A stretch of DNA of 64,000 bases, from positions 5,952,001 through 6,016,000 of the forward strand of contig OZ244960.1 in NCBI GenBank assembly GCA_965222605.1, read 5' to 3'. Numbering within the stretch: the first letter of the stretch is position 1; each line of letters begins with the position of its first letter. The notes under the pieces are model-generated. The model made no database searches. It was not told the DNA's origin and saw nothing but the letters and a program-made list of their open reading frames with translations. The DNA comes from Candidatus Latescibacterota bacterium. Its GTDB lineage: Bacteria > Latescibacterota > UBA2968. Shown here piece after piece: positions 1 through 64,000 of this stretch. The position numbers and the translations under genes are program-made.

Positions 1-1
1 C

Positions 2-280
2 GATCCGTCTGATCCCGCGTCGCCGTATGTGAAACTGGCCTGGAACGCTTCGACTGCGCCGCAGGGGATTCGTTACTACAGCATCTACCGCAGTACGGCA
101 GTGGATGTGACACCCACCCAGAAGAATTTGATCGGAAGTTCGCGGGAGCCGAGTTTTGTGGATGTAGGCATAACGCACCCGAAGTATTATTACTGCGTTG
201 TGGCGGTTGATAACTGGGGCAACCGTTCCTACCCTTCCGCAAAGATGGTTTTGACGACACAGGATTTCACGGACAAATAA
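2..280 (+). CDS. 3' end of a gene with a C-terminal fibronectin type III-like domain (partial, starts before the window)
   Basis: Frame is open from position 2. VKLAW...YSIYRS...YYYCVVAVDNWGNRS is an FN3 pattern. Confidence 0.7.
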   Translation, partial: DPSDPASPYVKLAWNASTAPQGIRYYSIYRSTAVDVTPTQKNLIGSSREPSFVDVGITHPKYYYCVVAVDNWGNRSYPSAKMVLTTQDFTDK

Positions 281-341
281 GAGTCCATTCTGCTATCCGT
301 TCTTACGCCGCTCGCAGGATTTTTTGAAGGAGAAGATCGAA

Positions 342-1598
342 ATGCGTTTTGGAATTGCCTGTCGGGATATCGTTCCTCCGTTTCGCACAAGAATGTACGG
401 GTATGGTGCGCGGGTGGACCTCTGCGAAGACGTCAACGACCCGTTGACGTTCACGGCTATTGTATTGGAAGAGGGGAACCGCCGTGCGTTGTTGGGTGCT
501 GCGGATCTGGGCACATTTCCGAGGCTTGATGAGTTGTCCGGCTTTATGGATCAACTCGGGGAGATCGTCGGGTGTCCGAGAGACCATATCATGCTGAACT
601 GCTCGCACTCTCACGGGACCGCGACGGTGTCGGACGAGCGATACAGGGAATGGTTGTACGAAAAGGTCCTCGAAGCTGCCCAGGAGGCTTCGGAGAACGC
701 GAATGAAGGGACCTTATGGTACGGCGAAGGCAAGACGAGCTTGCCGATGAACCGCCGCCTGGAGCGGGATGGTCAGGTTGTGAATGCGCCCAATCCGGGT
801 GGCACGGTAGATGATCGCATGCGGCTCCTGGTCTTCAGGAAACCGACGGGAGAGATCGCTGCGCTCGGGATGTCCGTGGCGTGTCATCCGGTTGCCACGG
901 GGGCACAGCACCTGCTGACAGCGGAATTTCCCGGGGCCTGGAGAGCTGCCTTCTCCAGAGCGTTTGGTCCGGATGTGACGCCGTTTTTCCTGCAGGGAGC
1001 GGGCGGAGATATACGGCCCCGACATGTAGCCGAAGGGGACCACTGGCGGGCGATGAAGCACGCCGAGCTTCCCGACATGGGCCAGGAACTTTTGAGGGAG
1101 ATGTTGAAGATCCTCCTGGAGGCGGACTTCAAACAGATCGACAATCTGACGCTTGCGGGCAAGATCAATCGGGTTGAGGCGCCCTGCCAGAGGCTTTATA
1201 CCACGCGCGAGGAACTCGAGTTGCTCAGGGAACGGGATGGAAGATTTGGTTCCTATGCGGAGAAATGCCTGCAGCATCTCGAAGCGGGAGAGGGGGTTCC
1301 GGACCGTGCGGAGTTTCACGTTCAGACCCTCTGGTTGAATCGGGATTTCGCCCTGATCGGCCTCGACGCCGAGCCGCTCCACGCTCTGGGCCGGGCCATA
1401 GAGGATTCCGTTTCTCCCAGGCAGGCGTTGTTCCTGGGATATACAAACGGCTGCATTGGCTATGCGATGGACGGAAAGGAGACAGAACGGGGGGGCGGTA
1501 CGGAGATAGGCACCTATCTTTTCAGAGGATGGTCGGGGCCTCCTGAGCCGGGCCTTGAGAAAGTCCTGGCCGGAGCTGTTGTGAACGAGTCCGGATAA
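342..1598 (+). CDS. Neutral/alkaline ceramidase-like hydrolase
   Basis: AAGGAG RBS before ATG 342. Motifs DI.PP..MYGY..R, NCSHSHG, ACHP, FLQGAGGD, GYTNG. Confidence 0.75.
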   Translation: MRFGIACRDIVPPFRTRMYGYGARVDLCEDVNDPLTFTAIVLEEGNRRALLGAADLGTFPRLDELSGFMDQLGEIVGCPRDHIMLNCSHSHGTATVSDERYREWLYEKVLEAAQEASENANEGTLWYGEGKTSLPMNRRLERDGQVVNAPNPGGTVDDRMRLLVFRKPTGEIAALGMSVACHPVATGAQHLLTAEFPGAWRAAFSRAFGPDVTPFFLQGAGGDIRPRHVAEGDHWRAMKHAELPDMGQELLREMLKILLEADFKQIDNLTLAGKINRVEAPCQRLYTTREELELLRERDGRFGSYAEKCLQHLEAGEGVPDRAEFHVQTLWLNRDFALIGLDAEPLHALGRAIEDSVSPRQALFLGYTNGCIGYAMDGKETERGGGTEIGTYLFRGWSGPPEPGLEKVLAGAVVNESG

Positions 1599-1629
1599 AC
1601 GGCCTCTCAATACACAAGGAGAAAACGCC

Positions 1630-2925
1630 ATGCGTTTTGGTATCGGCCACAGGGATATCACCCCGCCGCTTTACACTTACATGCACGGATACGCGGCGCG
1701 GCGAGATACGAATGATGGGGTGAATGATCCCCTGACGTTTACAGCGATTGTGATGGAAGAGGGAGGCCGGCGCGCACTGGTGGGTGCTGCGGACATCTGC
1801 ACATTTCCGAACGACGGAAGTATGCCTGGCTTTCTGAAGCAGGTTGGGAAGGCGGTTGGATGTCCGGCAGACAGTGTGATGCTCAATGCCTCGCACACCC
1901 ATGGGGGGCCGAGGATGCCGAGTTCCTCTCTGTACCGGAGAGACTTTCCTTCGCGAACGGTGGAGGAGTACAGAGATCAGCTCTACGCGCAGGTGCTCGA
2001 GGCCGCCCGCGAGGCTGCGGACAATCTGGTGGAAGGGAGCCTCTGGTATGGGGAGGGGAAGACGCGACTGCCGATGAACCGGCGTCCGGAGCGGGATGGC
2101 CGGGTTGTGAATGCGCCGAATCCGGATGGCCCGGTAGATGACCGGATGCAGCTTCTGCTTTTCAGAAAGGCCACGGGAGAAGCGGCGGCGGTGGGTGTCA
2201 AGGTATCGTGCCATCCAGTTGCTACGGGTGCGCAACACCTGATTACGGCAGATTGGCCGGGGGCATGGCGTGCGGCGTTTTCCAATGTGTTTGGTCCGGA
2301 TGTAATACCGTTTTTCCTGCAAGGAGCGGGTGCGGATGCGCGCCCCCGGCATGTGGCCGAGGGGGACCACTGGCGGGTGATGAAGCACGCCGAACTCGCC
2401 GCGATTGGCGACGAACTGATGGCTGAGACTCTGGCGGTCCTCACGGGGACGCATCTCCGTCCGGTAGATAATCTGATGCTGCGAGGGAAGATTAATATTG
2501 TGCAGGCTCCCTGCGAGAAGCAATATACCACCCGCGAACAGCTCGAGTCTCTGAAGGGCGAAGGCGGACTCCTGCAGCAGTATGCGGAAGCGGGTCTGGA
2601 GCGCTTGGATAAGGGAGAAGAGATTCCCGATCAGGTGGCGTTTCAAATTCAGACGCTGTGGTTGAACCGGGATCTGGCTCTAATCGGTCTGGATGTGGAG
2701 CCGCTTTGTGGCCTGGCGAAGACGGTTGAGGAGGCGGTTGCGCCATCGCAGGCAGTCCTTATGGGATATACGAATGGCTGTATCGGCTATACCCCCGATA
2801 CGGAGGAGATGAAGCGCGGCGGGTACGAGACCGGCAGCTATTTGCCCAGTGTGTGGTCCGGACCATTGATGCCGGGCCTTGAAGATCTGTTTGCCAGTGC
2901 TGTCGTTCGCCCTGCGGGGGGCTGA
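1630..2925 (+). CDS. Neutral/alkaline ceramidase-like hydrolase, tandem paralog
   Basis: Collinear with 342-1598. Motifs NASHTHGGP, SCHP, GYTP..EEMKRGGYE. Confidence 0.8.
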   Translation: MRFGIGHRDITPPLYTYMHGYAARRDTNDGVNDPLTFTAIVMEEGGRRALVGAADICTFPNDGSMPGFLKQVGKAVGCPADSVMLNASHTHGGPRMPSSSLYRRDFPSRTVEEYRDQLYAQVLEAAREAADNLVEGSLWYGEGKTRLPMNRRPERDGRVVNAPNPDGPVDDRMQLLLFRKATGEAAAVGVKVSCHPVATGAQHLITADWPGAWRAAFSNVFGPDVIPFFLQGAGADARPRHVAEGDHWRVMKHAELAAIGDELMAETLAVLTGTHLRPVDNLMLRGKINIVQAPCEKQYTTREQLESLKGEGGLLQQYAEAGLERLDKGEEIPDQVAFQIQTLWLNRDLALIGLDVEPLCGLAKTVEEAVAPSQAVLMGYTNGCIGYTPDTEEMKRGGYETGSYLPSVWSGPLMPGLEDLFASAVVRPAGG

Positions 2926-2982
2926 GCCTCATACAAACCCGGCGGGAAATTAGAAGCCTGTGTCACATAGGAGAAATGACCG

Positions 2983-4149
2983 ATGAAGATCACCGAGGTG
3001 GAACCCATCCTGCTCACGGTTGATATGCCGGAAGAGCATCCTTTGCGATGGTCTGGGGGAGAAGCTGCCAGCGTAAACTGCGCGCTGGTGCGGGTACATA
3101 CCGACGAATCCATCACCGGTCTGGGAGATTGCTACGGGCCGGGATTTGCCGCGGGCGAGGCCACGGCCGAGTTGTTCCGCCTGTTCGGGCAGTTTCTCCA
3201 GGGCAAAGACCCACGAGATGTGGCCGGGTGTTACGAGATGATGTACCGCCGCATCCTGTACTGGGGGCGGTCCGGGCTGGCGGTGGCAGCGGCCAGTGCG
3301 GTGGAGAACGCCCTGTGGGATATTGCAGGGAAAGCCGCCTCTCAGCCGGTGTACCGCCTGCTGGGGGGGCTGTGTCACGATAAGCTGCCGATTTACGCCA
3401 GCGGGGGCCTGGAGCAGCCCCTGGAGGATCTGAAAGCAGAGATGAGGGCGCACCGAGAGGCAGGGTTTCGGGCTGTGAAGATGAGGATTGGCGTGAACCG
3501 GGAACACGATCTGGAACGGGTGGCCGCGTGTCGGGAAGTGCTGGGGCCGGAGGTGAAGCTGATGGCGGACGCGGTGATGGGACACAACCCGGACCCGTGG
3601 ACGGCAGCCGACGCGATACGGGTCGCAAAGGCTTTAGAGCCTTACGATCTGTTCTGGCTGGAGGAGCCGTGTTTCGCGGCGGACTACGAGGGCTACGCCC
3701 ATGTCCGCCGGAATACCTGTATTCCCATTTCGGGCGGCGAGAGTTCGTGTATGCGGTATGAGTTCAAACATTTTTTCGAGCGGCAGGCACTGGATGTGGC
3801 CCAGCCGGATGCGTGCCAGGCAGGGGGCATCTTAGAGTGTATGAAGGTAGCTGCGATGGCCGACGCCTATGGTGTGAAAGTGGCACCCCACGCATGGGGG
3901 ACTTCGATTACGGTCGCAGCCAACCTGGCATGGGCATTTGTCACGCCCAATACCGTGCTTGCCGAGTATCCAACCTGGCATTTCCCGCTCACAGACGCGC
4001 TATTTGTGGAAAAACCGCGGATTGAAGACGGGATAGTTTATCCTCCAACGACGCCTGGACTGGGGGTGGACCTCCCGAAAGAGCTGGAGGAAAAATACCG
4101 GTACCGACCAGAAGCATCCAGGTTGGATATGCGGAGAGAAAAAGAATGA
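2983..4149 (+). CDS. Mandelate racemase/muconate lactonizing enzyme family (probable acid-sugar dehydratase)
   Basis: ALWDIAGKA..QPVYRLLGG, KMR, metal ligands in ADA/WLEEP/GGES, APH, PGLGV. Confidence 0.9.
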   Translation: MKITEVEPILLTVDMPEEHPLRWSGGEAASVNCALVRVHTDESITGLGDCYGPGFAAGEATAELFRLFGQFLQGKDPRDVAGCYEMMYRRILYWGRSGLAVAAASAVENALWDIAGKAASQPVYRLLGGLCHDKLPIYASGGLEQPLEDLKAEMRAHREAGFRAVKMRIGVNREHDLERVAACREVLGPEVKLMADAVMGHNPDPWTAADAIRVAKALEPYDLFWLEEPCFAADYEGYAHVRRNTCIPISGGESSCMRYEFKHFFERQALDVAQPDACQAGGILECMKVAAMADAYGVKVAPHAWGTSITVAANLAWAFVTPNTVLAEYPTWHFPLTDALFVEKPRIEDGIVYPPTTPGLGVDLPKELEEKYRYRPEASRLDMRREKE

Positions 4150-4192
4150 AATTCGGCGTTGCGAGAGTATCTTAATTGACGGGATATCATAC

Positions 4193-7100
4193 ATGAAACG
4201 GCATCTATGCGCGTTGTTAGGGGTGATGCTTGGAGCGGTGTGGGCGTGTTCTGGCCATGTGAAGGAGGTACTGGAGATGATGCAACCCAATGAGGTTCCC
4301 AATGGGGGATTTGAGGCCGATACCGACGGTATGCCCGATGGGTGGGAATTGGACGTGGATTCAGACGATTTCCTGTTTACAGGTAAATTATCTACCCAAT
4401 CCCATTCAGGTCGGTACAGTTTCTGCGTTGAGAAGGGCATGGGCAGACGGGGGACGGACCTGCGTTCTCCACACTTCGATCTCAAGCCGGATGTTGCGTA
4501 TGAGGTAAGTGTCTGGCTGAGAATGGACAGTCGGTTTCCAAAGGACGCGCTTCGCATGCAGGTGCGCGCCAACACCCACAGCGAGTTATTCGAGTTGAGC
4601 GTGGGGAGGAGCTGGCGGAAATCTACGGTTATATTCCGCACAGAGTCCGGGACCACTTCGGGACACATTCAGTTTGATCAACTCGGCGGACTGGCCGATC
4701 GGCTCTATATCGATGATGTGGAGGTCAGGGAGATAGAAGCCGAGGATGACAGGCCCCCTATTCAGAAAACAGACCTTTCTGAGTTTGTGTTTCCCGAACA
4801 CCGGCCGCGTTTGGAGCATACTTCGGAAGAGATCGAAGAAATCAAGCAGTCTATGCAGGGGCGTGATATCCACGAGCACGCGTGGGTGGAAAATGCAGAT
4901 CCGTGGCTGGAGAAGCAGTTGCATTTCTTCGAGGAGGGGTACGACTTCAAAAAATACTGGACGATCGGGCGCCACTGTCCGGTAGATGCCAGGCTTCTCG
5001 AGCCGATTATACATCCCGATGGTACAACCGAGATGAAATGTCCGGTGTGCGACCGAATCTATCGGAACGAGGAACACAGGGCGTGTGCGCGTGCGATGTA
5101 CAACGAACAGATGGCGCGTGGCGCTGGCTGGCTGGGCAAGGCTTATGCGCTCACCGGCGATGTGCGGTATGCCCGCCGGGCTGCGGAGATCCTGGTGGGG
5201 TTTGCCGGGCGCTACAAGCAATGGGGCGGGGGCGGTCACGCGGTGCTCTATATGCTGCGGGAGTCCAATGGGTTTCTCATTCCCTGTACAACGGCGTACG
5301 ATTATATCTATGACAGCGGTGTTTTATCAGCGGGGGACCGCCGAAAGATCGAAGAAGATTTCTTCCGGGTGGCTGGCGAGTATTATTCAAACCACGCCGA
5401 TACAAATGGGCGTATGAACAACCGGGGTGCGATCCACAATCGGAATGTGATGGCCATTGGGTCGGCCATCAACGACAGGGGGTTTGTAGATCAAGCGCTC
5501 AACAGTCCGCATTCGGGATTTCACACGCTGGCGGCACGCATATTCGATCCGGACGGCCTGGCGTGGGAGGGATTCGGTTACCATACCTACACACTGGTCG
5601 GCCTTTCTCCCATTGCGGAGATGGCGTACCGGATCGGGATCAATGTCTATGGTGATCCCGCGTACCGCAAGGTATTCGAGGCGCCGCTACAGGTGTTTCT
5701 GCCCGGGGAGGTAGATCCGGAATCTCGCCATAGCCTGTTGGACGTGTATGAGATTGCTTGTCGAAGGTTTGCCGAATTGGGGGAGGCGATAGAGTTCCCG
5801 TTCGACAAGGAGGATAGAGTTAAGGTCATTCCCTCCTCATCGTTCAATTTCAAGCATTTTGGGTATGGGGTGCTGCGCTCCGGGGAGGGAGAGGATCAGA
5901 TCTATCTCTCGATGAGCTATGGCAAAGAGGCGATGTTTATGGGACATGCCCCCGCGCTGAAGTTCGGGTTGGTGCTCTATGCGAACCGCCGGTTGCTGAC
6001 CCCAAGGGGGATGCCTTCAGGTTATGGGCATCCGTTGACCGGGGGATGGTCCCGCAATCCTCTGGCGCACAATTCCATTACGGCCGATGACACGGATCAG
6101 TGGGGCCGCACGGAAGGAAAGTTGATCGCCTTTGAAGCGGCTCCCCGCGTGAAGCTGATGCGGGCAGTGGATAACGGCGCCTATGGGGATATCGCCCTGG
6201 ATCGGACGCTGTTTCTCACGGACGGATATGTGGTGGACCTTTCGGGCGCATATGCCGAGAGCGGACGGCACCGGTACGACCTGTGCTACCGGAGCTTCGG
6301 GGAGTTGAGTTACCCGCTGCCGTTCGAGGGCCGAGAGGAGCCTCTGGGCGTGGGGTACGGATATCAGTACCTGACGGATGTGAGGAGCAAGCGTACCGAT
6401 GAAACGTGGTCCGCAGATTGGCGTCAGGCCGAGGACAGCGCAGTCAGACTTACCGTTGTAGGCGGGCCTGAGACGGAGGTGATCGCCTGCACCTCGCCGA
6501 GCAATACGGACCGGGACGACGATGTGAATGCCCTAATTGCCCGTCGGTCAGCGCAGAGGACGGTGTTCGCCGCGGTGTGGGAGCCTTATCGGGAAAAGCC
6601 ATTCCTGTCGCGGATCGTGTCCTTGCCGGTGAAAGGTGAGGGAAATGGATCGGATCAGGCCGGGGGCGTTGGGGTCGAGGTGATCGAGAATGGTTCAGAG
6701 GCCACGGAGTGTTTCCTGGCTTCTTACACCTCTGGGGTAAAGAGGTACGGTGACATTGAACTTGACGGGAAGGTGGCCGCTGGCTGTTGGGGAGACAGTG
6801 AAGAAGAGCCGACTTACGTTTATCTGGTGAACGGCGTTTTGCTCAGGCGGAACTCGTATTCGGTAGAGGCCAGCGCGCTGGCTTCAATTTACGTCGAGCG
6901 ATTGGCCGGGGACCGGCTTCTGGTGAAAACCGGGGACAATGGCGCCGGCAAGATGGCGATTGAAGGCAGGCTGTCGGATGAAGTCAGGGTGGAGCGGGAT
7001 GGCGAGGAGGTGGAGACAGAGGTCGGGGATGCGGTCGTTTTTGAGGTGGCGGCGCAGGCGTCCTACGAGCTTTCCGGCGTGCTCGAATGGGAGCGCGTGA

Positions 7101-7762
7101 GGCTTGAAGCTCAGGTAGGAGCGGCAGAGGCCGATCTTGAGGAGCGTGCGACCGAACCGGAGAATGAGGCGGAAATGCCCCTGGCGGAGTATGGTCCACT
7201 TGCGGGAAAGAACAAGACAGCGAACGGGGGATTTGAAGTCAATTATAAGACGCATGACGAGGTCGAAGACCCCTGGGAGTGCTGGAACTCATATTACTGG
7301 GCAAAGTTCCGTCCTGCATATCATTACGATAGCGAGGTGGTGCATAGCGGAACGTATTCGCTCAAGATCCCGCGGGAAAACTGGGCGAATGAAGCGACGC
7401 GGGACGGGTGGATCGAGCAGAAGGTTTCCAGTTCTGGAGCGAACAAGACATATACGCTTTCTGCATGGGTGAAGTCGAGCCTGGATCCGACGCGCGTGAG
7501 GCTGTGCATCTACGGCTGGAATCCGGCGTGGGGGAGGGATTTCGATGGCGGCGTGTCGCCCCGGTTCGAGGTGGGTACGGAGTGGCAACGCATTAGTTGG
7601 ACGCGGAGCTTCGGTCCGGAGATCGCAGATGTATATGTGATGGTGAAGCGAGAGCACCAGGTGCTGGGCGGAGATGTGTGGATTGACGATGTGCAATTGG
7701 AAGAGGGTGGCAAGGCGACGGCGTTCGTCCTGGATGCGTGGACAGAGACGGCGCAGAGGTAG
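4193..7762 (+). CDS. Exported heparinase II/III / alginate-lyase-like protein with N- and C-terminal CBM4/9-like domains
   Basis: Lipobox-like VWAC. NGGFE...YIDDV / WIDDVQLEEG domains at both ends. Core motifs YALTGD..YA, EG.GYH.Y, AHNSIT.D. Confidence 0.75.
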   Translation: MKRHLCALLGVMLGAVWACSGHVKEVLEMMQPNEVPNGGFEADTDGMPDGWELDVDSDDFLFTGKLSTQSHSGRYSFCVEKGMGRRGTDLRSPHFDLKPDVAYEVSVWLRMDSRFPKDALRMQVRANTHSELFELSVGRSWRKSTVIFRTESGTTSGHIQFDQLGGLADRLYIDDVEVREIEAEDDRPPIQKTDLSEFVFPEHRPRLEHTSEEIEEIKQSMQGRDIHEHAWVENADPWLEKQLHFFEEGYDFKKYWTIGRHCPVDARLLEPIIHPDGTTEMKCPVCDRIYRNEEHRACARAMYNEQMARGAGWLGKAYALTGDVRYARRAAEILVGFAGRYKQWGGGGHAVLYMLRESNGFLIPCTTAYDYIYDSGVLSAGDRRKIEEDFFRVAGEYYSNHADTNGRMNNRGAIHNRNVMAIGSAINDRGFVDQALNSPHSGFHTLAARIFDPDGLAWEGFGYHTYTLVGLSPIAEMAYRIGINVYGDPAYRKVFEAPLQVFLPGEVDPESRHSLLDVYEIACRRFAELGEAIEFPFDKEDRVKVIPSSSFNFKHFGYGVLRSGEGEDQIYLSMSYGKEAMFMGHAPALKFGLVLYANRRLLTPRGMPSGYGHPLTGGWSRNPLAHNSITADDTDQWGRTEGKLIAFEAAPRVKLMRAVDNGAYGDIALDRTLFLTDGYVVDLSGAYAESGRHRYDLCYRSFGELSYPLPFEGREEPLGVGYGYQYLTDVRSKRTDETWSADWRQAEDSAVRLTVVGGPETEVIACTSPSNTDRDDDVNALIARRSAQRTVFAAVWEPYREKPFLSRIVSLPVKGEGNGSDQAGGVGVEVIENGSEATECFLASYTSGVKRYGDIELDGKVAAGCWGDSEEEPTYVYLVNGVLLRRNSYSVEASALASIYVERLAGDRLLVKTGDNGAGKMAIEGRLSDEVRVERDGEEVETEVGDAVVFEVAAQASYELSGVLEWERVRLEAQVGAAEADLEERATEPENEAEMPLAEYGPLAGKNKTANGGFEVNYKTHDEVEDPWECWNSYYWAKFRPAYHYDSEVVHSGTYSLKIPRENWANEATRDGWIEQKVSSSGANKTYTLSAWVKSSLDPTRVRLCIYGWNPAWGRDFDGGVSPRFEVGTEWQRISWTRSFGPEIADVYVMVKREHQVLGGDVWIDDVQLEEGGKATAFVLDAWTETAQR

Positions 7763-7823
7763 GTCCCGGGTGAACCGAGGTTGTGGGCGAATACTGATTG
7801 TGCGATAGCGACCGGAGGGTTCA

Positions 7824-8372
7824 GTGGATACGGATGAAGGGCGTCTGATTGAGCAATGGAGCGTTGACGGCAGGGAATTCGTGATGTGCACAGCGCGGTG
7901 GAGCGATCTGATGCCTTACGGAGCGATGCACCAAGAGCTGTATCGGGAGCGGGTGATGGCGAGTCCGAGAAACGCCGATACCCGGGTCGCAGGAGAAGAA
8001 CTCGGCAGGAGACTTACGGACATGGCCTGTGGCGCAGGTGTGCTGCTGGTCGTGGAGACGGATGGGCGGATCGTGGGAGAGGGAACGCTTCAGCGCTCCA
8101 ACGGGGATGGTTCGATTACCCTGGGGCTGCTGATTCTCAGGGATTTTCGCGATAAGGGGATTGGACGGCGGTTGATGGGTGCACTGGAGGACGAGGCGCG
8201 CCGGCTCGGAAAACGGCGGATAGATCTGACAGTCTGGAGCGCCAACGAGCGCGGCTATCACCTCTACACCAGCATGGGCTACCGGGAAATCGGGCGGTTT
8301 CCGGATTGGATCCGCTCGGATCTTACGCCGGGCGGGATCTCAGACCTGGTGTGGATGTTGAAGGATCTGTAG
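7824..8372 (+). CDS. GNAT family N-acetyltransferase
   Basis: FRDKGIGRRLM acetyl-CoA motif, then N.R..LY.SMGY. Confidence 0.85.
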   Translation: MDTDEGRLIEQWSVDGREFVMCTARWSDLMPYGAMHQELYRERVMASPRNADTRVAGEELGRRLTDMACGAGVLLVVETDGRIVGEGTLQRSNGDGSITLGLLILRDFRDKGIGRRLMGALEDEARRLGKRRIDLTVWSANERGYHLYTSMGYREIGRFPDWIRSDLTPGGISDLVWMLKDL

Positions 8373-8412
8373 GTTTGTAGGAAGAGAAGAGGCTGACTAA
8401 CTTCCTATATAC

Positions 8413-8463
8413 GGGAGGCGATTATGAAAAAGGGCATCGTCATTCGTGCATTTTCCGGGAATC
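8413..8463 (+). repeat. 51-bp exact direct repeat, copy 1 (RBS plus first 13 codons of the isomerase gene at 31169)
   Basis: gggaggcgattatgaaaaagggcatcgtcattcgtgcattttccgggaatc is identical to 31158-31208. Confidence 0.92.
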
Positions 8464-8510
8464 TGGAAGACCAACAGGTGAATTGTGCATACCTCTCACT
8501 TATATTCATA

Positions 8511-8565
8511 TTTGACATAAAGTCAAAAGAAAAAAGTTGACAAACGATTAGAAAGGATATATTTT
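8511..8565 (+). promoter_or_regulatory. Putative sigma70 promoter with upstream palindrome
   Basis: TTGACA at 8537-8542, 17 bp spacer, TATTTT at 8560. Palindrome TTTGAC-ataaa-GTCAAA at 8511-8527. Confidence 0.5.
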
Positions 8566-8616
8566 GCAAAAAAGTTCTCAAGAAGTAGATTCCCTGGCCT
8601 TTAGTCTAAGAGCGAT

Positions 8617-9879
8617 ATGAGTTTTGATAACAGCCCATTCGGGAAAAGGATAGATCAGAATGCCGCCGGTCTTCTGGATGCTATCCTGCATTATGGACCG
8701 ATATCAAGACAGGATCTTATGCGGCGCACGCATTTGGGCCAGGTTAAGGTGAACCAGATTGTCTCCGAACTGTTGGAGACAGGTTTTCTCCAGGCCAATG
8801 AACTGGGCCGTTCAAAAGGCGGAAGGCGGCCTCAACTCCTTCAAATCAGCGATAGGCTGGGTTATATTTTGGGCGTTGAGATCTATCCGGATTTTATAAC
8901 CGCTCTGCTGGTCGATGTCAATTTCAATATCGTATGCCGAATTCAAAAGCCGGCTGTTGTCGAAAAGGCAGATCGAATATCCCGGTTCGAAAGCACAAAG
9001 AAGACGATTCATGAATTGATTGATCGGTCCGGAATCAGTCCGGAAGAGATACTTGCGATTGGTCTGGCATGTCCTGGAACCTTGAATATTTCAGAAGGAG
9101 TTGTCGTTTCGTCTTCTACGCTCGGTTCGGATTGGCACGGAAAGGACGTGCCGATTCGGGTTCTGATCGAGAATGAATTCAATCTGCCGGTCTTTCTGGA
9201 GCACAATGCAAAGGCCATGGCTTTGGCCGAACGAAGACTTGGAGCTGCACAAGGCGTCGATGACTTTATTTTAGTCACGGTGAGTATCGGTGTAGGAGCC
9301 GGGATTATCACCGGCGGCAGGGTGCTCAGAGGAACGGCCGGTTTTAGTGGGGAATTCGGCCATATTACTGTAGATGAAAAGGGGCCGAGATGTTCCTGCG
9401 GTCACATAGGGTGTCTTCAGGCGCTCGTTTCCACGCCGGCCGCGATTGCGTATGTCAGGAATGCCCTGGAACAGGGCACCCGGTCAAAAATCAACGATTT
9501 AATCGGAGGAAACCTCAAGCAGCTCTCCTTTGAAAAGATCTGTATTGCGGCCGAACAGGGAGATCGTCTGGCCTCTATTGTCATTGAGAGAATGGGGCTG
9601 TATCTGGGCAAAACGATTGCCATGATGGTATTGGTCTTGAATCCCAAACAGGTTGTCCTGAGCAGAGAGGCCGTGCTTGCAGGCGACCTGCTGCTGGATC
9701 GAATCCGACATATTGTAAAACTCGATTCGCTGATGGAAAACAGCGAGTGTGTCGAGATTATGTATTCCTCTCTGGGAGCGAATGCGGCTCCTCTTGGGGT
9801 AGCCTCTGTGGTGCGCGATCACCTCTTTGAATTGATCCCTATAGGTGCAGATAAACTCGACCTGAATTTGGACAGATGA
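8617..9879 (+). CDS. ROK family transcriptional regulator (NagC/XylR-like)
   Basis: N-terminal HTH with SKGGRRP, plus GEFGH and CSCGHIGCLQ zinc motif. Confidence 0.93.
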   Translation: MSFDNSPFGKRIDQNAAGLLDAILHYGPISRQDLMRRTHLGQVKVNQIVSELLETGFLQANELGRSKGGRRPQLLQISDRLGYILGVEIYPDFITALLVDVNFNIVCRIQKPAVVEKADRISRFESTKKTIHELIDRSGISPEEILAIGLACPGTLNISEGVVVSSSTLGSDWHGKDVPIRVLIENEFNLPVFLEHNAKAMALAERRLGAAQGVDDFILVTVSIGVGAGIITGGRVLRGTAGFSGEFGHITVDEKGPRCSCGHIGCLQALVSTPAAIAYVRNALEQGTRSKINDLIGGNLKQLSFEKICIAAEQGDRLASIVIERMGLYLGKTIAMMVLVLNPKQVVLSREAVLAGDLLLDRIRHIVKLDSLMENSECVEIMYSSLGANAAPLGVASVVRDHLFELIPIGADKLDLNLDR

Positions 9880-9999
9880 ATACGCTTTTTCAACGCTTTT
9901 TTCTCTACGCAATAATTTCAAAACAGCTTCTAAGAAAAGTCCATACAGCCAACGGTTGGTTGTGGGTGTTTTAAAATCATATATGAAAGGAGGCGGGCC

Positions 10000-10698
10000 T
10001 TGAAAGGGGTAAGAACATTTGGCCTTGTGAGTTTATGTTTCCTCTTGCTGGCGCCCGCAGCGCCGGCTCAAGAGCAAAGGTGGGGGCTGGGTGGGTTCGG
10101 AAGTCTGCAGGTGCCCATCTTTGGCTTCCGGGATCGATTCGGGGAGATGGGGAAGGTCGGAGCGACCCTGATCTATACTTCCAGTTCGCAAAAGGTCTTC
10201 GAGCTGGAATATCACTACGCCAAGGCCGGTAGCGGGCAATTGGAGGATCGGGGATTCTTCTGGGCGATCGACAAACAGCTCCACCCGAGTCCCAACGCGA
10301 AATCCGACATCACCTTTAACAACTTTCTCATCAACACCCTTTTCTTTTTATGGAAGGAGGTAGATCTTTCCTCACCCGGTGCCAGGCCGTATCTGGCCCT
10401 CGGGGCGGGGTTCTACAATTACTCGTCTAAAGTTTCGGGATTGATCTTCCCCGAGCAGGTGGCCGCTACGCTAGACCCGAACTTCCAGTTAGAGCCGACG
10501 GAGGATACACGTACGGCTCTGGGAGTCAACTTCGGGATCGGCGTACAGTACTTTTTCAGCGATAAGGTGGCACTGGACATTCGGGGCCGGTATAACCTGA
10601 TTATGGGAGAGTTGCGGCCGTTTGAACTCTGGGGGGTGAAGAAGACGTTTCCGTTCAATCTAATCGACATTGGAATGGGTCTGAAGGCGTATTTCTAA
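10000..10698 (+). CDS. Outer-membrane beta-barrel protein (8-stranded type)
   Basis: AGGAGG RBS with TTG start, signal peptide, PYLALGAG strand, C-terminal YF. Confidence 0.8.
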   Translation: MKGVRTFGLVSLCFLLLAPAAPAQEQRWGLGGFGSLQVPIFGFRDRFGEMGKVGATLIYTSSSQKVFELEYHYAKAGSGQLEDRGFFWAIDKQLHPSPNAKSDITFNNFLINTLFFLWKEVDLSSPGARPYLALGAGFYNYSSKVSGLIFPEQVAATLDPNFQLEPTEDTRTALGVNFGIGVQYFFSDKVALDIRGRYNLIMGELRPFELWGVKKTFPFNLIDIGMGLKAYF

Positions 10699-10741
10699 AA
10701 GATCCAGCCGGGATAGGTCTCCATTTTATAAGGAGGTTGGT

Positions 10742-13700
10742 ATGAGCAGGTCGTTCGCTTTAGGAATATTTGGTCTTGCCCTGGTGTTTGCGATGGCCAT
10801 CTGTGGCGCTGGGCCGGTCTTTGCCGGGACGGATGGGAAGATCACAGGGAAGGTGGCCGATCAGAACGGCGAGGCGCTGCCAGGGGTGAATGTGGTGCTG
10901 GAGGGGACCAATCGGGGTGCAAGCACCGGCCCAGACGGGAGATACTTCATTCTTTCAGTCGCTCCCGGGAGTTATTCGATGACAGCCTCTATCGTCGGAT
11001 ATACAAAGCAGACGATGACGGAGGTGGAGGCCAGGGCGGACTTTACCACCACGGTGGACTTTACGTTAAACGAAGCTGAGTTGGCGCTGGCTGAGATTAC
11101 CGTTGTTTCAGAGCGGCCGGCAGTGGAGCCGGACAAGGTGGTGAGCAAATATGTGGTGGGCCTTGAAGAGATCGCCATGGTCCCCATGGTCCGGAATGTG
11201 GCCGATCTGGTGGAACTCCAGCCGGGCGTTGACCTGGACGGCAACAACGTCATCCGGGGCGGTTCTGCGGTTGCGGGGTCGAGCACCGGAGCCCCTGGTG
11301 GAATTGACGTCAATTACATCGTGGACGGCATCCGGCTGTCCGCCAAAGGCGGGCCGGGGGATCGGGCGTTTTCGAAATTCAACAAAAGTGCGGTGCAGGA
11401 GTTCACAGTGATCACAGGTGGGATGGCGGCGGAGTACGGTGACGTGCAGGCCGGAGTGATCAACGTGGTGGTCCGCGAAGGGAGCAAGGATTACCACGGC
11501 AGTGGGGAGTACCGGGCCATTCTGCCGGGGAAGAAGCACTGGGGGGTGAACGTTTACGACCACCCGATCCACCGAGATCGCATGCGCTGGAACGATCCGG
11601 CCTGGGCCAACGAACTGCATGCCCTCACGGGCGAGCCCTTCCACATGCGGGAAGATTACACCGGGCTCTGGGGTCATTTTGCCGAGGGGAGTTTTTCGGG
11701 ACCACTGACGAAAAAGGGGTCTTTTTTCCTGTCCACCGCTTACATTGGGGAGCCTGCGACATTCCCCGGGCCGACGAATCGGGGATTCAGGGGGTTTCCC
11801 GAAGCGCTGACTATCAATATGTCGAAGCAGTTCATCTATTCGGATTTCAACATCCAGAACCAGTGGAAATTAGGGTGGGACGTCACGCCCGACCTGCGGC
11901 TGAAGACCGGGGGGTTCTTCGAACGCCACAAAGCGCCCTTTACGCTGAGTTATTGGGGCCGGATTTCGTGGACCGGACAATTTCGGGGGTCCTCTTTCTG
12001 GGATCCTACCAGAATCCGGGACAGCTACCGGGATATCTTCATTCCCCGGGATATGCATAACGGGATGCAGATCAACCGGAATAATATGCTCTACCTTTCG
12101 ATGACCCATATGCTTACTCCCAAGACGTTTTACGAATTGAAGATCTCCCAGTATTCGAATGTGCAGGATAGCACCGGGGTGAGATGGGATGGGTTTACGC
12201 GTTATCCCAGAAGTGAGCGCAGGGCGGCATGGCGCCCGCGCTACGACAACGACGAGTGGTTCATGACTTACTGGACTGCGCCCAATTACTCGATCGGCGA
12301 GCAGATCCGGCAGACCCTCAAGTTCGACCTTTCGAGCCAGGTGACCGAAGGGCACTTTATCAAGACCGGCCTGGAGATTACCCGGTACGGCGTGTGGTGG
12401 GTCAACACCTACAACGGTCTGACAACGAGTGAAGTGACCCGGTATATCTCAGAACTGGGCGTGGATGCCGGAGATGGCAGGACGAACATCTTCGGTTACA
12501 ACCCCAACTCCGTGCTCCACCCCTGGCAGTCGGCCTGGTATATCCAGGACAAGATGGAGTTCGAAGGGATGGTCGTCAACGTCGGGGTGCGGTATGATCG
12601 GTGGGACCATAACACCTACCATACGCCGATCCCAATGGCGGCCTACGGCAAAGGGCCGATGATTGAGGCGGGGCGTGTCGGGACGGGCTGGCCGGGGGCG
12701 GTGTTCTACGGCCTGCCGGATACCGACCCGGAGAAGGACCTTCCCAACGTGCCGCTGGTGAGGCTGGGGCACATCCAGGCGTGGAGTCCCAGGCTGGGGA
12801 TCTCGCACCCGATCACGGCCAATGCCGCAGTGCACTACTCCTATGGCATCTTCCGTCAGACCCCCACCTTCTGGGATATGTACGGGTGGTCCACCCGGCA
12901 GAACAGAGGTCTGGACTTCGACAGGGATGGAGATCGGGAGACGAACGTGGAGGAGATGTTTGCGGCCAACGAACTCGGCGTACCTTTCGGCAGCCCCTTC
13001 GACACGGATGGAAACCGGCTGATGCCTTTTCCGACCACGACGAGTTTCGAAGTGGGTATGGACTGGAACTTCCTCCGGGACTACACATTGCGTTCGGCTG
13101 TCTATTATAAGAGTGCCAAGAACCAGATGACGAACGCCCGTAGCCGGTTCTGGGATCCAGCCGGAGAGGGGCGTGCGTACGGTGGGATCACCCTGGCCGC
13201 CAACGGGCACTCCGATACCCGGGGGTTTGAGATGGGGCTCAGGAAACGGTTCAGTGATAACTTCTCCTTCCAGATTTCCTTCAACCAGATGTGGGCCACC
13301 TCAGCCAGCCGGAACGGCGACATGCGGGATCAGACGGTACAGTTTTTACCGGACTCGACCTTTATCGTGTCGGAGTATTACTGGTGGGACCGGCAGTTTG
13401 TGGACACCAACGGGGATGGGGTGCTGGACGACGTGGAGCCGGTGTTTCTGAGCGAAGCGGAGAAGCGAAACCTGGGGCATAAGGCCAACGAGCGTATCCG
13501 GTCGCTGCAAAACGGCACGGCCGGCGACTTCGATCCTTCACAGTCCACGCCGCCCGAGCTTGTGGTTGATGAGGACTACGGGAAGATCTACCTGTGGCAG
13601 GCGTTGAAAAAGGTGAACCGAGCTTCCGGCATCCAGCAGGGTCAGGGCACCATCGGATCGGATCGGCACAGTACGGGTAGCGTTCAGTTTTTCTTCTCCA

Positions 13701-14185
13701 CCCCTCCCGATTTCGGTCCAAAGACAGGGAAGCTGTCCCTGCTGGGGAATATCCGGGCGAACCTGGTCTACCGGATCAGGTCAGGCCGCGCCTACGGGTA
13801 CACGCCTCCAACCGTTATCGGGACACGGCTGGAGGGCGGTCAGTCCCGTTCTGTGGCGACGCACGAGATCACGTTTGAGGGGCAGGAGGCCGAGACGAGG
13901 TCCGGCCCCTTCAGCACGCGCACCGATCTCTTGTTTGAGAAGCTGTTCAGCGTGCGAGGAGAGACGACCACGAGCCTGTTTGTGAACGTCGCCAACCTCT
14001 TCAACCAGCGGGACCTATCACAGCTGTCCAGCCTTGCCTTCAACGGCTCGGATTATACCAGCATGGGACTGGACAGGCCCCGGCCCGACGACAAGAATTA
14101 TTTGAAATGGGGCGACGATTACCAGACCATCCGGTACGAAGGACAGCCGAGGCAGGTGGAGGTCGGGTTCAGAGTCTCCTTTTAA
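10742..14185 (+). CDS. TonB-dependent receptor with N-terminal carboxypeptidase-regulatory-like domain
   Basis: GKITGKV.D..GEALPGVNV, plug motif TGG..AEYG...GVINVV, SPRLGISHPI, C-terminal PRQVEVGFRVSF. Confidence 0.92.
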   Translation: MSRSFALGIFGLALVFAMAICGAGPVFAGTDGKITGKVADQNGEALPGVNVVLEGTNRGASTGPDGRYFILSVAPGSYSMTASIVGYTKQTMTEVEARADFTTTVDFTLNEAELALAEITVVSERPAVEPDKVVSKYVVGLEEIAMVPMVRNVADLVELQPGVDLDGNNVIRGGSAVAGSSTGAPGGIDVNYIVDGIRLSAKGGPGDRAFSKFNKSAVQEFTVITGGMAAEYGDVQAGVINVVVREGSKDYHGSGEYRAILPGKKHWGVNVYDHPIHRDRMRWNDPAWANELHALTGEPFHMREDYTGLWGHFAEGSFSGPLTKKGSFFLSTAYIGEPATFPGPTNRGFRGFPEALTINMSKQFIYSDFNIQNQWKLGWDVTPDLRLKTGGFFERHKAPFTLSYWGRISWTGQFRGSSFWDPTRIRDSYRDIFIPRDMHNGMQINRNNMLYLSMTHMLTPKTFYELKISQYSNVQDSTGVRWDGFTRYPRSERRAAWRPRYDNDEWFMTYWTAPNYSIGEQIRQTLKFDLSSQVTEGHFIKTGLEITRYGVWWVNTYNGLTTSEVTRYISELGVDAGDGRTNIFGYNPNSVLHPWQSAWYIQDKMEFEGMVVNVGVRYDRWDHNTYHTPIPMAAYGKGPMIEAGRVGTGWPGAVFYGLPDTDPEKDLPNVPLVRLGHIQAWSPRLGISHPITANAAVHYSYGIFRQTPTFWDMYGWSTRQNRGLDFDRDGDRETNVEEMFAANELGVPFGSPFDTDGNRLMPFPTTTSFEVGMDWNFLRDYTLRSAVYYKSAKNQMTNARSRFWDPAGEGRAYGGITLAANGHSDTRGFEMGLRKRFSDNFSFQISFNQMWATSASRNGDMRDQTVQFLPDSTFIVSEYYWWDRQFVDTNGDGVLDDVEPVFLSEAEKRNLGHKANERIRSLQNGTAGDFDPSQSTPPELVVDEDYGKIYLWQALKKVNRASGIQQGQGTIGSDRHSTGSVQFFFSTPPDFGPKTGKLSLLGNIRANLVYRIRSGRAYGYTPPTVIGTRLEGGQSRSVATHEITFEGQEAETRSGPFSTRTDLLFEKLFSVRGETTTSLFVNVANLFNQRDLSQLSSLAFNGSDYTSMGLDRPRPDDKNYLKWGDDYQTIRYEGQPRQVEVGFRVSF

Positions 14186-14223
14186 GGGCGCTTCGTGGCT
14201 CTGGTTTGCTTCTGAGCAGTGCA

Positions 14224-14270
14224 GGATGGAGGTCGTTACCGACCTCCATCCCCGCTCTCTGTTTTTGTTT
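14224..14270 (+). terminator. Strong intergenic stem-loop (terminator or mRNA-stabilising hairpin)
   Basis: GGATGGAGGTCG-ttac-CGACCTCCATCC, a perfect 12-bp stem, with a T-rich tract downstream. Confidence 0.65.
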
Positions 14271-14311
14271 GAGAATGTGTATCCATTCCAGGTGGAAAGG
14301 AGGAAACGGCC

Positions 14312-16687
14312 GTGATGCCTAAGACACTCATCGGTATTTTTACCAGCGTTGCTGTAATTCTGGCGCTTTGTCCCGATCCCGGCTGGTCCCAGCAGCAGTA
14401 CATGACGCGGGGGCAGCTATGGGTCGAGACCTTCAATGTGGGGCATGGGGCTTTCAGGTATGAGGAACGCAAGATATGCGGCTCGCTCGGGTTGATGTAT
14501 CCGGGATCGTCGGGAGGTGTGGGGGGCGGCTGCGTAGATGAGAACGCATTCATGGATTTCTGGGGGATCCGCCAGGAGAACGACACGGCTTACAACACGA
14601 GCCTGGCGGAGTCGTTTTGGATCCTGTCGAAAGAGGAGAATCCAGTCTTCGCCCCGGAGACCCCTGCCGACCAGCGGCCGGTTCCTCGACACCAAATCTC
14701 GATGAGGGGGCCTTCGTTCGGTCCTCCGAAGGGGATGGGCGGAGGTCCGTTGCACGTCTCGTATCACATGGCACGGGAGAAGGATCTGGGCAGGGAGACG
14801 GGACGCCTCCATACCTACTGGCCCGGTACCCCCTATGTGGATGAGTTTGGTAAACCGACCAGAAACGTATTTATCGCGAATTTTTCACCTGGCGAGTACC
14901 CCACCGACGGCTTTGCCGAGGAGATCCGCATCCGCAGCTTCGGCAACGGCATCGGTCTAACCGGGATCGCCAGGACGATGTTGTGGAGCTACCAGGACTG
15001 GGACGATTTTGTCATTGACGAGATCATCATTACGAACACATCGCGGGATAGCATCGACGATGAAGGCAACATGGTGTTCAACCCGGATGGGACCATCATG
15101 CCCAGGGCCAGCTATGCCGGGACGACCTTCGACGAGGTCTATCTGGTGTTCGAGAACGAGTTCGCGGTCTCCGAGGTCGGGCACTCCTGGATCCATCGGG
15201 CCGACTATGGCGACCTTCATCCTCGTCTTGCCGACGACCACTACAGGTATACGGATGCGCCGAACTACGACGGGCCGTCCGAGTATGCAGGCCGAAAGGT
15301 CTCCTACCAGTGGGACGGGGACCTGCCGCTGAGCTTCTGGAACGATGAAGGTGAGCCGTTCATCTTTGCGGTGGCGCAGAAGAGTCTCGTGGCCGAAGGC
15401 CTGCGCACGGACGGGCAACTCCAGGCATTTCAATACATGGGCTTTGCGCCTGTCGTCTGGATGCCGCCGTTTGTAAACGACCCGGAGGACTACGTGGCGC
15501 CTCAGGGGGATCAACCGTCGATCGTCCACTGGTGGGACTTCCCCGATTTCCCGCGCAATGAGATCCCGCGTCTGCCGTTCATCTCCGACGAGGAGGGCTA
15601 CAACGCCATTGTGAATACCTCTGTACCGATCAGGCCGAATCCGACGGAGATCGGGCGGGTGGCGCATGCCCATGTTTTCGGCCCCTACCGGCTGGAGCCC
15701 GGACAGAAGCTCAAACTCGTTGTGGCCTTTGCCGGCGGCACCGGGGCGGAGTTTGCTGGCCCCGGCGGGGAGCCGATGGATATCTACGAGTGGGCCAGGC
15801 TTGGAAACCAGGACCAGCTCAAAGATGGCGAGAGGGCGCTGTTTGCGCACATTGAGCGGGCCGGGACGGCCTACCGGGCAGGCTACGATCTGCCGGATCC
15901 GCCGCCCGATGTGGAGGTGGCCATAGGGCCCAGTCCGGAGGGCACCAACCGGCTCACCTGGAACGACGACGCAGACGATGCCCTGGACCCCGACTACACC
16001 GGTTCAGAAGCCCAGGACGTGGCCGCTTATCGGGTTTACCGGTCCACGGAGCGACATCTGGGACCATGGGAGATGATTAAGGAGATCCGGGTGAAGGAAT
16101 CCCCCTACCACGATGCGGGCACCTACACCTACGACGACGAGACGTCAGCGGCCGGGTTCGCCTATTGGTATTCGGTTCGATCGGTGGACAGCGGGCATCA
16201 GACGTGGAGTAACGACGACGGAAGCGTAACGCTTGCAGACCTGCCGGAGATCGTGCAGAAGCATGTTAAGGCGGGGCTGGAGAGTGGGAAGGTGTCACCC
16301 GAACAGCGAGGGGTGAACAATACTCTGCTTTCTGTCAGCCCGGTGCTGCCCAGCAGCGTGGAGCGGGATCAGCTTGCCAGAGAAGTACTGGTGGTGCCCA
16401 ACCCGTTCAAGGTGGAAGGGGGTAACCCGCACAATTACAAAGGCAGCGATAAGATCCGGTTTGTGAATATTCCCAGGAAGGCCAGGATTTCCATTTTTTC
16501 AACTTTCGGAGATCTCATTAAGGTGCTGGAGCACGACGATCCCGCCAGGGGCGAGGTCGAGTGGGATCAGATCACGTTGAACCGCTCGGGGAGGATTTCT
16601 ACGGGGATCTACTACTATGTAGTCGAATCCCTGATGCCCGGGGAGGAGGGGAAGAAGCAGACCGGGACATTTGTGGTTATCCGATAA
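14312..16687 (+). CDS. Exported protein with FN3 domain and T9SS-CTD/FlgD-Ig-like C-terminal domain
   Basis: Signal peptide. FN3 pattern LTW...YRVYRS...YWYSV. C-terminal VVPNPF...IRFVNIP...ISIFS..GDLIK...WD...GIYYYVV. Confidence 0.8.
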   Translation: MMPKTLIGIFTSVAVILALCPDPGWSQQQYMTRGQLWVETFNVGHGAFRYEERKICGSLGLMYPGSSGGVGGGCVDENAFMDFWGIRQENDTAYNTSLAESFWILSKEENPVFAPETPADQRPVPRHQISMRGPSFGPPKGMGGGPLHVSYHMAREKDLGRETGRLHTYWPGTPYVDEFGKPTRNVFIANFSPGEYPTDGFAEEIRIRSFGNGIGLTGIARTMLWSYQDWDDFVIDEIIITNTSRDSIDDEGNMVFNPDGTIMPRASYAGTTFDEVYLVFENEFAVSEVGHSWIHRADYGDLHPRLADDHYRYTDAPNYDGPSEYAGRKVSYQWDGDLPLSFWNDEGEPFIFAVAQKSLVAEGLRTDGQLQAFQYMGFAPVVWMPPFVNDPEDYVAPQGDQPSIVHWWDFPDFPRNEIPRLPFISDEEGYNAIVNTSVPIRPNPTEIGRVAHAHVFGPYRLEPGQKLKLVVAFAGGTGAEFAGPGGEPMDIYEWARLGNQDQLKDGERALFAHIERAGTAYRAGYDLPDPPPDVEVAIGPSPEGTNRLTWNDDADDALDPDYTGSEAQDVAAYRVYRSTERHLGPWEMIKEIRVKESPYHDAGTYTYDDETSAAGFAYWYSVRSVDSGHQTWSNDDGSVTLADLPEIVQKHVKAGLESGKVSPEQRGVNNTLLSVSPVLPSSVERDQLAREVLVVPNPFKVEGGNPHNYKGSDKIRFVNIPRKARISIFSTFGDLIKVLEHDDPARGEVEWDQITLNRSGRISTGIYYYVVESLMPGEEGKKQTGTFVVIR

Positions 16688-16708
16688 CGAGGTCAGGAGG
16701 TCAGACAC

Positions 16709-17653
16709 ATGTACAAGAGATTTATTTCAGGAATTTTGATCATTGCCGTTTTCGGGCTGCTGTCTGTCTCTATGGCCGAGGCGGGATTCAAGAAACTGGG
16801 GCTGGCCGGGTTCTCGTTTTTAAAGATTACACAGGCGGCACGGCCCGCTGCGATGGCGGATGCATATACGGCTGTGGTGGACGATGTCAATGCCCTCTAT
16901 TCAAATCCTGCGGGGCTACCGCGCATCCGCGCCAGAGAGTTCACTTTCTCCTACAACAGCTGGATCGCCAACACCAAGATCTATGCGGTCGGTTTGGGGT
17001 GGAAGCTGGGAACACATGCCGTGGGGCTGCATGTGCTCAGTTTTCAACCGGAATCAATCGTGCTCACGACGCCGGAGAAACCGGACGGCAGCCTGGGGCG
17101 GGTGAGTATCGGTTCGGTCGTGGTGGCCGGGACATATGCGATCCAGTTTACGGACAAGTTCTCTTTCGGGGTGCAGGGCAAGTTTGTGCAGGAAGACCTG
17201 TACCTGGACAAGAACCGGACGTTCGATGTGGATCTGGGGATGCTGTTCTACACTGGGTTCAGGAGCTCGCGGATTGCGATGTCGTTGAAGAACCTTGGTC
17301 CGGATGAGACGGTGAACACCGAAAGTTTCTTTTCTCCGATTGTCTTCAATGTCGCAGCGGCGATGGAGGTATATGGGAAGGTAGAAGATCCGGTATATTT
17401 GACAGTGGCAGCGGAAAATGTGTTTGCCATCGATTACGAGCAGCGGTTCCATGCAGGAGGAGAACTGTGGTTGGCTAATACGCTGGCGTTACGGGCGGGG
17501 TATAAGTTCAATTACGATGCGGAGACATTCAGCGTGGGGGTGGGGTTAAAGAAGGCTTTCGGAGATCGGAAGATCGCTGTGGATTTTGCGTACACGGATT
17601 TTGGGGAACTTCTCGATGCCCCGATCCGGCTGACCGTGACCGGGAGTTTTTAA
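16709..17653 (+). CDS. PorV/PorQ family outer-membrane barrel
   Basis: FLKI...ARPAAMADAY.A..DD..ALY.NPAGL, LALRAGY, VDFAY.DFG.L, C-terminal F. Confidence 0.85.
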   Translation: MYKRFISGILIIAVFGLLSVSMAEAGFKKLGLAGFSFLKITQAARPAAMADAYTAVVDDVNALYSNPAGLPRIRAREFTFSYNSWIANTKIYAVGLGWKLGTHAVGLHVLSFQPESIVLTTPEKPDGSLGRVSIGSVVVAGTYAIQFTDKFSFGVQGKFVQEDLYLDKNRTFDVDLGMLFYTGFRSSRIAMSLKNLGPDETVNTESFFSPIVFNVAAAMEVYGKVEDPVYLTVAAENVFAIDYEQRFHAGGELWLANTLALRAGYKFNYDAETFSVGVGLKKAFGDRKIAVDFAYTDFGELLDAPIRLTVTGSF

Positions 17654-17680
17654 CTTACGGTCTTTGGTAAGGGAACTGGG

Positions 17681-17766
17681 ATGGCGGCTCTTGACCTTTC
17701 TGTCGTTGGAGGTGCGATTGAACGGTGCATCGCTCCGGGGGCTGAGAGGCTTTCGGGAGCCGCCAT
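17681..17766 (+). other. Long imperfect intergenic hairpin (86 nt)
   Basis: ATGGCGGCTCTTGA pairs with TCGGGAGCCGCCAT (14 bp, 2 GU). Inner stems CCTTTC/GAGAGG and TTGGAG/CTCCGG. Confidence 0.6.
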
Positions 17767-17787
17767 TGGCTTTAAGGAGACATCCTC

Positions 17788-19245
17788 GTGAGACCACGGA
17801 TGGCGGTTGTCGCCTGTCTTTTGGCCCTCCTTTGGGGCGATGGACGTACAGCCGGTAGCCCGACCGAGGGGGGGTTGCCGGCCGTGAGCACAGGGACGGT
17901 CCGGTTTGTGGTGGATGCCGTGTCGTTTGGGGGGTCCGCCGGTACCGCGCATGTAGAGGTTTATCTCCAGGTCTCCGGCGAAGCGCTGAGGTTTGTCGAA
18001 CAGGAGGATCGTTATCGGGCTGAATTTGAGGTTGGAATGCAGGTCCAGCAGTTCCCCAAAGGCGAGGTAGAGGTTCTTTGCGCCGACGGACAGGCGTTGA
18101 AAGGACGGGTCTGGGAGCGGGGCGTGGAGGTGGCCTCTCGGGATGAAGTAGAAGAAAGCGAATTGGTCGTGATGGAGGTATTTCCCCTTCGGTTTTGGCC
18201 AGGACAGTACCGGATCACCGTACGGGTGAAGGATCTAAACTCAGCCTACGAAGACACCTGTTCCGGCGTTCTGGAGGTGCCCGATTTCGAAGCGGAGCGT
18301 CTGGTAGTCAGTGACATCCAGCTTGCTTATGATATCCACAGAGCCGGACCCAGAGATCGGTTCACGAAGAATCAGATCGGCGTCCTCCCAGCTATTTCCA
18401 GACGATTCTCTCCGAGAGATTCCTTTCTCCAATGCTATTTCGAGGTCTATCACTTCGCGTTCGGTGCCGCTTCAGAGACCGATAGCTTTGACCTGGAGTT
18501 CGTCCTTTTGGACGCGTCGGACAAAGTGGTCAAGCAATACCCGGTTGTGATGCTGAAGAAGCCGGGACCGAGCGGGGTGATCACCAGTAAAGTTATGGGT
18601 GGCGGACTGGACATCGCAGACCTGCCTTCCGGCACATACACACTGAAGGCCCGTATCAGGGACAATCTGAACGGCCAGGAGGCCGAAGCGCTGAGGCAGT
18701 TCTTTATCTTCGAGCCAGGACTTGAATCCCTGAACCTGGCGTCAGATGAAGCGTCGTTAGAGCGTTATTATCGCCAGATCCAGTATATTGCTACAAATGA
18801 GGAATTGAAACGCTATCGGACGCTTGATCCTGAAGAAAAGCTGCTGTTTATTGTCCATTTCTGGATCGAACGCGATCCTACGCCGGACACACCTCAAAAC
18901 GAGTTTCTCGTCGAGCATTTCCGGAGGATCTGGTTTAGCGACGATCACTTTCAGACCCGAACAAGACAGCGAGGTTCCGATACCGATAAAGGGAGGGTTT
19001 ACATCAAATACGGCCCACCCGACGACATCGAGTATCATACGTCCGAGTTTGCCGGAAGGCCGTACGAGGTCTGGACGTATGAGCGGTATGGGTACCGTAA
19101 GTGTGTGTTTCTGGACCTGTCGGGGATCGGTGTCTTCGAACTGGTCCATTCGACCATGCCCGGAGAACTCTACAACCCGCGCTGGAAGGAAGACCACCAG
19201 ACGATGCAACAGGACAGGACCGGCGTGTTTGGACCGAGGCGTTAG
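17788..19245 (+). CDS. GWxTD domain-containing protein
   Basis: SDIQLA, FW..RDPTPDT..NEF..EH.RR, GSDTDKGRVYIKYGPPD, YEVWTY. Confidence 0.85.
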   Translation: MRPRMAVVACLLALLWGDGRTAGSPTEGGLPAVSTGTVRFVVDAVSFGGSAGTAHVEVYLQVSGEALRFVEQEDRYRAEFEVGMQVQQFPKGEVEVLCADGQALKGRVWERGVEVASRDEVEESELVVMEVFPLRFWPGQYRITVRVKDLNSAYEDTCSGVLEVPDFEAERLVVSDIQLAYDIHRAGPRDRFTKNQIGVLPAISRRFSPRDSFLQCYFEVYHFAFGAASETDSFDLEFVLLDASDKVVKQYPVVMLKKPGPSGVITSKVMGGGLDIADLPSGTYTLKARIRDNLNGQEAEALRQFFIFEPGLESLNLASDEASLERYYRQIQYIATNEELKRYRTLDPEEKLLFIVHFWIERDPTPDTPQNEFLVEHFRRIWFSDDHFQTRTRQRGSDTDKGRVYIKYGPPDDIEYHTSEFAGRPYEVWTYERYGYRKCVFLDLSGIGVFELVHSTMPGELYNPRWKEDHQTMQQDRTGVFGPRR

Positions 19246-19370
19246 GGCTTCTGGGTAGCTGGGACGCGAACTGATTGAGGTCAGTTGCCAGAAACAGGAC
19301 ATCGAGAGGGATCAACTTTTTCTGAGCAGGCGTCTCAAAACACTTGACACATTCCGTTGAATCCGGAATC

Positions 19371-19403
19371 GTAGGGGTGTAGGGCCACGCCCCTTATTTT
19401 TTT
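19371..19403 (+). terminator. GTAG-initial hairpin plus poly-T (terminator-like or REP-like)
   Basis: AGGGGTGT-agggcc-ACGCCCCT followed by TATTTTTTT. Confidence 0.5.
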
Positions 19404-22062
19404 GGGTAAGATGATGAAGAAGGGAGAAGAACAAAAAAAGGTGTCGAAGGACGCTGCTGCAGGGAGCACGGGGACGAATCGGAAGGCACGAGCTATCCCT
19501 TCTGCAGGGCAGAAAGTCCTCTTGGTGTTGTTCGGTTTCCTGCTCATCGCGCTGATGGAGGTCGGGCTGCGGGTTGTGGGGTATGGGAAACCGTCCGAGC
19601 GAGAGGACCCCTTTGTCGGATTTGAGAAGGTTTACCCGCTTTTTAGCGCACGGGAGCTGGCCGGCGGAAAGAGATTCTACGTCACCAATCCGAATAAGCT
19701 GGCCTTCTTCAATGAGCAGGCGTTCCCCACAGAAAAATCGACCGAGACCTTCAGGATCTTTTGCCTTGGTGGATCGACGACGTTTGGAAGGCCGTACGAA
19801 GCGCCGACAGCATTTCCCAAATGGCTGGAGATCGGCCTGAACGGGATGGATGCATCGAGGCGGTTTGAGGTGATCAATGCAGGCGGGATCTCGTACGCCA
19901 GCTACCGGATTGTGAATCTGATTGAAGAGCTGATGCATTACGAGCCAGATCTGTTTGTCGTCTATACCGGCCACAATGAGTTTTTGGAGACGCGGACCTA
20001 CGAGGACATTCTCCAGGCAGATCGTGCGGTTACCAAGGTCCGGACAGTGCTCGGCAGGTTGCGGACTTACGCCCTGGTTCGCCAGGCAGTACTGGGTCTG
20101 AAGGCCTGGGGGAAACAGAGGCGGACGAGGTTTCGGATGAAAGGTGAAGTCGATGCGGCCCTGGACCATGTGGGGGGGGTGGAGCTTTACAGGAGGGATG
20201 AGGATCAGAAACAGGCGATCTTGAGGCACTTTCGGTTCAATCTGGAGCGGATGGTCGATATTGCAAGGGAAAACAGTGTGGAGCTCTTGTTTGTAACGCC
20301 TGTGTCCAGCATCCGGGATTTCTCTCCCTTTAAGTCCGAGCATGCACAAGGTTTGAGCCTTGAGGAGAGAAGGACTTGGGAGAAGCGCTATGGTCAGGGG
20401 ATTTCCCTGTATCGGGCCGGTGACTATGCCGCCGCACTGGAGGCCTTCCGGTTTGCGCTGGAGATCGATCCCGAATACGCCGAGCTGCATTACGAAGTCG
20501 CCAAGTGTTATGAGGGCCTGGGCCAACACGAAAAGGCCAGAGTTCACTACGTTCAGGCCAGGGATCTGGACGTCTGTCCTTTGAGGGCGATCGGCCAGAT
20601 CGAGGCCATTGTGCGGGACGTTGTTAGAGCGCGCGAGGTTGCTCTGGTGGACCTCGTGCCTGTGTTTGAGGCCCGCAGCGACCACGGTCTTCTGGGCAAA
20701 GAATGGTTTCTGGACCATGTCCATCCGACTGTAGTGGGACACCAAGTGATTGCGGATGAGATCGTTTCGCAACTGGTCAACCGTGGCGTTGTCGCTCCGG
20801 GTGCGGGGTGGAACGCGGCGAAAAGGGCAGCGCTCTATAAGGAGGTGTTCGACTCCTTGGATGGCGGATATTTCTCCTTAAAAAATTTGAATCTCGGCAA
20901 GGTTCTGGCGTGGGCCGAGAAGTACAGAGAAGCGCTGGATCCCCTGGAAGCGGCTACAAGGCAACTGCCGGACGACCCGGAGATTCCCCGCCTTCTGGGC
21001 CAGGTTTACGCCGCATTGGGATACCATCGAAAGGCAGCCGCAGCATACCGGCTGGCTGTTGGCCAGAGGGACGACGACTCCAGGCTGTACAACGATCTGG
21101 GGAATGTATATGTCGCGCAGGGGGAGTACGGGGAGGCTGTATCGGCGTATCAGGCCGCAATCCGGCTCAGACCGGATGACGCCGAGGTTCACTACAACCT
21201 TGGAAATGCTTTTGTCGCGCAGGGGGAGTACGGGGAGGCTGTATCGGCGTATCAGGCCGCAATCCGGCTCAGACCGGATGATCTGGATATCTGGAGTAAC
21301 CTGGGGAATGCCTATGGGGCACAGGGGAATTATACGGACGCGGTCGAGGCGTATCGCAGCGCGCTTCAGATCGATCCGAATGACGCCGGGACGCACTACA
21401 ATCTGGGGCGATTATACGCGAATCGAGAGGCCTATCGGGAGGCGGAAGAGGCGTACCGTATCGCGTTGAGGCTGAGCCGTGCGAACCCGGATGCCGATTC
21501 AGGTTTCACCGCTGATATCTATCTCAACCTGGGGCTGGTTCACCGGGCCCGGGGGGAGTACGAGCAGGCGATTTCTGCGTATCGGTCGGCGTTGGAGCTC
21601 CGTCCGGACGACCCACGGGCATACAACAACCTGGGAAATGTGTATAGTGCTCGAGAAGAGTACGGCAAGGCAGTAGCGGTGTATCAGTCGGCGTTGAAAT
21701 TGGATCCCGACGATCTCAAGGCACATTTTAACCTCGGTTTTATCTACGGCGTACGGAAAGAGTATGCAAAGGCTGCGGCCGAGTATGAAAAGGTTGTGAA
21801 GATCGACCCAGACGACCTCCAGGCACACTACCGTCTCGCCTTTGCATACAGCGCCCAGGGAGAGTACGGTCGGGCCATTGCATACTACGAAGAGGTCGTG
21901 AAGAAAGATCCAAAGTTCCTTCAGGCCTATGGAAATCTGGGGATCGCCTACCTTCAGAAGGGAGACAGACGGAGGGCGGTCGCTGCGTTCGAGAAGGTGC
22001 TGGAGATCGATCCGGAAAACGGTCCGGCAAAGGAATATCTGCGGCGCCTGAAAGGACGGTGA
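19402..22062 (+). CDS. Membrane-anchored SGNH/GDSL-like hydrolase with a long TPR array (start codon uncertain)
   Basis: TM helix, then LGGSTT, INAG, GHNE, DHVHP blocks, then more than 10 TPRs of the YNNLGNVY type. Confidence 0.88.
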   Translation: MGKMMKKGEEQKKVSKDAAAGSTGTNRKARAIPSAGQKVLLVLFGFLLIALMEVGLRVVGYGKPSEREDPFVGFEKVYPLFSARELAGGKRFYVTNPNKLAFFNEQAFPTEKSTETFRIFCLGGSTTFGRPYEAPTAFPKWLEIGLNGMDASRRFEVINAGGISYASYRIVNLIEELMHYEPDLFVVYTGHNEFLETRTYEDILQADRAVTKVRTVLGRLRTYALVRQAVLGLKAWGKQRRTRFRMKGEVDAALDHVGGVELYRRDEDQKQAILRHFRFNLERMVDIARENSVELLFVTPVSSIRDFSPFKSEHAQGLSLEERRTWEKRYGQGISLYRAGDYAAALEAFRFALEIDPEYAELHYEVAKCYEGLGQHEKARVHYVQARDLDVCPLRAIGQIEAIVRDVVRAREVALVDLVPVFEARSDHGLLGKEWFLDHVHPTVVGHQVIADEIVSQLVNRGVVAPGAGWNAAKRAALYKEVFDSLDGGYFSLKNLNLGKVLAWAEKYREALDPLEAATRQLPDDPEIPRLLGQVYAALGYHRKAAAAYRLAVGQRDDDSRLYNDLGNVYVAQGEYGEAVSAYQAAIRLRPDDAEVHYNLGNAFVAQGEYGEAVSAYQAAIRLRPDDLDIWSNLGNAYGAQGNYTDAVEAYRSALQIDPNDAGTHYNLGRLYANREAYREAEEAYRIALRLSRANPDADSGFTADIYLNLGLVHRARGEYEQAISAYRSALELRPDDPRAYNNLGNVYSAREEYGKAVAVYQSALKLDPDDLKAHFNLGFIYGVRKEYAKAAAEYEKVVKIDPDDLQAHYRLAFAYSAQGEYGRAIAYYEEVVKKDPKFLQAYGNLGIAYLQKGDRRRAVAAFEKVLEIDPENGPAKEYLRRLKGR
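21111..21281 (+). repeat. Exact 69-bp repeat with 102-bp (one TPR) period
   Basis: 21111-21179 is identical to 21213-21281. Confidence 0.85.
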
Positions 22063-22136
22063 GGTGTCGTGCTACGATTTTGCGGAGGTCAAGGTGGAAG
22101 GGGATACCGTGGAACCGAACAATAGGGAGGTGCATT

Positions 22137-23462
22137 ATGCTGCCCGAAGAGATTGTCAATATACCCCCGGCGCTGACGGAAGAGACGTTTGACGAGTTGT
22201 TCGAGGCCTGCCGGCCGCGTGCAAGCGAGGAGCGGTGGACTGAGGTGCCCTGGATCGGAGAGTTATGGGATGGGCGGCAGAAGGCCGCACGGGAGGAGAA
22301 GCCGCTGTTCATCTGGGCGATGAACGGGCATCCTCTGGGATGCGTTTGAAACAATGGGGTAACGGGCCGTGCGCTCGTCTTCAGCGATCCGAGAGCAATT
22401 CAACTACTGAATGATCATTTCGTCACGGTCGCGGTGGATAATACGCGACTCCAGCGGCAGGATGACGATGAGGGACGGTTTTTGCGATTGATTGCATGGC
22501 AGGGCCGGTACGGGTACTCATTCGATGAGGCGCTGGCGAAGGTGAATGATATAGACCACGGGATGAATCACCAGGGACTTTATGTAACGACGACCGAAGG
22601 AGAAGTCCTGGGCACGCGGAACAGGTGCGGTCCACATGGCATATTGCAAGCCAGCGGCAGCATGAGCACCAACCCGGACTTGCTGGTAGAGATGCTGGGC
22701 AAAGCACTGAAAAACTGGGAGGTCCGAAAGACTCAGAGAGAAGCTTATAAAATCGGCGGGTTGGATAGGGAGGAAGCATTCATATGGGAGTATCCGGAGG
22801 ACGGCCTGGTGCTGCATCTGGGGTGCCGGGATCTGCCCCGGCGGGTGGATTTGCGGCCTGAGAACTGGAGACGTGAGGCGCACAATCAGGACTATGTCTG
22901 GTTCCGGCGAGAGGAGATGCTGTCGATCGTGCCGCCCGGCGTGTCGGCAGGCGATACGTTTTCGATGCCGGAGGGTTTGACCCGGCGGCTGGTCCGGTAC
23001 CACCTGGTGGATTCTGTTGGAGGGCAGCCCTCTCACTGGTCGCCCGAGGCACTTCGGGATGTGGAGATGAGGCTGGAAGTGACGGGTGTGACGCCGAAGC
23101 GGGTGGATTTGACGGTTTCCGGGCAGGCACGTTTGTATGAAGAGGGGGATTGGTGCGCGCATCCGCCGTCTTCTTCGGCCTACCGTATGGGAGAGATGTG
23201 TTGCTTGATCCGCGAGCGTGGATTTGATGCCTCCTTGCTGGGATACCTCTGCTTCGACCGTCGGACGGAGCGGTTTTCCCGGTTCGATCTGGTTGGGGTG
23301 GGTACCCGATGGGGGGGTACGAATGTGAGTGGGCGCCGGGAAGACATTGAGCCTTCGCCAATGGGGATCGCGATGACGCCTGCGGATATGGAGTCGCGGG
23401 ACCAGACGCCGCCGCATGCGAGCCAGAGGCGGGGCAACCTGGAGCGCTATTTTGACGCGTAA
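22137..23462 (+). CDS. Putative selenoprotein with thioredoxin-like N-terminal domain and CxU motif (TGA 22347-22349 read as Sec), about 441 aa
   Basis: GGAGG RBS before ATG 22137. The ORFs ending at 22349 and starting at 22434 share a frame with a stop-free linker. It reads GHPLGCV-U-NNGVTGRALVFSDP...LN.HFV.VAVD. The TGA is conserved in the paralog. Confidence 0.85.
22362..22378 (+). promoter_or_regulatory. Candidate bacterial SECIS hairpin
   Basis: ACGGGC-cgtgc-GCTCGT starts after a 12-nt spacer from the TGA, has a G-containing loop, and is identical in the paralog. Confidence 0.7.
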
Positions 23463-23475
23463 AGGAGCGGAGACG

Positions 23476-23631
23476 ATGCAGTATGAACAGCGACCGAGAA
23501 TCGGCATTCCCTGCGCCCATGTGGAACCGGAGCAGGGAAAGTTTCTGCCCATCTTCTCCGCGTGCCGGGGAGTACAGGTGCTCAACGTGGCGGCGGCGCA
23601 GTCCCGGTTGTTTTCTGGGAAAAGAGCGTGA
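23476..23631 (+). pseudogene. 51-aa ORF, possible N-terminal remnant of a peptidase C26/PuuD-like gene
   Basis: Strong AAGGAG RBS, MQYEQRPRIGIPC start, and a stop overlapping the next ATG (TGATG). Confidence 0.4.
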
Positions 23632-25631
23632 TGTCGGATGCGAAGCCTGCACTGGGTGAGCAGCAGCCGGTACAGGATAAGACAGCTATGGTTTTGGAAC
23701 CGGAGACCAGGCCTGGGTTGACGGTGCGGTCTGTGGTTCTCGGTCTGCTATTTACGTGTCTGATGGACGTGTGGATCATCTACTCGGACTACTACGTCCA
23801 CTCCTCCAGGTTCAACCTCACGCACTTTCCAATCGCGCTGCTGTCCGTGTTCCTGTTTTTGACCTTTGTGGTCAATCCCATCCTCAAGACGATCGCCCCG
23901 GGGCAATTGTTCTCGTCCCGGGAGATCCTGGTGATGTTGGCGATGGGATACACGGGGGCGGCGGTGCCGGCGTCAGGGCTGACGGGGATTCTGCTGGGGG
24001 TGATCGCCCCGCCCTATTACTATGCCACGCCCGAAAACCAGTGGGCGGAGTATCTGCACGAGCATATTCCCGGATGGATTGCGCCCACCGACGCAAAAGC
24101 GATGGGGTGGTTCTGGGAAGGGATGCCGGAAGGTGCGAGTATCCCCTGGGATGTCTGGTTTGTGTCCCTGTTCTGGTGGTCGTTGTTCGTGGGCGCCGTG
24201 TTTTTTGTTTCGGCCTGTCTGGTCGTGATCATGCGGAAGCAGTGGGTGGAGCACGAGCGTCTGTTCTTTCCACTGGCTGCTGTGCCGATTGAGATGGTGC
24301 AGCAGGAAGCCGGACAACGGTTGCCGCTGATTACAAAAGAGTCCCGATTCTGGCAGGGGTTCGGGTTTGCCCTGTTTATTCCGCTGTGGAATTTCTGGGG
24401 ATACTTCTGGCCGCTTTTTCCCCAGATTCCGTTCCAGGCGAACCTGGTCAACCGCCACTGGCGTCCCTTCGGACGCCTGTTCCCGAGGATCAATCCGGAG
24501 GTGGATTTTTACGTGATCGGGTTTGCGTATTTCGCAAACCTGGATGTGCTGTTCAGTGTGTGGCTTTTTGGGCTGCTGGGCTTTGCACAGACAGGAATCT
24601 TGAACCGGATCGGTTACCCGATCGCCAGGGAGGGATACGACGCCACTGACTGGGAGTGTCTGGGAGCGCTCTTCGTGGTGGTGCTCTGGGGGCTGTGGGT
24701 AAGCAGAGCGCATCTCAGGCAGGTGGCCCGGGCGGCGTTCCAGCGGGGGGAGAAATCCGGAGACAGGGGAGGTGAGATCCTGTCCTACCGGACGGCCGCG
24801 ATCGGGTTCCTGCTGGGATCGGCCTTTATCCTCTGCTGGCTCTACCAGGCGGGAATAGAGCCCTGGGTGCTACTGGTATTTTTCCCGGCGTTGATGCTGG
24901 TCTATCTGGGCATGACGCGATTTGTGGCAGAGACCGGCTTTGTATTTGCCAACGCACCTGTCAGCGAAGACGCGTTTATCCTCAAGGTGCTGGGGTCCAG
25001 GGTTCTGGCCCCCTCGACCATTACCGCCCTGGCTTTTGAACGGGCGCTTTACTCCTACGGCAAAGCCCTTTTTACGCCTGCGTTGGCCCATGCCGCAAAG
25101 CTGGGAGAGGTGATCGGGGGGGACCGGCGCAAGCTGTTCGGGGCCATCGGGCTGACGCTGGTTGTGGGGCTCGTTGTATCTGTCGGGTTGACCCTCTACT
25201 TGGGATATACCACCGGCGCGAGCAATTTTAACGATACGCCAATGTTACGGGGGCTGGATGGGTTCTACCGTGCGGTATCCCTGATCAAAAGTCCTGAAGA
25301 ACCGGCGTGGCCTCAGATTGGATTCTTCGGCGCAGGTACAGCGTTGGCGGTTTTTCTGTTCTTTTTGCGGTCGCGCTTTCCCTGGTGGCCGGTGCATCCG
25401 ATCGGTCTGATCGTCGGCGGCAGTTACTGGGCCCACTTCTACCTGACGTCGATCTTCCTGACGTGGTTCTGCAAGCTGGTGATCCTGAAGACTGGGGGAG
25501 CCGTGCTCTTCAGGAAGTTCCGGCCGTTTTTCTTAGGGCTGCTGGTGGGATATACGCTGGGGATTTTTATTATGTTTCTCATGGATATAATCTGGTTCTC
25601 CGGTTCGGGGCACCGGGTGCATACGTGGTGA
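23631..25631 (+). CDS. DUF6785/DUF6784-like polytopic membrane protein (putative transporter)
   Basis: Many TM segments. Motifs PYYYATPENQW, RKQWVEHERL.FPL, DVLFSVW, WWPVHPIG, PFFLGLLVG. Confidence 0.75.
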   Translation: MSDAKPALGEQQPVQDKTAMVLEPETRPGLTVRSVVLGLLFTCLMDVWIIYSDYYVHSSRFNLTHFPIALLSVFLFLTFVVNPILKTIAPGQLFSSREILVMLAMGYTGAAVPASGLTGILLGVIAPPYYYATPENQWAEYLHEHIPGWIAPTDAKAMGWFWEGMPEGASIPWDVWFVSLFWWSLFVGAVFFVSACLVVIMRKQWVEHERLFFPLAAVPIEMVQQEAGQRLPLITKESRFWQGFGFALFIPLWNFWGYFWPLFPQIPFQANLVNRHWRPFGRLFPRINPEVDFYVIGFAYFANLDVLFSVWLFGLLGFAQTGILNRIGYPIAREGYDATDWECLGALFVVVLWGLWVSRAHLRQVARAAFQRGEKSGDRGGEILSYRTAAIGFLLGSAFILCWLYQAGIEPWVLLVFFPALMLVYLGMTRFVAETGFVFANAPVSEDAFILKVLGSRVLAPSTITALAFERALYSYGKALFTPALAHAAKLGEVIGGDRRKLFGAIGLTLVVGLVVSVGLTLYLGYTTGASNFNDTPMLRGLDGFYRAVSLIKSPEEPAWPQIGFFGAGTALAVFLFFLRSRFPWWPVHPIGLIVGGSYWAHFYLTSIFLTWFCKLVILKTGGAVLFRKFRPFFLGLLVGYTLGIFIMFLMDIIWFSGSGHRVHTW

Positions 25632-25718
25632 TGTTCGAGCTGCTCAGGGAATCCGATCTGTACAGACGAATGTCTTGTAACCGTATAGCATGGAAAGACA
25701 GCATCATAGGAGACAACC

Positions 25719-28700
25719 ATGAAAACCAGAAATACAGCACAGACCGAACAGGCAATCCTCTGCCCGAAGGTCGATTCGGCTTGTCTTGGGTCGCTCGAGT
25801 GGCGGTGCATCGGACCGTACAGGGGCGGCCGGGTCGTGGCTGTGGCCGGAGACCCGAAGGATTCGCTGGTCTTCTACTTCGGCGCTTGTGCCGGGGGGGT
25901 CTGGAAGACCGAGGATGGTGGAACCTACTGGGAAAATGTCTCGGACGGGTTTTTCAAGACGTCAGCTGTGGGCGCGATCGCCGTTTCGGAATCCGACCCC
26001 AACGTCATCTATGCGGGTATGGGAGAATGCTGCATCCGGCTTGACATCTCGCACGGCGACGGGGTGTATGGATCGAGAGATGGCGGCAGGACGTGGACGC
26101 ATCTGGGGCTGGAGGATACACGATACATCGCGCGGGTTCGCATCCATCCAAAGGATCCCGACCTGGTCTATGCGGCTGCGCTGGGACATGTTTTTGGCCC
26201 GAACCGGGAGCGGGGGATTTACCGGTCGCGGAATGGGGGTAAGACGTGGGAACAGGTGCTGTTTCGGAGTGAAAAAGCCGGAGGGTGCGACTTGGCGATG
26301 GATCCCAACAATCCCGATGTTCTGTATGCCGCTATCTGGGAGGCTTACAGAAAACCCTGGTTCTTGTCGAGCGGGGGACCGGACAGCGGGCTGTTTAAAT
26401 CTACCGACGGAGGTGACACATGGGTAGAGTTGACCGGCAACCCCGGTTTGCCCGAAGGGATCAAGGGGCGAATGGGAGTTGCGGTATCTCCGGCCAGGCC
26501 GGGGCGTGTGTGGGCAATCGTCGAGGCTGAGAAAGGGGCTTTCTTCCGGTCGGACGACTGGGGCGCAACCTGGGAGCGGCTCACAGAAGACAAAAACCTC
26601 CGGGAGCGTCCGTTCTATTACTGCCACGTCTTCGGAGACCCACAGGATGCTGATACGGTCTATGTGTTGAGCAAGCTGGCCTGGAAGTCTTCCGATGGCG
26701 GGTACTCGTTTACGCAGCTCAACACCCCCCACAACGATAATCATGACCTGTGGCTCGACCCGCACACCCCTCGGCGGATGATTGAGGGGAACGACGGAGG
26801 AGCGTGCGTTTCGTTCAACGGGGGCGAGACGTGGTCCACCATTTACAACCAACCCACGGCGCAGTTCTACCATGTGGCAGCCGACATGCAGGTGCCGTAT
26901 TCCATTTACGGCACCCAGCAGGACAATACCGCCATCGGGGTGCCCAGCCGGTCCGACCGGGGGGCTATTCTCATCGACGACTGCCGTCCGGTGGGGAATG
27001 CGGAAAGCGGGCACATCGCGGTCCGTCCCGACGATCCGAACGTGGTTTACTCCGGCGCCATTGGGAGCAGCGGAGGTGGAGGCGGCGCCCTGTTGCGGTA
27101 TGACCACCGGTCGAAACAGATCCGGGTTATTACGGCCTGGCCGGAGTCTTTCGCAGAGGGCGCTAAAGCACTTAAGTACCGGTTCCAGTGGACGTTTCCG
27201 ATTGCGATTTCGCCACACGATCCCCATATTCTTTACACGACAAGCCAAGTGGTGCTCCGATCCGCGACAGATGGGGATGGCTGGGAGGTCATCAGCCCGG
27301 ATCTGACACGCAACGATGTGGCCAAAATGGAACCGTCGGGCGGTCCGATTACAAAAGACGCACACGGTGCGGAAAACTACTGCACGATTTTCGCCTTTGC
27401 CGAGTCACCCCTGGAGCGGGGGGTGCTCTGGGCCGGCTCGGACGACGGGCTGATCCATATTTCCCGAAACAACGGAGTGTCCTGGGAGAATGTGACGCCG
27501 GAAGACCTGCCGGAATGGACGACGGTCGGCATCATCGAGCCGTCTCCCCATGATCCGGCCACAGCCTATGTGGCGGCCTACCGCTACAAGCTGGACGATT
27601 TTCAGCCATACCTCTACAAGACGAACGACTACGGCAAGCGTTGGGAGAAGATCACCGGCGGTATCCCTGAACAGGAGTTCACGCGGGTGATCCGGGAGGA
27701 CCCGGGCAGGCGCGGGCTGCTGTATGCCGGTACGGAGACCGGGGTGTACGTTTCTTTTGACGCCGGGAAGTCCTGGCAGTCGCTCCAGCGCAACCTGCCG
27801 GTGGCGCCGATCTACGATCTGCTTGTGAAGGATAACGACCTGGTGGCGGCCACTCATGGACGTTCGTTCTGGATCCTGGACGACCTGACGTTGCTGCACC
27901 AGATGACGGAGGCGGCTGTGAACGCTCCGGTCCACCTGTTCAGGCCGCGTTCCACGTACCGATTTCTGCTGGCTCAGGGATACGGACGTCCTTCGGTGCC
28001 CGGGAAAAACTACCGGGTGGCCTCCGGAGTGCTGGCGAGCTACTACGAGAAGAAGACGCCCGAGGGAAAAACAGTACAGGTCCTTCTGGATGCCGGAAAG
28101 AACCCGCCCGACGGGGTGGTGGTGACCTATTTCCTGAAGGAGAAGCCCGAAGGCGAGGTGAAGCTTTCGTTTCTGGATGCAGAGGGGATTCCGATCAAGA
28201 CCTTTTCGAGCCGGGCAGCAGACGATCTGCAGGCCGACTCAAAAGAGACGCTGGTGCCTTCAGAGGTGGGGATGAACCGGTTCGAGTGGGATATGCAGTA
28301 TCCGGGGGAAAGGACGGTTTCGGGGGGAGGGGTAATGGGGCAGAACCCGGCCGGTCCGCTGGCGCCTCCGGGGACGTATCAGATCCGGCTCAAGGTGGGG
28401 GATGAGAGCCATACGGAGTCGTTCCAACTTCTTAAAGACCCGAGAGTTCCGACCACGCAGGAGGATCTGGAAGCGCAGTTTGCACTGCTGGTTAAGATTC
28501 GCGACAAACTCTCTGAGTTCAATGAGGTGGTTGGACAGGTTCGGCGGGTTCAAAAGCAGGTGGCGGAGTGGGAACGGCGTGCGAAGGATCTGCCGGATGC
28601 CGCTGCTGTGTCGGAAGCTGCCAAAGCCCTGGGGGAGAAACTGGCCGAAGTCGATTTGAAGACCCAGTTGGGCATGCTGACTGCTCCGGCGGCCCAGGCC

Positions 28701-28859
28701 GATGCCGCACCGACAAAGCAGGTTTGCGAGGCGTTCGAAGAGATGTCCGCGGCTGCCGACCAGCAGATCGTGCAAGGAAAAGAAATGATCGAGACGGATG
28801 TGGTCGCTTTTAGCAAGTTGATCCGGGAAATGGATATCCCGGCCATTGTCCTGAAGTAA
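25719..28859 (+). CDS. BNR/VPS10 beta-propeller glycosyl-hydrolase-like protein
   Basis: WRCIGPYRGGRV, repeated S.DGG.TW Asp-boxes, QFYHV, ATHGRSFWILDD. No signal peptide seen. Confidence 0.88.
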   Translation: MKTRNTAQTEQAILCPKVDSACLGSLEWRCIGPYRGGRVVAVAGDPKDSLVFYFGACAGGVWKTEDGGTYWENVSDGFFKTSAVGAIAVSESDPNVIYAGMGECCIRLDISHGDGVYGSRDGGRTWTHLGLEDTRYIARVRIHPKDPDLVYAAALGHVFGPNRERGIYRSRNGGKTWEQVLFRSEKAGGCDLAMDPNNPDVLYAAIWEAYRKPWFLSSGGPDSGLFKSTDGGDTWVELTGNPGLPEGIKGRMGVAVSPARPGRVWAIVEAEKGAFFRSDDWGATWERLTEDKNLRERPFYYCHVFGDPQDADTVYVLSKLAWKSSDGGYSFTQLNTPHNDNHDLWLDPHTPRRMIEGNDGGACVSFNGGETWSTIYNQPTAQFYHVAADMQVPYSIYGTQQDNTAIGVPSRSDRGAILIDDCRPVGNAESGHIAVRPDDPNVVYSGAIGSSGGGGGALLRYDHRSKQIRVITAWPESFAEGAKALKYRFQWTFPIAISPHDPHILYTTSQVVLRSATDGDGWEVISPDLTRNDVAKMEPSGGPITKDAHGAENYCTIFAFAESPLERGVLWAGSDDGLIHISRNNGVSWENVTPEDLPEWTTVGIIEPSPHDPATAYVAAYRYKLDDFQPYLYKTNDYGKRWEKITGGIPEQEFTRVIREDPGRRGLLYAGTETGVYVSFDAGKSWQSLQRNLPVAPIYDLLVKDNDLVAATHGRSFWILDDLTLLHQMTEAAVNAPVHLFRPRSTYRFLLAQGYGRPSVPGKNYRVASGVLASYYEKKTPEGKTVQVLLDAGKNPPDGVVVTYFLKEKPEGEVKLSFLDAEGIPIKTFSSRAADDLQADSKETLVPSEVGMNRFEWDMQYPGERTVSGGGVMGQNPAGPLAPPGTYQIRLKVGDESHTESFQLLKDPRVPTTQEDLEAQFALLVKIRDKLSEFNEVVGQVRRVQKQVAEWERRAKDLPDAAAVSEAAKALGEKLAEVDLKTQLGMLTAPAAQADAAPTKQVCEAFEEMSAAADQQIVQGKEMIETDVVAFSKLIREMDIPAIVLK

Positions 28860-28869
28860 TTTCGGACTG

Positions 28870-30111
28870 ATGGGGGGCAGCTTGAAGACGTTGCAAAGGT
28901 TGGTCCATATCACGCTGGCGGACTTCATCGTGCGATCCGCCTACCAGATGGGAAAGACGCCCTTGTTGCCTCTTTTTGCCGCACAGCTAGGCGCTGGCGA
29001 TGCGTTTCTCGGCTTTGTCATGTCCGTTTCGACGCTGACTGGCCTGGTGTTTAAGCCGTTTATCGGCCTGTTCTCTGACCGCTGGGGGCGCCGGACGTGG
29101 CTGCTCCTGGGGACCGTTTTTTTTACATGTATGCCGTTTGTATACCGGTTCGTGCAGTCTCCGGAACAGTTGTTTGCCATCCGCCTGGTCCACGGTCTGG
29201 CCACAGCCATTTACGGGCCGGTGACGCTGGCGTACGTGGCCGAACTCTCCGAGGCCCACCGTGCGGAGCGGCTGGGCTGGTTCGGCATGGCCCGCAATGC
29301 CGGATACGTGGTGGGGCCGGCAGCCGCTGGCTGGATGTTGCTTACGATGCATCCTGTTTCGGTGTTCACCGTGATCGGCATCCTGAGCAGTTTCGCCTTT
29401 CTGCCGGTCCTCCTGCTGCCGGCATCGAGAATTTCAACTCCTGAACGCCGCTTTCCCTTCCTGAAGCAGGCGCTCTGGGCGCTGACATCGGGCAGCCGGA
29501 CGCCGTCGATCTGGCTGGCCGGCTGTCTGGATGCGGCCACATATATCGCCCTGTATGCCATCAAAGCCTTTTTGCCGCTTTACGCCCTGTCGATCGGCGT
29601 GAATACCGCCTTGGTGGGAGCTTTCTTCGCCCTGCAAGAGGTTGTACACATCCTGTTGAACCCTCTGGGGGGCCGCACAGGCGACCGGCTGGGATATCTT
29701 CCGACCGTATGTCTGGGGATGGTGGTCTTGAGCGCGGCGTTGCCTCTTCTCACGGTTGTTGACAACGGGGCTGTCCTAATGGCACCGGCGGTGTTGATGG
29801 GTGTGGCGCAGGCCCTGATCTTTCCTTCCACCGTGGCGCTGGCGTCCGCTCAGGTCGCCGACAGCGCTCTGGGCACGGGGATGGGGATTATCGGTACTTT
29901 GAAGAACACCGGCAAGGTTGCTGGCCCCGCTCTGGCCGGCCTGCTGATTCAGCGGCTGGATTTTGTCCCGACCATCCGCTTGATGGGCATTGCGCTGCTG
30001 ATCGGCGCTGGGGTGGTGTGGTTTCGCAGACAAGCTACGGTCCCTCAGGGTAAAGGCGCTGTTGGAGGAGCGAGGACGCGAGGTTCGGGCGCATATCTTT
30101 CCAAAAAATAA
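28870..30111 (+). CDS. MFS transporter
   Basis: About 12 TM segments, with motif A GLFSDRWGRR and GGRTGDRLG. Confidence 0.88.
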   Translation: MGGSLKTLQRLVHITLADFIVRSAYQMGKTPLLPLFAAQLGAGDAFLGFVMSVSTLTGLVFKPFIGLFSDRWGRRTWLLLGTVFFTCMPFVYRFVQSPEQLFAIRLVHGLATAIYGPVTLAYVAELSEAHRAERLGWFGMARNAGYVVGPAAAGWMLLTMHPVSVFTVIGILSSFAFLPVLLLPASRISTPERRFPFLKQALWALTSGSRTPSIWLAGCLDAATYIALYAIKAFLPLYALSIGVNTALVGAFFALQEVVHILLNPLGGRTGDRLGYLPTVCLGMVVLSAALPLLTVVDNGAVLMAPAVLMGVAQALIFPSTVALASAQVADSALGTGMGIIGTLKNTGKVAGPALAGLLIQRLDFVPTIRLMGIALLIGAGVVWFRRQATVPQGKGAVGGARTRGSGAYLSKK

Positions 30112-30148
30112 GGTGAAGATTCACCAGAGCCCGAGAAGGAGCAAGCAG

Positions 30149-31123
30149 ATGATTGTCATTGCAACCCGTAATGGGAATGTCGGCATTCGCCAGGCAGTGC
30201 AGGTATTGCGCGATGGGGGTAGTGCTATCGACGCTGTCGAAGAAGGCATTCATCATGTAGAAAGCAACCCGGATGACCATGGGGTCGGTTTGGGCGGTAC
30301 GCCGAACCTGCTCGGTGAAGTCGAACTGGATGCCACGATCATGGATGGTGCGACATTGCAGGCCGGCGCGGTGGGCGCCGTGAAGGGCTACGCGCACCCG
30401 ATCTCCATCGCCCGTAAGGTGATGGAAGAGCTCTGGCACGTCTTCCTGGTCGGCGCTGGCGCAGAGCGCTTCGCAGCGGAGATGGGCTTTGAGAAGACAG
30501 CGTTATTAACCGATTACGTGCGGACAGGCTGGCAAACCCGTCTCTGTGAAGATCTGGGCATTTGTGACCCTGCCCAGCTCCAATGTGTACTTGAGCTTCG
30601 CCATATCGGTCGGCTGGCTGGTGGCATGTCAAAGGTCCTCGGTACCGTCAACTTTATTGCCCGTGATGGCCGTAACAATATCTGCTCCGGTGTGAGTACC
30701 AGCGGGCTGGGTCTGAAGTATCCAGGCCGCCTCGCTGATTCGGCCGTTATTGGGGCGGGCAATTATGCAGACAATCGTTACGGCGCAGCTGTCTGTACCG
30801 GTATGGGCGAAATGGCGATTCGCGCCGGTACCGCCCGCAGTACAGTACTCTATATGAAGATGGAGATGTCCGTCGAAGAGGCCTGCAAAGAGGCGATACA
30901 GGATCTCGATGCGCTGATCGGAGACCGTCACCGGGGCATCCATCTGATTGCAATGGACAGGGAGGGCAACCACTACGGGGCTGCCAATTACCCCGACCGT
31001 ACGAAACATATCTATATGACCGGTGAGATGGACGATTTTGCCTATCTCGAAGGCTATTACGCGCCCTTTAAGACCGATCCTAAACCGGAGCTACAGCCCG
31101 ACAGTCGTGATGGCATGTATTAA
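30149..31123 (+). CDS. Ntn-hydrolase, isoaspartyl peptidase/glycosylasparaginase (asparaginase 2) family
   Basis: AAGGAG RBS. Motifs VELDATIMDG, PISIAR, GT(V) nucleophile, STSG...K.PGR..DS, CTG.GE. Confidence 0.88.
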   Translation: MIVIATRNGNVGIRQAVQVLRDGGSAIDAVEEGIHHVESNPDDHGVGLGGTPNLLGEVELDATIMDGATLQAGAVGAVKGYAHPISIARKVMEELWHVFLVGAGAERFAAEMGFEKTALLTDYVRTGWQTRLCEDLGICDPAQLQCVLELRHIGRLAGGMSKVLGTVNFIARDGRNNICSGVSTSGLGLKYPGRLADSAVIGAGNYADNRYGAAVCTGMGEMAIRAGTARSTVLYMKMEMSVEEACKEAIQDLDALIGDRHRGIHLIAMDREGNHYGAANYPDRTKHIYMTGEMDDFAYLEGYYAPFKTDPKPELQPDSRDGMY

Positions 31124-31157
31124 ATGGACGTCTCACGAGCGGAGAGGTCCGAAAAAA

Positions 31158-31208
31158 GGGAGGCGATTATGAAAAAGGGCATCGTCATTCGTGCATTTTC
31201 CGGGAATC
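31158..31208 (+). repeat. 51-bp exact direct repeat, copy 2
   Basis: Identical to 8413-8463. Confidence 0.92.
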
Positions 31209-32044
31209 CGGACTTTCTGGGAGACGTCGGCTTTCTGAGCGGTGCAGACGATTTTTCGCGCTGCTTCGAGCGGGCCGTGGAGGCGGGTTTCGATGCCGTG
31301 CAGCTTTACGCCGATCACGAGGGTTATTTTTCGCTAACTTCCGATTTGAAGGTGACCGGGGAGATCGCGAAGCGGGCAGAGAAGGCCGGTGTGGCGCTCG
31401 CCAGCCTGGAGATCGCGCCGTTTTCCTACCTCTTTACCGATCCCGACCCGGAAGTGAGAAAGGAAGCAGAGCAGACCGTTCGGCGTGCACTGGAGATCGC
31501 ATCGGCAATGGGTATGCCGGGTGTGCTGGTCATCCCGGGCTATGTGGGGCTTCCCTGGGACTCATCTGTGGAACTGGTCCCTTACGAAGAGGCGTACGAT
31601 CGAACGAAAGCAGGTCTGGTCGCCGTTGCATCCGATGCCGAGCGTCTGAAGACGCATGTGCTGGTTGAGAATGTCTGGAACAGAATGCTTATGACCCCCC
31701 TCGAGATGCGCCGCCTGATTGACGATGTAGGCAGTGAGTACGTGAATGTGCTCTTGGATACGGGCAATGTGATACTATTCGGGTACCCCGAGCAGTGGAT
31801 CCGCCTGCTCGGCGAACGGGTGAAGGAGGTGCATTTTAAGGATTTCAGGGCAAATGTCGGGACCATCGATGGATTTGTACAGCTCCTGGAAGGAGATGTG
31901 AACTGGCCGGAGGTGATGGCTGCTTTGAATGAGGTGGGATTCGATGGCTTTGTGACGGCCGAGATGTTTCCCTATAAGTATCACGGCGATGTGGTGCTCA
32001 GTCATACGTCGGCGGGTATGGACGCCATTCTGGGGAGAGTTTGA
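31169..32044 (+). CDS. Sugar phosphate isomerase/epimerase (xylose-isomerase-like TIM barrel)
   Basis: GGAGG RBS. Motifs ENVWN, DTGN, HFKDF, GDVNW, TAE. Confidence 0.9.
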   Translation: MKKGIVIRAFSGNPDFLGDVGFLSGADDFSRCFERAVEAGFDAVQLYADHEGYFSLTSDLKVTGEIAKRAEKAGVALASLEIAPFSYLFTDPDPEVRKEAEQTVRRALEIASAMGMPGVLVIPGYVGLPWDSSVELVPYEEAYDRTKAGLVAVASDAERLKTHVLVENVWNRMLMTPLEMRRLIDDVGSEYVNVLLDTGNVILFGYPEQWIRLLGERVKEVHFKDFRANVGTIDGFVQLLEGDVNWPEVMAALNEVGFDGFVTAEMFPYKYHGDVVLSHTSAGMDAILGRV

Positions 32045-32047
32045 ACT

Positions 32048-33097
32048 GTGAGCGAAAAGGTGAAGATCGGACTGATCGGCGCCGGGGAGATCGGCGCTGT
32101 ACACGCTGAGGCGTGGGTGCAGCTTGAGGATGTGGTGTTCGGCGTGGCCGGGGGTCGCAATCCCGACCAGGGCCGGGCACTTGCCACCCGGACGGGGGCC
32201 ATCTTTTACGAGAGTGTGGATGCCATGCTCGTCGATGGGTCGATTCAGGGCGTGGACATCTGTGTTCCCAACTCCCTGCACCGCGAGTTTGCAGAGCGGG
32301 CTTTTGTAGCGGGTAAGCATGTGATGTGCGAAAAGCCGATCGCGCTGACGCTGGAGGACGCAGATTCTATGATGGCCGCAGCTAACCGGGCTGGAAAGGT
32401 TCTGTTTATAGCTCATGTGCTTCGCTTCTGGCCGGAATACGCGCTTGCGAAACAGTGGGTGGATGTCGAAATCGGAGGAGAGGTGCTTCTGGTAACTGCC
32501 CGCCGGCTGGTTTCCGTGCTCGAGGCCACCACTGGCGCCGAAGGCTGGCGACGCGATCCAGCAAAAAGCGGGGGCGCTGTGATCGATCTTCAGGTTCACG
32601 ATGTAGATTTTTTTAACTGGCTTCTGGGGAATCCAGTGCGTGTTTCTTCACAGGGGGTACGGAGCGCGGACGGAGCGATCAGCCATGTCTGGACGACCGT
32701 AGATTACAAAAATGGAGCGAAGGGATTCTTTGAGGGAAGTTTCATGTTCAAGGGGAACCCGATCGCAATTGATTTCAGGCTGCTGAGCGAAAAAAAGTCC
32801 GTGGAATTCATCTACGCGCCCGTCGAGTTCAAGCTGCACGGGATGCAGGGCCAGGAGGCCGGGGAGTCCTCACCTTCTCTTATGGAATATACCTGGGGTC
32901 AGGAAGGGGTTTCGCTTTACGAGTCTGCGGAGGATTCGTTTGCCCTGGCGATGCGGGACCAGGTGGCGCATTTTGCACATTGCATCCACGAGGGTGCGGA
33001 CGAGCTTCTGGTGAAGCCCGAGGAGGCCAGGCGGGCGCTCGAAGTCTGCCTGGCCGCACAGGCTTCGTGCGAAGAAGGGCGTCCGGTCGATTTGTGA
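32048..33097 (+). CDS. Gfo/Idh/MocA family oxidoreductase
   Basis: GLIGAGEIG, GKHVMCEKP, SGGAVIDLQVHD. Confidence 0.92.
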   Translation: MSEKVKIGLIGAGEIGAVHAEAWVQLEDVVFGVAGGRNPDQGRALATRTGAIFYESVDAMLVDGSIQGVDICVPNSLHREFAERAFVAGKHVMCEKPIALTLEDADSMMAAANRAGKVLFIAHVLRFWPEYALAKQWVDVEIGGEVLLVTARRLVSVLEATTGAEGWRRDPAKSGGAVIDLQVHDVDFFNWLLGNPVRVSSQGVRSADGAISHVWTTVDYKNGAKGFFEGSFMFKGNPIAIDFRLLSEKKSVEFIYAPVEFKLHGMQGQEAGESSPSLMEYTWGQEGVSLYESAEDSFALAMRDQVAHFAHCIHEGADELLVKPEEARRALEVCLAAQASCEEGRPVDL

Positions 33098-33192
33098 TGT
33101 GGCCGCGAGGTTATACACGCACCCCGGAGAAGTCCCGGCAACAGATCGCCTGACTGCCGGATTAAGATATTCCTTGCAGAAAGGAGTAAACG

Positions 33193-34023
33193 ATGGATAT
33201 CGAAGCCGGGCTCAAACGCCCAAAAATCGACGTACACAGCCACGTGGCCACTCAACCGAACTCGGATGCTTCCGCAGATGCCCTCATCGCCAGCGGAGAT
33301 CCCGTCGGTGTCACAGAGTACTGGTGTTCTCGCCCTATTGGCGGCGGCCGCATCGCCTCTGTGGATGAAGTCCGCAATTGCAACGACGGCGTCCTGCGCG
33401 CCGCGGAATACCGTCCGGACTACATCCGGGGCCTGTGTTATGTCATTCCGGGTTACGGAAAAGAAGCCACTGCCGAAATCGAACGCTGTCTGGGAGCCGG
33501 CATGATCGGCATCAAGCTCTACAACCAGTACAAACTCTGGGACCCCGCTGTCTGGCCCGTGCTCCAGCTCGCGGCGGAACGGCGCATCCCGGTCCTGGAA
33601 CACGCGGGTTATCTGACCGGCCGGGAGCATCTGGACAAGCAGCCGCTTATTTCTCATGGGGAAGATTTCACGAAGGCCAGTGAAAAATTCCCGGAGACCA
33701 TATTTATCCACGCCCACATCGGCGGTGGCGGAGACTGGGAATGGACCGTGCGTGCTATGCGAAACGCCTCGCCCAATGTCTATATTGACACCAGCGGCAG
33801 CAACCTGGACGACGGACAGATCGAATTCGCCGTCGCAGAACTCGGAGTGGATCGCGTCCTCTTCGGATCCGATGGCACGATGGCTGGCTGCATCGGCAAA
33901 GTTCTGGATGCCAAACTCACCGATAAAGAAAAAGAGCGCATTTTCTGGGACAATGCCGAACACATTTTGGCGCAACAAGGCGCGAAGGCCCTGCACGCGA
34001 ACTCGGAAGGAGTGGCTTCATGA
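33193..34023 (+). CDS. Amidohydrolase_2 family protein
   Basis: IDVHSH, GIK, AHIGGGG, DTSGS, LFGSD. Confidence 0.88.
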   Translation: MDIEAGLKRPKIDVHSHVATQPNSDASADALIASGDPVGVTEYWCSRPIGGGRIASVDEVRNCNDGVLRAAEYRPDYIRGLCYVIPGYGKEATAEIERCLGAGMIGIKLYNQYKLWDPAVWPVLQLAAERRIPVLEHAGYLTGREHLDKQPLISHGEDFTKASEKFPETIFIHAHIGGGGDWEWTVRAMRNASPNVYIDTSGSNLDDGQIEFAVAELGVDRVLFGSDGTMAGCIGKVLDAKLTDKEKERIFWDNAEHILAQQGAKALHANSEGVAS

Positions 34024-34790
34024 TCATCGATATCAATGCCTGGCTGGGTGTCTGGCCCTTTCGCGCCCTTCGGGACAACACCCCTGAAACTCTCGCCGCC
34101 CGGCTCGATCGCTGTGGCATCCAGAAAGCTGCTGTATCTCCTATCGAAGCGGTTTTCCACCGCAATGTACAGCTTGCCAATGAAAAACTGGTGGAAGACA
34201 TCGAGTCATTCAGAGATCGCTTTATTCCACTGGCTACCCTCAACCCCACTTATACCCACTGGGAAGACGATCTCAAAGCCTGTCACGAAGACTTGAACAT
34301 GAAGGGGGTTCGCCTCTTTCCACAGTACCAGAACTTCCCTATAGATGGCCCACTTGCCCAAAGCGTCGCAAAAGCCTGCGCCGAACGGAACCTGCCCATC
34401 TTTATTCCTCACCGTCTGGAAGATGTGCGCGAGCGCCACTGGATGGATCCCGGCAATGTTGTAGATGTCGGTGCCATTGCCAACCTGCTCGCGGCTGTCC
34501 CGGACGCCACCATCACAATCTCCAACCTGCGCGGCATGGTCAGTTGTGCCCTCTGGCAGCGGGAGGACCTGCGCGATAAATCCTGGTATCTGGATCTCTC
34601 CCTTGCCGAAGTCCACCGAGATGTGGAGGTCCTCGTGGAGCAGGGCGGTGCAAACCACCTTGTCTTCGGATCTCATGTTCCCTTTTCGTACCCGGGATCG
34701 GCGCTGGTCAAACGCGCGATCCTGAAAGTTGACAAAGATACGCTGGAAAACATCAGCTACCGGAACGCAAAAAAAATCCTGGGGCTGTAG
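34020..34790 (+). CDS. Amidohydrolase-fold protein with degenerate metal ligands
   Basis: ATGA overlap with the previous gene. IDINAW replaces HxH and FGSH replaces FGSD. Confidence 0.78.
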   Translation: MIIDINAWLGVWPFRALRDNTPETLAARLDRCGIQKAAVSPIEAVFHRNVQLANEKLVEDIESFRDRFIPLATLNPTYTHWEDDLKACHEDLNMKGVRLFPQYQNFPIDGPLAQSVAKACAERNLPIFIPHRLEDVRERHWMDPGNVVDVGAIANLLAAVPDATITISNLRGMVSCALWQREDLRDKSWYLDLSLAEVHRDVEVLVEQGGANHLVFGSHVPFSYPGSALVKRAILKVDKDTLENISYRNAKKILGL

Positions 34791-34817
34791 GTCCCACCTC
34801 ACAGGAGAGCAATCCCG

Positions 34818-37661
34818 ATGGATGGCACACGAATACTGTCGTACCCGCGTACCCTTTATAAACCGTCCGATATCGAGAACGCCCGACGAAATGTCGAACG
34901 CTACAGGTGGGCGCGGGAAATTGTAGATGCATGGAAAGAGGATGTGGCATTTGTTTTGGAGCGGAATCGGGATTTTTTTGACGAGTTGATTCCCGAGTTG
35001 ACCCCTGGCACGCACTATGGGCAGAGCTGTCCCCACTGTGTCGGCAAGCAGTCGCTGATGGGCGCTGGTCGCTTCCGATGGACCGTCACTGAACCGGACC
35101 AGATCATCTGTGAGGCCTGTGGCACGGTTTACCCCAACCCGGACTATCCCGAGACCGGGGTGCTGGCATGTCCCCGGATGGGACAGATCTTTACCTACTA
35201 CGAGACGCCAGAAGAGCGCGCCCATCCCGATGACCGGGCTCGATACGCTTTCAGGTGGCTTGGAGATCGCCCCGAAATGACGAGTTTCACTGGTCTTATC
35301 CGTACTCGAAAGGTCGAATGGGCAAGCCGTCAGGCCCTTACGCTGGCCCGACTTTATGCACTCACCGGAGATATCGCCTGCGCCGAACGCGTTGTGTGGA
35401 TCCACGACCGCTTTGCCCGGGTGTTCCCCAATTATCTCTACCATTCTTACGATGGCAGTATTGCAGACTGGCCGCCCGCAGAAGTTGCCGCCAATATGGG
35501 GAAAAATGAAAATTTGGGCGGGCTTCGGGGTGGGCGATTCCCGAAGGGGGTGATCCGCCACGCGTACGGGTTGAACGAGTACGAGGATTATTCCACACTG
35601 TTCAACGGCTTCTGGGGCGCGGGGCGGTTGAGTACCCACGGCAAGGGGAGCGGTGCCGGGATGCTGCTCGATATGACAGTTGCGTACGATCTGGTCCGCG
35701 AAGCGCGTTTTGCCGATGAGCGCGATCTTCTCGATGAGGAGACCCGGAACCGCATTGTCCGGGATCTGCTTGTGGCCGGGTGTGTTGATGCGGAACAGCT
35801 CGATACGCTTTCCAATCTGGGTGTGGTCACTTTTTCCTTATCTGCTGCTGTCGGGCTTTTACTCGATCAGCCGGACAGGGTACGCCGGGCTGTCGATGGG
35901 TGGAACCGGATCATTGAGCAGCGCTACCATTTCGATGGTTTCTATACCGAAACACCTTCTTATGCCATCACCAATTTCGGGACTATGCGCGAACTGCCCG
36001 ACCTCCTGATGGGATATAGCGATCCGGAAGGTAACGAAGAAGGCGCGGGGGGAAAAACACTGAACCCGTTTGCCACCGGCCGGTTTCGACTGGCTCTCGA
36101 ATCCATGCTGCGGATGCTTGCTCCCGGTAACCGGTTACCCGTGATCGGAGATACTCACTTCGACAGCGGCATAAGCCCGATCTTCGCCGAAGTCATGGCC
36201 GCCCGACTGGGCGGGCGGTATGCCGGGCTTCTCGAAACGGTTCAGGACGCCGGGCTGGCGGAGAAGGGTAGCGAATATGCCCTCTGGTACCGGCCGTTCG
36301 ATCTTATCGCCCGGGGTGCGACAGAATTGCCGCTGCGCACAGAGTGGTTTCCGGGGTGGCATGTAGGGGTCATGCGCGGTGGATCAAAGAGAAATGATAC
36401 GGCACTCTATTTTAACGGCAATGAAAACCGGTGGACCGCGCATACCACCCATCGCCATCGCGATTGTTTGAGCATTAGCTTCTATGCCTTCGGCGAGGAA
36501 CTGGTCTCAGACCGGGGCTATTTCTCCGGCAGTTCCCAGTTGACACCGGACGGACGCTCTGGACAGCGCTGGACCAGCAGTACGCACGCCCACAACCTGG
36601 TTGTGGTTGACGAGGACGAACAGGCTTCCCAGGAATGCGGCTCCACCCTGGAACTTATCGGTTTTGCGCCGGGTATCGAGATCCTGCAGGCCTCTGGGAT
36701 CAATGTTTATCCCCAGTGTAGTCAGTACCGCCGGACCTGCGCCCTTGTTCAGGCACCGGGTGGTACCCATTATGTCGTCGATTTTTTTCGGGTATCGGGT
36801 GGCAGTACCCATCAGTACAGCTTCCATTGCAACGGATCATTGATCGATGCGAGTCCCAATCGGCCCACATCGCAGCCTGTAGAACTCTCAGAAGCCTGGA
36901 GCGACTGGCTTGAAAAACCACGCGTTATCACCCCGGATGCCCCCAATATCTTTACCTGGAGGTTCGGAGATGTGCGCCTCGACACGCGCCTCCTCAACAC
37001 CGGCGATACGCTCGACCGAGTGATCATTGCTGATGCTCCGGCATGGCGTCACGCCAACCTCGCGGAGTTTGAGAAGCCGCCGATCCAGCAGATCCTGGCC
37101 GAGCACCGAGCGGAGTATCCCAAAGGCGAACTGGTTACCCAATATGCCACCGTCCTGGTACCTTATCAAACAGCGGATTCTCCCGTCCTGGACGCGCGAT
37201 TGCTCGCCAACGATCCGGATTCGGGAGTGCTTGCCATTGAAGTGCGATTCGAAGACCGGACGGACTATATTGTCTCTACAGGCGACCAGCAGGAGCGGCA
37301 GTTCGGGCACGCTACTGTCGCTGGCGAGTTCGCATTTGCCTCGGTTGACACAGGTGGCCGTGCAGTCCAGACCTATCTGCTCAAAGGCACTCGCCTGATG
37401 TGCGGGGAGTTGCACATGAACTTTCCCGAACCCGAGATCCGCCTGGAGGTCGCGTCCGTAGCTGACAGGACTTTTCACCTCGCAGAACCCCCTTCCACGG
37501 GCGTCTCTGCCGGTTCGACGATGCTGGCGGGAGAAATGCCGCAGACGGGATACAGGATCGAGTCGGTTGGATCCGATTCGATCACAGTATGCGAATATCC
37601 CGCGATCGATTGTAAGCAGGCCGCCGTGCTCAATGCACGCTGGCTGTGTGCCGATTCGTAG
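34818..37661 (+). CDS. Heparinase II/III family protein (no signal peptide seen)
   Basis: LYALTGD, DG.Y.E.PSY, P.IGD, H.H.D.L, D.GY, AHNLVVVD. Confidence 0.8.
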   Translation: MDGTRILSYPRTLYKPSDIENARRNVERYRWAREIVDAWKEDVAFVLERNRDFFDELIPELTPGTHYGQSCPHCVGKQSLMGAGRFRWTVTEPDQIICEACGTVYPNPDYPETGVLACPRMGQIFTYYETPEERAHPDDRARYAFRWLGDRPEMTSFTGLIRTRKVEWASRQALTLARLYALTGDIACAERVVWIHDRFARVFPNYLYHSYDGSIADWPPAEVAANMGKNENLGGLRGGRFPKGVIRHAYGLNEYEDYSTLFNGFWGAGRLSTHGKGSGAGMLLDMTVAYDLVREARFADERDLLDEETRNRIVRDLLVAGCVDAEQLDTLSNLGVVTFSLSAAVGLLLDQPDRVRRAVDGWNRIIEQRYHFDGFYTETPSYAITNFGTMRELPDLLMGYSDPEGNEEGAGGKTLNPFATGRFRLALESMLRMLAPGNRLPVIGDTHFDSGISPIFAEVMAARLGGRYAGLLETVQDAGLAEKGSEYALWYRPFDLIARGATELPLRTEWFPGWHVGVMRGGSKRNDTALYFNGNENRWTAHTTHRHRDCLSISFYAFGEELVSDRGYFSGSSQLTPDGRSGQRWTSSTHAHNLVVVDEDEQASQECGSTLELIGFAPGIEILQASGINVYPQCSQYRRTCALVQAPGGTHYVVDFFRVSGGSTHQYSFHCNGSLIDASPNRPTSQPVELSEAWSDWLEKPRVITPDAPNIFTWRFGDVRLDTRLLNTGDTLDRVIIADAPAWRHANLAEFEKPPIQQILAEHRAEYPKGELVTQYATVLVPYQTADSPVLDARLLANDPDSGVLAIEVRFEDRTDYIVSTGDQQERQFGHATVAGEFAFASVDTGGRAVQTYLLKGTRLMCGELHMNFPEPEIRLEVASVADRTFHLAEPPSTGVSAGSTMLAGEMPQTGYRIESVGSDSITVCEYPAIDCKQAAVLNARWLCADS

Positions 37662-37734
37662 TCTGGTGAGAGACCAATCCGTTCTTCAAGGATCTGCGGT
37701 GATAAATCGCTATTAAAAAAATTAAGGAGGATCG

Positions 37735-38604
37735 ATGTCGCGGAAAGGCTATCGAGTGGACTGCCACACACATCTCTGGCGCTATCCGGGTGAGTTGACC
37801 GACGAATTGGCGCGCGAGACTTTTATTATGCGCAATCGGGAAGTGGATCTGGATATTACACCCGATATGCACACGGCAGCCGTGGCAGAGGTGGATTGCG
37901 CTATCGTGTTCGGGCTGCGGGCACCGCTGACCGGCTTTCTGACTGTCAACGATACAGTTGCAGATTACGTGCATACCCATCCGGAGAAGCTAATCGGTTT
38001 CGCTTCGATCTGTCCGACTGAGGACAACGCTCTTGAGGAGGTGGAGCGCGCGGTCAAAGAACTGGGGTTGCGGGGCCTGAAGATGAGCCCGATCTACGGT
38101 GGGTGGGACCCGCTGGATGCGGGTGCGCTGGCCATTTTTGCCAGGGCGGAGGAGTACGGGTTGCCCATTATGTTCCACCAGGGAGCGACTTTCCCGCGCA
38201 GAGCGCCGCTGAAGTATGCGAATCCCGTTCTGCTGGAAGAGATCGCGCTCCGGTTTCCGGATCTGAAGATGGTGATCGCCCATCTGGGGCATCCCTGGGA
38301 GGCGGAGACTATTGTCCTGATTCGGAAGCAGCCAAATGTGTTTTCGGATATTTCGGGTTTGTTCTACCGGCCCTGGCAGTTTTACAACTCGCTGCGGCTG
38401 GCGGTTGAGTACGGGGTTGTGGATAAACTGCTCTTTGGAACAGATTATCCTGTGGCTACTTTTGAGGAAACAGTGGAAGGACTGCACCAGGTGGTCCGGC
38501 TTTCTCAGGAGATGAGGCTGCCTCCGCTGCCGGAAGACCTGCCGGATCGGATTCTGTACCGCGATACTCTGGGGCTGCTGGGGCTGTCTGATACTGCGAC
38601 CTGA
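37735..38604 (+). CDS. Amidohydrolase_2 family protein
   Basis: DCHTH, LRGLK, FHQG, AHLGHPW, LFGTDYP. Confidence 0.9.
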   Translation: MSRKGYRVDCHTHLWRYPGELTDELARETFIMRNREVDLDITPDMHTAAVAEVDCAIVFGLRAPLTGFLTVNDTVADYVHTHPEKLIGFASICPTEDNALEEVERAVKELGLRGLKMSPIYGGWDPLDAGALAIFARAEEYGLPIMFHQGATFPRRAPLKYANPVLLEEIALRFPDLKMVIAHLGHPWEAETIVLIRKQPNVFSDISGLFYRPWQFYNSLRLAVEYGVVDKLLFGTDYPVATFEETVEGLHQVVRLSQEMRLPPLPEDLPDRILYRDTLGLLGLSDTAT

Positions 38605-38649
38605 TTGAAAACCGAGACTCCTCACACAGGATATTGAAAGGAGATACTG

Positions 38650-39936
38650 ATGGGAAAGCTGGCATTGATGGGTGGTCCGAAGGCGGTAACGCTCGACAGA
38701 AGGAGGTTCGCGGTTCCCCCTGTGAGCGAGGAGGCGATTGCGGTGGTGGTGGAACTGATGCGCAAGGGCGAGACCTCCGTTTCACCATTGGTCGCCGAGT
38801 TCGAGCGCGAGTTCGCCGAATACATCGGCTGTGAATACGGGCTGGCGCTTACCAGCGGTACGGCGGCGCTTCACACGGCCCTGTTCGCGGCGGGAGTGGG
38901 GCCTGGCGATGAGGTTATTGTTCCCTCCTATACATTTCCTACTACAGCGACGACGGTGCCGACTCTGGGGGGAATCACTGTCTTCGCCGATGTAGATCGC
39001 GATACGATGAATCTGGATCCTGCCGACATCGAGCGGAAGATTACGGGACGGACCCGTGCGATCGTGGTCTGCCACGTCTGGGGCAATCCTGCGGACATGG
39101 AGCCGATTCTGGAACTGGCACGTCCGCGGGGGATCGCCGTGATCGAGGACTGTTCGCACGCCCACGGGGCCATGTGGCAGGGGAAGAAGGTCGGTTCGGT
39201 AGGCGATGTCGGCTGTTTCAGTTGCCAGGGTTCCAAGCTAATTGCGGCGGGGGAGGGCGGTGTGCTCACGACCAATGACCGCGACCTGTACGAGCGCGCC
39301 ATCTTGCTGGGCCGCCCGGAAAAGCGCGCTGAAATCCGCGAGGAGTCATGGACGAAGCGTTTCGCCTTCACCGGAGTGGGCTTCAAGTACCGGCCCCACC
39401 CGCTGGGCATCGCAATCGCCCGCGAGCAACTTCACCACCTGGATGAGATGAATGAAATCCGCGACCACAACGGTGCGACCCTGGACGCCGGGCTGGCCGA
39501 TGTGGCCGATGTGGTGCCCCAGAGGGTGGGGCCGGGCTGCCGGCGTGTGTACCCCTACCACTACATGAGGTATGATCCGGACAAGCTTGGAGGTGTTTCG
39601 ACCGAGACCTTCCTGCGGGCACTCGCGGCGGAGGGTGTGGGCACCGGCCAAATCCGGTACGGACATTTGCACGGGAACGCGCTTTTCACGGAGGGATTTC
39701 CCTACGGTACGGAGCGTACGGCATCGAGCGTGCTGGGGCAGGAGACGCCGGAGTTTGCAAACGGCCCGCTTCCGGTGACAGAACATCTCAGGGAGTATTC
39801 CTTCCGCGCGGCTCCCCGGCTCGAAACGGAGTGTCGGGAACTGATCAACCAGTATCTGGATGCCTACCACAAGGTGGCTTCGGCCGCTGATGAACTCCTA
39901 ACTTACGAGAGGGAGTACGACGGCAAGGCTCCCTGA
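38650..39936 (+). CDS. DegT/DnrJ/EryC1/StrS PLP-dependent aminotransferase
   Basis: SGTAAL, GDEVIVPSYTF, IEDCSHAHG, S.Q.SK...GEGG. Confidence 0.92.
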   Translation: MGKLALMGGPKAVTLDRRRFAVPPVSEEAIAVVVELMRKGETSVSPLVAEFEREFAEYIGCEYGLALTSGTAALHTALFAAGVGPGDEVIVPSYTFPTTATTVPTLGGITVFADVDRDTMNLDPADIERKITGRTRAIVVCHVWGNPADMEPILELARPRGIAVIEDCSHAHGAMWQGKKVGSVGDVGCFSCQGSKLIAAGEGGVLTTNDRDLYERAILLGRPEKRAEIREESWTKRFAFTGVGFKYRPHPLGIAIAREQLHHLDEMNEIRDHNGATLDAGLADVADVVPQRVGPGCRRVYPYHYMRYDPDKLGGVSTETFLRALAAEGVGTGQIRYGHLHGNALFTEGFPYGTERTASSVLGQETPEFANGPLPVTEHLREYSFRAAPRLETECRELINQYLDAYHKVASAADELLTYEREYDGKAP

Positions 39937-39993
39937 TGAATCCGTGAACACTGTTAATGGCAGAATATCCGCAATCCGATTCAGGAGAGTTCT

Positions 39994-40911
39994 ATGTCCA
40001 ATATCCAGACCCGCGTCCAGCAGATGGGGGACGCCGCTTTGAAACTGATCGATAGCCACCAGCACGTTTTTTGGCACGGGCGCGATGACGCCGGGCTGAT
40101 CGCCGATATGGACCAGTACCATATCGAGAAGGCCTGGGTGTTGACTTCGGAGCGGCCGGCTTCTATCACGAAGAACCTGGCGCCGTATGACCCCCGCTGG
40201 AAAGGTAGTGATGACAACGCACCCACGCTGCCGCTGGACGGCGTGATCGAGGCCTGCCGTCGGTATCCGGAACGATTGATTCCGGGGTACTGCCCCAATC
40301 CACTGGATCCGAGGGCGATTCAGAAGCTATCGGGCGCGATCGACATCTTCGGGATTCGGGTTCTGGGCGAGTGGAAGTTCCAGACATTATTCGATGACCC
40401 TCGCTGTATTGAGATGTTTCGGTTCGCAGGCAGCAAGGGCCTTCCCGTGGTACTCCACCTCGACATCCCGTACGTTCCGCCCAAAGGTGGAACGTACGAT
40501 CCAAATTGGATAGGTGGGACGATCCACAACCTCGAGCGGGCACTGGTCGCCTGTCCAGATACGATATTCATCGGGCATGCACCGGGATTCTGGCGGGAGT
40601 TGAGAGGCGATGCCGACGAATATCCCCAGGTGAGCCACCGCGACCCGCTGGTGCGCGGTGGCAGACTGCCGGATATGTTTGACCAGTATGCGAATCTGCG
40701 TGCCGACCTTTCGGCCGGTAGTGGAATCAGAGCGCTCACGGCCGATCCGGAATTCTCTCGAGAGATGCTGATTGCGTACGCCGACCGGTTCCTATTCGGT
40801 CGGGACTACTATGGCGGCGAACTCCTCGCGTTTCTGGGCGGCCTGGATCTTCCTGAGGATGTGTGGCGGAAGATCGGGCGAGAGAATGCGGAGGGGCTTG
40901 TTCCTGTTTAG
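39994..40911 (+). CDS. Amidohydrolase_2 family protein
   Basis: IDSHQH, GEWK, IGHAPGFW, DLSAGSG, LFGRD. Confidence 0.85.
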   Translation: MSNIQTRVQQMGDAALKLIDSHQHVFWHGRDDAGLIADMDQYHIEKAWVLTSERPASITKNLAPYDPRWKGSDDNAPTLPLDGVIEACRRYPERLIPGYCPNPLDPRAIQKLSGAIDIFGIRVLGEWKFQTLFDDPRCIEMFRFAGSKGLPVVLHLDIPYVPPKGGTYDPNWIGGTIHNLERALVACPDTIFIGHAPGFWRELRGDADEYPQVSHRDPLVRGGRLPDMFDQYANLRADLSAGSGIRALTADPEFSREMLIAYADRFLFGRDYYGGELLAFLGGLDLPEDVWRKIGRENAEGLVPV

Positions 40912-40971
40912 CCCGATTTCATACCGCGCGACCATCTTTGTATCAGGCAAAGTTTTCAGGATAAAGCAGCG

Positions 40972-42984
40972 ATGGCCATTCAGCTACGAGAGGACTGCCA
41001 AGAGAGAACCAGATCCATGACGCGCTCCGTGCTTCTCGGCCTCGGCCTGGTCGTCGGGATTGATGTGCTGGCTATCTATGTGAAATACCTGCTTCCCCGA
41101 GGCCCGATGATGGCCTACAGCCATGTGCCTATGGTCGTGCTAATCGGCTTTGTCCTGATGCTCCTGGCCGGAGCAGTTGTTGCGCGTGGAACGAGGCGGG
41201 CACTGTCGCCCTCGGAATGGCATACCATTCTGGCGATGGGAATGGTCGGGGCAGCGGTCCTGTTCTACGGGTATTCCGGCTACCTTATTTCCTACATGGG
41301 CGCGCCGCACTACTTCGCCACGGGTGAAAACGAATGGGCCAATTATCTGCACCCCTATATTGCAGAGTGGCTGTTTCCCGAAAACGAAGAGAAAGCGGTG
41401 ACCTGGTTCTGGGAGGGACTACCCAGGGGCGCGCAATTGCCGTGGGGGAAGTGGATCTTACCCCTGTTCTGGTGGGGCGGATTGACCGTTGCCGCTTTTG
41501 TCCTCTATGCCTGCGTCACCACCATCTTCCGCAAACAGTGGATACACTATGAAAAAGTGGCCTTTCCGGCTATGGCTCCGCTGGTCGAAATGGCCTCCAA
41601 TCCGGGAGATGGAAAGGGATTTCTCCCGGCGTTCACGCGGAATGCGCTCTTCTGGCTCGGCTTCTGGCTCGTCTTCGGGATGATCGCCTGGAACTGTGTC
41701 AACTACTTCATCCCCACCTTTCCCCAATTCCCCATCTACGCGCAAGGCAGTGCGGCACACCAGGGAGGGCGATGGATCTGGATCGATCGAAATTTTCCGC
41801 CTATCTACGGCATCCTCGATATTTTTACTATCTGCTTTTCCTATTTCGCAACTGTGGAAGTTCTGTTCAGCATCTGGTTTTTCGATCTGCTCTTTATCCT
41901 CGAAGGGGGCCTGCTCAACCGGATCGGATTTGTGGCTACTTCGCCCTATTACTACTCGGGGGTCTGCTTCTGGCAGACGAAGGGAGCCTTCTTCTTTCTG
42001 GTGCTTTCTACCATCTGGGCGGCGCGTTCGCAGATCCGGGATGTGTTTTGGAAGGCACTTGACTCCCAGGCCCCGGTTGACGATAGGGACGAACCGCTCT
42101 CCTACCGCACGGCTGTTGCAGGGTTGGCTATCAGCCTGATCTACATCTGGGTCTGGTTGATCCGGATCGGATTTGATCCTTTTCAGGCGGTACTTCTGAT
42201 CTTCGGGGCGATCTTCACCTATTTGGGATTGGCGAGAATCCTGTCCGATACAGGGTTGCCTTATGTCAACGCCCCCGTTTGGGGAGGATGGGGCCTGGTA
42301 AGCCCCTTTCTGGATGGAGGATCCATCCACGCGAACACCCGGGTAGCTGCACGGACCTCGGGCGTCCTGTTATCCAATTTCAAGGGATCCTTTTTACCCG
42401 CTCTCAGCCAGGCCGGACGGGTGGCTGAGGGCGTGCAGGTGGAAAGCCGGCGACAGCTCACAGGCGCGGTTTTTCTGGCTTTTGTGACGAGTGTGGTCAC
42501 ATGCGTGGTGGTGACACTTTATCTGGGTTATCGACACGGAGCACTGAACTTTACAGGTTGGGTGGCGATCGGATCCGGCAATGCGCACTACGATCGCACC
42601 GCGAAATCCGTCAGATCCTTTCTGATGCAGGATACCGATGCACCGATCTTCATAGAACATCCTGACCAGTTCGCCTTTTTTGTGCTCGGCGCGCTGGCTA
42701 CCGCGGCGCTCTTTCTTCTCAGGCGTCGGTTCCCGTGGTGGCCGCTTCATCCGGCGGGCCTCGCCATTTCAGGCTCTTTTCTGGCTCGACGGACGAGTTT
42801 GACGGTTCTTGTAGCCTGGCTGATCAAGTGGATTACCGTAAAGGTAGGGGGAGCATCCTCCTACCAGAAATCCCGGCCCCTGTTTCTGGGCCTGCTCGTC
42901 GGCTATGTCATGGGTGTCGTGTTATCGCTCTTCATTGACCTGATCTGGTTTCCCGAGCAGGGCCACATGGTCCATCGACTTTAG
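40972..42984 (+). CDS. DUF6785/DUF6784-like polytopic membrane protein, paralog of 23631-25631
   Basis: PHYFATGENEW, RKQWIHYEKV.FP, EVLFSIW, WWPLHP.G, PLFLGLLVG. Confidence 0.75.
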   Translation: MAIQLREDCQERTRSMTRSVLLGLGLVVGIDVLAIYVKYLLPRGPMMAYSHVPMVVLIGFVLMLLAGAVVARGTRRALSPSEWHTILAMGMVGAAVLFYGYSGYLISYMGAPHYFATGENEWANYLHPYIAEWLFPENEEKAVTWFWEGLPRGAQLPWGKWILPLFWWGGLTVAAFVLYACVTTIFRKQWIHYEKVAFPAMAPLVEMASNPGDGKGFLPAFTRNALFWLGFWLVFGMIAWNCVNYFIPTFPQFPIYAQGSAAHQGGRWIWIDRNFPPIYGILDIFTICFSYFATVEVLFSIWFFDLLFILEGGLLNRIGFVATSPYYYSGVCFWQTKGAFFFLVLSTIWAARSQIRDVFWKALDSQAPVDDRDEPLSYRTAVAGLAISLIYIWVWLIRIGFDPFQAVLLIFGAIFTYLGLARILSDTGLPYVNAPVWGGWGLVSPFLDGGSIHANTRVAARTSGVLLSNFKGSFLPALSQAGRVAEGVQVESRRQLTGAVFLAFVTSVVTCVVVTLYLGYRHGALNFTGWVAIGSGNAHYDRTAKSVRSFLMQDTDAPIFIEHPDQFAFFVLGALATAALFLLRRRFPWWPLHPAGLAISGSFLARRTSLTVLVAWLIKWITVKVGGASSYQKSRPLFLGLLVGYVMGVVLSLFIDLIWFPEQGHMVHRL

Positions 42985-43023
42985 GTTTCGCGTTTTCCAC
43001 CGCGGGTATCGGACGCACACAGC

Positions 43024-44739
43024 CTAATCCCGCGTCCTCCGTATAGACATGGTTTCCCCTTCTTTGATCACCAGTATTTTGTTGGAAGATGTCTCTTCAA
43101 TTCGATCTACTCTTCCCGATGGCCATCGGACCTCTACAAGGTCTATTCGTTCTCGCTTTCCCAATCCAAAGTGCAACCGCAGGTCGTTAGCCGACTGGTA
43201 GCTGGCTGCGCTGTGTACCTCCTTTACCTGCCGCAGATCGCCGGATATCACGGTTACCCGCGTCCCGATTCCGTCCCGATTGGAAAATTTTGAGTTTTTC
43301 TTTAGTTCCGGAACACTTCCTTCTCCAACCAGCCTCACTATCAGCCAGTTGTTCCGGTTGCCTCCTTCATTCCGCAGCAGATCTGGCCGATCGGCGACAT
43401 TGACGACCAGCAGATCGACATCTCCGTCGTTGTCGATATCCCCCGCAGCCGTTCCCCGGCTCGATTTGAGAATGCTCAAACCAGGGCCGAAGCGTACCGA
43501 AGCATCCAGGAATTTCCCGTTACCCGTATTCTCGAAGAGCTTATTGCGCTGTTTGTAGGGAGACACGTCGGAGATAAGCTCGATGTTGTCCAGGACATGC
43601 CCGTTCGCGGCAAAGGCATCGACATCTCCATCGTTGTCCGCGTCTAAGAAGACCAGTCCGAATGTCAGGTCATTCAGTGTTGAGGCTAGGCCCGCTGTCT
43701 TCGTCGCATCCGTAAATGTTTCATCTCCGTTGTTCAGGTAGAGGGTATTTGTCTCCGTTGATAGGTGCCCGATCAGGATATCCGAATAGTCGTTCCCATC
43801 TACGTCCGCGATATCCACTCCCATTCCCGCTTCGGCGTGGCCCATCTCGTTGAATGACACGCCAGACAGCAGGGCGATTTCCTCAAATGTTCCGTCGCCG
43901 AGATTGGCAAAGAGGTAGTTCTCCATCGAATCGTTGGCCACATAGATATCCAGGTCTCCGTCGTTGTCGTAGTCGGTGCCCACCACTCCCAGTCCTCTCG
44001 CTCCCGGTCGGTAGATACCGGACTCGCGGGTTACATCTGTAAAGGTTCCATCTCCTTCGTTCCGGTAGAGCACGTCTGGAACTCCCGGGTAGATATCCGG
44101 GTGGCAATAGCCCAGCGTGGTTGTCCCGGGTATTCTGCAGTCCCTATCGCTTTTTAGAGTACAATCGATATAGTTGACCAGATAGAGGTCGAGGTCTCCG
44201 TCCCGGTCATAGTCGAGGAACATCGCGGTACTACCCCAGCGCGCATCCCCCACTCCGGTCCGGGTGGTCACATCCACAAAGGTTCCGTTTCCTTCATTGC
44301 GGTAAAGCACATTGGGGCCGAAGTTGGTCACGTAAAGATCCAGGTCCCCGTCGTTATTGTAATCTCCCACCGCACATCCCATACCGTAGCCCGGATCGCC
44401 CGTTGCTGACACTGCCGTCACATCCGTAAACCGCCACTCTCCGTCGTTTCTGTAAAGGCGGTTGGTCGGTATCACAGTCGTCTGATAGCCCGGTAGCGGT
44501 GCGCCATTGATCAGGTAGATGTCCAGATCCCCGTCGCCGTCGTAATCGAATAGCCCACAGCCAGGACCCATTGTCTCTACTTCGTACTTCCTGCCACTAG
44601 CTCCGTTGACGTGGATGAAGTCAATGCCCGCCTGGACAGATACCTCCACAAATTGCACCTCCTGGCACCAAACATCGAATACCCAGAAGAATAGAACGAT
44701 TCCAGTACAGAGTTTCATCCATACTCCTTGCGCTAACAA
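43024..44739 (-). CDS. CRTAC1-like FG-GAP repeat / ASPIC-UnbV protein
   Basis: Repeated DYD.DGDLD.Y..N motifs and C-terminal SYQS..D.RLHFGLG...VRWPSG. Confidence 0.9.
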   Translation of the reverse strand: MLAQGVWMKLCTGIVLFFWVFDVWCQEVQFVEVSVQAGIDFIHVNGASGRKYEVETMGPGCGLFDYDGDGDLDIYLINGAPLPGYQTTVIPTNRLYRNDGEWRFTDVTAVSATGDPGYGMGCAVGDYNNDGDLDLYVTNFGPNVLYRNEGNGTFVDVTTRTGVGDARWGSTAMFLDYDRDGDLDLYLVNYIDCTLKSDRDCRIPGTTTLGYCHPDIYPGVPDVLYRNEGDGTFTDVTRESGIYRPGARGLGVVGTDYDNDGDLDIYVANDSMENYLFANLGDGTFEEIALLSGVSFNEMGHAEAGMGVDIADVDGNDYSDILIGHLSTETNTLYLNNGDETFTDATKTAGLASTLNDLTFGLVFLDADNDGDVDAFAANGHVLDNIELISDVSPYKQRNKLFENTGNGKFLDASVRFGPGLSILKSSRGTAAGDIDNDGDVDLLVVNVADRPDLLRNEGGNRNNWLIVRLVGEGSVPELKKNSKFSNRDGIGTRVTVISGDLRQVKEVHSAASYQSANDLRLHFGLGKRERIDLVEVRWPSGRVDRIEETSSNKILVIKEGETMSIRRTRD

Positions 44740-45124
44740 GTGGCGAGGTTGGTCAAGTATCGCTATTTCAACATGACCTGGGGATCGCTCTCATACGCAG
44801 AATCTATTTGAACCAGACGCTCTAAAGTCAGAGCGAATAATGCAAAATCTTAACTACAAATAATTATTGCAAATCAGGCGGTTCATTATCGGCATTATTA
44901 ATTTCTTTTATCCCGGAAGCGCTGAGAAACTTTTCTGCCAGCGGTCCAAAATGATCTTCTCTTGATTTTGTGTGTCATGTTTGCGAATTTATGGATAGGA
45001 AATCCCTTTGTCAATCCCTGTTTCCATTCCGCCCAGGCGCCTCGGGTTAGAGGGATTGAACGATTGTTGACTTATTCTTTTGAACCGCGGTCACTTTTCA
45101 CCTGAAGAAACATGGAGGTGTATT

Positions 45125-46405
45125 ATGATGCTCAAAGAGATAACAAATTTTGCTCCGGCATTGACGGACGAGACATTTGCAGAGTTGTTCGAAGCCTGTC
45201 GGCCCCAAAGAGAACGCTGGACAGATATCCCCTGGATCGGGGAACTCTGGGAGGGACGACAGAAGGCGGCGCGCGAGGAGAAGCCATTGTTCATCTGGGC
45301 GATGAACGGCCACCCTCTGGGTTGTACGTGAAATAATGGGGTTACGGGCCGTGCGCTCGTTTTTTCAGATCCGCGCGTGATCGCGCTTGTGAACGAACGG
45401 TTTATCCCGGTGGCTGTGAACAATTCCCGGTTGCAGCGACAAGCCGATGAAGAGGGCCGATTTTTGCGCTTGATCGCCTGGCAGGGGCGGTACGGGTATT
45501 CTTTTGAGGAAGCTCAGGCCCGGTTGGAGGCTATCGATCACGGGCTGAATCATCAAGGTCTATATGTAACAACGACAGAGGGAGAGGTGTTGGGCAGCCG
45601 CAACAGACTGTTTCCGGGTGGCAAGGTCCATGTTCAGAGTGTGGGTAGCGATCCAGACCGGTTTTTGTGGATGTTGAGACGGGCGCTGGTAAACTGGGAG
45701 AACCGCAAGACTCAGCGCGAGGCATTGGAAGTCGAAGATCTGGCGTATCGGGATCCCACATTTAGCTGGACGGCGTATCCGGAAGATGGGCTGGTTTTGC
45801 ATCTGGGTGTTAGGGACCTGCCCCGGCTGGTAGATACGCGGCCTCCGGGAATGAAGCGAGAGGCGCACAATCAGGATTACGTCTGGTTCCGACGGGAAGA
45901 GATGCTGTCTATGGTTCCACCGGATACGGCTGTGGGCGATGTTATTCCCATGCCCGAGGGGTTGGTCAGGCGGCTGGTGCGTTATCATCTGGCGGATTAT
46001 GTTCGGGGGGAAACGTCTTCGTGGTCGTCCGAGGCGATTCGGGATGCGTCTATGACGTTGACAGTGACTGATAAGACGCCAGAATGGGTGGATTTAAGGC
46101 TTTCCGGATCCGCGCGGTTGTTCGCGGAGGGGAGTTGGTACGAGGGTGCGTGTCAAAATCGGGGGCTGGATGCATCGCTTCTGGGATATTTGCGTTTTGA
46201 TCGGTCTGAGGAACGGTTCGTGCGATTCGATGTGGTGGCGGTGGGATCGCGGTGGGGCGGCACGGATTACAATGTACGGCAGGACGATTTGGAGCCTGCG
46301 CCGATCGGGATTGCGATGACGATTGCCGGGTCTGAGGCGAAGGATCGCACAGCGCCGCATGCGTGCCAGAGTCGAGGTGGTCTGAAATGGTATTTTAATG
46401 CGTGA
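45125..46405 (+). CDS. Putative selenoprotein paralog with CxU motif (TGA 45329-45331 read as Sec), about 426 aa
   Basis: GGAGG RBS before ATG 45125. The split ORFs are in frame and read GHPLGCT-U-NNGVTGRALVFSDPRVIALVNERFIPVAVN. Confidence 0.85.
45344..45360 (+). promoter_or_regulatory. Candidate bacterial SECIS hairpin
   Basis: ACGGGC-cgtgc-GCTCGT with the same 12-nt spacing from the TGA as in the paralog. Confidence 0.7.
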
Positions 46406-46444
46406 TTTGATAGCCGGGATGTGTTTTGTCGCATTTTGGGAGGG

Positions 46445-47374
46445 ATGATGATACGGTGCGAACGCAGAGCAGAACTCGAGATCGAAACACCGCACCTTTG
46501 CGCGACGGTGCGGACAGAGGGGTACGTGAGCGGGATCAAAAGCAGATCGTTTGTAGATAAACGGACGGGCGCGACCGATCTGGGTTCGGGCCTGCACATT
46601 ATGGACTTTCTGCTCGTGCCGGGGTGGGGAGATGCAGAACAAAATCGGATCTACGACGGGAATCTGCCCAAGCGCGTGGTGGAAGGTCCCCAGATCTGTA
46701 CGCGGGCACGGCGGCTGGACTATGAGGTTATCCGGGGCGAAGCGTTTCTGGCCGTGCGGCAGTGGTTTACGTTCACGAGCGTGGTTGAAGGTTTCCAGGC
46801 CGGGTCGCGGTGGGAGCAGACGTTGCTATTTCTGCCAGATACGCGGTACGTGCTTTCGTGCGAACGGATCACCTGCGTCAATAGTGCGGACTGTCTGTTT
46901 TACCGGATCGACATGCCCGGCCACCTGCACCACAAGGGTGGAGACACTTTTACGCGGATTTACCTGAGCTACCACGGGTACATCGAGTCTTCAGAATTCC
47001 TGACGGATTTCCCCCCGGACGAAGGGTTCCTCTATCAGCGCAAAGATCACGATATTCCCGATCGGATTATCCGGGCGTATGAACAACGGAAAGAGGGCGG
47101 CACGGCCGTGTGGCTGGCGGGGATGACGCTGGACCCAGCGGCGGTGTACGAGGCGTGGTGCCACCAGCGGGGTTACGTCTGTTTCATCCAGGAACTGCAC
47201 GGTCGGAAGGTGACGGCAGGGGACGCGATCGGGGCCGCCTATGTGGTGGGATATTTCGATTCGGTGGCTGAGATGAATGCGGTCTATGACCAGTATCGAG
47301 GGGTGCGCTCGATTGCGGTAGATGAAAAGGGATACACCCTGCTGAATGAGGTAGAGAAAGCCGATGGGATTTAG
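46445..47374 (+). CDS. Hypothetical protein (beta-rich)
   Basis: GGGAGGG RBS before ATG 46445. Long ORF just downstream of selenoprotein 2 with no motif I recognise. Confidence 0.7.
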   Translation: MMIRCERRAELEIETPHLCATVRTEGYVSGIKSRSFVDKRTGATDLGSGLHIMDFLLVPGWGDAEQNRIYDGNLPKRVVEGPQICTRARRLDYEVIRGEAFLAVRQWFTFTSVVEGFQAGSRWEQTLLFLPDTRYVLSCERITCVNSADCLFYRIDMPGHLHHKGGDTFTRIYLSYHGYIESSEFLTDFPPDEGFLYQRKDHDIPDRIIRAYEQRKEGGTAVWLAGMTLDPAAVYEAWCHQRGYVCFIQELHGRKVTAGDAIGAAYVVGYFDSVAEMNAVYDQYRGVRSIAVDEKGYTLLNEVEKADGI

Positions 47375-47384
47375 AGCCATCGGC

Positions 47385-47480
47385 TCAACCACCCTCAATA
47401 AACTCACCGCCTATGTCTGTAGCAATCTGCGTCCAGATTTCGTCCTTGGAAGGGCCGAAAGCAGATCTGAGAATACCCAT
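47385..47480 (-). pseudogene. Truncated 5' gene fragment (MGILRSAFGPSKDEIWTQIA...; DUF3137-like start)
   Basis: GGAGG RBS and ATG downstream of the nucleotidyltransferase. It stops after about 31 codons, and a decayed copy sits at about 51.6 kb. Confidence 0.45.
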
Positions 47481-47690
47481 CTTTTCCTCCATAGTTGAAA
47501 CGCCTGATAATCCCACAAATAGCCAATCGCTTCCGCGATCTACTTCAATTGTCCCTCTATCCAATCCATCCACTTTACAAGCTGTGAAAGGTATATAGAT
47601 ACCCTCTCGTTTGAAGAGTGTGTCAGGTGGATGTACAACTCTTCGGTCTCATCGAGAAAGTCGGTCCACTGTGGATATGACGTCTTTAAC
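47400..47690. repeat. Degenerate ~290-bp direct repeat, copy 1
   Basis: Aligns with 51609-51893, sharing blocks such as aatcgcttccgcgatctacttc and ctctatccaatccatccactt. Confidence 0.85.
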
Positions 47691-48349
47691 ACCGGTATTG
47701 TGTCAATGCCTTTAAGCGAACGAAAGCGTCCTTGTGCCATCAAGAGACAAGCCCCGCCTAATACGCTAAGGCGTGCCAACTTGCGGAGTTTTAGTCGTGT
47801 CTCATCGGGGAGAGAAAAGTCTGTTTTATTTTCCTTTTCTAATCTCGCTACATATCGAGTAAGATCCAAAGCTGGCTGAAAATATTCTCGCACCCACGAT
47901 GGAGTGAGAATCGGTAATTCGAACTCTCCTGTAAGATCACGTCCCCAAACAAGTGTGGCATCATAATGTAAACGAAATCCAAATGCTTGATGCCGTGACC
48001 GCAAGTCTTTGTTCGCCCCCGGTTGTCTGCCCTGCAAGACATCATCAATTGAACGGGGTAGGCGGAGTCCGGACACACCGGGCAACTCGCGATTAAGTTT
48101 TTCCTGCGTTTCTCTGCACCATTGGTGGTCAGTTTTTCTTAACGGTCCCTCAATGAAGGGATACAAATCAAGATCGGAAATGCCTGGAATGGCTTCATTT
48201 CTGTGAACACTGCCCCATACATAGATTGAAATGAGTCTCTCTGCAAAGTGGGCATGGTACTCCAAAATATGGTGCTGAATAAGTTGCACGAAGTATTGAT
48301 CGTCAAATAGATGTAAATTTTTGTATTTATCAGAGGTATTCAGTTTCAT
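47540..48349 (-). CDS. Pol-beta-superfamily nucleotidyltransferase domain protein
   Basis: SIYVWGS...GISDLDL (GS...DxD) plus a helical C-terminal part. Confidence 0.7.
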   Translation of the reverse strand: MKLNTSDKYKNLHLFDDQYFVQLIQHHILEYHAHFAERLISIYVWGSVHRNEAIPGISDLDLYPFIEGPLRKTDHQWCRETQEKLNRELPGVSGLRLPRSIDDVLQGRQPGANKDLRSRHQAFGFRLHYDATLVWGRDLTGEFELPILTPSWVREYFQPALDLTRYVARLEKENKTDFSLPDETRLKLRKLARLSVLGGACLLMAQGRFRSLKGIDTIPVLKTSYPQWTDFLDETEELYIHLTHSSNERVSIYLSQLVKWMDWIEGQLK

Positions 48350-48546
48350 AAAGCGGCTACCTTTAGGCCAAATAGCAAATAGAACGGATAAAGTAAATTT
48401 AGATTACAAATATGTGTAAATCAAGTTTTCAGTCCAATCAGCGTATTGGCATCATCTGGCGAAGTGATGTGGGAACGCCAGACCAGAAATACATGTCTAA
48501 TGATTCAGGACCGAGGAGAGTAACCGATCTACCGGATAAATGAAAA

Positions 48547-50109
48547 ATGACCAGAACCACACATAAATCGCCTATTTCTATTGACCGGAGGGATTTTATT
48601 CACCTGGCCGGGCTCGGCGCAATGGGTGCGCTTGTTCTGGGGCTGGATGTTCCAGTTGTCGCACAAAAACAACCCAATTTTATTTTTATGCTTTCTGACG
48701 ATCAGGGTTGGGATGGCCTTTCGGTACAGATGGACGATGCGATTTCCGGATCAAAGAGCGACTTTTATCAAACGCCCAATTTGGAGAAATTTGCACAACA
48801 GGGCATGCGTTTTTCGGCTGCTTATTCGCCTTCGCCTGTCTGTTCGCCAACGCGATGTAGTCTTCAAACGGGCAAGAGTCCGGCGCAGAACCGCTGGACA
48901 AAGGCAGCCCCAATTAAGACCGCCGCAGATGGCTATAAACTCATCCCGCCGATGCATGGCAAAAATCTCTCCAATAGTGAGACGACAATTGCTAAAATGT
49001 TGAAACAGGCCGGTTATGCCACAGCACATTATGGCAAATGGCATCTCGGTGGCGGTGGTCCTGGAAACCACGGGTATGACGTACACGATGGAAATACAGG
49101 GAATAGGGATGCGGCTCCTTTTATCGATCCCAATCCGGTAGATATCTTCGGTATGTCCAGGCGTGCCAATGCGTTTATGGAGGAGAATACAGAAGCTGGC
49201 AAGCCGTTTTTTATTCAGTTGTCTTATTATGCTCTGCATTATCCTCAGAATGCACTGGCAAGTACGAGGCAGGCATACGAAAATCGACCGAAAGGGCGCG
49301 TCCATCGGGATGTCAACCGCGCGGCTATTACTGAAGACCTGGATACAGGTGTGGGTATGATCATGGATCAAGTTGAGAAACTCGGCATAGGTGGTCACAC
49401 GTATCTGATTTATATGTCCGATAATGGTGCTGGCGGCAACCGGGGTGTATTGCGCGGTGGGAAGGGGTCTTTGTGGGAAGGTGGTATTCGTGTGCCGTTG
49501 ATCATCCAGGGACCTGGTATAGAGCCAAATACATTATGTCACGAACGCGTGGTCGGCTTCGATCTGTTTCCCACGCTTTGCGAATTGGGAGGTGTGAGCC
49601 AGTCTCTGCCTGCAGGTATTGAGGGCGGTAGCATCACGTCGTTATTATCTGGTGGCAAGGGCGCGGTCGAGAGACCTCATGAGGAACTCGTTTTCCATTT
49701 CCCACATTATCAAAGTGCAGATGGACCGCATTCAGCTATTGTGCAAGGCGATCTCAAGTTGATCAAGTTTTACGAGACCGATGACGTGCGATTATACGAT
49801 TTGGTCAATGATATCGGAGAACAAAATGACCTGTCCAAAGATATGGGGGAAAAAGCGATGCACCTGCGCGAACGCCTCGAACAGTATCTCGATTCAGTTG
49901 ACGCTCAGATGCCTGTGCCCAATCCGAATTATGGGACAGACAAGTCAAGTGATTTTAATGGTGATGGTCAAATTGATCTCCGGGATTTTCTCGAATTTGC
50001 CAGAGCTTATGGGTCGGAGGAAGCCCGGTTTGATCTGGACAATAGCGGGCGTGTGGATTTTGCCGATTTTTTGAAGTTTGTACAGGATTTTGGAGATGGT
50101 GGGAATTAA
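48547..50109 (+). CDS. Tat-exported sulfatase with C-terminal dockerin/EF-hand-like repeats
   Basis: DRRDF Tat motif, PNF...DD, CSPTR, GKWH, SDNG, EGGIRVP. Tail has DFNGDGQID and DLDNSGRVD. Confidence 0.92.
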   Translation: MTRTTHKSPISIDRRDFIHLAGLGAMGALVLGLDVPVVAQKQPNFIFMLSDDQGWDGLSVQMDDAISGSKSDFYQTPNLEKFAQQGMRFSAAYSPSPVCSPTRCSLQTGKSPAQNRWTKAAPIKTAADGYKLIPPMHGKNLSNSETTIAKMLKQAGYATAHYGKWHLGGGGPGNHGYDVHDGNTGNRDAAPFIDPNPVDIFGMSRRANAFMEENTEAGKPFFIQLSYYALHYPQNALASTRQAYENRPKGRVHRDVNRAAITEDLDTGVGMIMDQVEKLGIGGHTYLIYMSDNGAGGNRGVLRGGKGSLWEGGIRVPLIIQGPGIEPNTLCHERVVGFDLFPTLCELGGVSQSLPAGIEGGSITSLLSGGKGAVERPHEELVFHFPHYQSADGPHSAIVQGDLKLIKFYETDDVRLYDLVNDIGEQNDLSKDMGEKAMHLRERLEQYLDSVDAQMPVPNPNYGTDKSSDFNGDGQIDLRDFLEFARAYGSEEARFDLDNSGRVDFADFLKFVQDFGDGGN

Positions 50110-50126
50110 CAAAGAGGAGTGGCTCA

Positions 50127-51539
50127 ATGAAACGGAGAGAATTTCTCGGTGTGGTTGGTGCTGGTGTATGCGGGATGGCCGTTTCCAATGCGTTTGGTCA
50201 AGTTACGTCTAAGCGTTCCAATTTTGTATTTATTCAGGGTGAAGCGCAGGGTTGGACGAGTCTGTCTGTGCCAATGGATGATCGGGAGCCCAATTCGGCG
50301 AGTGATTTTCTTTATACGCCCAATTTGACGAAGCTGGCTGAAGATGGGATGCGTTTTTCGAATTTTTACGCGCCTTCCCCGCGATGCACACCGTCGCGAG
50401 TTTCATATCTTACGGGGAAAAGTCCGGCGAAATTGCGAATGACGTTTGTGAATCAAGTTGTTGGTAATACGAAACTGATTCCGCCAAGGCCCTTGTTGGA
50501 GATGCCGGTCGAAGAGATTACTATTGCCGATTATTTGAAACAGGAGGGGTATGTCGCGGCGCATTTTGGCAAGTGGCATATGGGGAGAAAAGATCCGGGT
50601 TTCCACGGTTTTGATGAGAGTGATGGCCCAAATAATAATGGTGGGCCTGAAAATGTTCGCGATCCCAATCCGAAGCAGGCGTATGCAATAGCCGAAAAAG
50701 GTATGGCGTTTATAGAGCGTCAGGTTGGAGCGAGAAATCCTTTCTATTTGCAGTTGGATCAATATTCGAGTCGGCGTGGAGAGCATGCCTTGCCGGAAAC
50801 GCTGAAGGAGATACAACAGCGTGCTGGTGGGACAGATAATAGGCGTTTGGGAGAAATAGCTGCTTGCCTGGATATTGATAAGACTATTGGTATGGTTCTG
50901 GATAAAATTGAGGAACTGAATATTGCCGATAACACGTATGTATTTTACTCTGCTGATCACGGCACGCCGGGACGGATGTCAAATGCGCCGCTGACGCTGG
51001 GGAAAGGCTCGGTTTGGGAGGGTGGTTTGCGCGTTCCACTATTGGTTCGGGGGCCGGGGATTATGGCTGGCGCGTTTGCTTATGCCCGGACAATGGGTAT
51101 TGATTTATTGCCGACCATTGCAGAATTGTCTCAGGGCAATAGCTCTTTGCCCGGGGATGTTGAAGGCGGGAGCCTTGTACCTATTTTGAGGAATCGGGGT
51201 AAAGGTGAAGTGAAGCGGTCACGCGAGGAACTCGTTTTTCATTTTCCACATTACGATATGGATCCCGCGGGACCTGCATCGGCAATTGTGTTGGGCAATT
51301 ACAAGCTGATCAAATTTTATGAGACCAATAAATTACACCTGTTTGATCTGAGTAAAGATATGGGTGAGAAGAACGATCTGGCAGATCGCAAACCAGAGGT
51401 TGTTGCGAAATTGCACGATCGGCTGAATGAATATTTATCCTCAGTTGATGCCCAAATGCCCCAGTCCAATCCGAATTACGATCCGAGTAAGCCGGTCGAT
51501 GAGCGAAGGCGGAGAAATAATCGGAGAAGGCGGGATTAG
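50127..51539 (+). CDS. Tat-exported sulfatase
   Basis: KRREF Tat motif, CTPSR, GKWH, ADHG, EGGLRVP. Confidence 0.9.
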   Translation: MKRREFLGVVGAGVCGMAVSNAFGQVTSKRSNFVFIQGEAQGWTSLSVPMDDREPNSASDFLYTPNLTKLAEDGMRFSNFYAPSPRCTPSRVSYLTGKSPAKLRMTFVNQVVGNTKLIPPRPLLEMPVEEITIADYLKQEGYVAAHFGKWHMGRKDPGFHGFDESDGPNNNGGPENVRDPNPKQAYAIAEKGMAFIERQVGARNPFYLQLDQYSSRRGEHALPETLKEIQQRAGGTDNRRLGEIAACLDIDKTIGMVLDKIEELNIADNTYVFYSADHGTPGRMSNAPLTLGKGSVWEGGLRVPLLVRGPGIMAGAFAYARTMGIDLLPTIAELSQGNSSLPGDVEGGSLVPILRNRGKGEVKRSREELVFHFPHYDMDPAGPASAIVLGNYKLIKFYETNKLHLFDLSKDMGEKNDLADRKPEVVAKLHDRLNEYLSSVDAQMPQSNPNYDPSKPVDERRRRNNRRRRD

Positions 51540-51563
51540 TATTGATTCTGCCTTCGTTTTTTT
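51526..51563 (+). terminator. Intrinsic terminator
   Basis: GAAGGCGGGATTA-gtat-TGATTCTGCCTTC followed by G and T7. Confidence 0.7.
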
Positions 51564-51608
51564 GTATCGCCTTGAGCCTCACCTTGTTTATAAATGGCGC
51601 GCATCCGA

Positions 51609-51893
51609 AAACTCACCGCCTATATCTGTAATCTGCGTCCAGATTCCGTCCTTGGAAGGATCGAAAACAGATCTGAACCCGCCTTTTCCTCCATCGTTTG
51701 CCGCGCTTAATAATCCCACAAATAGTGAATCGCTTCCGCGATCTACTTCTATTGTTCCTCTATCCAATCCATCCACTTCACGAGCCGTGAAAGGTATCTT
51801 GATACCCTTTCGTTTGAAAATGGTGTCAGGTGGATATACAACTCTCGGATCTCATCGAGAAAGTTGATCTACCGTGAGTATGACGCCTTTAAA
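51609..51893. repeat. Degenerate ~290-bp direct repeat, copy 2 (pseudogenic remnant of the nucleotidyltransferase 3' end and next gene start)
   Basis: Aligns with 47400-47690 with indels, and the downstream ATG is lost. Confidence 0.85.
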
Positions 51894-51989
51894 CGACATT
51901 CTGCCCAATTTATGTTTTTATCTTTTATCTATTTAAAGACGTTTGTATATTGATTAGCTATTGGCGCAGATTACTAATTTTGCGGAGTT

Positions 51990-53555
51990 TTGATGAAAAT
52001 TCTTCTTACTTTTACGGGCTTTCATGACCCATATTCATTGGGTTTGGTTGGCGAAGAAGAGCAGCCTGGGCCCATTTTGTCTCTTATAGGGGCTGTGCCG
52101 TTTGACAAGGTCGTTCTCTTGTCAACACCTGCAACAGAGAGCCATACTGCTGGGACACGGGAGGCGCTTGAACGGACACATTCAGAGATATCTGTAGAAA
52201 TACTGGATTTTCCGCTTGCTGACCCTACGGATTACCATGCCATCATTCAGGAACTTCGAGAGAAGATTCCTCCGGTTCTGGGGAAATTCCCAGATGCGAA
52301 ATTCTCTATCTCAGTCGCCTCAGGGACACCGCAAATGCACGCGAGCTGGGTGCTCTTAACCGCTAGTGGAGAGATTCCTGCTCAGATCCTTCATGTTCGC
52401 CCGCCCAGGTTTGTTACGAAAGACCGACCTCTCGTATCAGAGGTCAAGCTGGCTCCGACCTATACGCAGCCTTTAAAGGAAGGGTTTAATCTCAAACTTG
52501 CTGAATTTCGACAAGAGTCAACAGCCCTCTTTTCACCAAGCGATGCGAAAGTGTCGGAAGTACCGGAACCCTACTTTACGCCAGATTTGGATGAAATCGT
52601 CGCGCAAATGGGGATTGTTGGAGAGCATCAGAGCGTTCGAAAGGCCATTGAAATTACGGATCAGCTTGCGGGATCAGACTTTCCGCTTCTTATTTTGGGA
52701 GAAACGGGCACGGGAAAGGAGTTATTTGCCAAACTTGCGCATCGGCTCAGTAGAAGGCCTCCAGACAAGTTTGTTACTTTGAGCAGTCCCAATATACCCC
52801 ATGAACTGGTTGAAAGTATGTTGTTTGGCCACAAAAAAGGCGCGTTTACCGGGGCTGTTCGTAATCAGACAGGTAAGTTTGAGCAAGCGGATGGAGGTAC
52901 GCTTTTTTTGGATGAAATCGGGGAACTCCCGCTGCCTACGCAGGCAAAATTGCTGCGTGTGTTGCAGGATGGTATTATTGAACCGCTCGGTAGCACAAAG
53001 AGCAAGCAGGTCAATGTGAGGATTGTTGCGGCGACAAATCGCGATCTGTTGGAAGAAATTAAAGCAGGAAATTTTCGGGAGGATCTGTATTACAGACTGC
53101 GAGGAGGAGAGATACGACTTCCTTCTTTACGGGAACGTAGAAGTGATGTTGGTAAGTTGGCACTGAATATCCTGGATCGCGTGAATGCCAGTTTGCGATA
53201 TCCAAAGCGGTTTACCCGGGAAGCCTTGAATCGTCTGGAGAGTTTTAGTTGGCCGGGGAATGTTCGTGAACTGGAATTTGTGATTGAGCGTTCAGCGCGG
53301 CTCGCTCGAAAGGAGTTGCTGGATGCAGATGACATCGTATTCGATGCGCCAGCTTCTGGAACAGACCCCTTTGCATCACTTCCGGAACCACATGATGGAT
53401 TCTATATGAACGATTATCTTAAGAGCGTGCGCAAGCAATTGATGCTTCGCGCCCTGGAAATTGCCAATGGGAATCAGAGCCAGGCGGCAAAGCTGTTGGG
53501 GGTTACGGCACAGGCCGTGCATAACTTCATCAAGGACGAAGATGGAAAGTCGTGA
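51990..53555 (+). CDS. Sigma54-dependent activator with RtcR/CARF-like N-terminal sensor
   Basis: GETGTGKE, GAFTGA, LFLDEIGE, FREDLYYRL, WPGNVREL and Fis HTH. N-terminus has TG.HDP...DPTDY...SGTPQM and no receiver domain. Confidence 0.88.
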   Translation: MMKILLTFTGFHDPYSLGLVGEEEQPGPILSLIGAVPFDKVVLLSTPATESHTAGTREALERTHSEISVEILDFPLADPTDYHAIIQELREKIPPVLGKFPDAKFSISVASGTPQMHASWVLLTASGEIPAQILHVRPPRFVTKDRPLVSEVKLAPTYTQPLKEGFNLKLAEFRQESTALFSPSDAKVSEVPEPYFTPDLDEIVAQMGIVGEHQSVRKAIEITDQLAGSDFPLLILGETGTGKELFAKLAHRLSRRPPDKFVTLSSPNIPHELVESMLFGHKKGAFTGAVRNQTGKFEQADGGTLFLDEIGELPLPTQAKLLRVLQDGIIEPLGSTKSKQVNVRIVAATNRDLLEEIKAGNFREDLYYRLRGGEIRLPSLRERRSDVGKLALNILDRVNASLRYPKRFTREALNRLESFSWPGNVRELEFVIERSARLARKELLDADDIVFDAPASGTDPFASLPEPHDGFYMNDYLKSVRKQLMLRALEIANGNQSQAAKLLGVTAQAVHNFIKDEDGKS

Positions 53556-53559
53556 AGAT

Positions 53560-53596
53560 TTAAACGTGGGTTGAAAAGGCTTTAACTTATCTTGAA
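53560..53596. promoter_or_regulatory. Tandem putative enhancer sites (TTxAA-N6-TTGAA, twice)
   Basis: TTAAACGTGGGTTGAA at 53560 and TTTAACTTATCTTGAA at 53581, starts 21 bp apart. Confidence 0.55.
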
Positions 53597-53628
53597 TGTA
53601 TCAGAGGAGGAAAATCAAGTTCGTATTT

Positions 53629-53641
53629 TAATGTATTGATT
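53629..53641 (-). promoter_or_regulatory. IHF binding site
   Basis: The reverse complement AATCAATACATTA matches WATCAANNNNTTR. Confidence 0.6.
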
Positions 53642-53670
53642 TTATAGGTTTTATGGTTTGTTTATGATTT

Positions 53671-53686
53671 TGGCACATGGTTTGCT
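53671..53686 (+). promoter_or_regulatory. Sigma54 -24/-12 promoter
   Basis: TGGCAC-ATGGT-TTGCT with GG-N10-GC spacing, 45 bp upstream of ATG 53732. Confidence 0.85.
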
Positions 53687-53731
53687 GCACATAGTGATAA
53701 ACTATCACTCTTCACATTTAGGAGGCAGACT

Positions 53732-54013
53732 ATGGCAATGTTCAGAGTCGTAAATATAGTTGATGGAGACACATTTGATGTGTCGTCCTGGAAGTGGAAA
53801 GGACAGACAGGAACTCGGGTGCGCCCAACGGGTTACGATGCACCTGAGCTTTCATCATCTCAAGGACAAGCAGCTAAGAGAAAATTGACGAATCTAATTT
53901 TGGGGAAGGACGTTGAGTTGCGGCAGGCACACCGAATTGATAGAGGACGTCTCGTGTGCGACGTTTACTACAACGGGGTTTATCTGGCTCACTACTTTCC
54001 CGAATATCAATAG
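53732..54013 (+). CDS. Minimal staphylococcal-nuclease (SNase) family protein
   Basis: AGGAGG RBS. Motifs IVDGDTF, RVR..GYDAPE, GR.VCDVY. Confidence 0.8.
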   Translation: MAMFRVVNIVDGDTFDVSSWKWKGQTGTRVRPTGYDAPELSSSQGQAAKRKLTNLILGKDVELRQAHRIDRGRLVCDVYYNGVYLAHYFPEYQ

Positions 54014-54028
54014 GTGGGGTATATCTAA

Positions 54029-54874
54029 GTGAAGCGGAAATTTCAGGTCTGCAATGGCTATTATCTTGAATTTGAGCAACTTGCCAGAGTATTGAATTTT
54101 CTAAAAGCCAATCTTGATGCTAAAAAGATTAGTCGGGCTGATCTGATGGATGGGACAGGGCTCTCAGAGCGGCAGATCGAAAGTCTGGTAAGTGTTGGAG
54201 CTGCGATGGATTTGATTCAGCGTGGCAAGCAGATCCTTAGCGAGTCCGGTAGATTGATTGCCGAGAATGATATTTTTATTGAGGCAAAGGGATCTCTGGA
54301 ATGGTGTCATTACAAAGGTGCTGGTAATTATCGAAACCTAATCTGGTACGATATTTTTAATGTCATTCTTCCCTATGAATCGCCTATGACGTCTGAAGGG
54401 TGGATGGCCCATCTAAGGGAGATTTTGGCTGGGCAGTACACGGACAGGACGATTGGCAAGCATCTTCAAGAGGAAGTTCGTTTTGTTGAGAACGCATACC
54501 TTGAACGGAATTTTGGACGTCTTGAACTGCTGTATCAGAGTTCAGAGAATTTCATAAGCCGTCGCCGTCATTCTAATCCCGATCCCAAGGTTTTTGCCGC
54601 CATTCTCTACGCCTATGCTGAGGTTCATAATGCGAATTTGCATCAGGTAAAAGATCTTGTGGAAACGGTGGGTGCTCCAGGTTTTTTGTTTGCTCTCGAC
54701 GAGGGTACACTCAGATTGATTTTAGAGGAACTGCATAAGCGCGGTTGGATTCGCTTTGAGGGTACTCATAATCTGGATCAGGTTCGGCTGAAAAGCGAAT
54801 TCTCGTACCTTGATTTTCTCGCAGCCTATTATGAAGATCGCGAACCCGAGGCAAAATCAGTCTCAAAAGGATAG
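54029..54874 (+). CDS. DUF4007 family protein (SspB/BrxP-N-like)
   Basis: Winged-HTH pattern with LS..G.LI...D.F.E...LEW.HY...W...FN. Confidence 0.65.
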   Translation: MKRKFQVCNGYYLEFEQLARVLNFLKANLDAKKISRADLMDGTGLSERQIESLVSVGAAMDLIQRGKQILSESGRLIAENDIFIEAKGSLEWCHYKGAGNYRNLIWYDIFNVILPYESPMTSEGWMAHLREILAGQYTDRTIGKHLQEEVRFVENAYLERNFGRLELLYQSSENFISRRRHSNPDPKVFAAILYAYAEVHNANLHQVKDLVETVGAPGFLFALDEGTLRLILEELHKRGWIRFEGTHNLDQVRLKSEFSYLDFLAAYYEDREPEAKSVSKG

Positions 54875-54884
54875 GGACGCATTC

Positions 54885-55352
54885 GTGAATGATGGCATCG
54901 ATATTATCAAGCAGGCAAAGGGATTGCCCCAAAGACCAAGGGGTAGAGCGTGTATTGTTTTGACGCACAAACATGAGGAGCAAAGGGCCTGGGCTAAGGA
55001 ACTGGCCGTGCAAATGGGTGCACATCATCTCGATCTGTTGGATCATTTTGCATCTCATCCAGATTTGACAGAGAATATTGGGCAATTTACAATTCAGAAC
55101 CTGTTCGATTTGCTGTCCTCAATGAGGAATCAGAAGGTTTTGATTGTGACCGGTTTGGAGTTTTTGTTGGCAACATGGACGGGCAGTCCTAGTGCGATGG
55201 AGCAATTTGCGCATCAGATTGAATCCTGGGATAAATCGCCAGCCTTGCTGATTGTCATGCAATACGATGGTGCGCTGGCTACCAGAAGGTTCACACGATA
55301 CCCTCAGTATAAATTCGTTGTAGATCAAAAGGAGACGTTTGCACTGTTATGA
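54885..55352 (+). CDS. Small degenerate P-loop protein, BrxF-like
   Basis: 155 aa from GTG 54885, alpha/beta pattern with VLIVTGLEFL and no Walker A. Its stop overlaps the MTase start (ATGA). Confidence 0.45.
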   Translation: MNDGIDIIKQAKGLPQRPRGRACIVLTHKHEEQRAWAKELAVQMGAHHLDLLDHFASHPDLTENIGQFTIQNLFDLLSSMRNQKVLIVTGLEFLLATWTGSPSAMEQFAHQIESWDKSPALLIVMQYDGALATRRFTRYPQYKFVVDQKETFALL

Positions 55353-58300
55353 AAAATCAAGGTCTTTTTAGCACATTATTCATTGAAGACATTCAGAAAG
55401 AAACAGAACTGGACGATATGGGCGGGGGTCGTATGACCGCCCTGGCTCAAGCCTGGCAAGCGTGCAATCGAGGCTCTGCTGATGATCTATGGGAAAGTTT
55501 TGTCAAGCAGGCGGTTAGTTACCTGGAGTTCGCGCCGCGCGCTGCACCGGCTGTTCCTGGAATTTATCTCCTGTATGAAGATTGGGGATTTAGGAACTGC
55601 CTTTCAGTGCTTTGTCTTGTTGATCCAAAAGGAGATATGGATGATACGCGTGTGGGGCACTTCTGGGTTGGCAAGCTTATTGCCGAACTGAAGGCCTGCA
55701 GTCTCAATTGGGGCATTTTGACGGATGGGAGTTGCTGGCGACTTTATTCCTTAAAGACAGCAAAGCCCTATGAAGAGTACGTTGAATTGCCTCTATCGAA
55801 TGCCCTTGAAAACAATGACGAAGCCGAATATGCTTTGTTTGAGCATTTTTTTCATCGTGATGTTTTTGTGCCAGAGCGACCTGATGAAGATGAGGATGAT
55901 GCAGAAGATGAGAAGGCTACTGTCAAGGAGCTTTACAAGTGCCGTCTGGATAGAGATGGAGAGCAATCTGAAGAGATTCTGGAGGAATATGTAAAATCTC
56001 CACTGCTGAATCAGGTTGATGAAGTCCTCCAATATATCTGCAACGGATTCATTGCGGATACGTCCCGCAAAGGGGGAGAGTACACGGAAGATGAGCGCCG
56101 CGAGATCTTTGAAAGTGCCGTCAAACTCCTCTACCGGTGTTTGTTCCTTTTTTATGCTGAATCACGTCATCTGTTGCCCTCAGATACAGAAAAAACCGAA
56201 GTCTATGAAGAGGGGCTTTCGATTTATGCGTTGTGCCGGGAGGCACATGGTTTTCGTTGGGGGAAGCGTAGTGACCACGGAGAGTATGATCTCTGGCAGC
56301 ACTTGAAAGGGCTGATCAGCGCGGTGAACGATGGCGACTCAGAATACGGGATTATGGGATACGATGGTGGCCTTTTCGACGATGAAGAGGAACTCTTTCT
56401 TGGGCAGCATCGACTGCGGAATGATTTCCTTGCTCGTGCCCTTTATCTGTTGGCTTTCGTTGAGCCTTATAATTCTGATCCAGAAGAAGAATATGAGATT
56501 CCCTATGAGGATCTGGAAGTTCGGCATCTGGGAGAACTGTATGAGAACATCCTGGAATTCAACGTTATGTTGGCCGAAGTAGATATGGTTCGGGTGCAGT
56601 CCAAGAAAGGCACTCAGATCCTTCCAAACACCGAAGTAAAGCAAAGGGCGTCGTCGCGCCTAATAAAAAAAGGGGATGTCTATTTTGGCGAGACTGCACT
56701 TGAGCGGAAGCAGACGGGATCGTATTACACACCGGAGTCATTGGTTCATTTCCTCAACCAGAAGGCTATTATACAGCCCTTAAAGGAGCGCTTTGAAAGT
56801 GATTTCAGGGAGCGGTTTGATCAATTTCTGGAGCAAGCTACTGAAGGATTTGATTCGTCAACGCGGAGCGGGGCCGTTCAATCTGCAGTCGCACTGATAG
56901 AGCGATTCGTGAACGAGGTTGTTCTGGATTTTAAAGTTTGCGATCCGGCAATGGGCAGTGGGCATTTCCTGGTTAATGCGTCAAACCAAATGACGGTTCT
57001 GGTGGTCGATCTGTTTACAGAAATCCCGGTAGCTGAGGGATTCAACTCTGACTTGAATTGTGAGATCAACTATTGGAGAAGGCTGATCACTCGACATTGT
57101 CTCTATGGAGTGGACCTGAATCCTTTGGCAGTTCATCTGGCCAGACTTTCTCTCTGGCTGAACAGCTTTGCGAGGGATCATAAATTGACATTTTTGGATC
57201 ACCATTTGCGGTGTGGGAATAGTCTGATTGGAATCCGATCCCTTAGCCAGCTTCGAAAAATACCTAAAAGGAAAAAGGATCGTCGCAGAAAAACAGATCA
57301 GGAAGAGCTTTTTGATTTGACCCAGTTGTCAAGTATCCTTGATGTTGCTGCTAATACGACACTGAAGATTACCGAAGTTGATGAGGACGATACAGATAGG
57401 CAGAAAGGCATGTTCAGTCAGGCTCAAGATGCTACTGCCGATTTTCATCCATTGGCAGATCTGTTTACAGCCTATTTAATGGATTTAGACATTCAGATAG
57501 TTGATTATAGGGATCTCTTCGAATGTTTGGCAACCGGAAAGTCTGTTTCTAAGACTTTAAATCCTTACTTACCGGAACTTTTGGAATCTATCGGTGCTTA
57601 TCGTGAGAAGCACCAATTCTACCATTGGCCGTTAGAATTCCCTGATGTTTTCGCTCCTGGAGCTATGGGAGGGTTCTCTGCAACAGTTGGAAATCCTCCG
57701 TGGGATATTTTGAAACCTAATTCGCAAGAATTTTTCTATGCGTATGATTCAAAGTTCCGCTCCTATAATAAAAAGGAAGCTAATAGTGTATGCGAGAAAA
57801 TACTCAACCAGAATCTAAGTATACAAGCAAAATGGGAAGATTACTGCGCACGTTTTAGCCAACAGAGTTCATATACAAGGGAACCCTTGACATATCAATT
57901 TCAGGGCAGAGGAGACATAAATACGTACAAGCTTTTCCTTGAGCTGTTCTTTATTCTACTAAATGATAGTGGGTATATTGGCATTCTTGTGCCTAGTGGA
58001 TTATATACAGACCAAGGATGCGCACTGCTGCGAAGATTGTTCTTTGAAAATACGCATGTGGATAGTTTGTTCTGTTTTGAGAATAAAGGTATTTTCAATA
58101 TTCACAGAAGTTATAAGTTTGTCACCTTCTGTACAAGGAAGGGTGAATCTTCTGGTAGGCTCAAATGTGCATTTATGGAACACGATCCAGATAGCTTACC
58201 TCGATTAGAGAAGAATTCGCTCGAAATAAATGTAAACCAAATAAAGAAACTTGCCCCAGAGAACCTAAATATTTTTGAGTTCCAAAATCAACAAGAAATA

Positions 58301-58610
58301 GACATTATCGAGAAGATATATTCCGATCATCCTCCATTAGGGCAGAAATCCAACTCCCCCTGGTCTGTGCTGTTCACTAGAGAGATAGACAATATGGGTG
58401 ACATGGAGATGCTAAATCAAGATGGTTTCGGGGTCCCTCTGTATGAAGGAAAGATGATTCACCAATACAATCCAAACTTCGCCAAAAATAACTATTGGAT
58501 TGACCCGGATAGAGCACGAACAAAACTCAAAAAGTTTCCGGAACAAAAACTGATAAATGCGGATCATTATCGTCTTGTAAATCGCCGCCAAGCACGGACA
58601 ACCGATACTA

Positions 58611-59511
58611 ACCTTTGGTGCTAGTAGATAAGAAGTTGTAAGTCGCCAGAAGTTTACCTATGCTGAATGAGTTAGCACCTCATTCATTCACAGCAGGGAG
58701 GTAAACTTCATGACGACTGAAATGCTGATCATTGACCTGTTCTGTCGGGTAGATGATCAAACGCAAGACCTTGAGAAACATCCTCAAGCCAAGCTCTATC
58801 CCAGCGAAGTCATCACGTTGGCCTTGCTTTTTGCGATTAAAGGGGTGGGCAATCGCGCCTATTATGATTGGCTGATAAACGATTGGCAGCACCTGTTTCC
58901 TAACTTACCTCATCGCACGCGCTTGTTTCGCCTCTTTTTAAGGCATCAACACGCCACAAGCCGATTTTTAGCCGAAAAGAGCGTGTTGGGCATCATTGAT
59001 AGCTATGGCATTGAGTTGATTCATCCGATCCGAGAAGGCAGAAGTCCTGCTCAGATCGGGAAGAAAGGCAAATCGAATTATCGCTGGATTGTCGGTGGCA
59101 AGCTCTGTCTGTTGATCAATCAATGGGGTCTCATCGTGGATTGGGACTGTCAGACAGCTAATGTTCACGATACCACCTTCCACCATCTCATCAAGCAGGT
59201 GCAATCAGACATGGTCGTCTTTGCCGATGTCGGCTTTCAAAAAGCGCAAGACAACCCAGAAAACTTAAAAATCTGTCCGCGTGGCACTTGGAATGAGCGC
59301 ATGGTGGTTGAAACCATCTTATCTATGATGACGCTCGTGTGGCATTTTAAGAAAGTCATGCATCGGGTCTGGAGCTATTTTGCAATGCGATTGGCTTTTA
59401 CCATGGCCGCCTTCAATATCTTGGTACAATGGCAGGGCTTTAAACCCGATGAAGATGGGTTCATTAACCTTGCCATCGCACACTTCAGAATATAACACTA
59501 GCACCAAAGGT
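58611..59511 (+). mobile_element. IS982-like insertion sequence, 901 bp
   Basis: Perfect 15-bp IRs ACCTTTGGTGCTAGT (58611-58625, 59497-59511) with 5'-AC ends. 5-bp target duplication TACTA at 58606-58610 and 59512-59516. Confidence 0.9.
58710..59495 (+). CDS. DDE transposase (IS982-like)
   Basis: IDS, ANVHD, AD.GF, R..VET motifs, and it lies between the IRs. Confidence 0.88.
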   Translation: MTTEMLIIDLFCRVDDQTQDLEKHPQAKLYPSEVITLALLFAIKGVGNRAYYDWLINDWQHLFPNLPHRTRLFRLFLRHQHATSRFLAEKSVLGIIDSYGIELIHPIREGRSPAQIGKKGKSNYRWIVGGKLCLLINQWGLIVDWDCQTANVHDTTFHHLIKQVQSDMVVFADVGFQKAQDNPENLKICPRGTWNERMVVETILSMMTLVWHFKKVMHRVWSYFAMRLAFTMAAFNILVQWQGFKPDEDGFINLAIAHFRI

Positions 59512-60386
59512 TACTAGAGCAATGATTGCGTGTATTCTGCCACCTAATACATTCATGTGGGATAACCTAGCTGTTACGAGAATTCTTGATCCATATGATA
59601 ATGAAGGTAAAGGAACGCTCTTAAATGAACCGGAATTGTGCTATCTTGCAGCAATATTAAATTCTTTTGTCTTTGACTTCGCACTAGGGATGCAGATCAA
59701 TGCGAATCTTAGTTTCTTCATTGTCTATGGAATCCCTGTTCCACGAAAGGCAAAGGGCGATTGGTTTTTCGATAAGATAATCCCACGCGTCGCCAGGTTA
59801 TCTTGTGTTAATCCATCATATGCTCAATTATGGGAAGAAATATACCTGCCTTCTTGGGTAGAAAGTGAATTGTGGTATGAAAAGCAAGGTATAGGCTATG
59901 ATACATACGGACCTGTACATGAGAAGGAAATCCGCGAAAATGTGTTGCAGTCTTTGGGAGATCTCACTCCGATTTGGTCAGAGAAATGTACAGCCAAAGA
60001 TTGGAACTCAAACAAAATGGATATTACACATAGATCTCAATTCCGAGCAGAGTTGGATGCTCTTGTTGCCCACTTATATAGTCTGAGCAGAGAGGATTTC
60101 ACGCATATTCTTGACACTTTCGAGGCACTGAAGCGGAAAGAGGTCGATAACTTTGGGGAGTTTGTATCCAAACGGAAATGTCTGGAGGAATATGATCGGT
60201 TGACACCGGTCATAGAGGCGTGGAATGACCCAGGAAAGTCTGAAATTTGAATTGAAGGGTTGAAGCAATCGGGTATGTCGAAAACAGCTCTTGAATAACT
60301 CGGCTTAGGAGAACTCTGACCCATATATTGCTTCCACAGTTGATGTGCCAAGGAAAATTCTGCCAATTCTGAAGAGGAAAGAAGCG

Positions 60387-63300
60387 ATGAGCAAAATTAA
60401 AGAGGTGGTAAACCTAAAGACTGGCTACGCGAACTTCGTGGTGTTGAAAAGTGCCTTTGAAGAAAGCCAAGAGAATGCTGATCGTATGGCAATGTACCGT
60501 CCCACCACTGCGCATCGCAGAGCATTTGAGCGTCTCTGTCGGGGATTGTATCAGCCTAACGACAAAAAATTCTACTTACTCAGTGGATCGTACGGTACAG
60601 GTAAATCGCATCTTTGTCTGATGTATGCAAATGCACTCAGCCGATCCAGCGGTGATACAGAGATCAAGGGGTTTTATGACAACTATGAGAAACTGGATGC
60701 CAATGCAGCAAAGCAACTGAGAAATATCCGTAAGGGCGGTCAGTACCTGGTTGCGATCTGTGATTACCACTCGGGAAGACGGTTTGAGGATGTGGTGTTA
60801 AAGGCTGTTTTTAAGGCCTGTAAATCCAAAGATCTTGATGCAGAGGTAGAAACAGAATTTGACGAGGCGGAACGCCAGTTGACGGATTGGGAGAGGCAGG
60901 CAGAGGATCCCGCTGCGATCCGCAATTACTATGAAGACTTTTCCAAAGCCCTCGAACGGACTGCGCCAGGGTTGACTGTTGACCAACTTCGTGCCGGTCT
61001 GACTGATTACAATTCTGAATCTTTGGAGCAGTTTAGGGTAGCCTACAAGCTTGCCCAGGGGGGAACAGAATTTCAAGCACAATCGGGTAATCTCATTCCA
61101 ATTGTTCAGAAATTGGTAAGAAGCACGGCGTTCAAAGCTCGGTTCAAGGGACTGGCTATCTTGTTTGATGAGTTTGGATTTACTCTGGAAAAGGCGGCGT
61201 ATTCAAAGGATGTGCTTCAGGGATTCATGGAAACCATCTGCCGAAATGAACCCAATGTTGTTTTTGTAGGTTGTATCCATAAAGACTTCAAAGCATATGC
61301 AGACAGATTTAGTCGGGATGATGCCTCTGTGATGAGCGCACGAATCACAACAGTTGATCTTTTGAATGAAGGTATTGAGGAAATTATCGGAGCAATCGTA
61401 GAGACAGAAAAGACAGGTCAAGTCTGGAACAGCGAAGTGAAACCCAAACTCGGTGTGCTGGACGCTCTATTGCCTGTGTGTGAAACACTCAAACTCTTCC
61501 CCTGGATCCCAGATACCAAGCGAATTCGTCAGCGTGTGCTTGAGGACATTTACGGTGTCCATCCCGCTGCTCTTGCGGCTTTACTCAGACTGTCTTCTGA
61601 GATAGGATCTGACGCCCGCAGCACCTTCACATTTTTCTCTGGTGAGGTAGGCGGGGCTGAGGGTTCCTATGCGGAGTTCATTGAAGACAGCGACTTGCTG
61701 GACAGTAGTGGGAAACTGAACCTTTACATCGTGGATAGGCTTTTCACATTTTTCCAAGGCGAACTGTCTCCCAGCAATGCCGAGTTGCGCGACACGCAGC
61801 GTCAATTGGTCAACGGCTATGTTGCAAGTTTTGATGCCATGCAAAAGGCAAGCGAGAATGAGTTAGTGAATGATCGCGAGGCTCTGCAGACTTCGATTCT
61901 ACAAACTATTCTGATCTATCAGTTGTCGCAGATTCCCACCACTTTGGATAATATCCAGTTTGGCCTATATGCCCTGACTTCAGGAGAAAAGAAGATCATA
62001 GAGACAAACTTAGATCTTCTCGCCAAAACGGGTGCCGTGTTCTTCCGGCAACAGTCAAAGACTTATGAACTTGCTGTCGGAAGCGGTGTTGATCCCTACG
62101 ACCTGATAAATCGCTATCTGGAAGATACGTCTAAGCATCCTGAAGATATGGTCAAGGCATTTCTTTCTGAAGTGAAAAGTCCGGAGGTTCTGGATGCCAA
62201 GCAGCACAATCTTACCTATGGTGAAGACAAACGCTTTCGAACTGTCTATGTGAGAGCGAAAGATATGGGCGAAAATCTTTGGGAAAAACTCAAGAAGGAA
62301 CAATTGGAAGCAGTATTAAAGCCCAACAGTAGCTACGAGGGCGTTGCTGTCTATGCGCTTTGTGAAGATGTTTCAGATATTCAGGTTGCCCGCGAAGCGG
62401 TGCAAGATATTCCGTGCGACGATTTCGTCGTTGGTGTTCCCGATGAGCCACAGCCCTTTACGGAGATGCTTCTCAAAGTCAGGGCATGTAGAAATGCTCT
62501 TGATCCACTATCTGAAGAAAAGCTGAATGCGCAAACCGAATCACGCCTGCGGGATCTTTTTGAGAATCCACAGGATGGATTTCTGCCAACACTTCAAAGT
62601 ATTTTCAAGCAGATTGATAGTGGCGAAGGTGCATGTTGGTACAGTAAGTCTGGAAAAGTCGTTGTGGGTCAGCCAAAGCAGCCGCATGGACCAGTTGATA
62701 CGCTGTGCGAGCAGATGTTTACCAAACGCTGCAAGATTAATCACACAGATTTGAACTGGGTACACGACGATAAATGGCGCACGGCTAGAAACAATGCTTT
62801 GAGACAGGCAGTGAACACGCTTCTGCAGCCTGATCGCGTGCAGATTGACAACGGAAATCCAGCCAGCCATGGAGAAAAACGCTATCTTGAACGGGTATTG
62901 CTGAAAGGTGCAGGAGCATTGAGGAAGATCGATGATGATGGCCCTGTGACGTTCTTTTTTTGTGAAAGTGATTCCAAGAAAATAGACGATAGCTTCCCTG
63001 TTCTAAAGGAACTCTGCGAACGGTTGTCAAATCTCAATTCTGGAGAAAGTCTTCCTATAGGAACATTCATTAACGACGCCAAAAACGCACCATACGGTTC
63101 TGGCGGAACGGCGCTGATGCTTGCCCTGGCACATGCAGTGCGAGCTTTAGGTGAGCGGTTGAGAATCTATAAAGATTCCACTATGATCACTGAATATCCT
63201 GTTGAAGAATACGGAGAATTATCAGCGCTTGTGTCCGATCCTGCTACCAGTGTGGTTTTTGAAGTCCGCGAGATTTCTGATATCCAAAGAAAACTGGTGG

Positions 63301-64000
63301 AAGCAGTCGCTACTACGGTCGGAGCACCGCCACTCAAACATGGCGAAACTCGATCTTTGAATGAAACATTTGAGGTTCTGGAATCCTGGTGGCGCAGTGT
63401 ACCACCGGTGGCAAAGATCACAGAGATTTACGAGAAGAAACATACAGACGGATTGAGGAAGTTCAAGGACGCATTTGATGATATCCGCAATGGTGACCGG
63501 TATGAATTTCTTCTCGGAGGGCTGCCCGCAATTTACGAAGATGAAATTGCAGACGATAAGTTGACTGAGGATGGTGTGAATGCCATTTCTCAAGCATTTT
63601 CCGCACATGTCAAACATTTGAACACTGGCTACCAAATTGTTACAGACAAAGTTGCGGAAGCTGTTTCGGAGATGTTCGGCGAGAAGGGGGATCTTGTTCA
63701 ATGCAAAACCGCTGTCGAAGCCTGGTATGAGGAATTGACACCGAGACAGCGCCAGGCAATGACTTACCAGGACAGTCCGGAGGCTGAAAGCCTGGTTCGG
63801 ATCTTGGGGGATTCTTCCATAGACTTTGAAACTCAATTGACGAACCGTTTGCCAAAAGATTTCGGTTTGGGGGAAGTGTCGGATTGGCCTACCCTTCACA
63901 TTGATGATTATACGGCCAAACTGAAACAGGCACTGGAGGCTGTTGACGCTGCCGCCATTGTCATTGACCCCCCAGAAATTGAAACGGTTGGCAATGCAAA
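60387..64000 (+). CDS. Large P-loop ATPase, BrxC/SspC-like (partial, over 1200 aa, absent from the ORF track)
   Basis: GAGG RBS before ATG 60387. Walker A GSYGTGKS, Walker B LAILFDEFG and YGVHP are in one frame. Spot checks show the frame open to the window end. Confidence 0.85.
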   Translation, partial: MSKIKEVVNLKTGYANFVVLKSAFEESQENADRMAMYRPTTAHRRAFERLCRGLYQPNDKKFYLLSGSYGTGKSHLCLMYANALSRSSGDTEIKGFYDNYEKLDANAAKQLRNIRKGGQYLVAICDYHSGRRFEDVVLKAVFKACKSKDLDAEVETEFDEAERQLTDWERQAEDPAAIRNYYEDFSKALERTAPGLTVDQLRAGLTDYNSESLEQFRVAYKLAQGGTEFQAQSGNLIPIVQKLVRSTAFKARFKGLAILFDEFGFTLEKAAYSKDVLQGFMETICRNEPNVVFVGCIHKDFKAYADRFSRDDASVMSARITTVDLLNEGIEEIIGAIVETEKTGQVWNSEVKPKLGVLDALLPVCETLKLFPWIPDTKRIRQRVLEDIYGVHPAALAALLRLSSEIGSDARSTFTFFSGEVGGAEGSYAEFIEDSDLLDSSGKLNLYIVDRLFTFFQGELSPSNAELRDTQRQLVNGYVASFDAMQKASENELVNDREALQTSILQTILIYQLSQIPTTLDNIQFGLYALTSGEKKIIETNLDLLAKTGAVFFRQQSKTYELAVGSGVDPYDLINRYLEDTSKHPEDMVKAFLSEVKSPEVLDAKQHNLTYGEDKRFRTVYVRAKDMGENLWEKLKKEQLEAVLKPNSSYEGVAVYALCEDVSDIQVAREAVQDIPCDDFVVGVPDEPQPFTEMLLKVRACRNALDPLSEEKLNAQTESRLRDLFENPQDGFLPTLQSIFKQIDSGEGACWYSKSGKVVVGQPKQPHGPVDTLCEQMFTKRCKINHTDLNWVHDDKWRTARNNALRQAVNTLLQPDRVQIDNGNPASHGEKRYLERVLLKGAGALRKIDDDGPVTFFFCESDSKKIDDSFPVLKELCERLSNLNSGESLPIGTFINDAKNAPYGSGGTALMLALAHAVRALGERLRIYKDSTMITEYPVEEYGELSALVSDPATSVVFEVREISDIQRKLVEAVATTVGAPPLKHGETRSLNETFEVLESWWRSVPPVAKITEIYEKKHTDGLRKFKDAFDDIRNGDRYEFLLGGLPAIYEDEIADDKLTEDGVNAISQAFSAHVKHLNTGYQIVTDKVAEAVSEMFGEKGDLVQCKTAVEAWYEELTPRQRQAMTYQDSPEAESLVRILGDSSIDFETQLTNRLPKDFGLGEVSDWPTLHIDDYTAKLKQALEAVDAAAIVIDPPEIETVGNA

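Follow-up and report, generated by a model that had tools for sequence, protein, structure and literature searches.

We found that a reading frame of a Candidatus Latescibacterota bacterium, running on the forward strand from ATG 22137 to TAA 23460-23462 and interrupted solely by TGA 22347-22349, is very probably one gene for a 441-residue selenoprotein with a predicted selenocysteine (Sec) at this TGA. Positions are those of the window, the whole stretch of 64,000 nucleotides of contig OZ244960.1 that was analyzed. As judged from sequence, the protein would belong to a large family of bacterial selenoproteins that appears to be uncatalogued. A preliminary description of this DNA had proposed a selenoprotein of about 441 residues, and the conserved TGA, a Sec/Cys pair at the same column, the Sec machinery of the genome and a thioredoxin-fold model all support this predicted product.

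Reading frame across the TGA

The ORF listing divides the gene into two same-frame pieces, 22059..22349 and 22434..23462; direct reading of the frame agrees with the earlier statement that the TGA alone separates them. The read-through translation around the TGA is ...HPLGCVUNNG.... The earliest start codon past the TGA is GTG 22434, 28 codons downstream, and the bases upstream of it (tcgtcacggtcgcg) contain no Shine-Dalgarno-like run, so that the downstream piece has no start backed by a ribosome-binding site, again as the preliminary description had noted. The features are collected in Table 1.

Table 1. Features of the selenoprotein gene (copy 1) and its paralogue (copy 2) in the window
Feature	Position	Strand	Basis or remark
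Shine-Dalgarno-like AGGGAGG	22124..22130	+	6 nt 5' of the start codon; direct sequence reading
Full predicted selenoprotein CDS, copy 1	22137..23462	+	441 residues plus TAA; relatives' matches span residues 1-441
Thioredoxin-fold domain (modeled), residues 30-200	22224..22736	+	AF2 model, pLDDT 79, pTM 0.80
Cys69 codon TGC, C of the C-x-U motif	22341..22343	+	invariant in 10-sequence alignment A1
In-frame TGA, read as selenocysteine 71	22347..22349	+	same column in 30/30 and 78/79 loci; TGC in L135, L136
SECIS-like hairpin	22355..22383	+	RNAalifold 6-bp stem, covariation
Hairpin lower stem, weaker	22355-22359 pairs 22379-22383	+	poorly kept
Hairpin upper stem	22362-22367 pairs 22373-22378	+	6 bp, begins 12 nt after TGA
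Hairpin apical loop CGUGC	22368-22372	+	CGUGN loop class
C-terminal beta-rich domain (modeled), residues ~215-430	22779..23426	+	domain model, pLDDT 90.8
Paralogue, copy 2	45125..46405	+	67% identical; own-genome search match with 1 TGA inside
Copy 2 predicted Sec TGA	45329-45331	+	GGAGG precedes ATG
Copy 2 hairpin	stem 45344-45349 pairs 45355-45360; loop CGUGC 45350-45354	+	RNA fold

Conservation of the TGA column

Among 61 related genomes, an in-frame TGA occupied the same column in all 46 matches spanning the site, at identities from 100% down to 37%, and each of these matches held exactly one TGA. The column also carried TGA in 30 of 30 aligned relatives' loci and in 78 of 79 loci of other phyla, the contig of the remaining one ending before the site; the 79 loci are titled Latescibacterota, Gemmatimonadota, Poribacteria, Chloroflexota, Planctomycetota and, once, Bacillota, and represent five or more phyla. 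On these alignments, the conservation of the TGA is far beyond chance. Protein-level conservation holds on both sides of it in the 30 aligned loci, and the 3-periodicity of base variability is alike on either side, the mean entropy by codon position in 81 distinct sequences being 0.49/0.20/1.09 upstream and 0.63/0.50/1.06 downstream.

In the core clade, TGA outnumbered TGC at the column by 129 to 2, as summed over three partly overlapping locus sets. The search for Cys/TGA pairs that had been suggested at the outset succeeded: two metagenome homologues (L135 and L136) have TGC at the Sec column, five relatives (L137-L141) have TGA, and the two groups are 45-47% identical. In addition, nine database proteins (P0122-P0130) match the region at 96-99% coverage, and GCVCNNG was present in all five of them whose sequences were read. 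The TGC homologues are single full-length ORFs. TAA or TAG at the site, a frameshift or two independent genes had been named beforehand as observations that would speak against read-through; TAA, TAG, frameshifts and separate conserved starts are absent from this site in all homologues examined.

These data bear on whether the region instead holds two separate genes or a decaying pseudogene, with the TGA as a true stop and the downstream ORF starting independently. Public gene callers do annotate mostly the downstream piece, so the splitting of the gene anticipated in the preliminary description has indeed occurred: 118 of the 120 listed NCBI matches cover ≤83% of the query, among the best 150 cluster representatives, 135 start directly past the Sec column, and such entries are devoid of the first 70-100 residues of the catalytic domain. 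The first-pass RNA fold, not being unusually stable, would also fit a true stop. However, no start is conserved, the called starts of the downstream piece varying from profile position 75 on, whereas conservation down to 37% identity extends to the frame, the TGA and the 70 codons upstream of it; moreover, the upstream part shows codon periodicity and the TGC homologues span both pieces in one ORF. We consider two genes or a pseudogene highly improbable, and this reading is already contradicted.

Selenocysteine machinery and genetic code

The preliminary description had called for a genome search for selA, selB, selC and selD. All were found above curated cut-offs in the organism's own genome (selA, 576 bits; selB, 388 bits; selD, 365 bits; tRNA-Sec, 73 bits), and its selD itself carries an in-frame TGA and is Sec-containing. 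In genomes of other phyla having the TGA form of the gene, selA exceeded the cut-off in five of five and selB in four of five.

A reassigned code, in which TGA stands for a standard amino acid (Trp or Gly), would agree with the W at the column in one database protein (P0059), which presumably comes from a caller using a TGA=W table. Against it, TGA is the terminal stop in 20 of 30 of these same genes, which indicates that the genetic code has not been reassigned; furthermore, there is one TGA per spanning match, the full Sec machinery is present and the alternative residue at the column at the DNA level is Cys. Stop-codon usage already contradicts this explanation, to which we assign practically no chance. 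For a selenoprotein, SelB and tRNA-Sec would decode UGA 22347-22349 as selenocysteine.

SECIS-like hairpin downstream of the UGA

Such decoding would be directed by a short SECIS hairpin inside the coding sequence, from 12 nt downstream of the UGA. RNAalifold independently predicted a 6-bp stem in which all six pairs show compensatory changes. The covariation score was 0.368, against 0.222 for shuffled alignments (0 of 500 shuffles reached the observed value) and 0.10-0.16 for slid controls. Of the loop bases, C25, G26 and G28 do not vary and U27 reaches at least 90% conservation, so that a stem-loop with a conserved G/U-containing apical loop is predicted just past the UGA. The lower stem is less well kept, columns 12/40 pairing in only 12 of 74 rows. 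The hairpin geometry resembles that of selD in the same genome, the loop lying at +21 from the UGA here and at +23 (GGU) in selD. Folded as a single sequence, the 81-nt region 22340-22420 was no more stable than shuffles (z 0.02), and it is therefore the covariation that argues for the hairpin. An Rfam scan of 21500-24000 at E ≤ 10 detected no SECIS-type family and returned only two chance matches to eukaryotic lncRNAs.

The residues encoded by the hairpin vary jointly (VTGRALV, VVGRALT, VVRRERT, VAGRALA and IAGRESV). Because the two Cys-form loci L135 and L136 still retain a similar hairpin, its conservation may partly stem from protein constraints.

Protein domains and structure models

Members of the family are about 370-470 residues long and have two domains. 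The model of residues 30-200 is a thioredoxin fold resembling DsbD-gamma and DsbH, in line with the thioredoxin-like protein proposed earlier. VIA-align of this segment gave thioredoxin-fold matches ranging from Z 12.5 to 6.5, headed by 3f9u_B (12.5), 2lst (11.4), 3ph9_B (11.0), DsbH 2ju5 (9.5) and 7tkv (9.1). The earlier proposal that the stop falls at the position of the redox motif stands, with a refinement. The C-x-U motif does lie in the loop before helix 1, with one residue between C69 and U71 and with U71 three residues before modeled helix 74-81, but helix 1 does not open with a motif of CxxC type, the spacing being C-x-U instead. The register relative to CxxC is ambiguous, as BLAST puts U71 on the second Cys and hhalign puts C69 on the first and U71 in a gap. 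The Sec loop itself (residues 70-76) has pLDDT <50 in the AF2 model.

The large C-terminal domain, described beforehand as uncharacterized, models as a beta domain for which no confident PDB relative was found. Its best VIA-align score was Z 6.5, to outer-membrane barrels and within the background range of the tool, and Foldseek gave at best E 9.5e-3, PsbO rows reaching a probability of 0.7 but a TM of only 0.3; neither an outer-membrane barrel nor a PsbO fold was accepted on these scores. Foldseek with the whole model gave a best E of 1e-3, to 3f9u, and left the C-terminal half without a match, and a PDB sequence profile search with alignment A1 yielded a single chance match (E 1.2).

Putative function

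The most likely function is inferred to be that of a selenol/thiol oxidoreductase. In this putative mechanism, the active-site loop would be G-H-P-L-G-C69-V-U71-N-N-G, just before helix 1; Sec71 would act as the attacking nucleophile and form a selenenylsulfide with Cys69, a thiol reductant would recycle the selenenylsulfide, and the C-terminal beta domain may hold the substrate or a partner. Since four of the 78 TGA loci (L086, L129, L130 and L132) have Ala or Gly instead of Cys69, a selenenylsulfide with Cys69 would not be universal. Some family members are cytoplasmic, as in the present window, and others bear a signal peptide, as in Planctomycetota and Poribacteria. Given both locations, the substrate would probably be some small molecule or general oxidant and not a protein restricted to a single compartment.

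Neither Cys nor Sec is present at the column in 10 of 15 database representatives spanning it, and therefore the scaffold would also serve non-redox roles. P0183, P0202 and P0253 have CTC at the motif. Some members without Sec or Cys (P0155, P0181, P0183 and P0139) are fused downstream of a Ser/Thr kinase and transmembrane segments, an arrangement typical of domains that sense ligands. This arrangement, together with the existence of both exported and cytoplasmic forms, would suit a real selenoprotein of non-redox function, in which C-x-U would serve to bind or carry a metal, metalloid or selenium/sulfur (e.g. Hg, As, Cu or persulfide) and the beta domain is a carrier or sensor; the table of the 2026 inventory includes predicted metal-related selenoproteins with CxU and CU motifs (PMC13188914). 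On the other hand, the nearest solved folds are thiol-disulfide oxidoreductase domains (DsbD-gamma-like, DsbH and thioredoxins), and no metal-handling genes recur among 132 neighboring ORFs. We regard a carrier or sensor as unlikely and prefer the oxidoreductase.

Relation to known families

The full-length protein had no Pfam or NCBIfam match at E ≤ 1 by hmmscan, including the PF03190 and PF13899 models. A possible weak relation emerged to another protein encoded in this genome (E 1e-6 by tblastn; probability 54% and E 1.3e-4 by hhalign), which Pfam identifies as PF03190 (Thioredox_DsbH) and which has the pattern KP-F...LVFSDP...VD in common with the selenoprotein. Thioredox_DsbH/DUF255 (PF03190) and Thioredoxin_7/DsbD-gamma proteins appear from the models to have the same N-terminal fold, with the redox motif likewise before helix 1. 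The present family differs from them in its C-x-U rather than C-x-x-C motif, which follows an extra GHPLG loop, and in having Sec in place of Cys in nearly all close members; in addition, DUF255 proteins have an (alpha/alpha)6-like region where the partner here is a beta domain.

Among known selenoproteins, the Trx7/PDZ selenoprotein (NF041199) is likewise described as joining a Thioredoxin_7-like domain to another domain, but that description gives a CxxU motif and a PDZ partner, and its model does not match the present protein. Table 1 of the 2026 inventory lists 119 selenoprotein families and subfamilies, all with a domain identifier, mostly from Pfam or NCBIfam (PMC13188914). No Pfam or NCBIfam model of these families matched at E ≤ 1. 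This holds for the listed families that share the Cys/Sec spacing found here, including thioredoxin-like Sec.1, from which the present family also differs in having two domains. Families having cd or PTHR identifiers only were compared by their listed motifs, UxxC, UGC, UxxS, GxUC/CU, CxxU and UGH, which are unlike C-x-U-N-N-G (PMC13188914). Because all 119 families carry identifiers and no Pfam or NCBIfam match was obtained, the family appears to be uncatalogued, some inventory families being set apart by motif only.

The family could already have been described under another name and hence not be new. One candidate is GOS_A of the 2008 GOS study, which has no accession in the 2026 table and is set apart by description only; the literature covered consisted of open papers. 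However, GOS_A is reported with 2 Sec and 155 Cys sequences (PMC2398784), the opposite of the pattern here. The lack of a model match also speaks against an earlier description, as do the database names: the NCBI homologues, shortened as they are, are called "hypothetical protein", and the three ESM Atlas matches shown are named only "hypothetical" or "uncharacterized". The 30 ESM Atlas matches to the downstream ORF form one set with no common Pfam family. Text searches of the open literature for selenoprotein with Latescibacter* or Poribacteria retrieved nothing relevant. Overall, we think an earlier description improbable.

Distribution, neighborhood and expression

Public data contain 2960 clusters of the family at 50% identity. 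Synteny with the neighbors in the window is kept in close relatives only, and a Pfam scan of the 132 flanking ORFs from 35 loci identified no partner common across phyla. Local neighbors include PALP upstream in L073, L075, L077 and L082, RraB-like plus BON in Pirellulaceae, GFO_IDH_MocA in several loci, and thioredoxin plus DinB in L120 and L121. Sulfatases occur near copy 2 and some orthologues, in taxa that are sulfatase-rich, and we propose no functional link to them. A DUF6785/DUF6784 gene adjoins copy 1 and L083 and lies 2 kb from copy 2. As all 61 related genomes contain DUF6785, most of them showing about 20 or more matches, this adjacency may be due to chance, and DUF6785 was dropped as a functional clue. 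None of the adjacent ORFs 46421-47374, 47540-48349 and 23476-23631 matched a Pfam or NCBIfam model above cut-off.

RNA-library contigs cover the gene, and in two that extend through the TGA no change is listed at this codon. They lend weak support to its expression, since the long contigs (13-19 kb) may represent DNA carry-over and the contigs show neither level nor ends.

Significance

Annotation of selenoproteins is systematically faulty, and the customary pipelines for their discovery depend on Cys homologues being abundant. The dominance of Sec over Cys in this family would explain how it escaped detection; the deep-Sep authors remark that their method may miss families without Cys homologues. 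We see about an even chance that the following joint reading is correct: the family is among the larger uncatalogued selenoprotein families, Sec is almost obligatory in its core clade, its cytoplasmic and exported members occur in sponge-associated and marine polysaccharide-degrading phyla, its beta domain has no solved relative, its chemistry is new for thioredoxin-fold proteins if Cys cannot substitute, and its post-Sec residues are shaped jointly by the protein and the SECIS RNA. If Sec has been retained because Cys is inadequate, the chemistry would be one not yet described for thioredoxin-fold proteins.

Recognition of the family would correct thousands of gene models in Latescibacterota, Poribacteria, Gemmatimonadota, Chloroflexota and Planctomycetota and would add to what is known of the selenoproteomes of sponge symbionts and marine heterotrophs. 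It would also offer biochemistry a putative enzyme with two modeled domains, and a testable case in which an RNA element and a protein active-site segment may co-evolve in the same bases.

Conservation and probable Sec decoding of the in-frame TGA

Four computational lines, each independent of the others, support selenocysteine (Sec) decoding of TGA 22347-22349, and the preliminary description of the gene at 22137-23462 (copy 1) as a hidden thioredoxin-like selenoprotein is upheld by the conserved TGA, Sec/Cys pairs, a hairpin and the Sec machinery. It had been described as two open reading frames parted only by this codon, which was accurate: in a mechanical ORF listing, 22059..22349 and 22434..23462 share one frame. 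3' of the TGA, the earliest start codon is GTG 22434. The sequence ahead of it shows nothing resembling a Shine-Dalgarno run, in agreement with the earlier remark that the downstream piece has no start backed by a ribosome-binding site. Translation with read-through yielded 441 residues, the length predicted, including ...KPLFIWAMNGHPLGCVUNNGVTGRALVFSDP..., in which the C-x-U motif is C69-V-U71. The features are collected in the table.

Features of copy 1, copy 2 and their surroundings in the window
Feature	Position	Strand	Remark
PorV/PorQ-family (type IX secretion-like) outer-membrane protein	16709-17653	+	NF033709, 160 bits
GWxTD-domain protein	17788-19245	+	
TPR protein	19402-22062		flanks copy 1
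Copy 1 start codon ATG	22137	+	preceded by AGGGAGG at 22124-22130
In-frame TGA	22347-22349	+	sole interruption of the copy 1 frame
Hairpin stem, copy 1	22362-22367 with 22373-22378	+	starts 12 nt 3' of the TGA
Hairpin loop, copy 1	22368-22372	+	loop start at +21 from the UGA
Copy 1 stop TAA	23460-23462	+	frame open from ATG 22137 except for the TGA
DUF6785/DUF6784 protein	23562-25631	+	flanks copy 1
DUF6785/DUF6784 protein	40972-42984	+	2 kb from copy 2
Copy 2	45125-46405	+	67% identical to copy 1
TGA of copy 2	45329-45331	+	in frame; same CGUGC-loop hairpin

Sixty-one related genomes, among them the one holding the window, were searched in six frames, and copy 1 had matches in 46. Each of the 46 rows that span the Sec column (starting at query residue 17 or before and ending at 426 or beyond; 37-100% identity) contained a single TGA as its sole stop, so that neither TAA nor TAG, which would have spoken against the proposal, occurred at the site. 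The 17 further rows, which do not span the column, comprise two C-terminal fragments (one in G009 without a stop, and G054:C258 with one TAA), 14 weak matches, in which residues ~34-124 align with ORFs some 750-850 residues long, and an end piece of 46 residues. The G009 locus (L051; G009:C1:4609637-4610290) belongs to a genome of the same genus, holds the C-terminal half alone (residues 211-441, no internal stop) and is possibly a remnant of the gene. In 30 of 30 aligned loci a single column holds TGA, and the protein is strongly conserved on both sides. When one genome per species was scanned with a 10-sequence profile, 79 loci were obtained, with record titles naming Latescibacterota, Gemmatimonadota, Poribacteria, Chloroflexota, Planctomycetota (Pirellulaceae, Isosphaeraceae and Phycisphaerae) and one Bacillota MAG. 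The Sec column holds TGA in 78 of these loci; the last, L134, stops short of the column. Across 81 distinct sequences, the base entropies by codon position were 0.49/0.20/1.09 for the 17 codons upstream of the TGA and 0.63/0.50/1.06 for the 17 codons downstream. Because this periodicity is present on both sides, both are translated in this frame. A reassigned genetic code, in which TGA would be an ordinary sense codon, was ruled out because TGA serves as the terminal stop in 20 of 30 of these genes.

The check for Cys/TGA pairs suggested earlier was positive. A word search confined to residues 30-125 of the read-through protein found the database proteins P0122-P0130 (371-379 residues), which cover 96-99% of that region; all five sequences read out of this group have GCVCNNG. 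Among metagenome contigs, two relatives of P0122 (L135 and L136) have TGC at the Sec column, whereas L137-L141, 45-53% identical to P0122, have TGA.

The genome holding the window also possesses the Sec machinery whose presence had been proposed as a check: selA (576 bits), selB (388 bits), selD (365 bits) and tRNA-Sec (73 bits) all scored above their curated cut-offs. The selA and selB genes, which like selD lie outside the window, adjoin each other (1084528-1087787), and tRNA-Sec lies about 100 nt downstream of selD. The selD gene (G000:C1:3613020-3614142), with one internal TGA, itself encodes a selenoprotein (SCGGUASK). In five genomes of other phyla with the TGA form, selA exceeded the cut-off in 5/5 and selB in 4/5, the exception being a fragmented Chloroflexota MAG.

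A SECIS-like hairpin downstream of the TGA

In an alignment of 77 different 60-nt segments, where the TGA occupies columns 4-6, the loop reads CGUGN: no variation was seen at columns 25, 26 and 28, and U makes up at least 90% of column 27. Unguided RNAalifold paired columns 19-24 with 30-35 as a 6-bp stem, with compensatory changes, altering both sides and keeping the pairing, in 6/6 stem pairs. In an 11-bp version, the lower five pairs of which are weak, 81% of cells pair, compared with 36-56% when the partners are slid, and the covariation score is 0.368, compared with 0.222 for shuffled alignments (0/500 reached 0.368) and 0.10-0.16 for slid ones. The encoded residues covary with the stem (VTGRALV, VVGRALT, VVRRERT, VAGRALA, IAGRESV, LLDRESS). 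The selD gene of the same genome has a hairpin of similar geometry: its stem is 7 bp long and its GGU loop lies at +23 from the selD UGA, next to +21 in copy 1. Three caveats apply. Folded as a single sequence, the copy 1 hairpin region was no more stable than shuffles, an Rfam scan around copy 1 gave no match, and both TGC loci still have a similar hairpin.

Coverage in RNA libraries

The stretch occurs, whole or in part, in 20 public runs from 10 studies, six of them RNA libraries, and coverage was mapped for four of the latter (X15-X18). X15 and X16, which belong to one study, have contigs that extend from 22066 through the TGA with no difference listed at 22347-22349 and that carry an in-frame 3-nt insertion near 22651-22654. 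Of the runs from two other studies, X17 has short contigs on either side of the TGA and X18 two contigs in the downstream part only, from 22865 on. The long RNA-library contigs may be DNA carry-over. RNA-library contigs of a ~98% identical strain have 218 extra letters at 22063-22066, between the TPR gene and the copy 1 start, and near 23549-23589 those from a related strain contain an insertion of 366 other letters.

Gene context

Both copies have orthologues in related genomes. The DUF6785/DUF6784 family is hugely expanded in this lineage, DUF6785 being found in 61/61 related genomes with ~20 or more matches in most of them. A neighbourhood comparison found no neighbours of the selenoprotein gene common to different phyla. 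Because the neighbours vary across phyla and DUF6785 is ubiquitous and many-copy, the context is not a dependable guide to function. Sulfatase, amidohydrolase, GFO/IDH/MocA and xylose-isomerase-like genes abound in the region, alongside a heparinase-like gene. Positions 28870-51539 hold a long gene run typical of sulfated-glycan breakdown, including MFS, asparaginase_2, a xylose-isomerase-like TIM barrel, GFO/IDH/MocA, four Amidohydro_2, a heparinase II/III-like gene, a DegT aminotransferase, FG-GAP/ASPIC and two sulfatases. Directly after the copy 1 stop lies a 51-codon ORF (23476-23631, +) with an AAGGAG-like site, whose sole match, Peptidase_C26, is sub-threshold (E 7e-4; 19.8 bits, cut-off 20.5). 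Within 14312-19245 (+), a 791-residue ORF upstream of the PorV/PorQ-family and GWxTD-domain genes shows just faint CHU_C/PorZ hints.

Fold and kinship

An AF2 model of the copy 1 product (10 sequences; pLDDT 79, pTM 0.80, with pLDDT <50 at residues 70-76) bore out the predicted thioredoxin-like fold for residues 30-200, which match 3f9u_B, a DsbD-type C-terminal domain (Z 12.5), 2lst (Z 11.4), AGR3 (Z 11.0), DsbH (Z 9.5) and a Thioredox_DsbH protein (Z 9.1). The top Foldseek match of the whole model was 3f9u (E 1e-3). The protein of L055, one of those weakly matched in the 61-genome search, belongs to Pfam Thioredox_DsbH (DUF255; E 1e-73), and the copy 1 product weakly matched a Thioredox_DsbH protein by tblastn (E 1e-6) and hhalign (probability 54%, E 1.3e-4). 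BLAST places U71 on the second Cys of CYWC, whereas hhalign aligns the first Cys with C69 and leaves U71 opposite a gap; because the registers disagree, we place the C-x-U motif, as judged from the alignments, within the CxxC loop and no more finely. The C-terminal domain, described earlier as uncharacterised, was modelled alone (60 sequences) with pLDDT 90.8, and no confident PDB relative was found for it by VIA (best Z 6.5) or Foldseek (best E 9.5e-3).

A probable new selenoprotein family

The copy 1 product had no match at E <= 1 in Pfam and NCBIfam (June 2026 release). Table 1 of a 2026 review gives an identifier from Pfam, NCBIfam, cd or PTHR for each of its 119 families and subfamilies (PMC13188914); Pfam and NCBIfam models matched the product to none of them, and those families that have just a cd or PTHR identifier differ from it in motif. 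BSepDB is, by its description, built from known families (PMC13326102), and further selenoprotein literature, as far as its accessible parts go, includes deep-Sep (PMC12013277), the GOS study (PMC2398784), PMC9402790 and PMC8318568. A full-text search for selenoprotein with Latescibacter* or Poribacteria, covering the text of open articles, returned nothing on this family. Copy 1 thus appears to represent an uncatalogued, new selenoprotein family of the thioredoxin-fold kind.

A profile search over 1.84 billion cluster representatives gave 2960 matches at E <= 1e-3, 1396 at <= 1e-10 and 384 at <= 1e-30. Among the best 150 of the 2960, the best stretch starts at profile position 6-23 in 12, and the sequences of P0148, P0228 and P0253 show that these also contain the Sec column. 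In the remaining 135 the stretch begins no earlier than position 75, just past the Sec column (position 71); P0161, the one of these read as sequence, is truncated. Likewise, 118 of the 120 matches listed in the first protein search cover <=83% of the query, as anticipated if gene callers split such genes, and their names, where given, are 'hypothetical protein'. The 15 spanning proteins from the profile search have Cys (five), Ala, Ser and Asp (two each) or Gly, Asn, Glu and Arg (one each) at the Sec column. Among the matches of the first search, P0059 spans the column with Trp there, and P0099, whose N-terminal part is missing, is joined to PQQ-like repeats. By a crude hydropathy window rather than a signal-peptide predictor, 15 of the 23 TGA loci examined have a hydrophobic signal-peptide-like N-terminus (Pirellulaceae, Phycisphaerae, Isosphaeraceae and three Poribacteria) and eight lack it; by eye, copies 1 and 2 have none.

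Fold and motif point to a probable redox mechanism. In P0139, P0155, P0181 and P0183, Sec-less members in which Cys, Ala, Ser or Asp occupies the column, the module sits, by eye, after a Ser/Thr-kinase-like region and a hydrophobic, membrane segment. This fusion suggests that the two-domain module may double as an extracytoplasmic sensor domain.

Follow-up and report, generated by a model that had tools for sequence, protein, structure and literature searches.

The window analysed here, a stretch of 64,000 nucleotides, is part of a single 6.34-Mb contig whose closest relatives are Latescibacterota MAGs. It harbors two related genes, both encoded, with all their features given below, on the forward (+) strand. 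Copy A (45125..46405) begins with an ATG at 45125 that is preceded by a Shine-Dalgarno (SD)-like GGAGGT (45114..45119), ends with a TGA at 46403-46405, and, read as one gene, encodes 426 aa with Sec69. Its internal TGA (45329-45331) lies in frame with the ATG in the context GHPLGCT*NNG, is the last codon of a Cys67-Thr-Sec69 motif (TGT ACG TGA, 45323..45331), and is followed by 357 open codons up to the terminal stop. The paralog, copy B (22137..23462), harbors an SD GGAGGT (22126-22131) ahead of the first ATG at 22137, an internal TGA (C-V-U, 22347..22349) within GHPLGCV*NNG, and 370 further open codons to a TAA, yielding 441 aa with Sec71. The TGA thus occupies the matching column of both copies (GCT*NNG / GCV*NNG), as the earlier note had stated, and forms part of a C-x-U motif in each; the described distance of about 23 kb corresponds to 22,988 nt between the starts. 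Read through, the copies share 287 of 443 positions (65%), with 19 gap columns, in agreement with the reported divergence and indels. In public protein sets, copy A is stored as pieces of 68 and 342 aa and copy B as pieces of 70 and 342 aa, denoted hypothetical where named. Gene callers start the second piece at an internal GTG (45377 in copy A), before which no SD-like sequence was found in either copy. A single contig from one DNA run, which may be the source of the genome, spans all of copy A with zero letter differences. A genome search returned no further family copies besides A and B, and the same two-copy arrangement is present on one other chromosome (loci L005 and L017).

The codon comparison of A and B yields a pS of 0.48-0.74, i.e. 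near saturation, and a pN of 0.09-0.24. The earlier note had proposed a dN/dS comparison up- and downstream of the TGA, with neutrality in the linker behind it as the outcome speaking against recoding. The ratio is 0.05 upstream of the TGA (53 codons), 0.14 between the TGA and the next possible start, GTG (only 15 codons), 0.07 over the remaining part of the thioredoxin domain, and 0.28 for the C-terminal domain. These figures are rough since dS is near saturation, but all of them, including that of the linker, are well below 1, as expected under recoding. In comparison with 11 orthologs, codons 70-84 have a mean pS of 0.10, as opposed to 0.25-0.35 outside codons 70-110, and this low synonymous change indicates an additional constraint at the RNA level. 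In a tree of 54 rows, A and B form sister clades (support 0.998) inside a Latescibacterota group. Judged by this phylogeny, they arose through an old duplication within Latescibacterota; the shared UGA was therefore inherited and predates the duplication, so that the two copies are not independent evidence. Copy B is the rarer one: 14 of 20 other genomes of the same genus carry the gene, one of them with two matches. One same-genus ortholog (L018:4896-5684) shows an in-frame deletion of the entire thioredoxin/Sec domain, with about 16 N-terminal residues fused to an intact C-terminal domain.

Behind the internal UGA, both copies encode a bacterial SECIS hairpin (45344..45360 in copy A, 22362..22378 in copy B), consisting in each case of a 6-bp stem and the loop CGUGC, 18 nt past the UGA. 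The hairpins of A and B are identical despite saturated synonymous sites in their flanks. A published SECIS model describes a loop of 3-9 nt, a stem of 4-16 bp, a G in the first two loop positions, a position 16-37 nt after the UGA, and an energy of -7.5 kcal/mol or lower (PMC13188914). With a loop of 5 nt, a stem of 6 bp, a G in second place, and a spacing of 18 nt, the hairpin conforms to the structural rules. As to energy, the 29-nt piece of copy A narrowly misses the threshold with -7.3 kcal/mol and that of copy B reaches -9.5 kcal/mol; 50-nt pieces yield -11.8 and -10.2 kcal/mol, respectively, with the piece from copy A preferring another register. Single-sequence stability of the two hairpins is not above that of shuffles (z +0.7, +1.2, -0.7, -1.05). 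Evidence for the helix comes from covariation: in an alignment of 19 sequences spanning several phyla, all 114 cells are paired and five of the six pairs show two-sided changes, many of which also alter amino acids while the pairing is kept. None of 500 shuffles reaches the observed level, slid registers are 30-54% paired, and RNAalifold predicts the same helix unprompted. Of 174 distinct sequences downstream of the UGA, 150 have a stem of 5 bp or more and a G in the loop, compared with means of 62-70 and a maximum of 92 after synonymous recoding; about 120 of the underlying loci were chosen by a TGA-containing pattern that does not cover the hairpin. In a second sequence group, the loop lies about 5 nt farther downstream. 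The G and U at +23/+24 presumably match those of E. coli fdhF. Together with the six T that come after it, the hairpin of copy A (45344-45366) also scores as an intrinsic terminator, a feature absent in copy B and variable in orthologs.

The genome carries a tRNA-Sec(TCA) as well as selA, selB, and selD with scores above the cut-offs, and thus the complete set selA, selB, selC, and selD expected of a bacterium producing selenoproteins. selD contains a TGA of its own and adjoins tRNA-Sec; FdhA-like and peroxiredoxin-like UGA genes with similar hairpins are found elsewhere in the genome. The peroxiredoxin-like gene is clustered with selD and tRNA-Sec (G000:C1:3612397-3614146), and more UGA candidates lie on the reverse strand at C1:1830825 (FdhA-like) and C1:113400.

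The codon at the Sec column was compared in 87 aligned loci from a protein search, a sample in which some genomes were fetched twice and 12 loci were picked as atypical-looking. The 88 hits comprise 79 TGA, two TGT, five other sense codons (one of these a one-column shift beside a TGA), and two gaps, with no TAA or TAG; the terminal stops of the same genes are 45 TGA, 21 TAG, and 12 TAA. At 28-90% identity, this TGA recurs in Latescibacterota, Planctomycetota, Verrucomicrobiales, and Kiritimatiellia. Nine proteins with GHPLGC(T/V)CNNG, plus P0138, are Cys orthologs in which the otherwise identical motif carries Cys at this column. Within its own phylum, the gene is present in 42 of 140 genomes, and the other 41 carriers all possess selA (41/41), a gene that is common there regardless (117/140). 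A sample of 401 genomes from Planctomycetota, the phylum of an Isosphaeraceae MAG, contains the gene in 108 (27%) and selA in 267; selA accompanies it in 107 of 108 gene-bearing genomes versus 160 of 293 gene-less ones, kin among them not being independent. The lone carrier lacking selA matches only from profile position 103, with the Sec region not in frame. Carriers from Verrucomicrobiales and Kiritimatiellia possess selA, too. In total, 1811 clusters at 50% identity match the family at E 0.001, and it is often multi-copy in Planctomycetota genomes.

With high confidence, A and B are each one continuous gene in which the UGA specifies selenocysteine, a reading based on the machinery, the SECIS covariation, the Cys orthologs, and the co-occurrence with selA. 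Programmed UGA recoding, as claimed by the earlier note, is thereby supported and can be named as selenocysteine insertion. The argument the note gave for it, conserved flanks around a shared UGA, is insufficient, because conserved flanks alone do not exclude two separately translated genes and the shared UGA is inherited. Such a pair of genes would produce a 68-aa peptide terminated at the UGA and, by re-initiation, a 342-aa protein, the two assembling into one fold, in keeping with the separately stored database pieces and the in-frame GTG at 45377. We consider it extremely unlikely: the stop is never TAA or TAG at the Sec column, the linker is under protein-level selection, the GTG lacks an SD, the split would take away the active-site helix, uninterrupted Cys orthologs exist, and the gene co-occurs with selA.

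Reading of the UGA as Trp, Gly, or Cys via a changed code or leaky read-through is very unlikely as well. Two database proteins (P0259 and P0199) show a W at the Sec column, which may be real or a gene caller's code-4 reading. TGA is, however, the stop that most often closes long open frames of this genome (824/2015) and terminates copy A itself; tRNA-Sec is the only tRNA with a UCA anticodon that was found, orthologs align a Cys at this column, and the hairpin agrees with the SECIS model. A pseudogenising nonsense mutation common to both copies, or else an assembly error, for which nothing speaks besides the stop itself, has a negligible probability in view of the same TGA in four lineages down to 28% identity, the low dN/dS on both sides of it, and the agreement of read contigs.

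Selenocysteine insertion at this UGA would follow the established bacterial pathway, in which SelB carrying Sec-tRNA would bind the hairpin loop 18 nt downstream and insert Sec; without selenium, translation would end after 68-70 residues. The predicted model of the full-length protein (pLDDT 92.4, pTM 0.91) displays a fold that is continuous across the UGA. Residues ~29-198 of copy A (45209..45718) form a thioredoxin-fold domain of the DsbD-gamma / DUF255 / AGR type, and residues 219-426 (45779..46402) form a C-terminal domain with a long antiparallel beta-sheet, for which no Pfam or NCBIfam family and no clear solved-structure match were found. Sec69 is placed just before helix 70-79 and aligns without gaps to the first CxxC cysteine of DUF255-type proteins; in the predicted model, the domain hence shows both features that characterize a thioredoxin fold, the structural match and a redox residue where the active-site helix begins. 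The enzyme is quite likely a thiol/selenol oxidoreductase. Sec would replace the attacking (nucleophilic) Cys of the thioredoxin CxxC, and the usual resolving Cys would be substituted by Gly (U-N-N-G); the Cys two residues upstream most likely resolves Sec by forming a Cys-Sec selenenylsulfide. Binding of the substrate or partner is the probable role of the C-terminal beta-sheet domain, and the enzyme would therefore act on specific protein thiols or disulfides. Copies A and B show no hydrophobic N-terminal stretch and are probably cytoplasmic, unlike most family members, which look exported.

Many full-length homologs lack Sec or both redox residues, and catalysis is therefore not universal in the family. 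In some UGA copies, the upstream Cys is missing or moved (L071, L072, L205, and L206). L205 (G400:C560) and L206 (G314:C37) represent a tandem arrangement in which a C-x-x-x-U UGA copy precedes a paralog that has Ser in the Sec column and lacks the Cys, and L212 (G226:C42) a tandem pair of two UGA copies; such paralog pairs possibly form active/inactive heterodimers. In six proteins (P0006, P0024, P0037, P0054, P0115, and P0140), a non-Sec two-domain unit is located, as assigned by eye, at the C-terminus of Ser/Thr kinase-like or ECF sigma factor-like proteins, an arrangement suggesting that the unit was recruited there as a sensor domain.

Neither copy A nor copy B scores above the cut-off of any NCBIfam (June 2026) or Pfam model. 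The nearest model, NF041383 (VPGUxxT family thioredoxin-like (seleno)protein, type 2), likewise describes a thioredoxin-like bacterial selenoprotein and matches weakly over its first 70 profile positions (17.7-20 bits; 20 of 77 members at E <=0.05). Membership was rejected, as the cut-off is 275 bits and the motif differs (C-x-U-N-N-G, not VPGUxxT); the remaining profile positions and the C-terminal domain are unmatched. The closest known folds are thioredoxin folds of the Thioredoxin_7 / DUF255 (DsbH) / DsbD-gamma / AGR2-3 groups (3f9u, 2lst, 3ph9, 3ira, and 2ju5), from which the present proteins differ by a C-x-U-N-N-G on a longer loop instead of CxxC, an extra N-terminal helix, and the beta-sheet domain of ~210 aa. 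The CxU spacing resembles that of the listed CxU selenoproteins Brachyspira Sec.1, rhodanese form 3, UshA-like, and ferredoxin-thioredoxin reductase, and the Trx7-type fold that of Trx7/PDZ (NF041199) (Table 1, PMC13188914). Brachyspira Sec.1, a small protein of the PF13192 type, carries its Sec in an extension at the N-terminus (PMC5330540). The NCBIfam models among these CxU proteins and NF041199 match none of the 77 members at E 0.05. The family was not recognised among the 119 selenoprotein families in Table 1 of a 2026 review (PMC13188914), nor found in passages on deep-Sep, BSepDB, SelCysML, and Secmarker, in passages of a SELENON review, or in those of a Planctomycetes genome paper with its Table S9. 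The selenoprotein family is apparently uncatalogued.

The window represents a glycan-catabolic region with lyases, sulfatases, amidohydrolases, and a GFO oxidoreductase, and the earlier note had suggested a redox role tied to glycan and amino-sugar metabolism. That the Sec enzyme serves this surrounding pathway, e.g. together with a DegT-family aminotransferase, is unlikely. In 6 of the 26 loci surveyed, a DegT-family gene directly adjoins the selenoprotein gene (three upstream, three downstream, the latter a 38-39% paralog), and it lies within ~6.5 kb in 9 of 14 same-genus carriers. The other five carriers, however, have no DegT match at E 1e-150, distant loci of the survey share no common neighbours and differ between lineages, such genes are abundant throughout these genomes, and most family members look exported. 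The neighbourhood survey therefore lends the proposed role no family-wide support, and the catabolic island around A and B is not obligately linked to them. A 317-aa ORF without Pfam/NCBIfam match (46421-47374) begins 15 nt after copy A; in 5 of the 11 close orthologous loci, it is likewise kept next to the gene. Two DUF6785/DUF6784 membrane proteins of ~35% identity are encoded just after copy B (23562-25631) and ~2 kb before copy A (40972-42984). The segment 51990-60250 resembles a defence or mobile island: it encodes a CARF/RtcR-like sigma-54 activator (51990-53555), a DUF4007 protein (54029-54874), a methyltransferase of the Eco57I type (55349-58624), and part of a DDE transposase (58710-59495).

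Kinship with animal selenoprotein N (SELENON/SEPN1) is unproven and is suggested by a single language-model hit. In the ESM Atlas, the top match of the Cys homolog P0138 is a 'Selenoprotein N' cluster (0.91, 196/256 features), although shuffled proteins attain this score in 4-10 of 100 cases. The C-terminal domain alone yielded only bacterial hypothetical clusters, and protein searches returned no SELENON sequence. SELENON presumably has a domain order different from that of this bacterial family. It is an ER membrane protein with an EF-hand and a SCUG motif (PMC8584023). The divergent full-length members L208 and L209 harbor an adjacent Cys-UGA dyad in place of C-x-U that resembles SCUG (PMC8584023), and they are possible bridges to SELENON. 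This dyad is confined to L208 and L209; copies A and B, in contrast, contain C-T-U-N and C-V-U-N, lack a membrane anchor, and show no EF-hand or other Pfam match at E 0.01. A tentative and rather doubtful proposal is that the family ranks with the most widespread of the overlooked selenoprotein families in bacteria and is, at the same time, the bacterial sister group of SELENON; the two would have the thioredoxin domain with its Sec in common and possibly, in another order, the beta-sheet domain as well.

The mechanism as such holds nothing new, both Sec recoding and selenoproteins with a thioredoxin fold being well known. The finding concerns a large and very widespread bacterial family that is stored in databases as truncated hypothetical proteins without their active site, pairs an unusual C-x-U-N-N-G site with a domain without a clear solved match, and retains SECIS pairing through amino-acid-changing substitutions. 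The family may help to explain the retention of selA in two thirds of the sampled Planctomycetota genomes (267/401). If the SELENON link were true, the soluble, anchor-free copies of Latescibacterota would provide a tractable system in which to study the chemistry of this human myopathy protein.

Follow-up and report, generated by a model that had tools for sequence, protein, structure and literature searches.

The window, the whole 64,000-nucleotide stretch of DNA that we analysed, ends inside an operon that begins at position 53732. Read beyond the window, the gene order is mini-SNase, DUF4007 protein, 155-aa P-loop protein, a methyltransferase split by an IS element, SspC/BrxC-like ATPase, PglZ, BrxL and terminator, with all named genes on the + strand and operon junctions that overlap or measure 7–15 nt. 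The preliminary description had reported five co-directional, tightly packed genes in lower-GC DNA, in an operon running past the window, and both points hold: all five are present on the + strand, the GC content of 53732–64000 is 45.5% against 51.0% genome-wide, and the 1370-aa ATPase is followed by PglZ and BrxL. Among the genes it had named as possible downstream neighbours, pglZ and brxL were recovered in the following sequence; helicase and SspD were not. Features are listed below, with L002 coordinates for those past the window.

51990..53555, + strand: RtcR-like transcription activator (CARF, sigma-54 AAA+ and Fis-type HTH), first island gene
53557..53598, + strand: two enhancer-like (UAS-like) repeats, directly after the regulator stop codon
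53671..53686, + strand: consensus sigma-54 promoter TGGCAC-N5-TTGCT, 45 nt upstream of the SNase start codon
53732..54013, + strand: mini-SNase, 93-aa minimal staphylococcal-nuclease-fold protein of the regulator head (Pfam/Foldseek)
54029..54874, + strand: DUF4007 protein, SspB-like and BrxP C-terminal-like (Pfam, PADLOC)
54882..55352 (start 54810 or 54882), + strand: 155-aa degenerate P-loop protein, putative BrxB/BrxF-like role (fold, complex model)
55349..58607, + strand: N6-adenine DNA methyltransferase (type IIG/DrmMI/PglX-like), N-terminal 1086 codons, cut by the IS
58606..59516, + strand: IS element, 911 bp, inside the methyltransferase gene, with IS982-like transposase ORF 58710–59495
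59517..60250 (ORF 59522–60250), + strand: methyltransferase C-terminal 244 codons, frame restored once the IS is removed
60345..64000, ending 457 nt past the window (L002 7346–11458), + strand: SspC/BrxC-like AAA+ ATPase, 1370 aa (PADLOC, motifs)
L002 11455–13872, + strand: PglZ (PADLOC, PF08665 labels of homologs, gene position)
L002 13887–15866, + strand: BrxL with PLD-like tail (TIGR02688, MIT_C)
L002 15895–15924, + strand: terminator with 13-bp stem, directly after brxL

These genes occupy a strain-specific 21.2-kb region with a GC content of 45.9%, compared with 51.0% for the genome and no higher than that of 98.7% of 21-kb genome windows. Its limits were mapped and it is missing from the congeners compared; the region is a horizontally acquired anti-phage island.

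Probable regulatory head of the operon

The first island gene encodes an activator that matches Pfam Sigma54_activat (1.3e-63), Cas_Csm6_CARF, RtcR and HTH_8 and the PADLOC model RtcR_PspF2--CARF_AAA_HTH (2.1e-126), and scores 301.7 bits on NCBIfam RtcR, under the cut-off of 650. Orthologs at E<=1e-80 are absent from 20 of 20 congeners; the source genome carries rpoN, and RtcB was not found in it. Downstream of the activator, GATTTAAACGTGGGTTGAAAAGG is repeated in degenerate form; the pair aligns to two copies of TTTCAACCGTGGTTGAAGA at the equivalent place in another genome, G039, and may act as enhancers. A search of both strands of the 64 kb finds the sigma-54 promoter consensus once, against 0.05 matches expected; of 100 shuffled sequences, 5 gave at least one match. 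G039 has a matching element with identical spacing.

Directly behind the promoter lies the mini-SNase, which the preliminary description had placed at the head of the defence system. Its nuclease fold is real: although it reaches only E 0.0069 on Pfam SNase (17.3 bits, under the cut-off of 21), 7 of 24 homologs match SNase at E<=0.01, and the structure model (pLDDT 93.0) matches staphylococcal nuclease in Foldseek with E 1.6e-5 and TM 0.64–0.70. The family comprises 775 clusters of about 94 aa each. Its proposed membership did not stand, as none of the 82 related or reference loci searched carries it. In G039 a regulator with 59% identity, the repeats, the promoter and a mini-SNase precede HsdR/HsdM/HEPN genes. 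The mini-SNase is not a component of the BREX-like system and travels with the RtcR-like regulator; activator, repeats, promoter and mini-SNase form a recurring head, found also before the type I RM locus of G039.

Because these four elements precede the operon, its transcription is probably signal-induced, with a regulator of the RtcR kind as the likely switch. No sigma-54 promoter was found within 600 bp upstream of any of 31 related BREX-like loci, and RtcR regulation is therefore particular to the source island rather than family-wide; a related regulator is present at only one such locus (L090). These observations, together with the equivalent head that G039 has before its type I RM and HEPN genes, favour a further reading, in which the inducible head is the selected unit of an RtcR-headed ‘superoperon’ and the BREX-like genes are chiefly its interchangeable payload. 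Such superoperons have been described for CoCoNuT systems (Bell et al. 2024, PMC11090510); like the island, they are long defence operons of co-directional genes that carry a CARF/AAA+/HTH sigma-54 activator at the 5′ end and, downstream of it, restriction systems that are interchangeable. By contrast, the island lacks CoCoNuT/McrBC genes and has a BREX-family payload and a conserved mini-SNase directly behind the promoter. We give this reading an even chance. Against it, regulator and operon are both low in GC and belong to one insertion in the source genome; it concerns only how the modules relate and does not compete over the identity of the BREX-like system.

An adenine methyltransferase split by an IS element

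The methyltransferase start codon overlaps the stop codon of the preceding small gene. The enzyme matches Pfam Eco57I (7.9e-21), MmeI_Mtase and N6_Mtase and, in PADLOC, REase_MTase_IIG (3.1e-81), DrmMI (2.9e-76) and PglX (1.1e-9), and its C-terminal part weakly matches type IIG and type II methyltransferase models at their C-terminal ends. Of 21 sequences, 20 keep the motifs DPAMGSGHF and GNPPW; a plasmid-borne sister has ANPPY. Intact homologs measure 1287–1374 aa, and excision of the IS with one copy of a TA dinucleotide yields a single open frame of 1330 codons. The IS has 20-nt inverted repeats at its termini (95% complementary) and a transposase that matches NCBIfam IS982 at 1.9e-19, under the cut-off. 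Eleven copies are present in the source genome, ten at 100% and one at 95% identity, and the element is recently active. Since it splits the methyltransferase, the system is probably non-functional in the source strain. Once the IS is counted, 53732–64000 contains seven ORFs rather than five; the interruption at 58606–59516 was not spelled out in the earlier five-gene reading.

Conserved gene order across related loci

The comparison covered related metagenome loci of at least 6 kb. DUF4007 gene, small gene and methyltransferase gene follow one another in this order in 33 of 33 such loci, and the methyltransferase start codon usually overlaps or abuts the small-gene stop codon. Twelve of these loci extend to the ATPase and seven to PglZ. 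None reaches brxL, and membership of BrxL is therefore shown only in the source island and in a distant sister on an Abditibacteriota plasmid. This sister carries all six genes in a different order (28% identity in the ATPase, 55% in BrxL), and its small protein retains Walker A and B motifs.

This conservation weighs against a reading in which an independent type IIG RM enzyme came by chance to lie inside the decayed remains of a type 4 BREX or Ssp system whose PAPS reductase has been lost. The best models of the large enzyme are indeed type IIG REase-MTase and DrmMI, defence islands accumulate unrelated systems, and related loci often carry a variable cargo slot before the ATPase, with unrelated cargo adjoining the methyltransferase. 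Yuan et al. 2026 suggest such juxtaposition of independent RM systems for methyltransferases beside PT genes, and their caveat covers a Fischerella locus in which a methyltransferase accompanies dndBCDE, brxL, brxZ and sspB (PMC12914056). We nevertheless consider this reading highly improbable for the island, given the invariant position of the methyltransferase and the retention of all six genes in the reordered plasmid sister. Candidate nuclease residues in the N-terminal domain of the enzyme are not conserved (Q/H/A/E at the acidic position, K/R/Y at the lysine position), and no remnant of a PAPS reductase was found in the island.

Core proteins shared with Ssp and BREX systems

The DUF4007 call made from the sequence was correct (Pfam DUF4007, 1.7e-15, 57.4 bits against a cut-off of 27). 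In PADLOC the protein matches SspB (1.5e-8) and positions 628–775 of the 779-position BrxP model (3.1e-8). DUF4007 has been described as BrxA-like in the Rakesh and Krishnan survey (PMC12839542), and by analogy the protein may fill a BrxA-type DNA-binding role. The ATPase, with Walker A LSGSYGTGKSH and Walker B ILFDEFG, scores 5e-39 (131.9 bits) on PADLOC SspC and 5.4e-11 (39.1 bits) on PADLOC BrxC, and phmmer finds a Treponema SspC at 75.5 bits. An Ssp-like scaffold paired with an adenine methyltransferase, as first proposed, is thus what the models recover.

The 155-aa protein has 88 homologous clusters of 154–155 aa and no match in Pfam, PADLOC or NCBIfam, including by direct BrxF HMM, and in this sense the earlier BrxF-like call failed. 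It is borne out in part by relatives and by structure. Walker A and B motifs are present in distant relatives, and of 12 proteins scanned 4 match BrxF; homology to BrxF is transitive only, by way of these Walker-A-bearing relatives. All 111 relatives found among 1.84 billion representatives are standalone. The model (pLDDT 91.7) adopts a P-loop-like fold that lacks Walker A, and it matches AAA+/RecA-like folds, with a phage packaging ATPase as the best (Z 8.0) and BrxB chain 9zll_G ranked 15th (Z 6.8, 138 residues aligned); these modelled fold matches do not single out BrxB. Modelled with residues 1–360 of PglZ, the protein scores 0.85, compared with 0.00 for the best of three controls; of 157 solved complexes 116 attain that mark, as do 2 of 215 mismatched pairs. 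Runs have at least 94% of contacts in common, with partner pLDDT of at least 88. The small protein is thus a predicted partner of the PglZ N-terminus, although this pass may reflect likeness to 9zll, in which a BrxB–PglZ complex is already solved.

Identification of PglZ is tentative and draws solely on gene position and on precomputed PF08665 labels, carried by 21 of 23 homologs: PADLOC gives 1.4e-6 (25 bits), NCBIfam BREX_PglZ_4 28.7 bits (cut-off 140), and a Pfam scan at E<=0.01 no match. BrxL scores 431.1 bits on TIGR02688 (cut-off 329.3), matches MIT_C (5.3e-46) and has the motif HDRMIEAD, of the HxRxxxxD form that marks its PLD-like C-terminal domain.

Relation to known defence systems

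Genes for a PAPS reductase, a cysteine desulfurase and a helicase are all missing from the island. The sole genomic match to the PAPS reductase model is a CysH-like gene about 750 kb away, and, apart from BrxL, island proteins fall under the cut-offs of all type-specific NCBIfam BREX models. Neither Ssp nor any of the six BREX types therefore accommodates the locus, in agreement with the suspicion that it matches no canonical subtype. We conclude that it is probably a six-gene member of the BREX superfamily outside every named type, with a methylase as writer on an ‘sspB-brxCZL’-like scaffold, in a source copy that is RtcR-headed and IS-broken.

The closest resemblance is to the ‘sspB-brxCZL’ arm of type-4-like islands. 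BREX type 4 (brxP-brxC-pglZ-brxL) and the ‘sspBCDB-brxCZL’ and ‘dndBCD-brxCZL’ islands named by Yuan et al. (PMC12914056) share with it DUF4007, an SspC-like ORC/Cdc6-type ATPase, PglZ and a TIGR02688-kind BrxL, and in plasmid loci of Thermomicrobium roseum and Pseudanabaena DUF4007 is likewise followed by a small protein, a big ATPase, PglZ and BrxL. Because phmmer finds no similarity of the island ATPase or PglZ to the PT-type ‘BrxC’ and PglZ of these two, placement in the same arm rests on gene order, DUF4007 and BrxL. Unlike these systems, the operon lacks PAPS reductase and cysteine desulfurase and contains an N6-adenine methyltransferase of about 1330 aa; the survey's description of type 4 gives it no methyltransferase, and its type 4 BrxL has no PLD-like tail (PMC12839542), whereas the island BrxL has one.

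The locus might instead be a very divergent type 1 BREX (brxA-brxB-brxC-pglX-pglZ-brxL) that needs no separate status, a reading we regard as unlikely. The six presumed roles (A-like, B-like, C, X, Z, L) map one to one, with methylation as self mark, and a curator might file it there. As BrxB does with PglZ, the inactive small P-loop protein is predicted to dock on the N-terminus of PglZ, and BrxL with an HxR…D C-terminal PLD-like domain, reported in 1,030 of 2,913 type 1 taxa, is termed type 1-specific in the survey (PMC12839542); a Rhodovulum BREX-1 plasmid locus has such a BrxL, 31% identical to that of the island. However, DUF4007 stands in place of BrxA, the survey's main text gives DUF4007 only for type 4 and a HerA-centred system (PMC12839542), and no Pfam match to BrxA (DUF1819) or BrxB (DUF1788) was found. 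The counterparts of BrxB, BrxC, PglX and PglZ are undetected or under every type 1 cut-off (BREX_1_MTaseX 52.9 bits against 500, BREX-1 PglZ type A 17.9 against 270), and ATPase, PglZ and methyltransferase show no significant match to solved type 1 proteins. SspC models give the ATPase a threefold higher score than BrxC models do, and gene order differs, with the methyltransferase preceding the ATPase.

Two other systems share single parts. BREX type 3 (brxF-brxC-pglXI-brxHII-pglZ-brxA) has a small BrxF-type P-loop protein, related by transitive homology; the island differs in lacking a BrxHII helicase gene and BrxA, in having BrxL and in its lost Walker A motif. SspABCD-SspE/SspFGH has an SspB-like DUF4007 protein and an SspC-like ATPase, both of which find their best PADLOC matches in Ssp models, but the island lacks SspA, SspD, SspE and SspFGH and has PglZ, BrxL and a methyltransferase.

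Proposed mechanism

Methylation, defence and induction by this system are inferred, and the mechanism is drawn by analogy with tested type 1 BREX. On our preferred reading of a BREX-superfamily system outside the named types, the methyltransferase, in the PglX role, would mark a short motif in host DNA with the assistance of the DUF4007 protein and the ATPase; the small inactive P-loop protein would dock onto the PglZ N-terminus; and PglZ, the ATPase and a BrxL ring would block or cut unmarked incoming DNA. In other loci this scaffold is combined with phosphorothioate writers, SspBCD or DndBCD; here a methylase would be the writer. The six genes constitute an unnamed, widely conserved BREX-family system in which Ssp/type-4-like parts are joined to an adenine methyltransferase.

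A BREX-like operon interrupted by an insertion sequence

The preliminary description had reported five co-directional, tightly packed genes in low-GC DNA, and these are present on the + strand of the window (C1:5952001-6016000 of genome G000), where positions 53732 to 64000 have 45.5% GC against 51.0% for the genome. One point that the five-gene reading lacks is that the fourth gene, encoding the methyltransferase, is interrupted by an insertion sequence (IS) in this copy:

53732-54013, + strand: 93-aa ORF, mini-SNase
54029-54874, + strand: 281-aa ORF, DUF4007 protein
54810-55352, + strand: small ORF, for which homologs place the true start at 54882, giving 155 aa
55349-58624, + strand: 1091-aa ORF, N-terminal part of the methyltransferase
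58710-59495, + strand: 261-aa ORF, IS982-like transposase
59522-60250, + strand: 242-aa ORF, C-terminal part of the methyltransferase
from 60345, + strand: ATPase ORF, open at the window end

From the mini-SNase gene on, the gene junctions measure 15 nt and 7 nt, followed by a 4-nt overlap. The operon had been expected to run past the window, and the genome sequence bears this out: the ATPase extends to 1370 aa and is followed by an 805-aa PglZ-like protein (4-nt overlap), a 659-aa BrxL (14-nt gap) and, 29 nt 3′ of brxL, a terminator with a 13-bp stem. Of the genes proposed as worth seeking in this adjoining DNA (pglZ, brxL, a helicase and sspD), pglZ and brxL are there, whereas the island ORFs include neither a helicase nor a PAPS reductase.

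The operon lies in an island of 21.2 kb and 45.9% GC that runs from about 51,560 in the window to window-equivalent position 72,788 (downstream DNA numbered on the window scale), and the DNA flanking it is genus-conserved on both sides. At the left flank (window 48547-51539) are two conserved sulfatase genes, one of them encoding an EF-hand/dockerin-like segment at its C-terminus. The site itself varies among congeners: genome G083 has roughly 7.8 kb of other DNA there, and G084 roughly 2.5 kb. Within the same island, 3′ of the brxL terminator, an SbcD-like phosphoesterase gene is paired with the gene for an SMC/Rad50-like (SbcC-like) ATPase of 806 aa that has PADLOC matches to LmuB and AriA; they form a unit of their own and occupy 16213-19742 of L002, the genome DNA continuing past the window (window-equivalent 69212-72741). 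A Rhodovulum BREX-1 plasmid (L110) also carries an SbcD and SMC pair just 3′ of brxL. We did not count the SbcCD-like genes as operon members, since a strong terminator sets them apart and the likeness to the Rhodovulum pair is generic, at only about 25% identity.

The element in the methyltransferase gene spans 911 bp (58606-59516), with 20-nt terminal inverted repeats and an IS982-like DDE transposase. Taking out the IS along with a single copy of the TA dinucleotide yields one open frame of 1330 codons, and intact homologs are 1287-1374 aa long. Eleven IS copies occur in the genome (for example, C1:3592483-3593393), ten of them sharing 100% identity and the eleventh 95%; identity among copies suggests that the insertion is recent and points to a recent burst of IS transposition in this genome. 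Shares of about 0.3 of the query in sequencing runs of other organisms equal the query's IS share, making them uninformative on the operon.

An Ssp-type scaffold joined to PglZ and BrxL

HMM searches upheld the DUF4007 assignment (Pfam score 57.4 bits, cut-off 27). The PADLOC matches of the protein are to SspB and, at positions 628-775 of 779, to the C-terminus of BrxP, and it stands alone rather than fused to a PAPS reductase domain. Many family members encode a long DUF4007 protein of 464-554 aa (L048 8535-10004, L089 429-2093, L077 8607-10001 and other metagenome loci), with a UPF0758_N (RadC-type helix-hairpin-helix) match in the N-terminal extension in two of three long forms scanned.

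The ATPase, with Walker A GSYGTGKS and Walker B DEFG, matches PADLOC SspC (5e-39, 131.9 bits) far better than BrxC (5.4e-11, 39.1 bits). It overlaps the PglZ-like gene by 4 nt, so that the operon pairs a PglZ-domain protein with a large AAA+ ATPase of the BrxC/PglY type, the combination that defines the BREX superfamily. Matches to PADLOC PglZ (1.4e-6) and NCBIfam PglZ_4 (4.9e-7), and precomputed PF08665 assignments on 21 of 23 homologs, weakly but consistently support the PglZ identity. BREX_PglZ_4 is its best-scoring PglZ model, at 28.7 bits against a cut-off of 140, and the BREX-1 PglZ type A model scores 17.9 against 270.35.

BrxL scores 431.1 bits on NCBIfam TIGR02688, above the cut-off of 329.3, and matches the solved Acinetobacter BrxL at 2.1e-54. 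It combines Pfam BrxL_N (1.6e-26) and BrxL_ATPase (3.4e-98) with a C-terminal MIT_C (PLD-like) domain, and so has the N-terminal domain and MCM-like AAA+ ATPase of BrxL in BREX types 1 and 4. Its tail (L002 13887-15866) contains HDRMIEAD, an HxRxxxxD motif; this 'HRD' variant has been reported for PLD-tailed BrxL by Rakesh and Krishnan (PMC12839542). The PLD-like HxRxxxxD-tailed BrxL of the island sits outside a type 1 BREX context, although that 2026 survey calls the variant type 1-specific. PDB sequence searches with the DUF4007, ATPase, PglZ and methyltransferase proteins returned no significant match, type 1 BREX proteins included.

A methyltransferase in the writer position

The large enzyme carries the two signatures of a gamma-class N6-adenine DNA methyltransferase: DPAMGSGHFLV as SAM-binding motif I and NPPW/Y as catalytic motif IV. 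An alignment of 21 family members shows DPAMGSGHFLV and GNPPW conserved in 20; a distantly related six-gene operon on an Abditibacteriota plasmid (the plasmid sister) has ANPPY. The nearest models are type IIG and DrmMI, with PADLOC PglX/PglXI models scoring far lower and NCBIfam BREX_1_MTaseX reaching 52.9 bits against a cut-off of 500. An active type IIG nuclease was considered and dropped: the candidate N-terminal PD-(D/E)xK motif, D...ELK in the window copy, appears not to be conserved across 21 members, the E column holding Q/H/A/E and the K column K/R/Y.

A small protein that resembles an inactivated BrxF-type ATPase

The 155-aa protein had been called BrxF-like, a call that fails when taken directly: the window protein has no BrxF match at E ≤ 0.1 and no Walker A motif, and Pfam, PADLOC and NCBIfam contain no match to it at all. 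It nevertheless belongs to a conserved family: 88 clusters of 154-155 aa came to light, and a profile search of 1.84 billion representatives returned 111 relatives of 31-181 aa, all standalone. The confidently predicted structure (pLDDT 91.7) is an AAA+/RecA-like alpha/beta domain without Walker A. Structural matches are generic, with a top Z of 8.0 and a Z of 6.8 over 138 aligned residues for the BrxB chain 9zll_G; Foldseek against the PDB found none at E ≤ 0.001, the best being an FtsH AAA+ domain at 1.3e-3.

Distant relatives (hmmsearch E 2e-12 to 1e-4) keep GxxGxGK[ST] and hhhhD motifs, as does the equivalent small gene of the plasmid sister, which retains Walker A and hhhhD. Of 12 proteins scanned, four match PADLOC BrxF (1.1e-5, 1.9e-4, 7e-4 and 0.043). 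On this evidence the small protein looks like a BrxF-type ATPase gone catalytically dead, like BrxB in type 1, and its BrxF link is indirect.

Complex prediction of the small protein with PglZ residues 1-360 scored 0.85, compared with 0.00 for the best of three controls; among solved complexes 116 of 157 attain this mark, and among mismatched pairs 2 of 215 do. The runs agreed in at least 94% of their contacts, partner pLDDT was at least 88, and the predicted interface with PglZ makes use of the most conserved segment of the small-protein family, residues 92-100, the conserved E-F-L-x-A-T-W segment being placed at the interface. The prediction supports binding between the small protein and PglZ without amounting to proof; a BrxB-PglZ complex is already solved, and the passing score may reflect likeness to it.

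A recurrent gene order in metagenomes

Metagenome contigs scanned with the small-protein alignment yielded 142 confirmed relatives, of which 80 were kept. The order DUF4007, small protein, methyltransferase holds in all 33 loci of at least 6 kb, some of them duplicate assemblies of the same sequence; 12 of the 33 reach the ATPase, seven reach PglZ and none reaches brxL. In the plasmid sister the methyltransferase comes first, ahead of DUF4007, the small Walker-A protein, an ATPase with 28% identity, PglZ and a short BrxL with 55% identity, and its record labels every gene but brxL 'hypothetical'. Within the phylum the PglZ protein matched only the source genome, with nothing similar in the other 167 of 168 genomes.

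A variable cargo slot often lies between methyltransferase and ATPase in the relatives (metagenome loci L023, L048, L058, L071, L077, L089, L094 and others), holding genes for a YhcG/DUF1016 nuclease, GmrSD, Schlafen/AlbA_2, AbiEi/AbiEii, NACHT, AAA_21 with DUF4276, or Fic. The window IS sits near the methyltransferase-ATPase junction, the site that corresponds to this slot.

Comparison with BREX, Ssp and related systems

The preliminary description's central idea, an Ssp-type scaffold paired with an adenine methylase and lying off the canonical types, stands and is strengthened by pglZ, brxL and the comparative data. The island operon shares six roles with type 1 BREX but differs in that BrxA (DUF1819) and BrxB (DUF1788) have no match in any island ORF (Pfam, PADLOC, NCBIfam) and the PglX and PglZ cut-offs are missed; the BrxA and BrxB positions are occupied by the DUF4007 and 155-aa proteins. 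It departs from type 3 in that BrxHII is absent from the island, with no helicase domain in any island ORF, and from both type 4 and Ssp in that the operon has no PAPS reductase. Pfam and PADLOC scans found no PAPS reductase, cysteine desulfurase or helicase among the island ORFs, and of the Ssp set (SspD PAPS reductase and SspA desulfurase with SspB and SspC) only SspB-like and SspC-like genes are present. Across the whole genome the BrxP model of type 4 matches only a CysH-like gene at C1:5249860, about 750 kb away; over 168 phylum genomes the PADLOC model gave only short CysH-like matches and no type 4 BREX.

The closest parallels by layout are phosphorothioation-type loci. Yuan et al. (PMC12914056) name the island types 'sspBCDB-brxCZL' and 'dndBCD-brxCZL', and mention a locus of Fischerella in which a methyltransferase, treated as possibly independent, occurs with dndBCDE, brxL, brxZ and sspB. 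Two islands of this kind, from Thermomicrobium roseum (L114) and Pseudanabaena (L115), run sspB, sspC, PAPS reductase, a second DUF4007, a small 166/142-aa protein, large ATPase, PglZ, BrxL and cysteine desulfurase. By layout these share the same arm with the island family, which has a methylase in place of the sulfur writer; by phmmer, only BrxL links them to the island, whose ATPase is nearer true SspC. Their 'BrxC' proteins (L114 12798-17003, 1401 aa; L115 5836-11247, 1803 aa) show no GxxxxGK[ST] by simple regex, and the adjoining SspC paralogs have the motif. In the article text of the literature covered, we found no name for the methylase version, no seventh BREX type and no description of this layout in connection with DUF4007 or with SspB, PglZ, a methyltransferase and BrxL together.

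A portable regulatory head upstream of the operon

The first island gene encodes an RtcR-like CARF/sigma-54/HTH activator with no ortholog in any of 20 congeners. It has the RtcR domain set (Pfam Cas_Csm6_CARF, RtcR, Sigma54_activat and HTH_8; PADLOC RtcR_PspF2 2.1e-126) and scores 301.7 bits against the 650 of the RtcR equivalog cut-off NF038308. The genome, 98.7% complete, contains rpoN but no RtcB (PF01139), so there is no rtcBA operon for the regulator to act on. The stop codon of the regulator gene is followed by two enhancer-like repeats and, at 53671, a consensus sigma-54 promoter, the sole match in the window (0.05 expected), 45 nt 5′ of the 93-aa gene.

That gene encodes an SNase-fold protein (model pLDDT 93.0). 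A fold search was needed here, since the family profile recovered no SNase chain among PDB sequences at E ≤ 1: Foldseek returned 269 PDB matches at E ≤ 0.001, and the best 50 of these 269 are all staphylococcal nuclease variants (top matches E 1.6e-5, TM 0.64-0.70, 23-26% identity). The protein scores 17.3 bits against the Pfam PF00565 gathering score of 21, and seven of 24 homologs match SNase at E ≤ 0.01. Its family, of about 94 aa, is very conserved (775 clusters, 66-84% identity), and some members are named thermonuclease family; none was found in viral contigs.

The mini-SNase had been counted as part of the defence system; it belongs instead to the regulator head, being absent from all 82 related or reference loci searched and recurring with the head in G039, a genome of the same class. 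There a 59%-identical regulator is followed by two palindromic repeats, the sigma-54 promoter TGGCACGTGGCTTGCA and the mini-SNase, and then by HsdR-like, HsdM and HEPN genes, so that the head is a portable module. The G039 head and this second payload for it lie at L123 8186-10084 and L124 1-3767 (contigs C162 and C505). From its position, we infer that the head drives the BREX-like operon here.

A similar regulator occurs in only one related locus, L090, where positions 2269-4217 hold a sigma-54 activator, with 34% identity along its whole length, and then a 94-aa HU/IHF-like gene ahead of DUF4007. This activator has no CARF domain at Pfam 1e-4. No sigma-54 promoter was found upstream of 31 related loci, nor by eye in L090.

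A possible exclusion arm with alternative writers

Taken together, these observations allow a tentative reading, to which we give somewhat less than an even chance of being right as a whole: that DUF4007, a small P-loop protein, an SspC/BrxC ATPase, PglZ and BrxL form a modification-agnostic exclusion arm with three writers, that the version with a methylase constitutes a seventh BREX type, so far without a name and common in uncultured anaerobes, and that this locus is the first RtcR-wired BREX-family system. The writers joined to the arm would be SspBCD, DndBCD and a PglX-like N6-adenine methylase. With an RtcR-type CARF/sigma-54 switch, the system in this genome would be turned on by RNA damage or a nucleotide signal instead of being constitutive.

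The head resembles the RtcR-headed superoperons described for CoCoNuT systems (PMC11090510), and the RtcR/sigma-54/mini-SNase arrangement would stand beside the CoCoNuT loci as a second kind of inducible defence superoperon. The family is abundant (142 confirmed metagenome stretches, 111 small-protein clusters) yet unannotated, as judged from the 'hypothetical' labels of the plasmid sister. Its composition bears on how BREX stops phage and on how the effector half reads the self mark. If the reading is true, one conserved effector arm serving chemically unrelated writers, of backbone sulfur or of base methylation, would argue that the arm itself has no mark recognition; unmodified sites would then be signalled to it by the writer or by the DUF4007 module.
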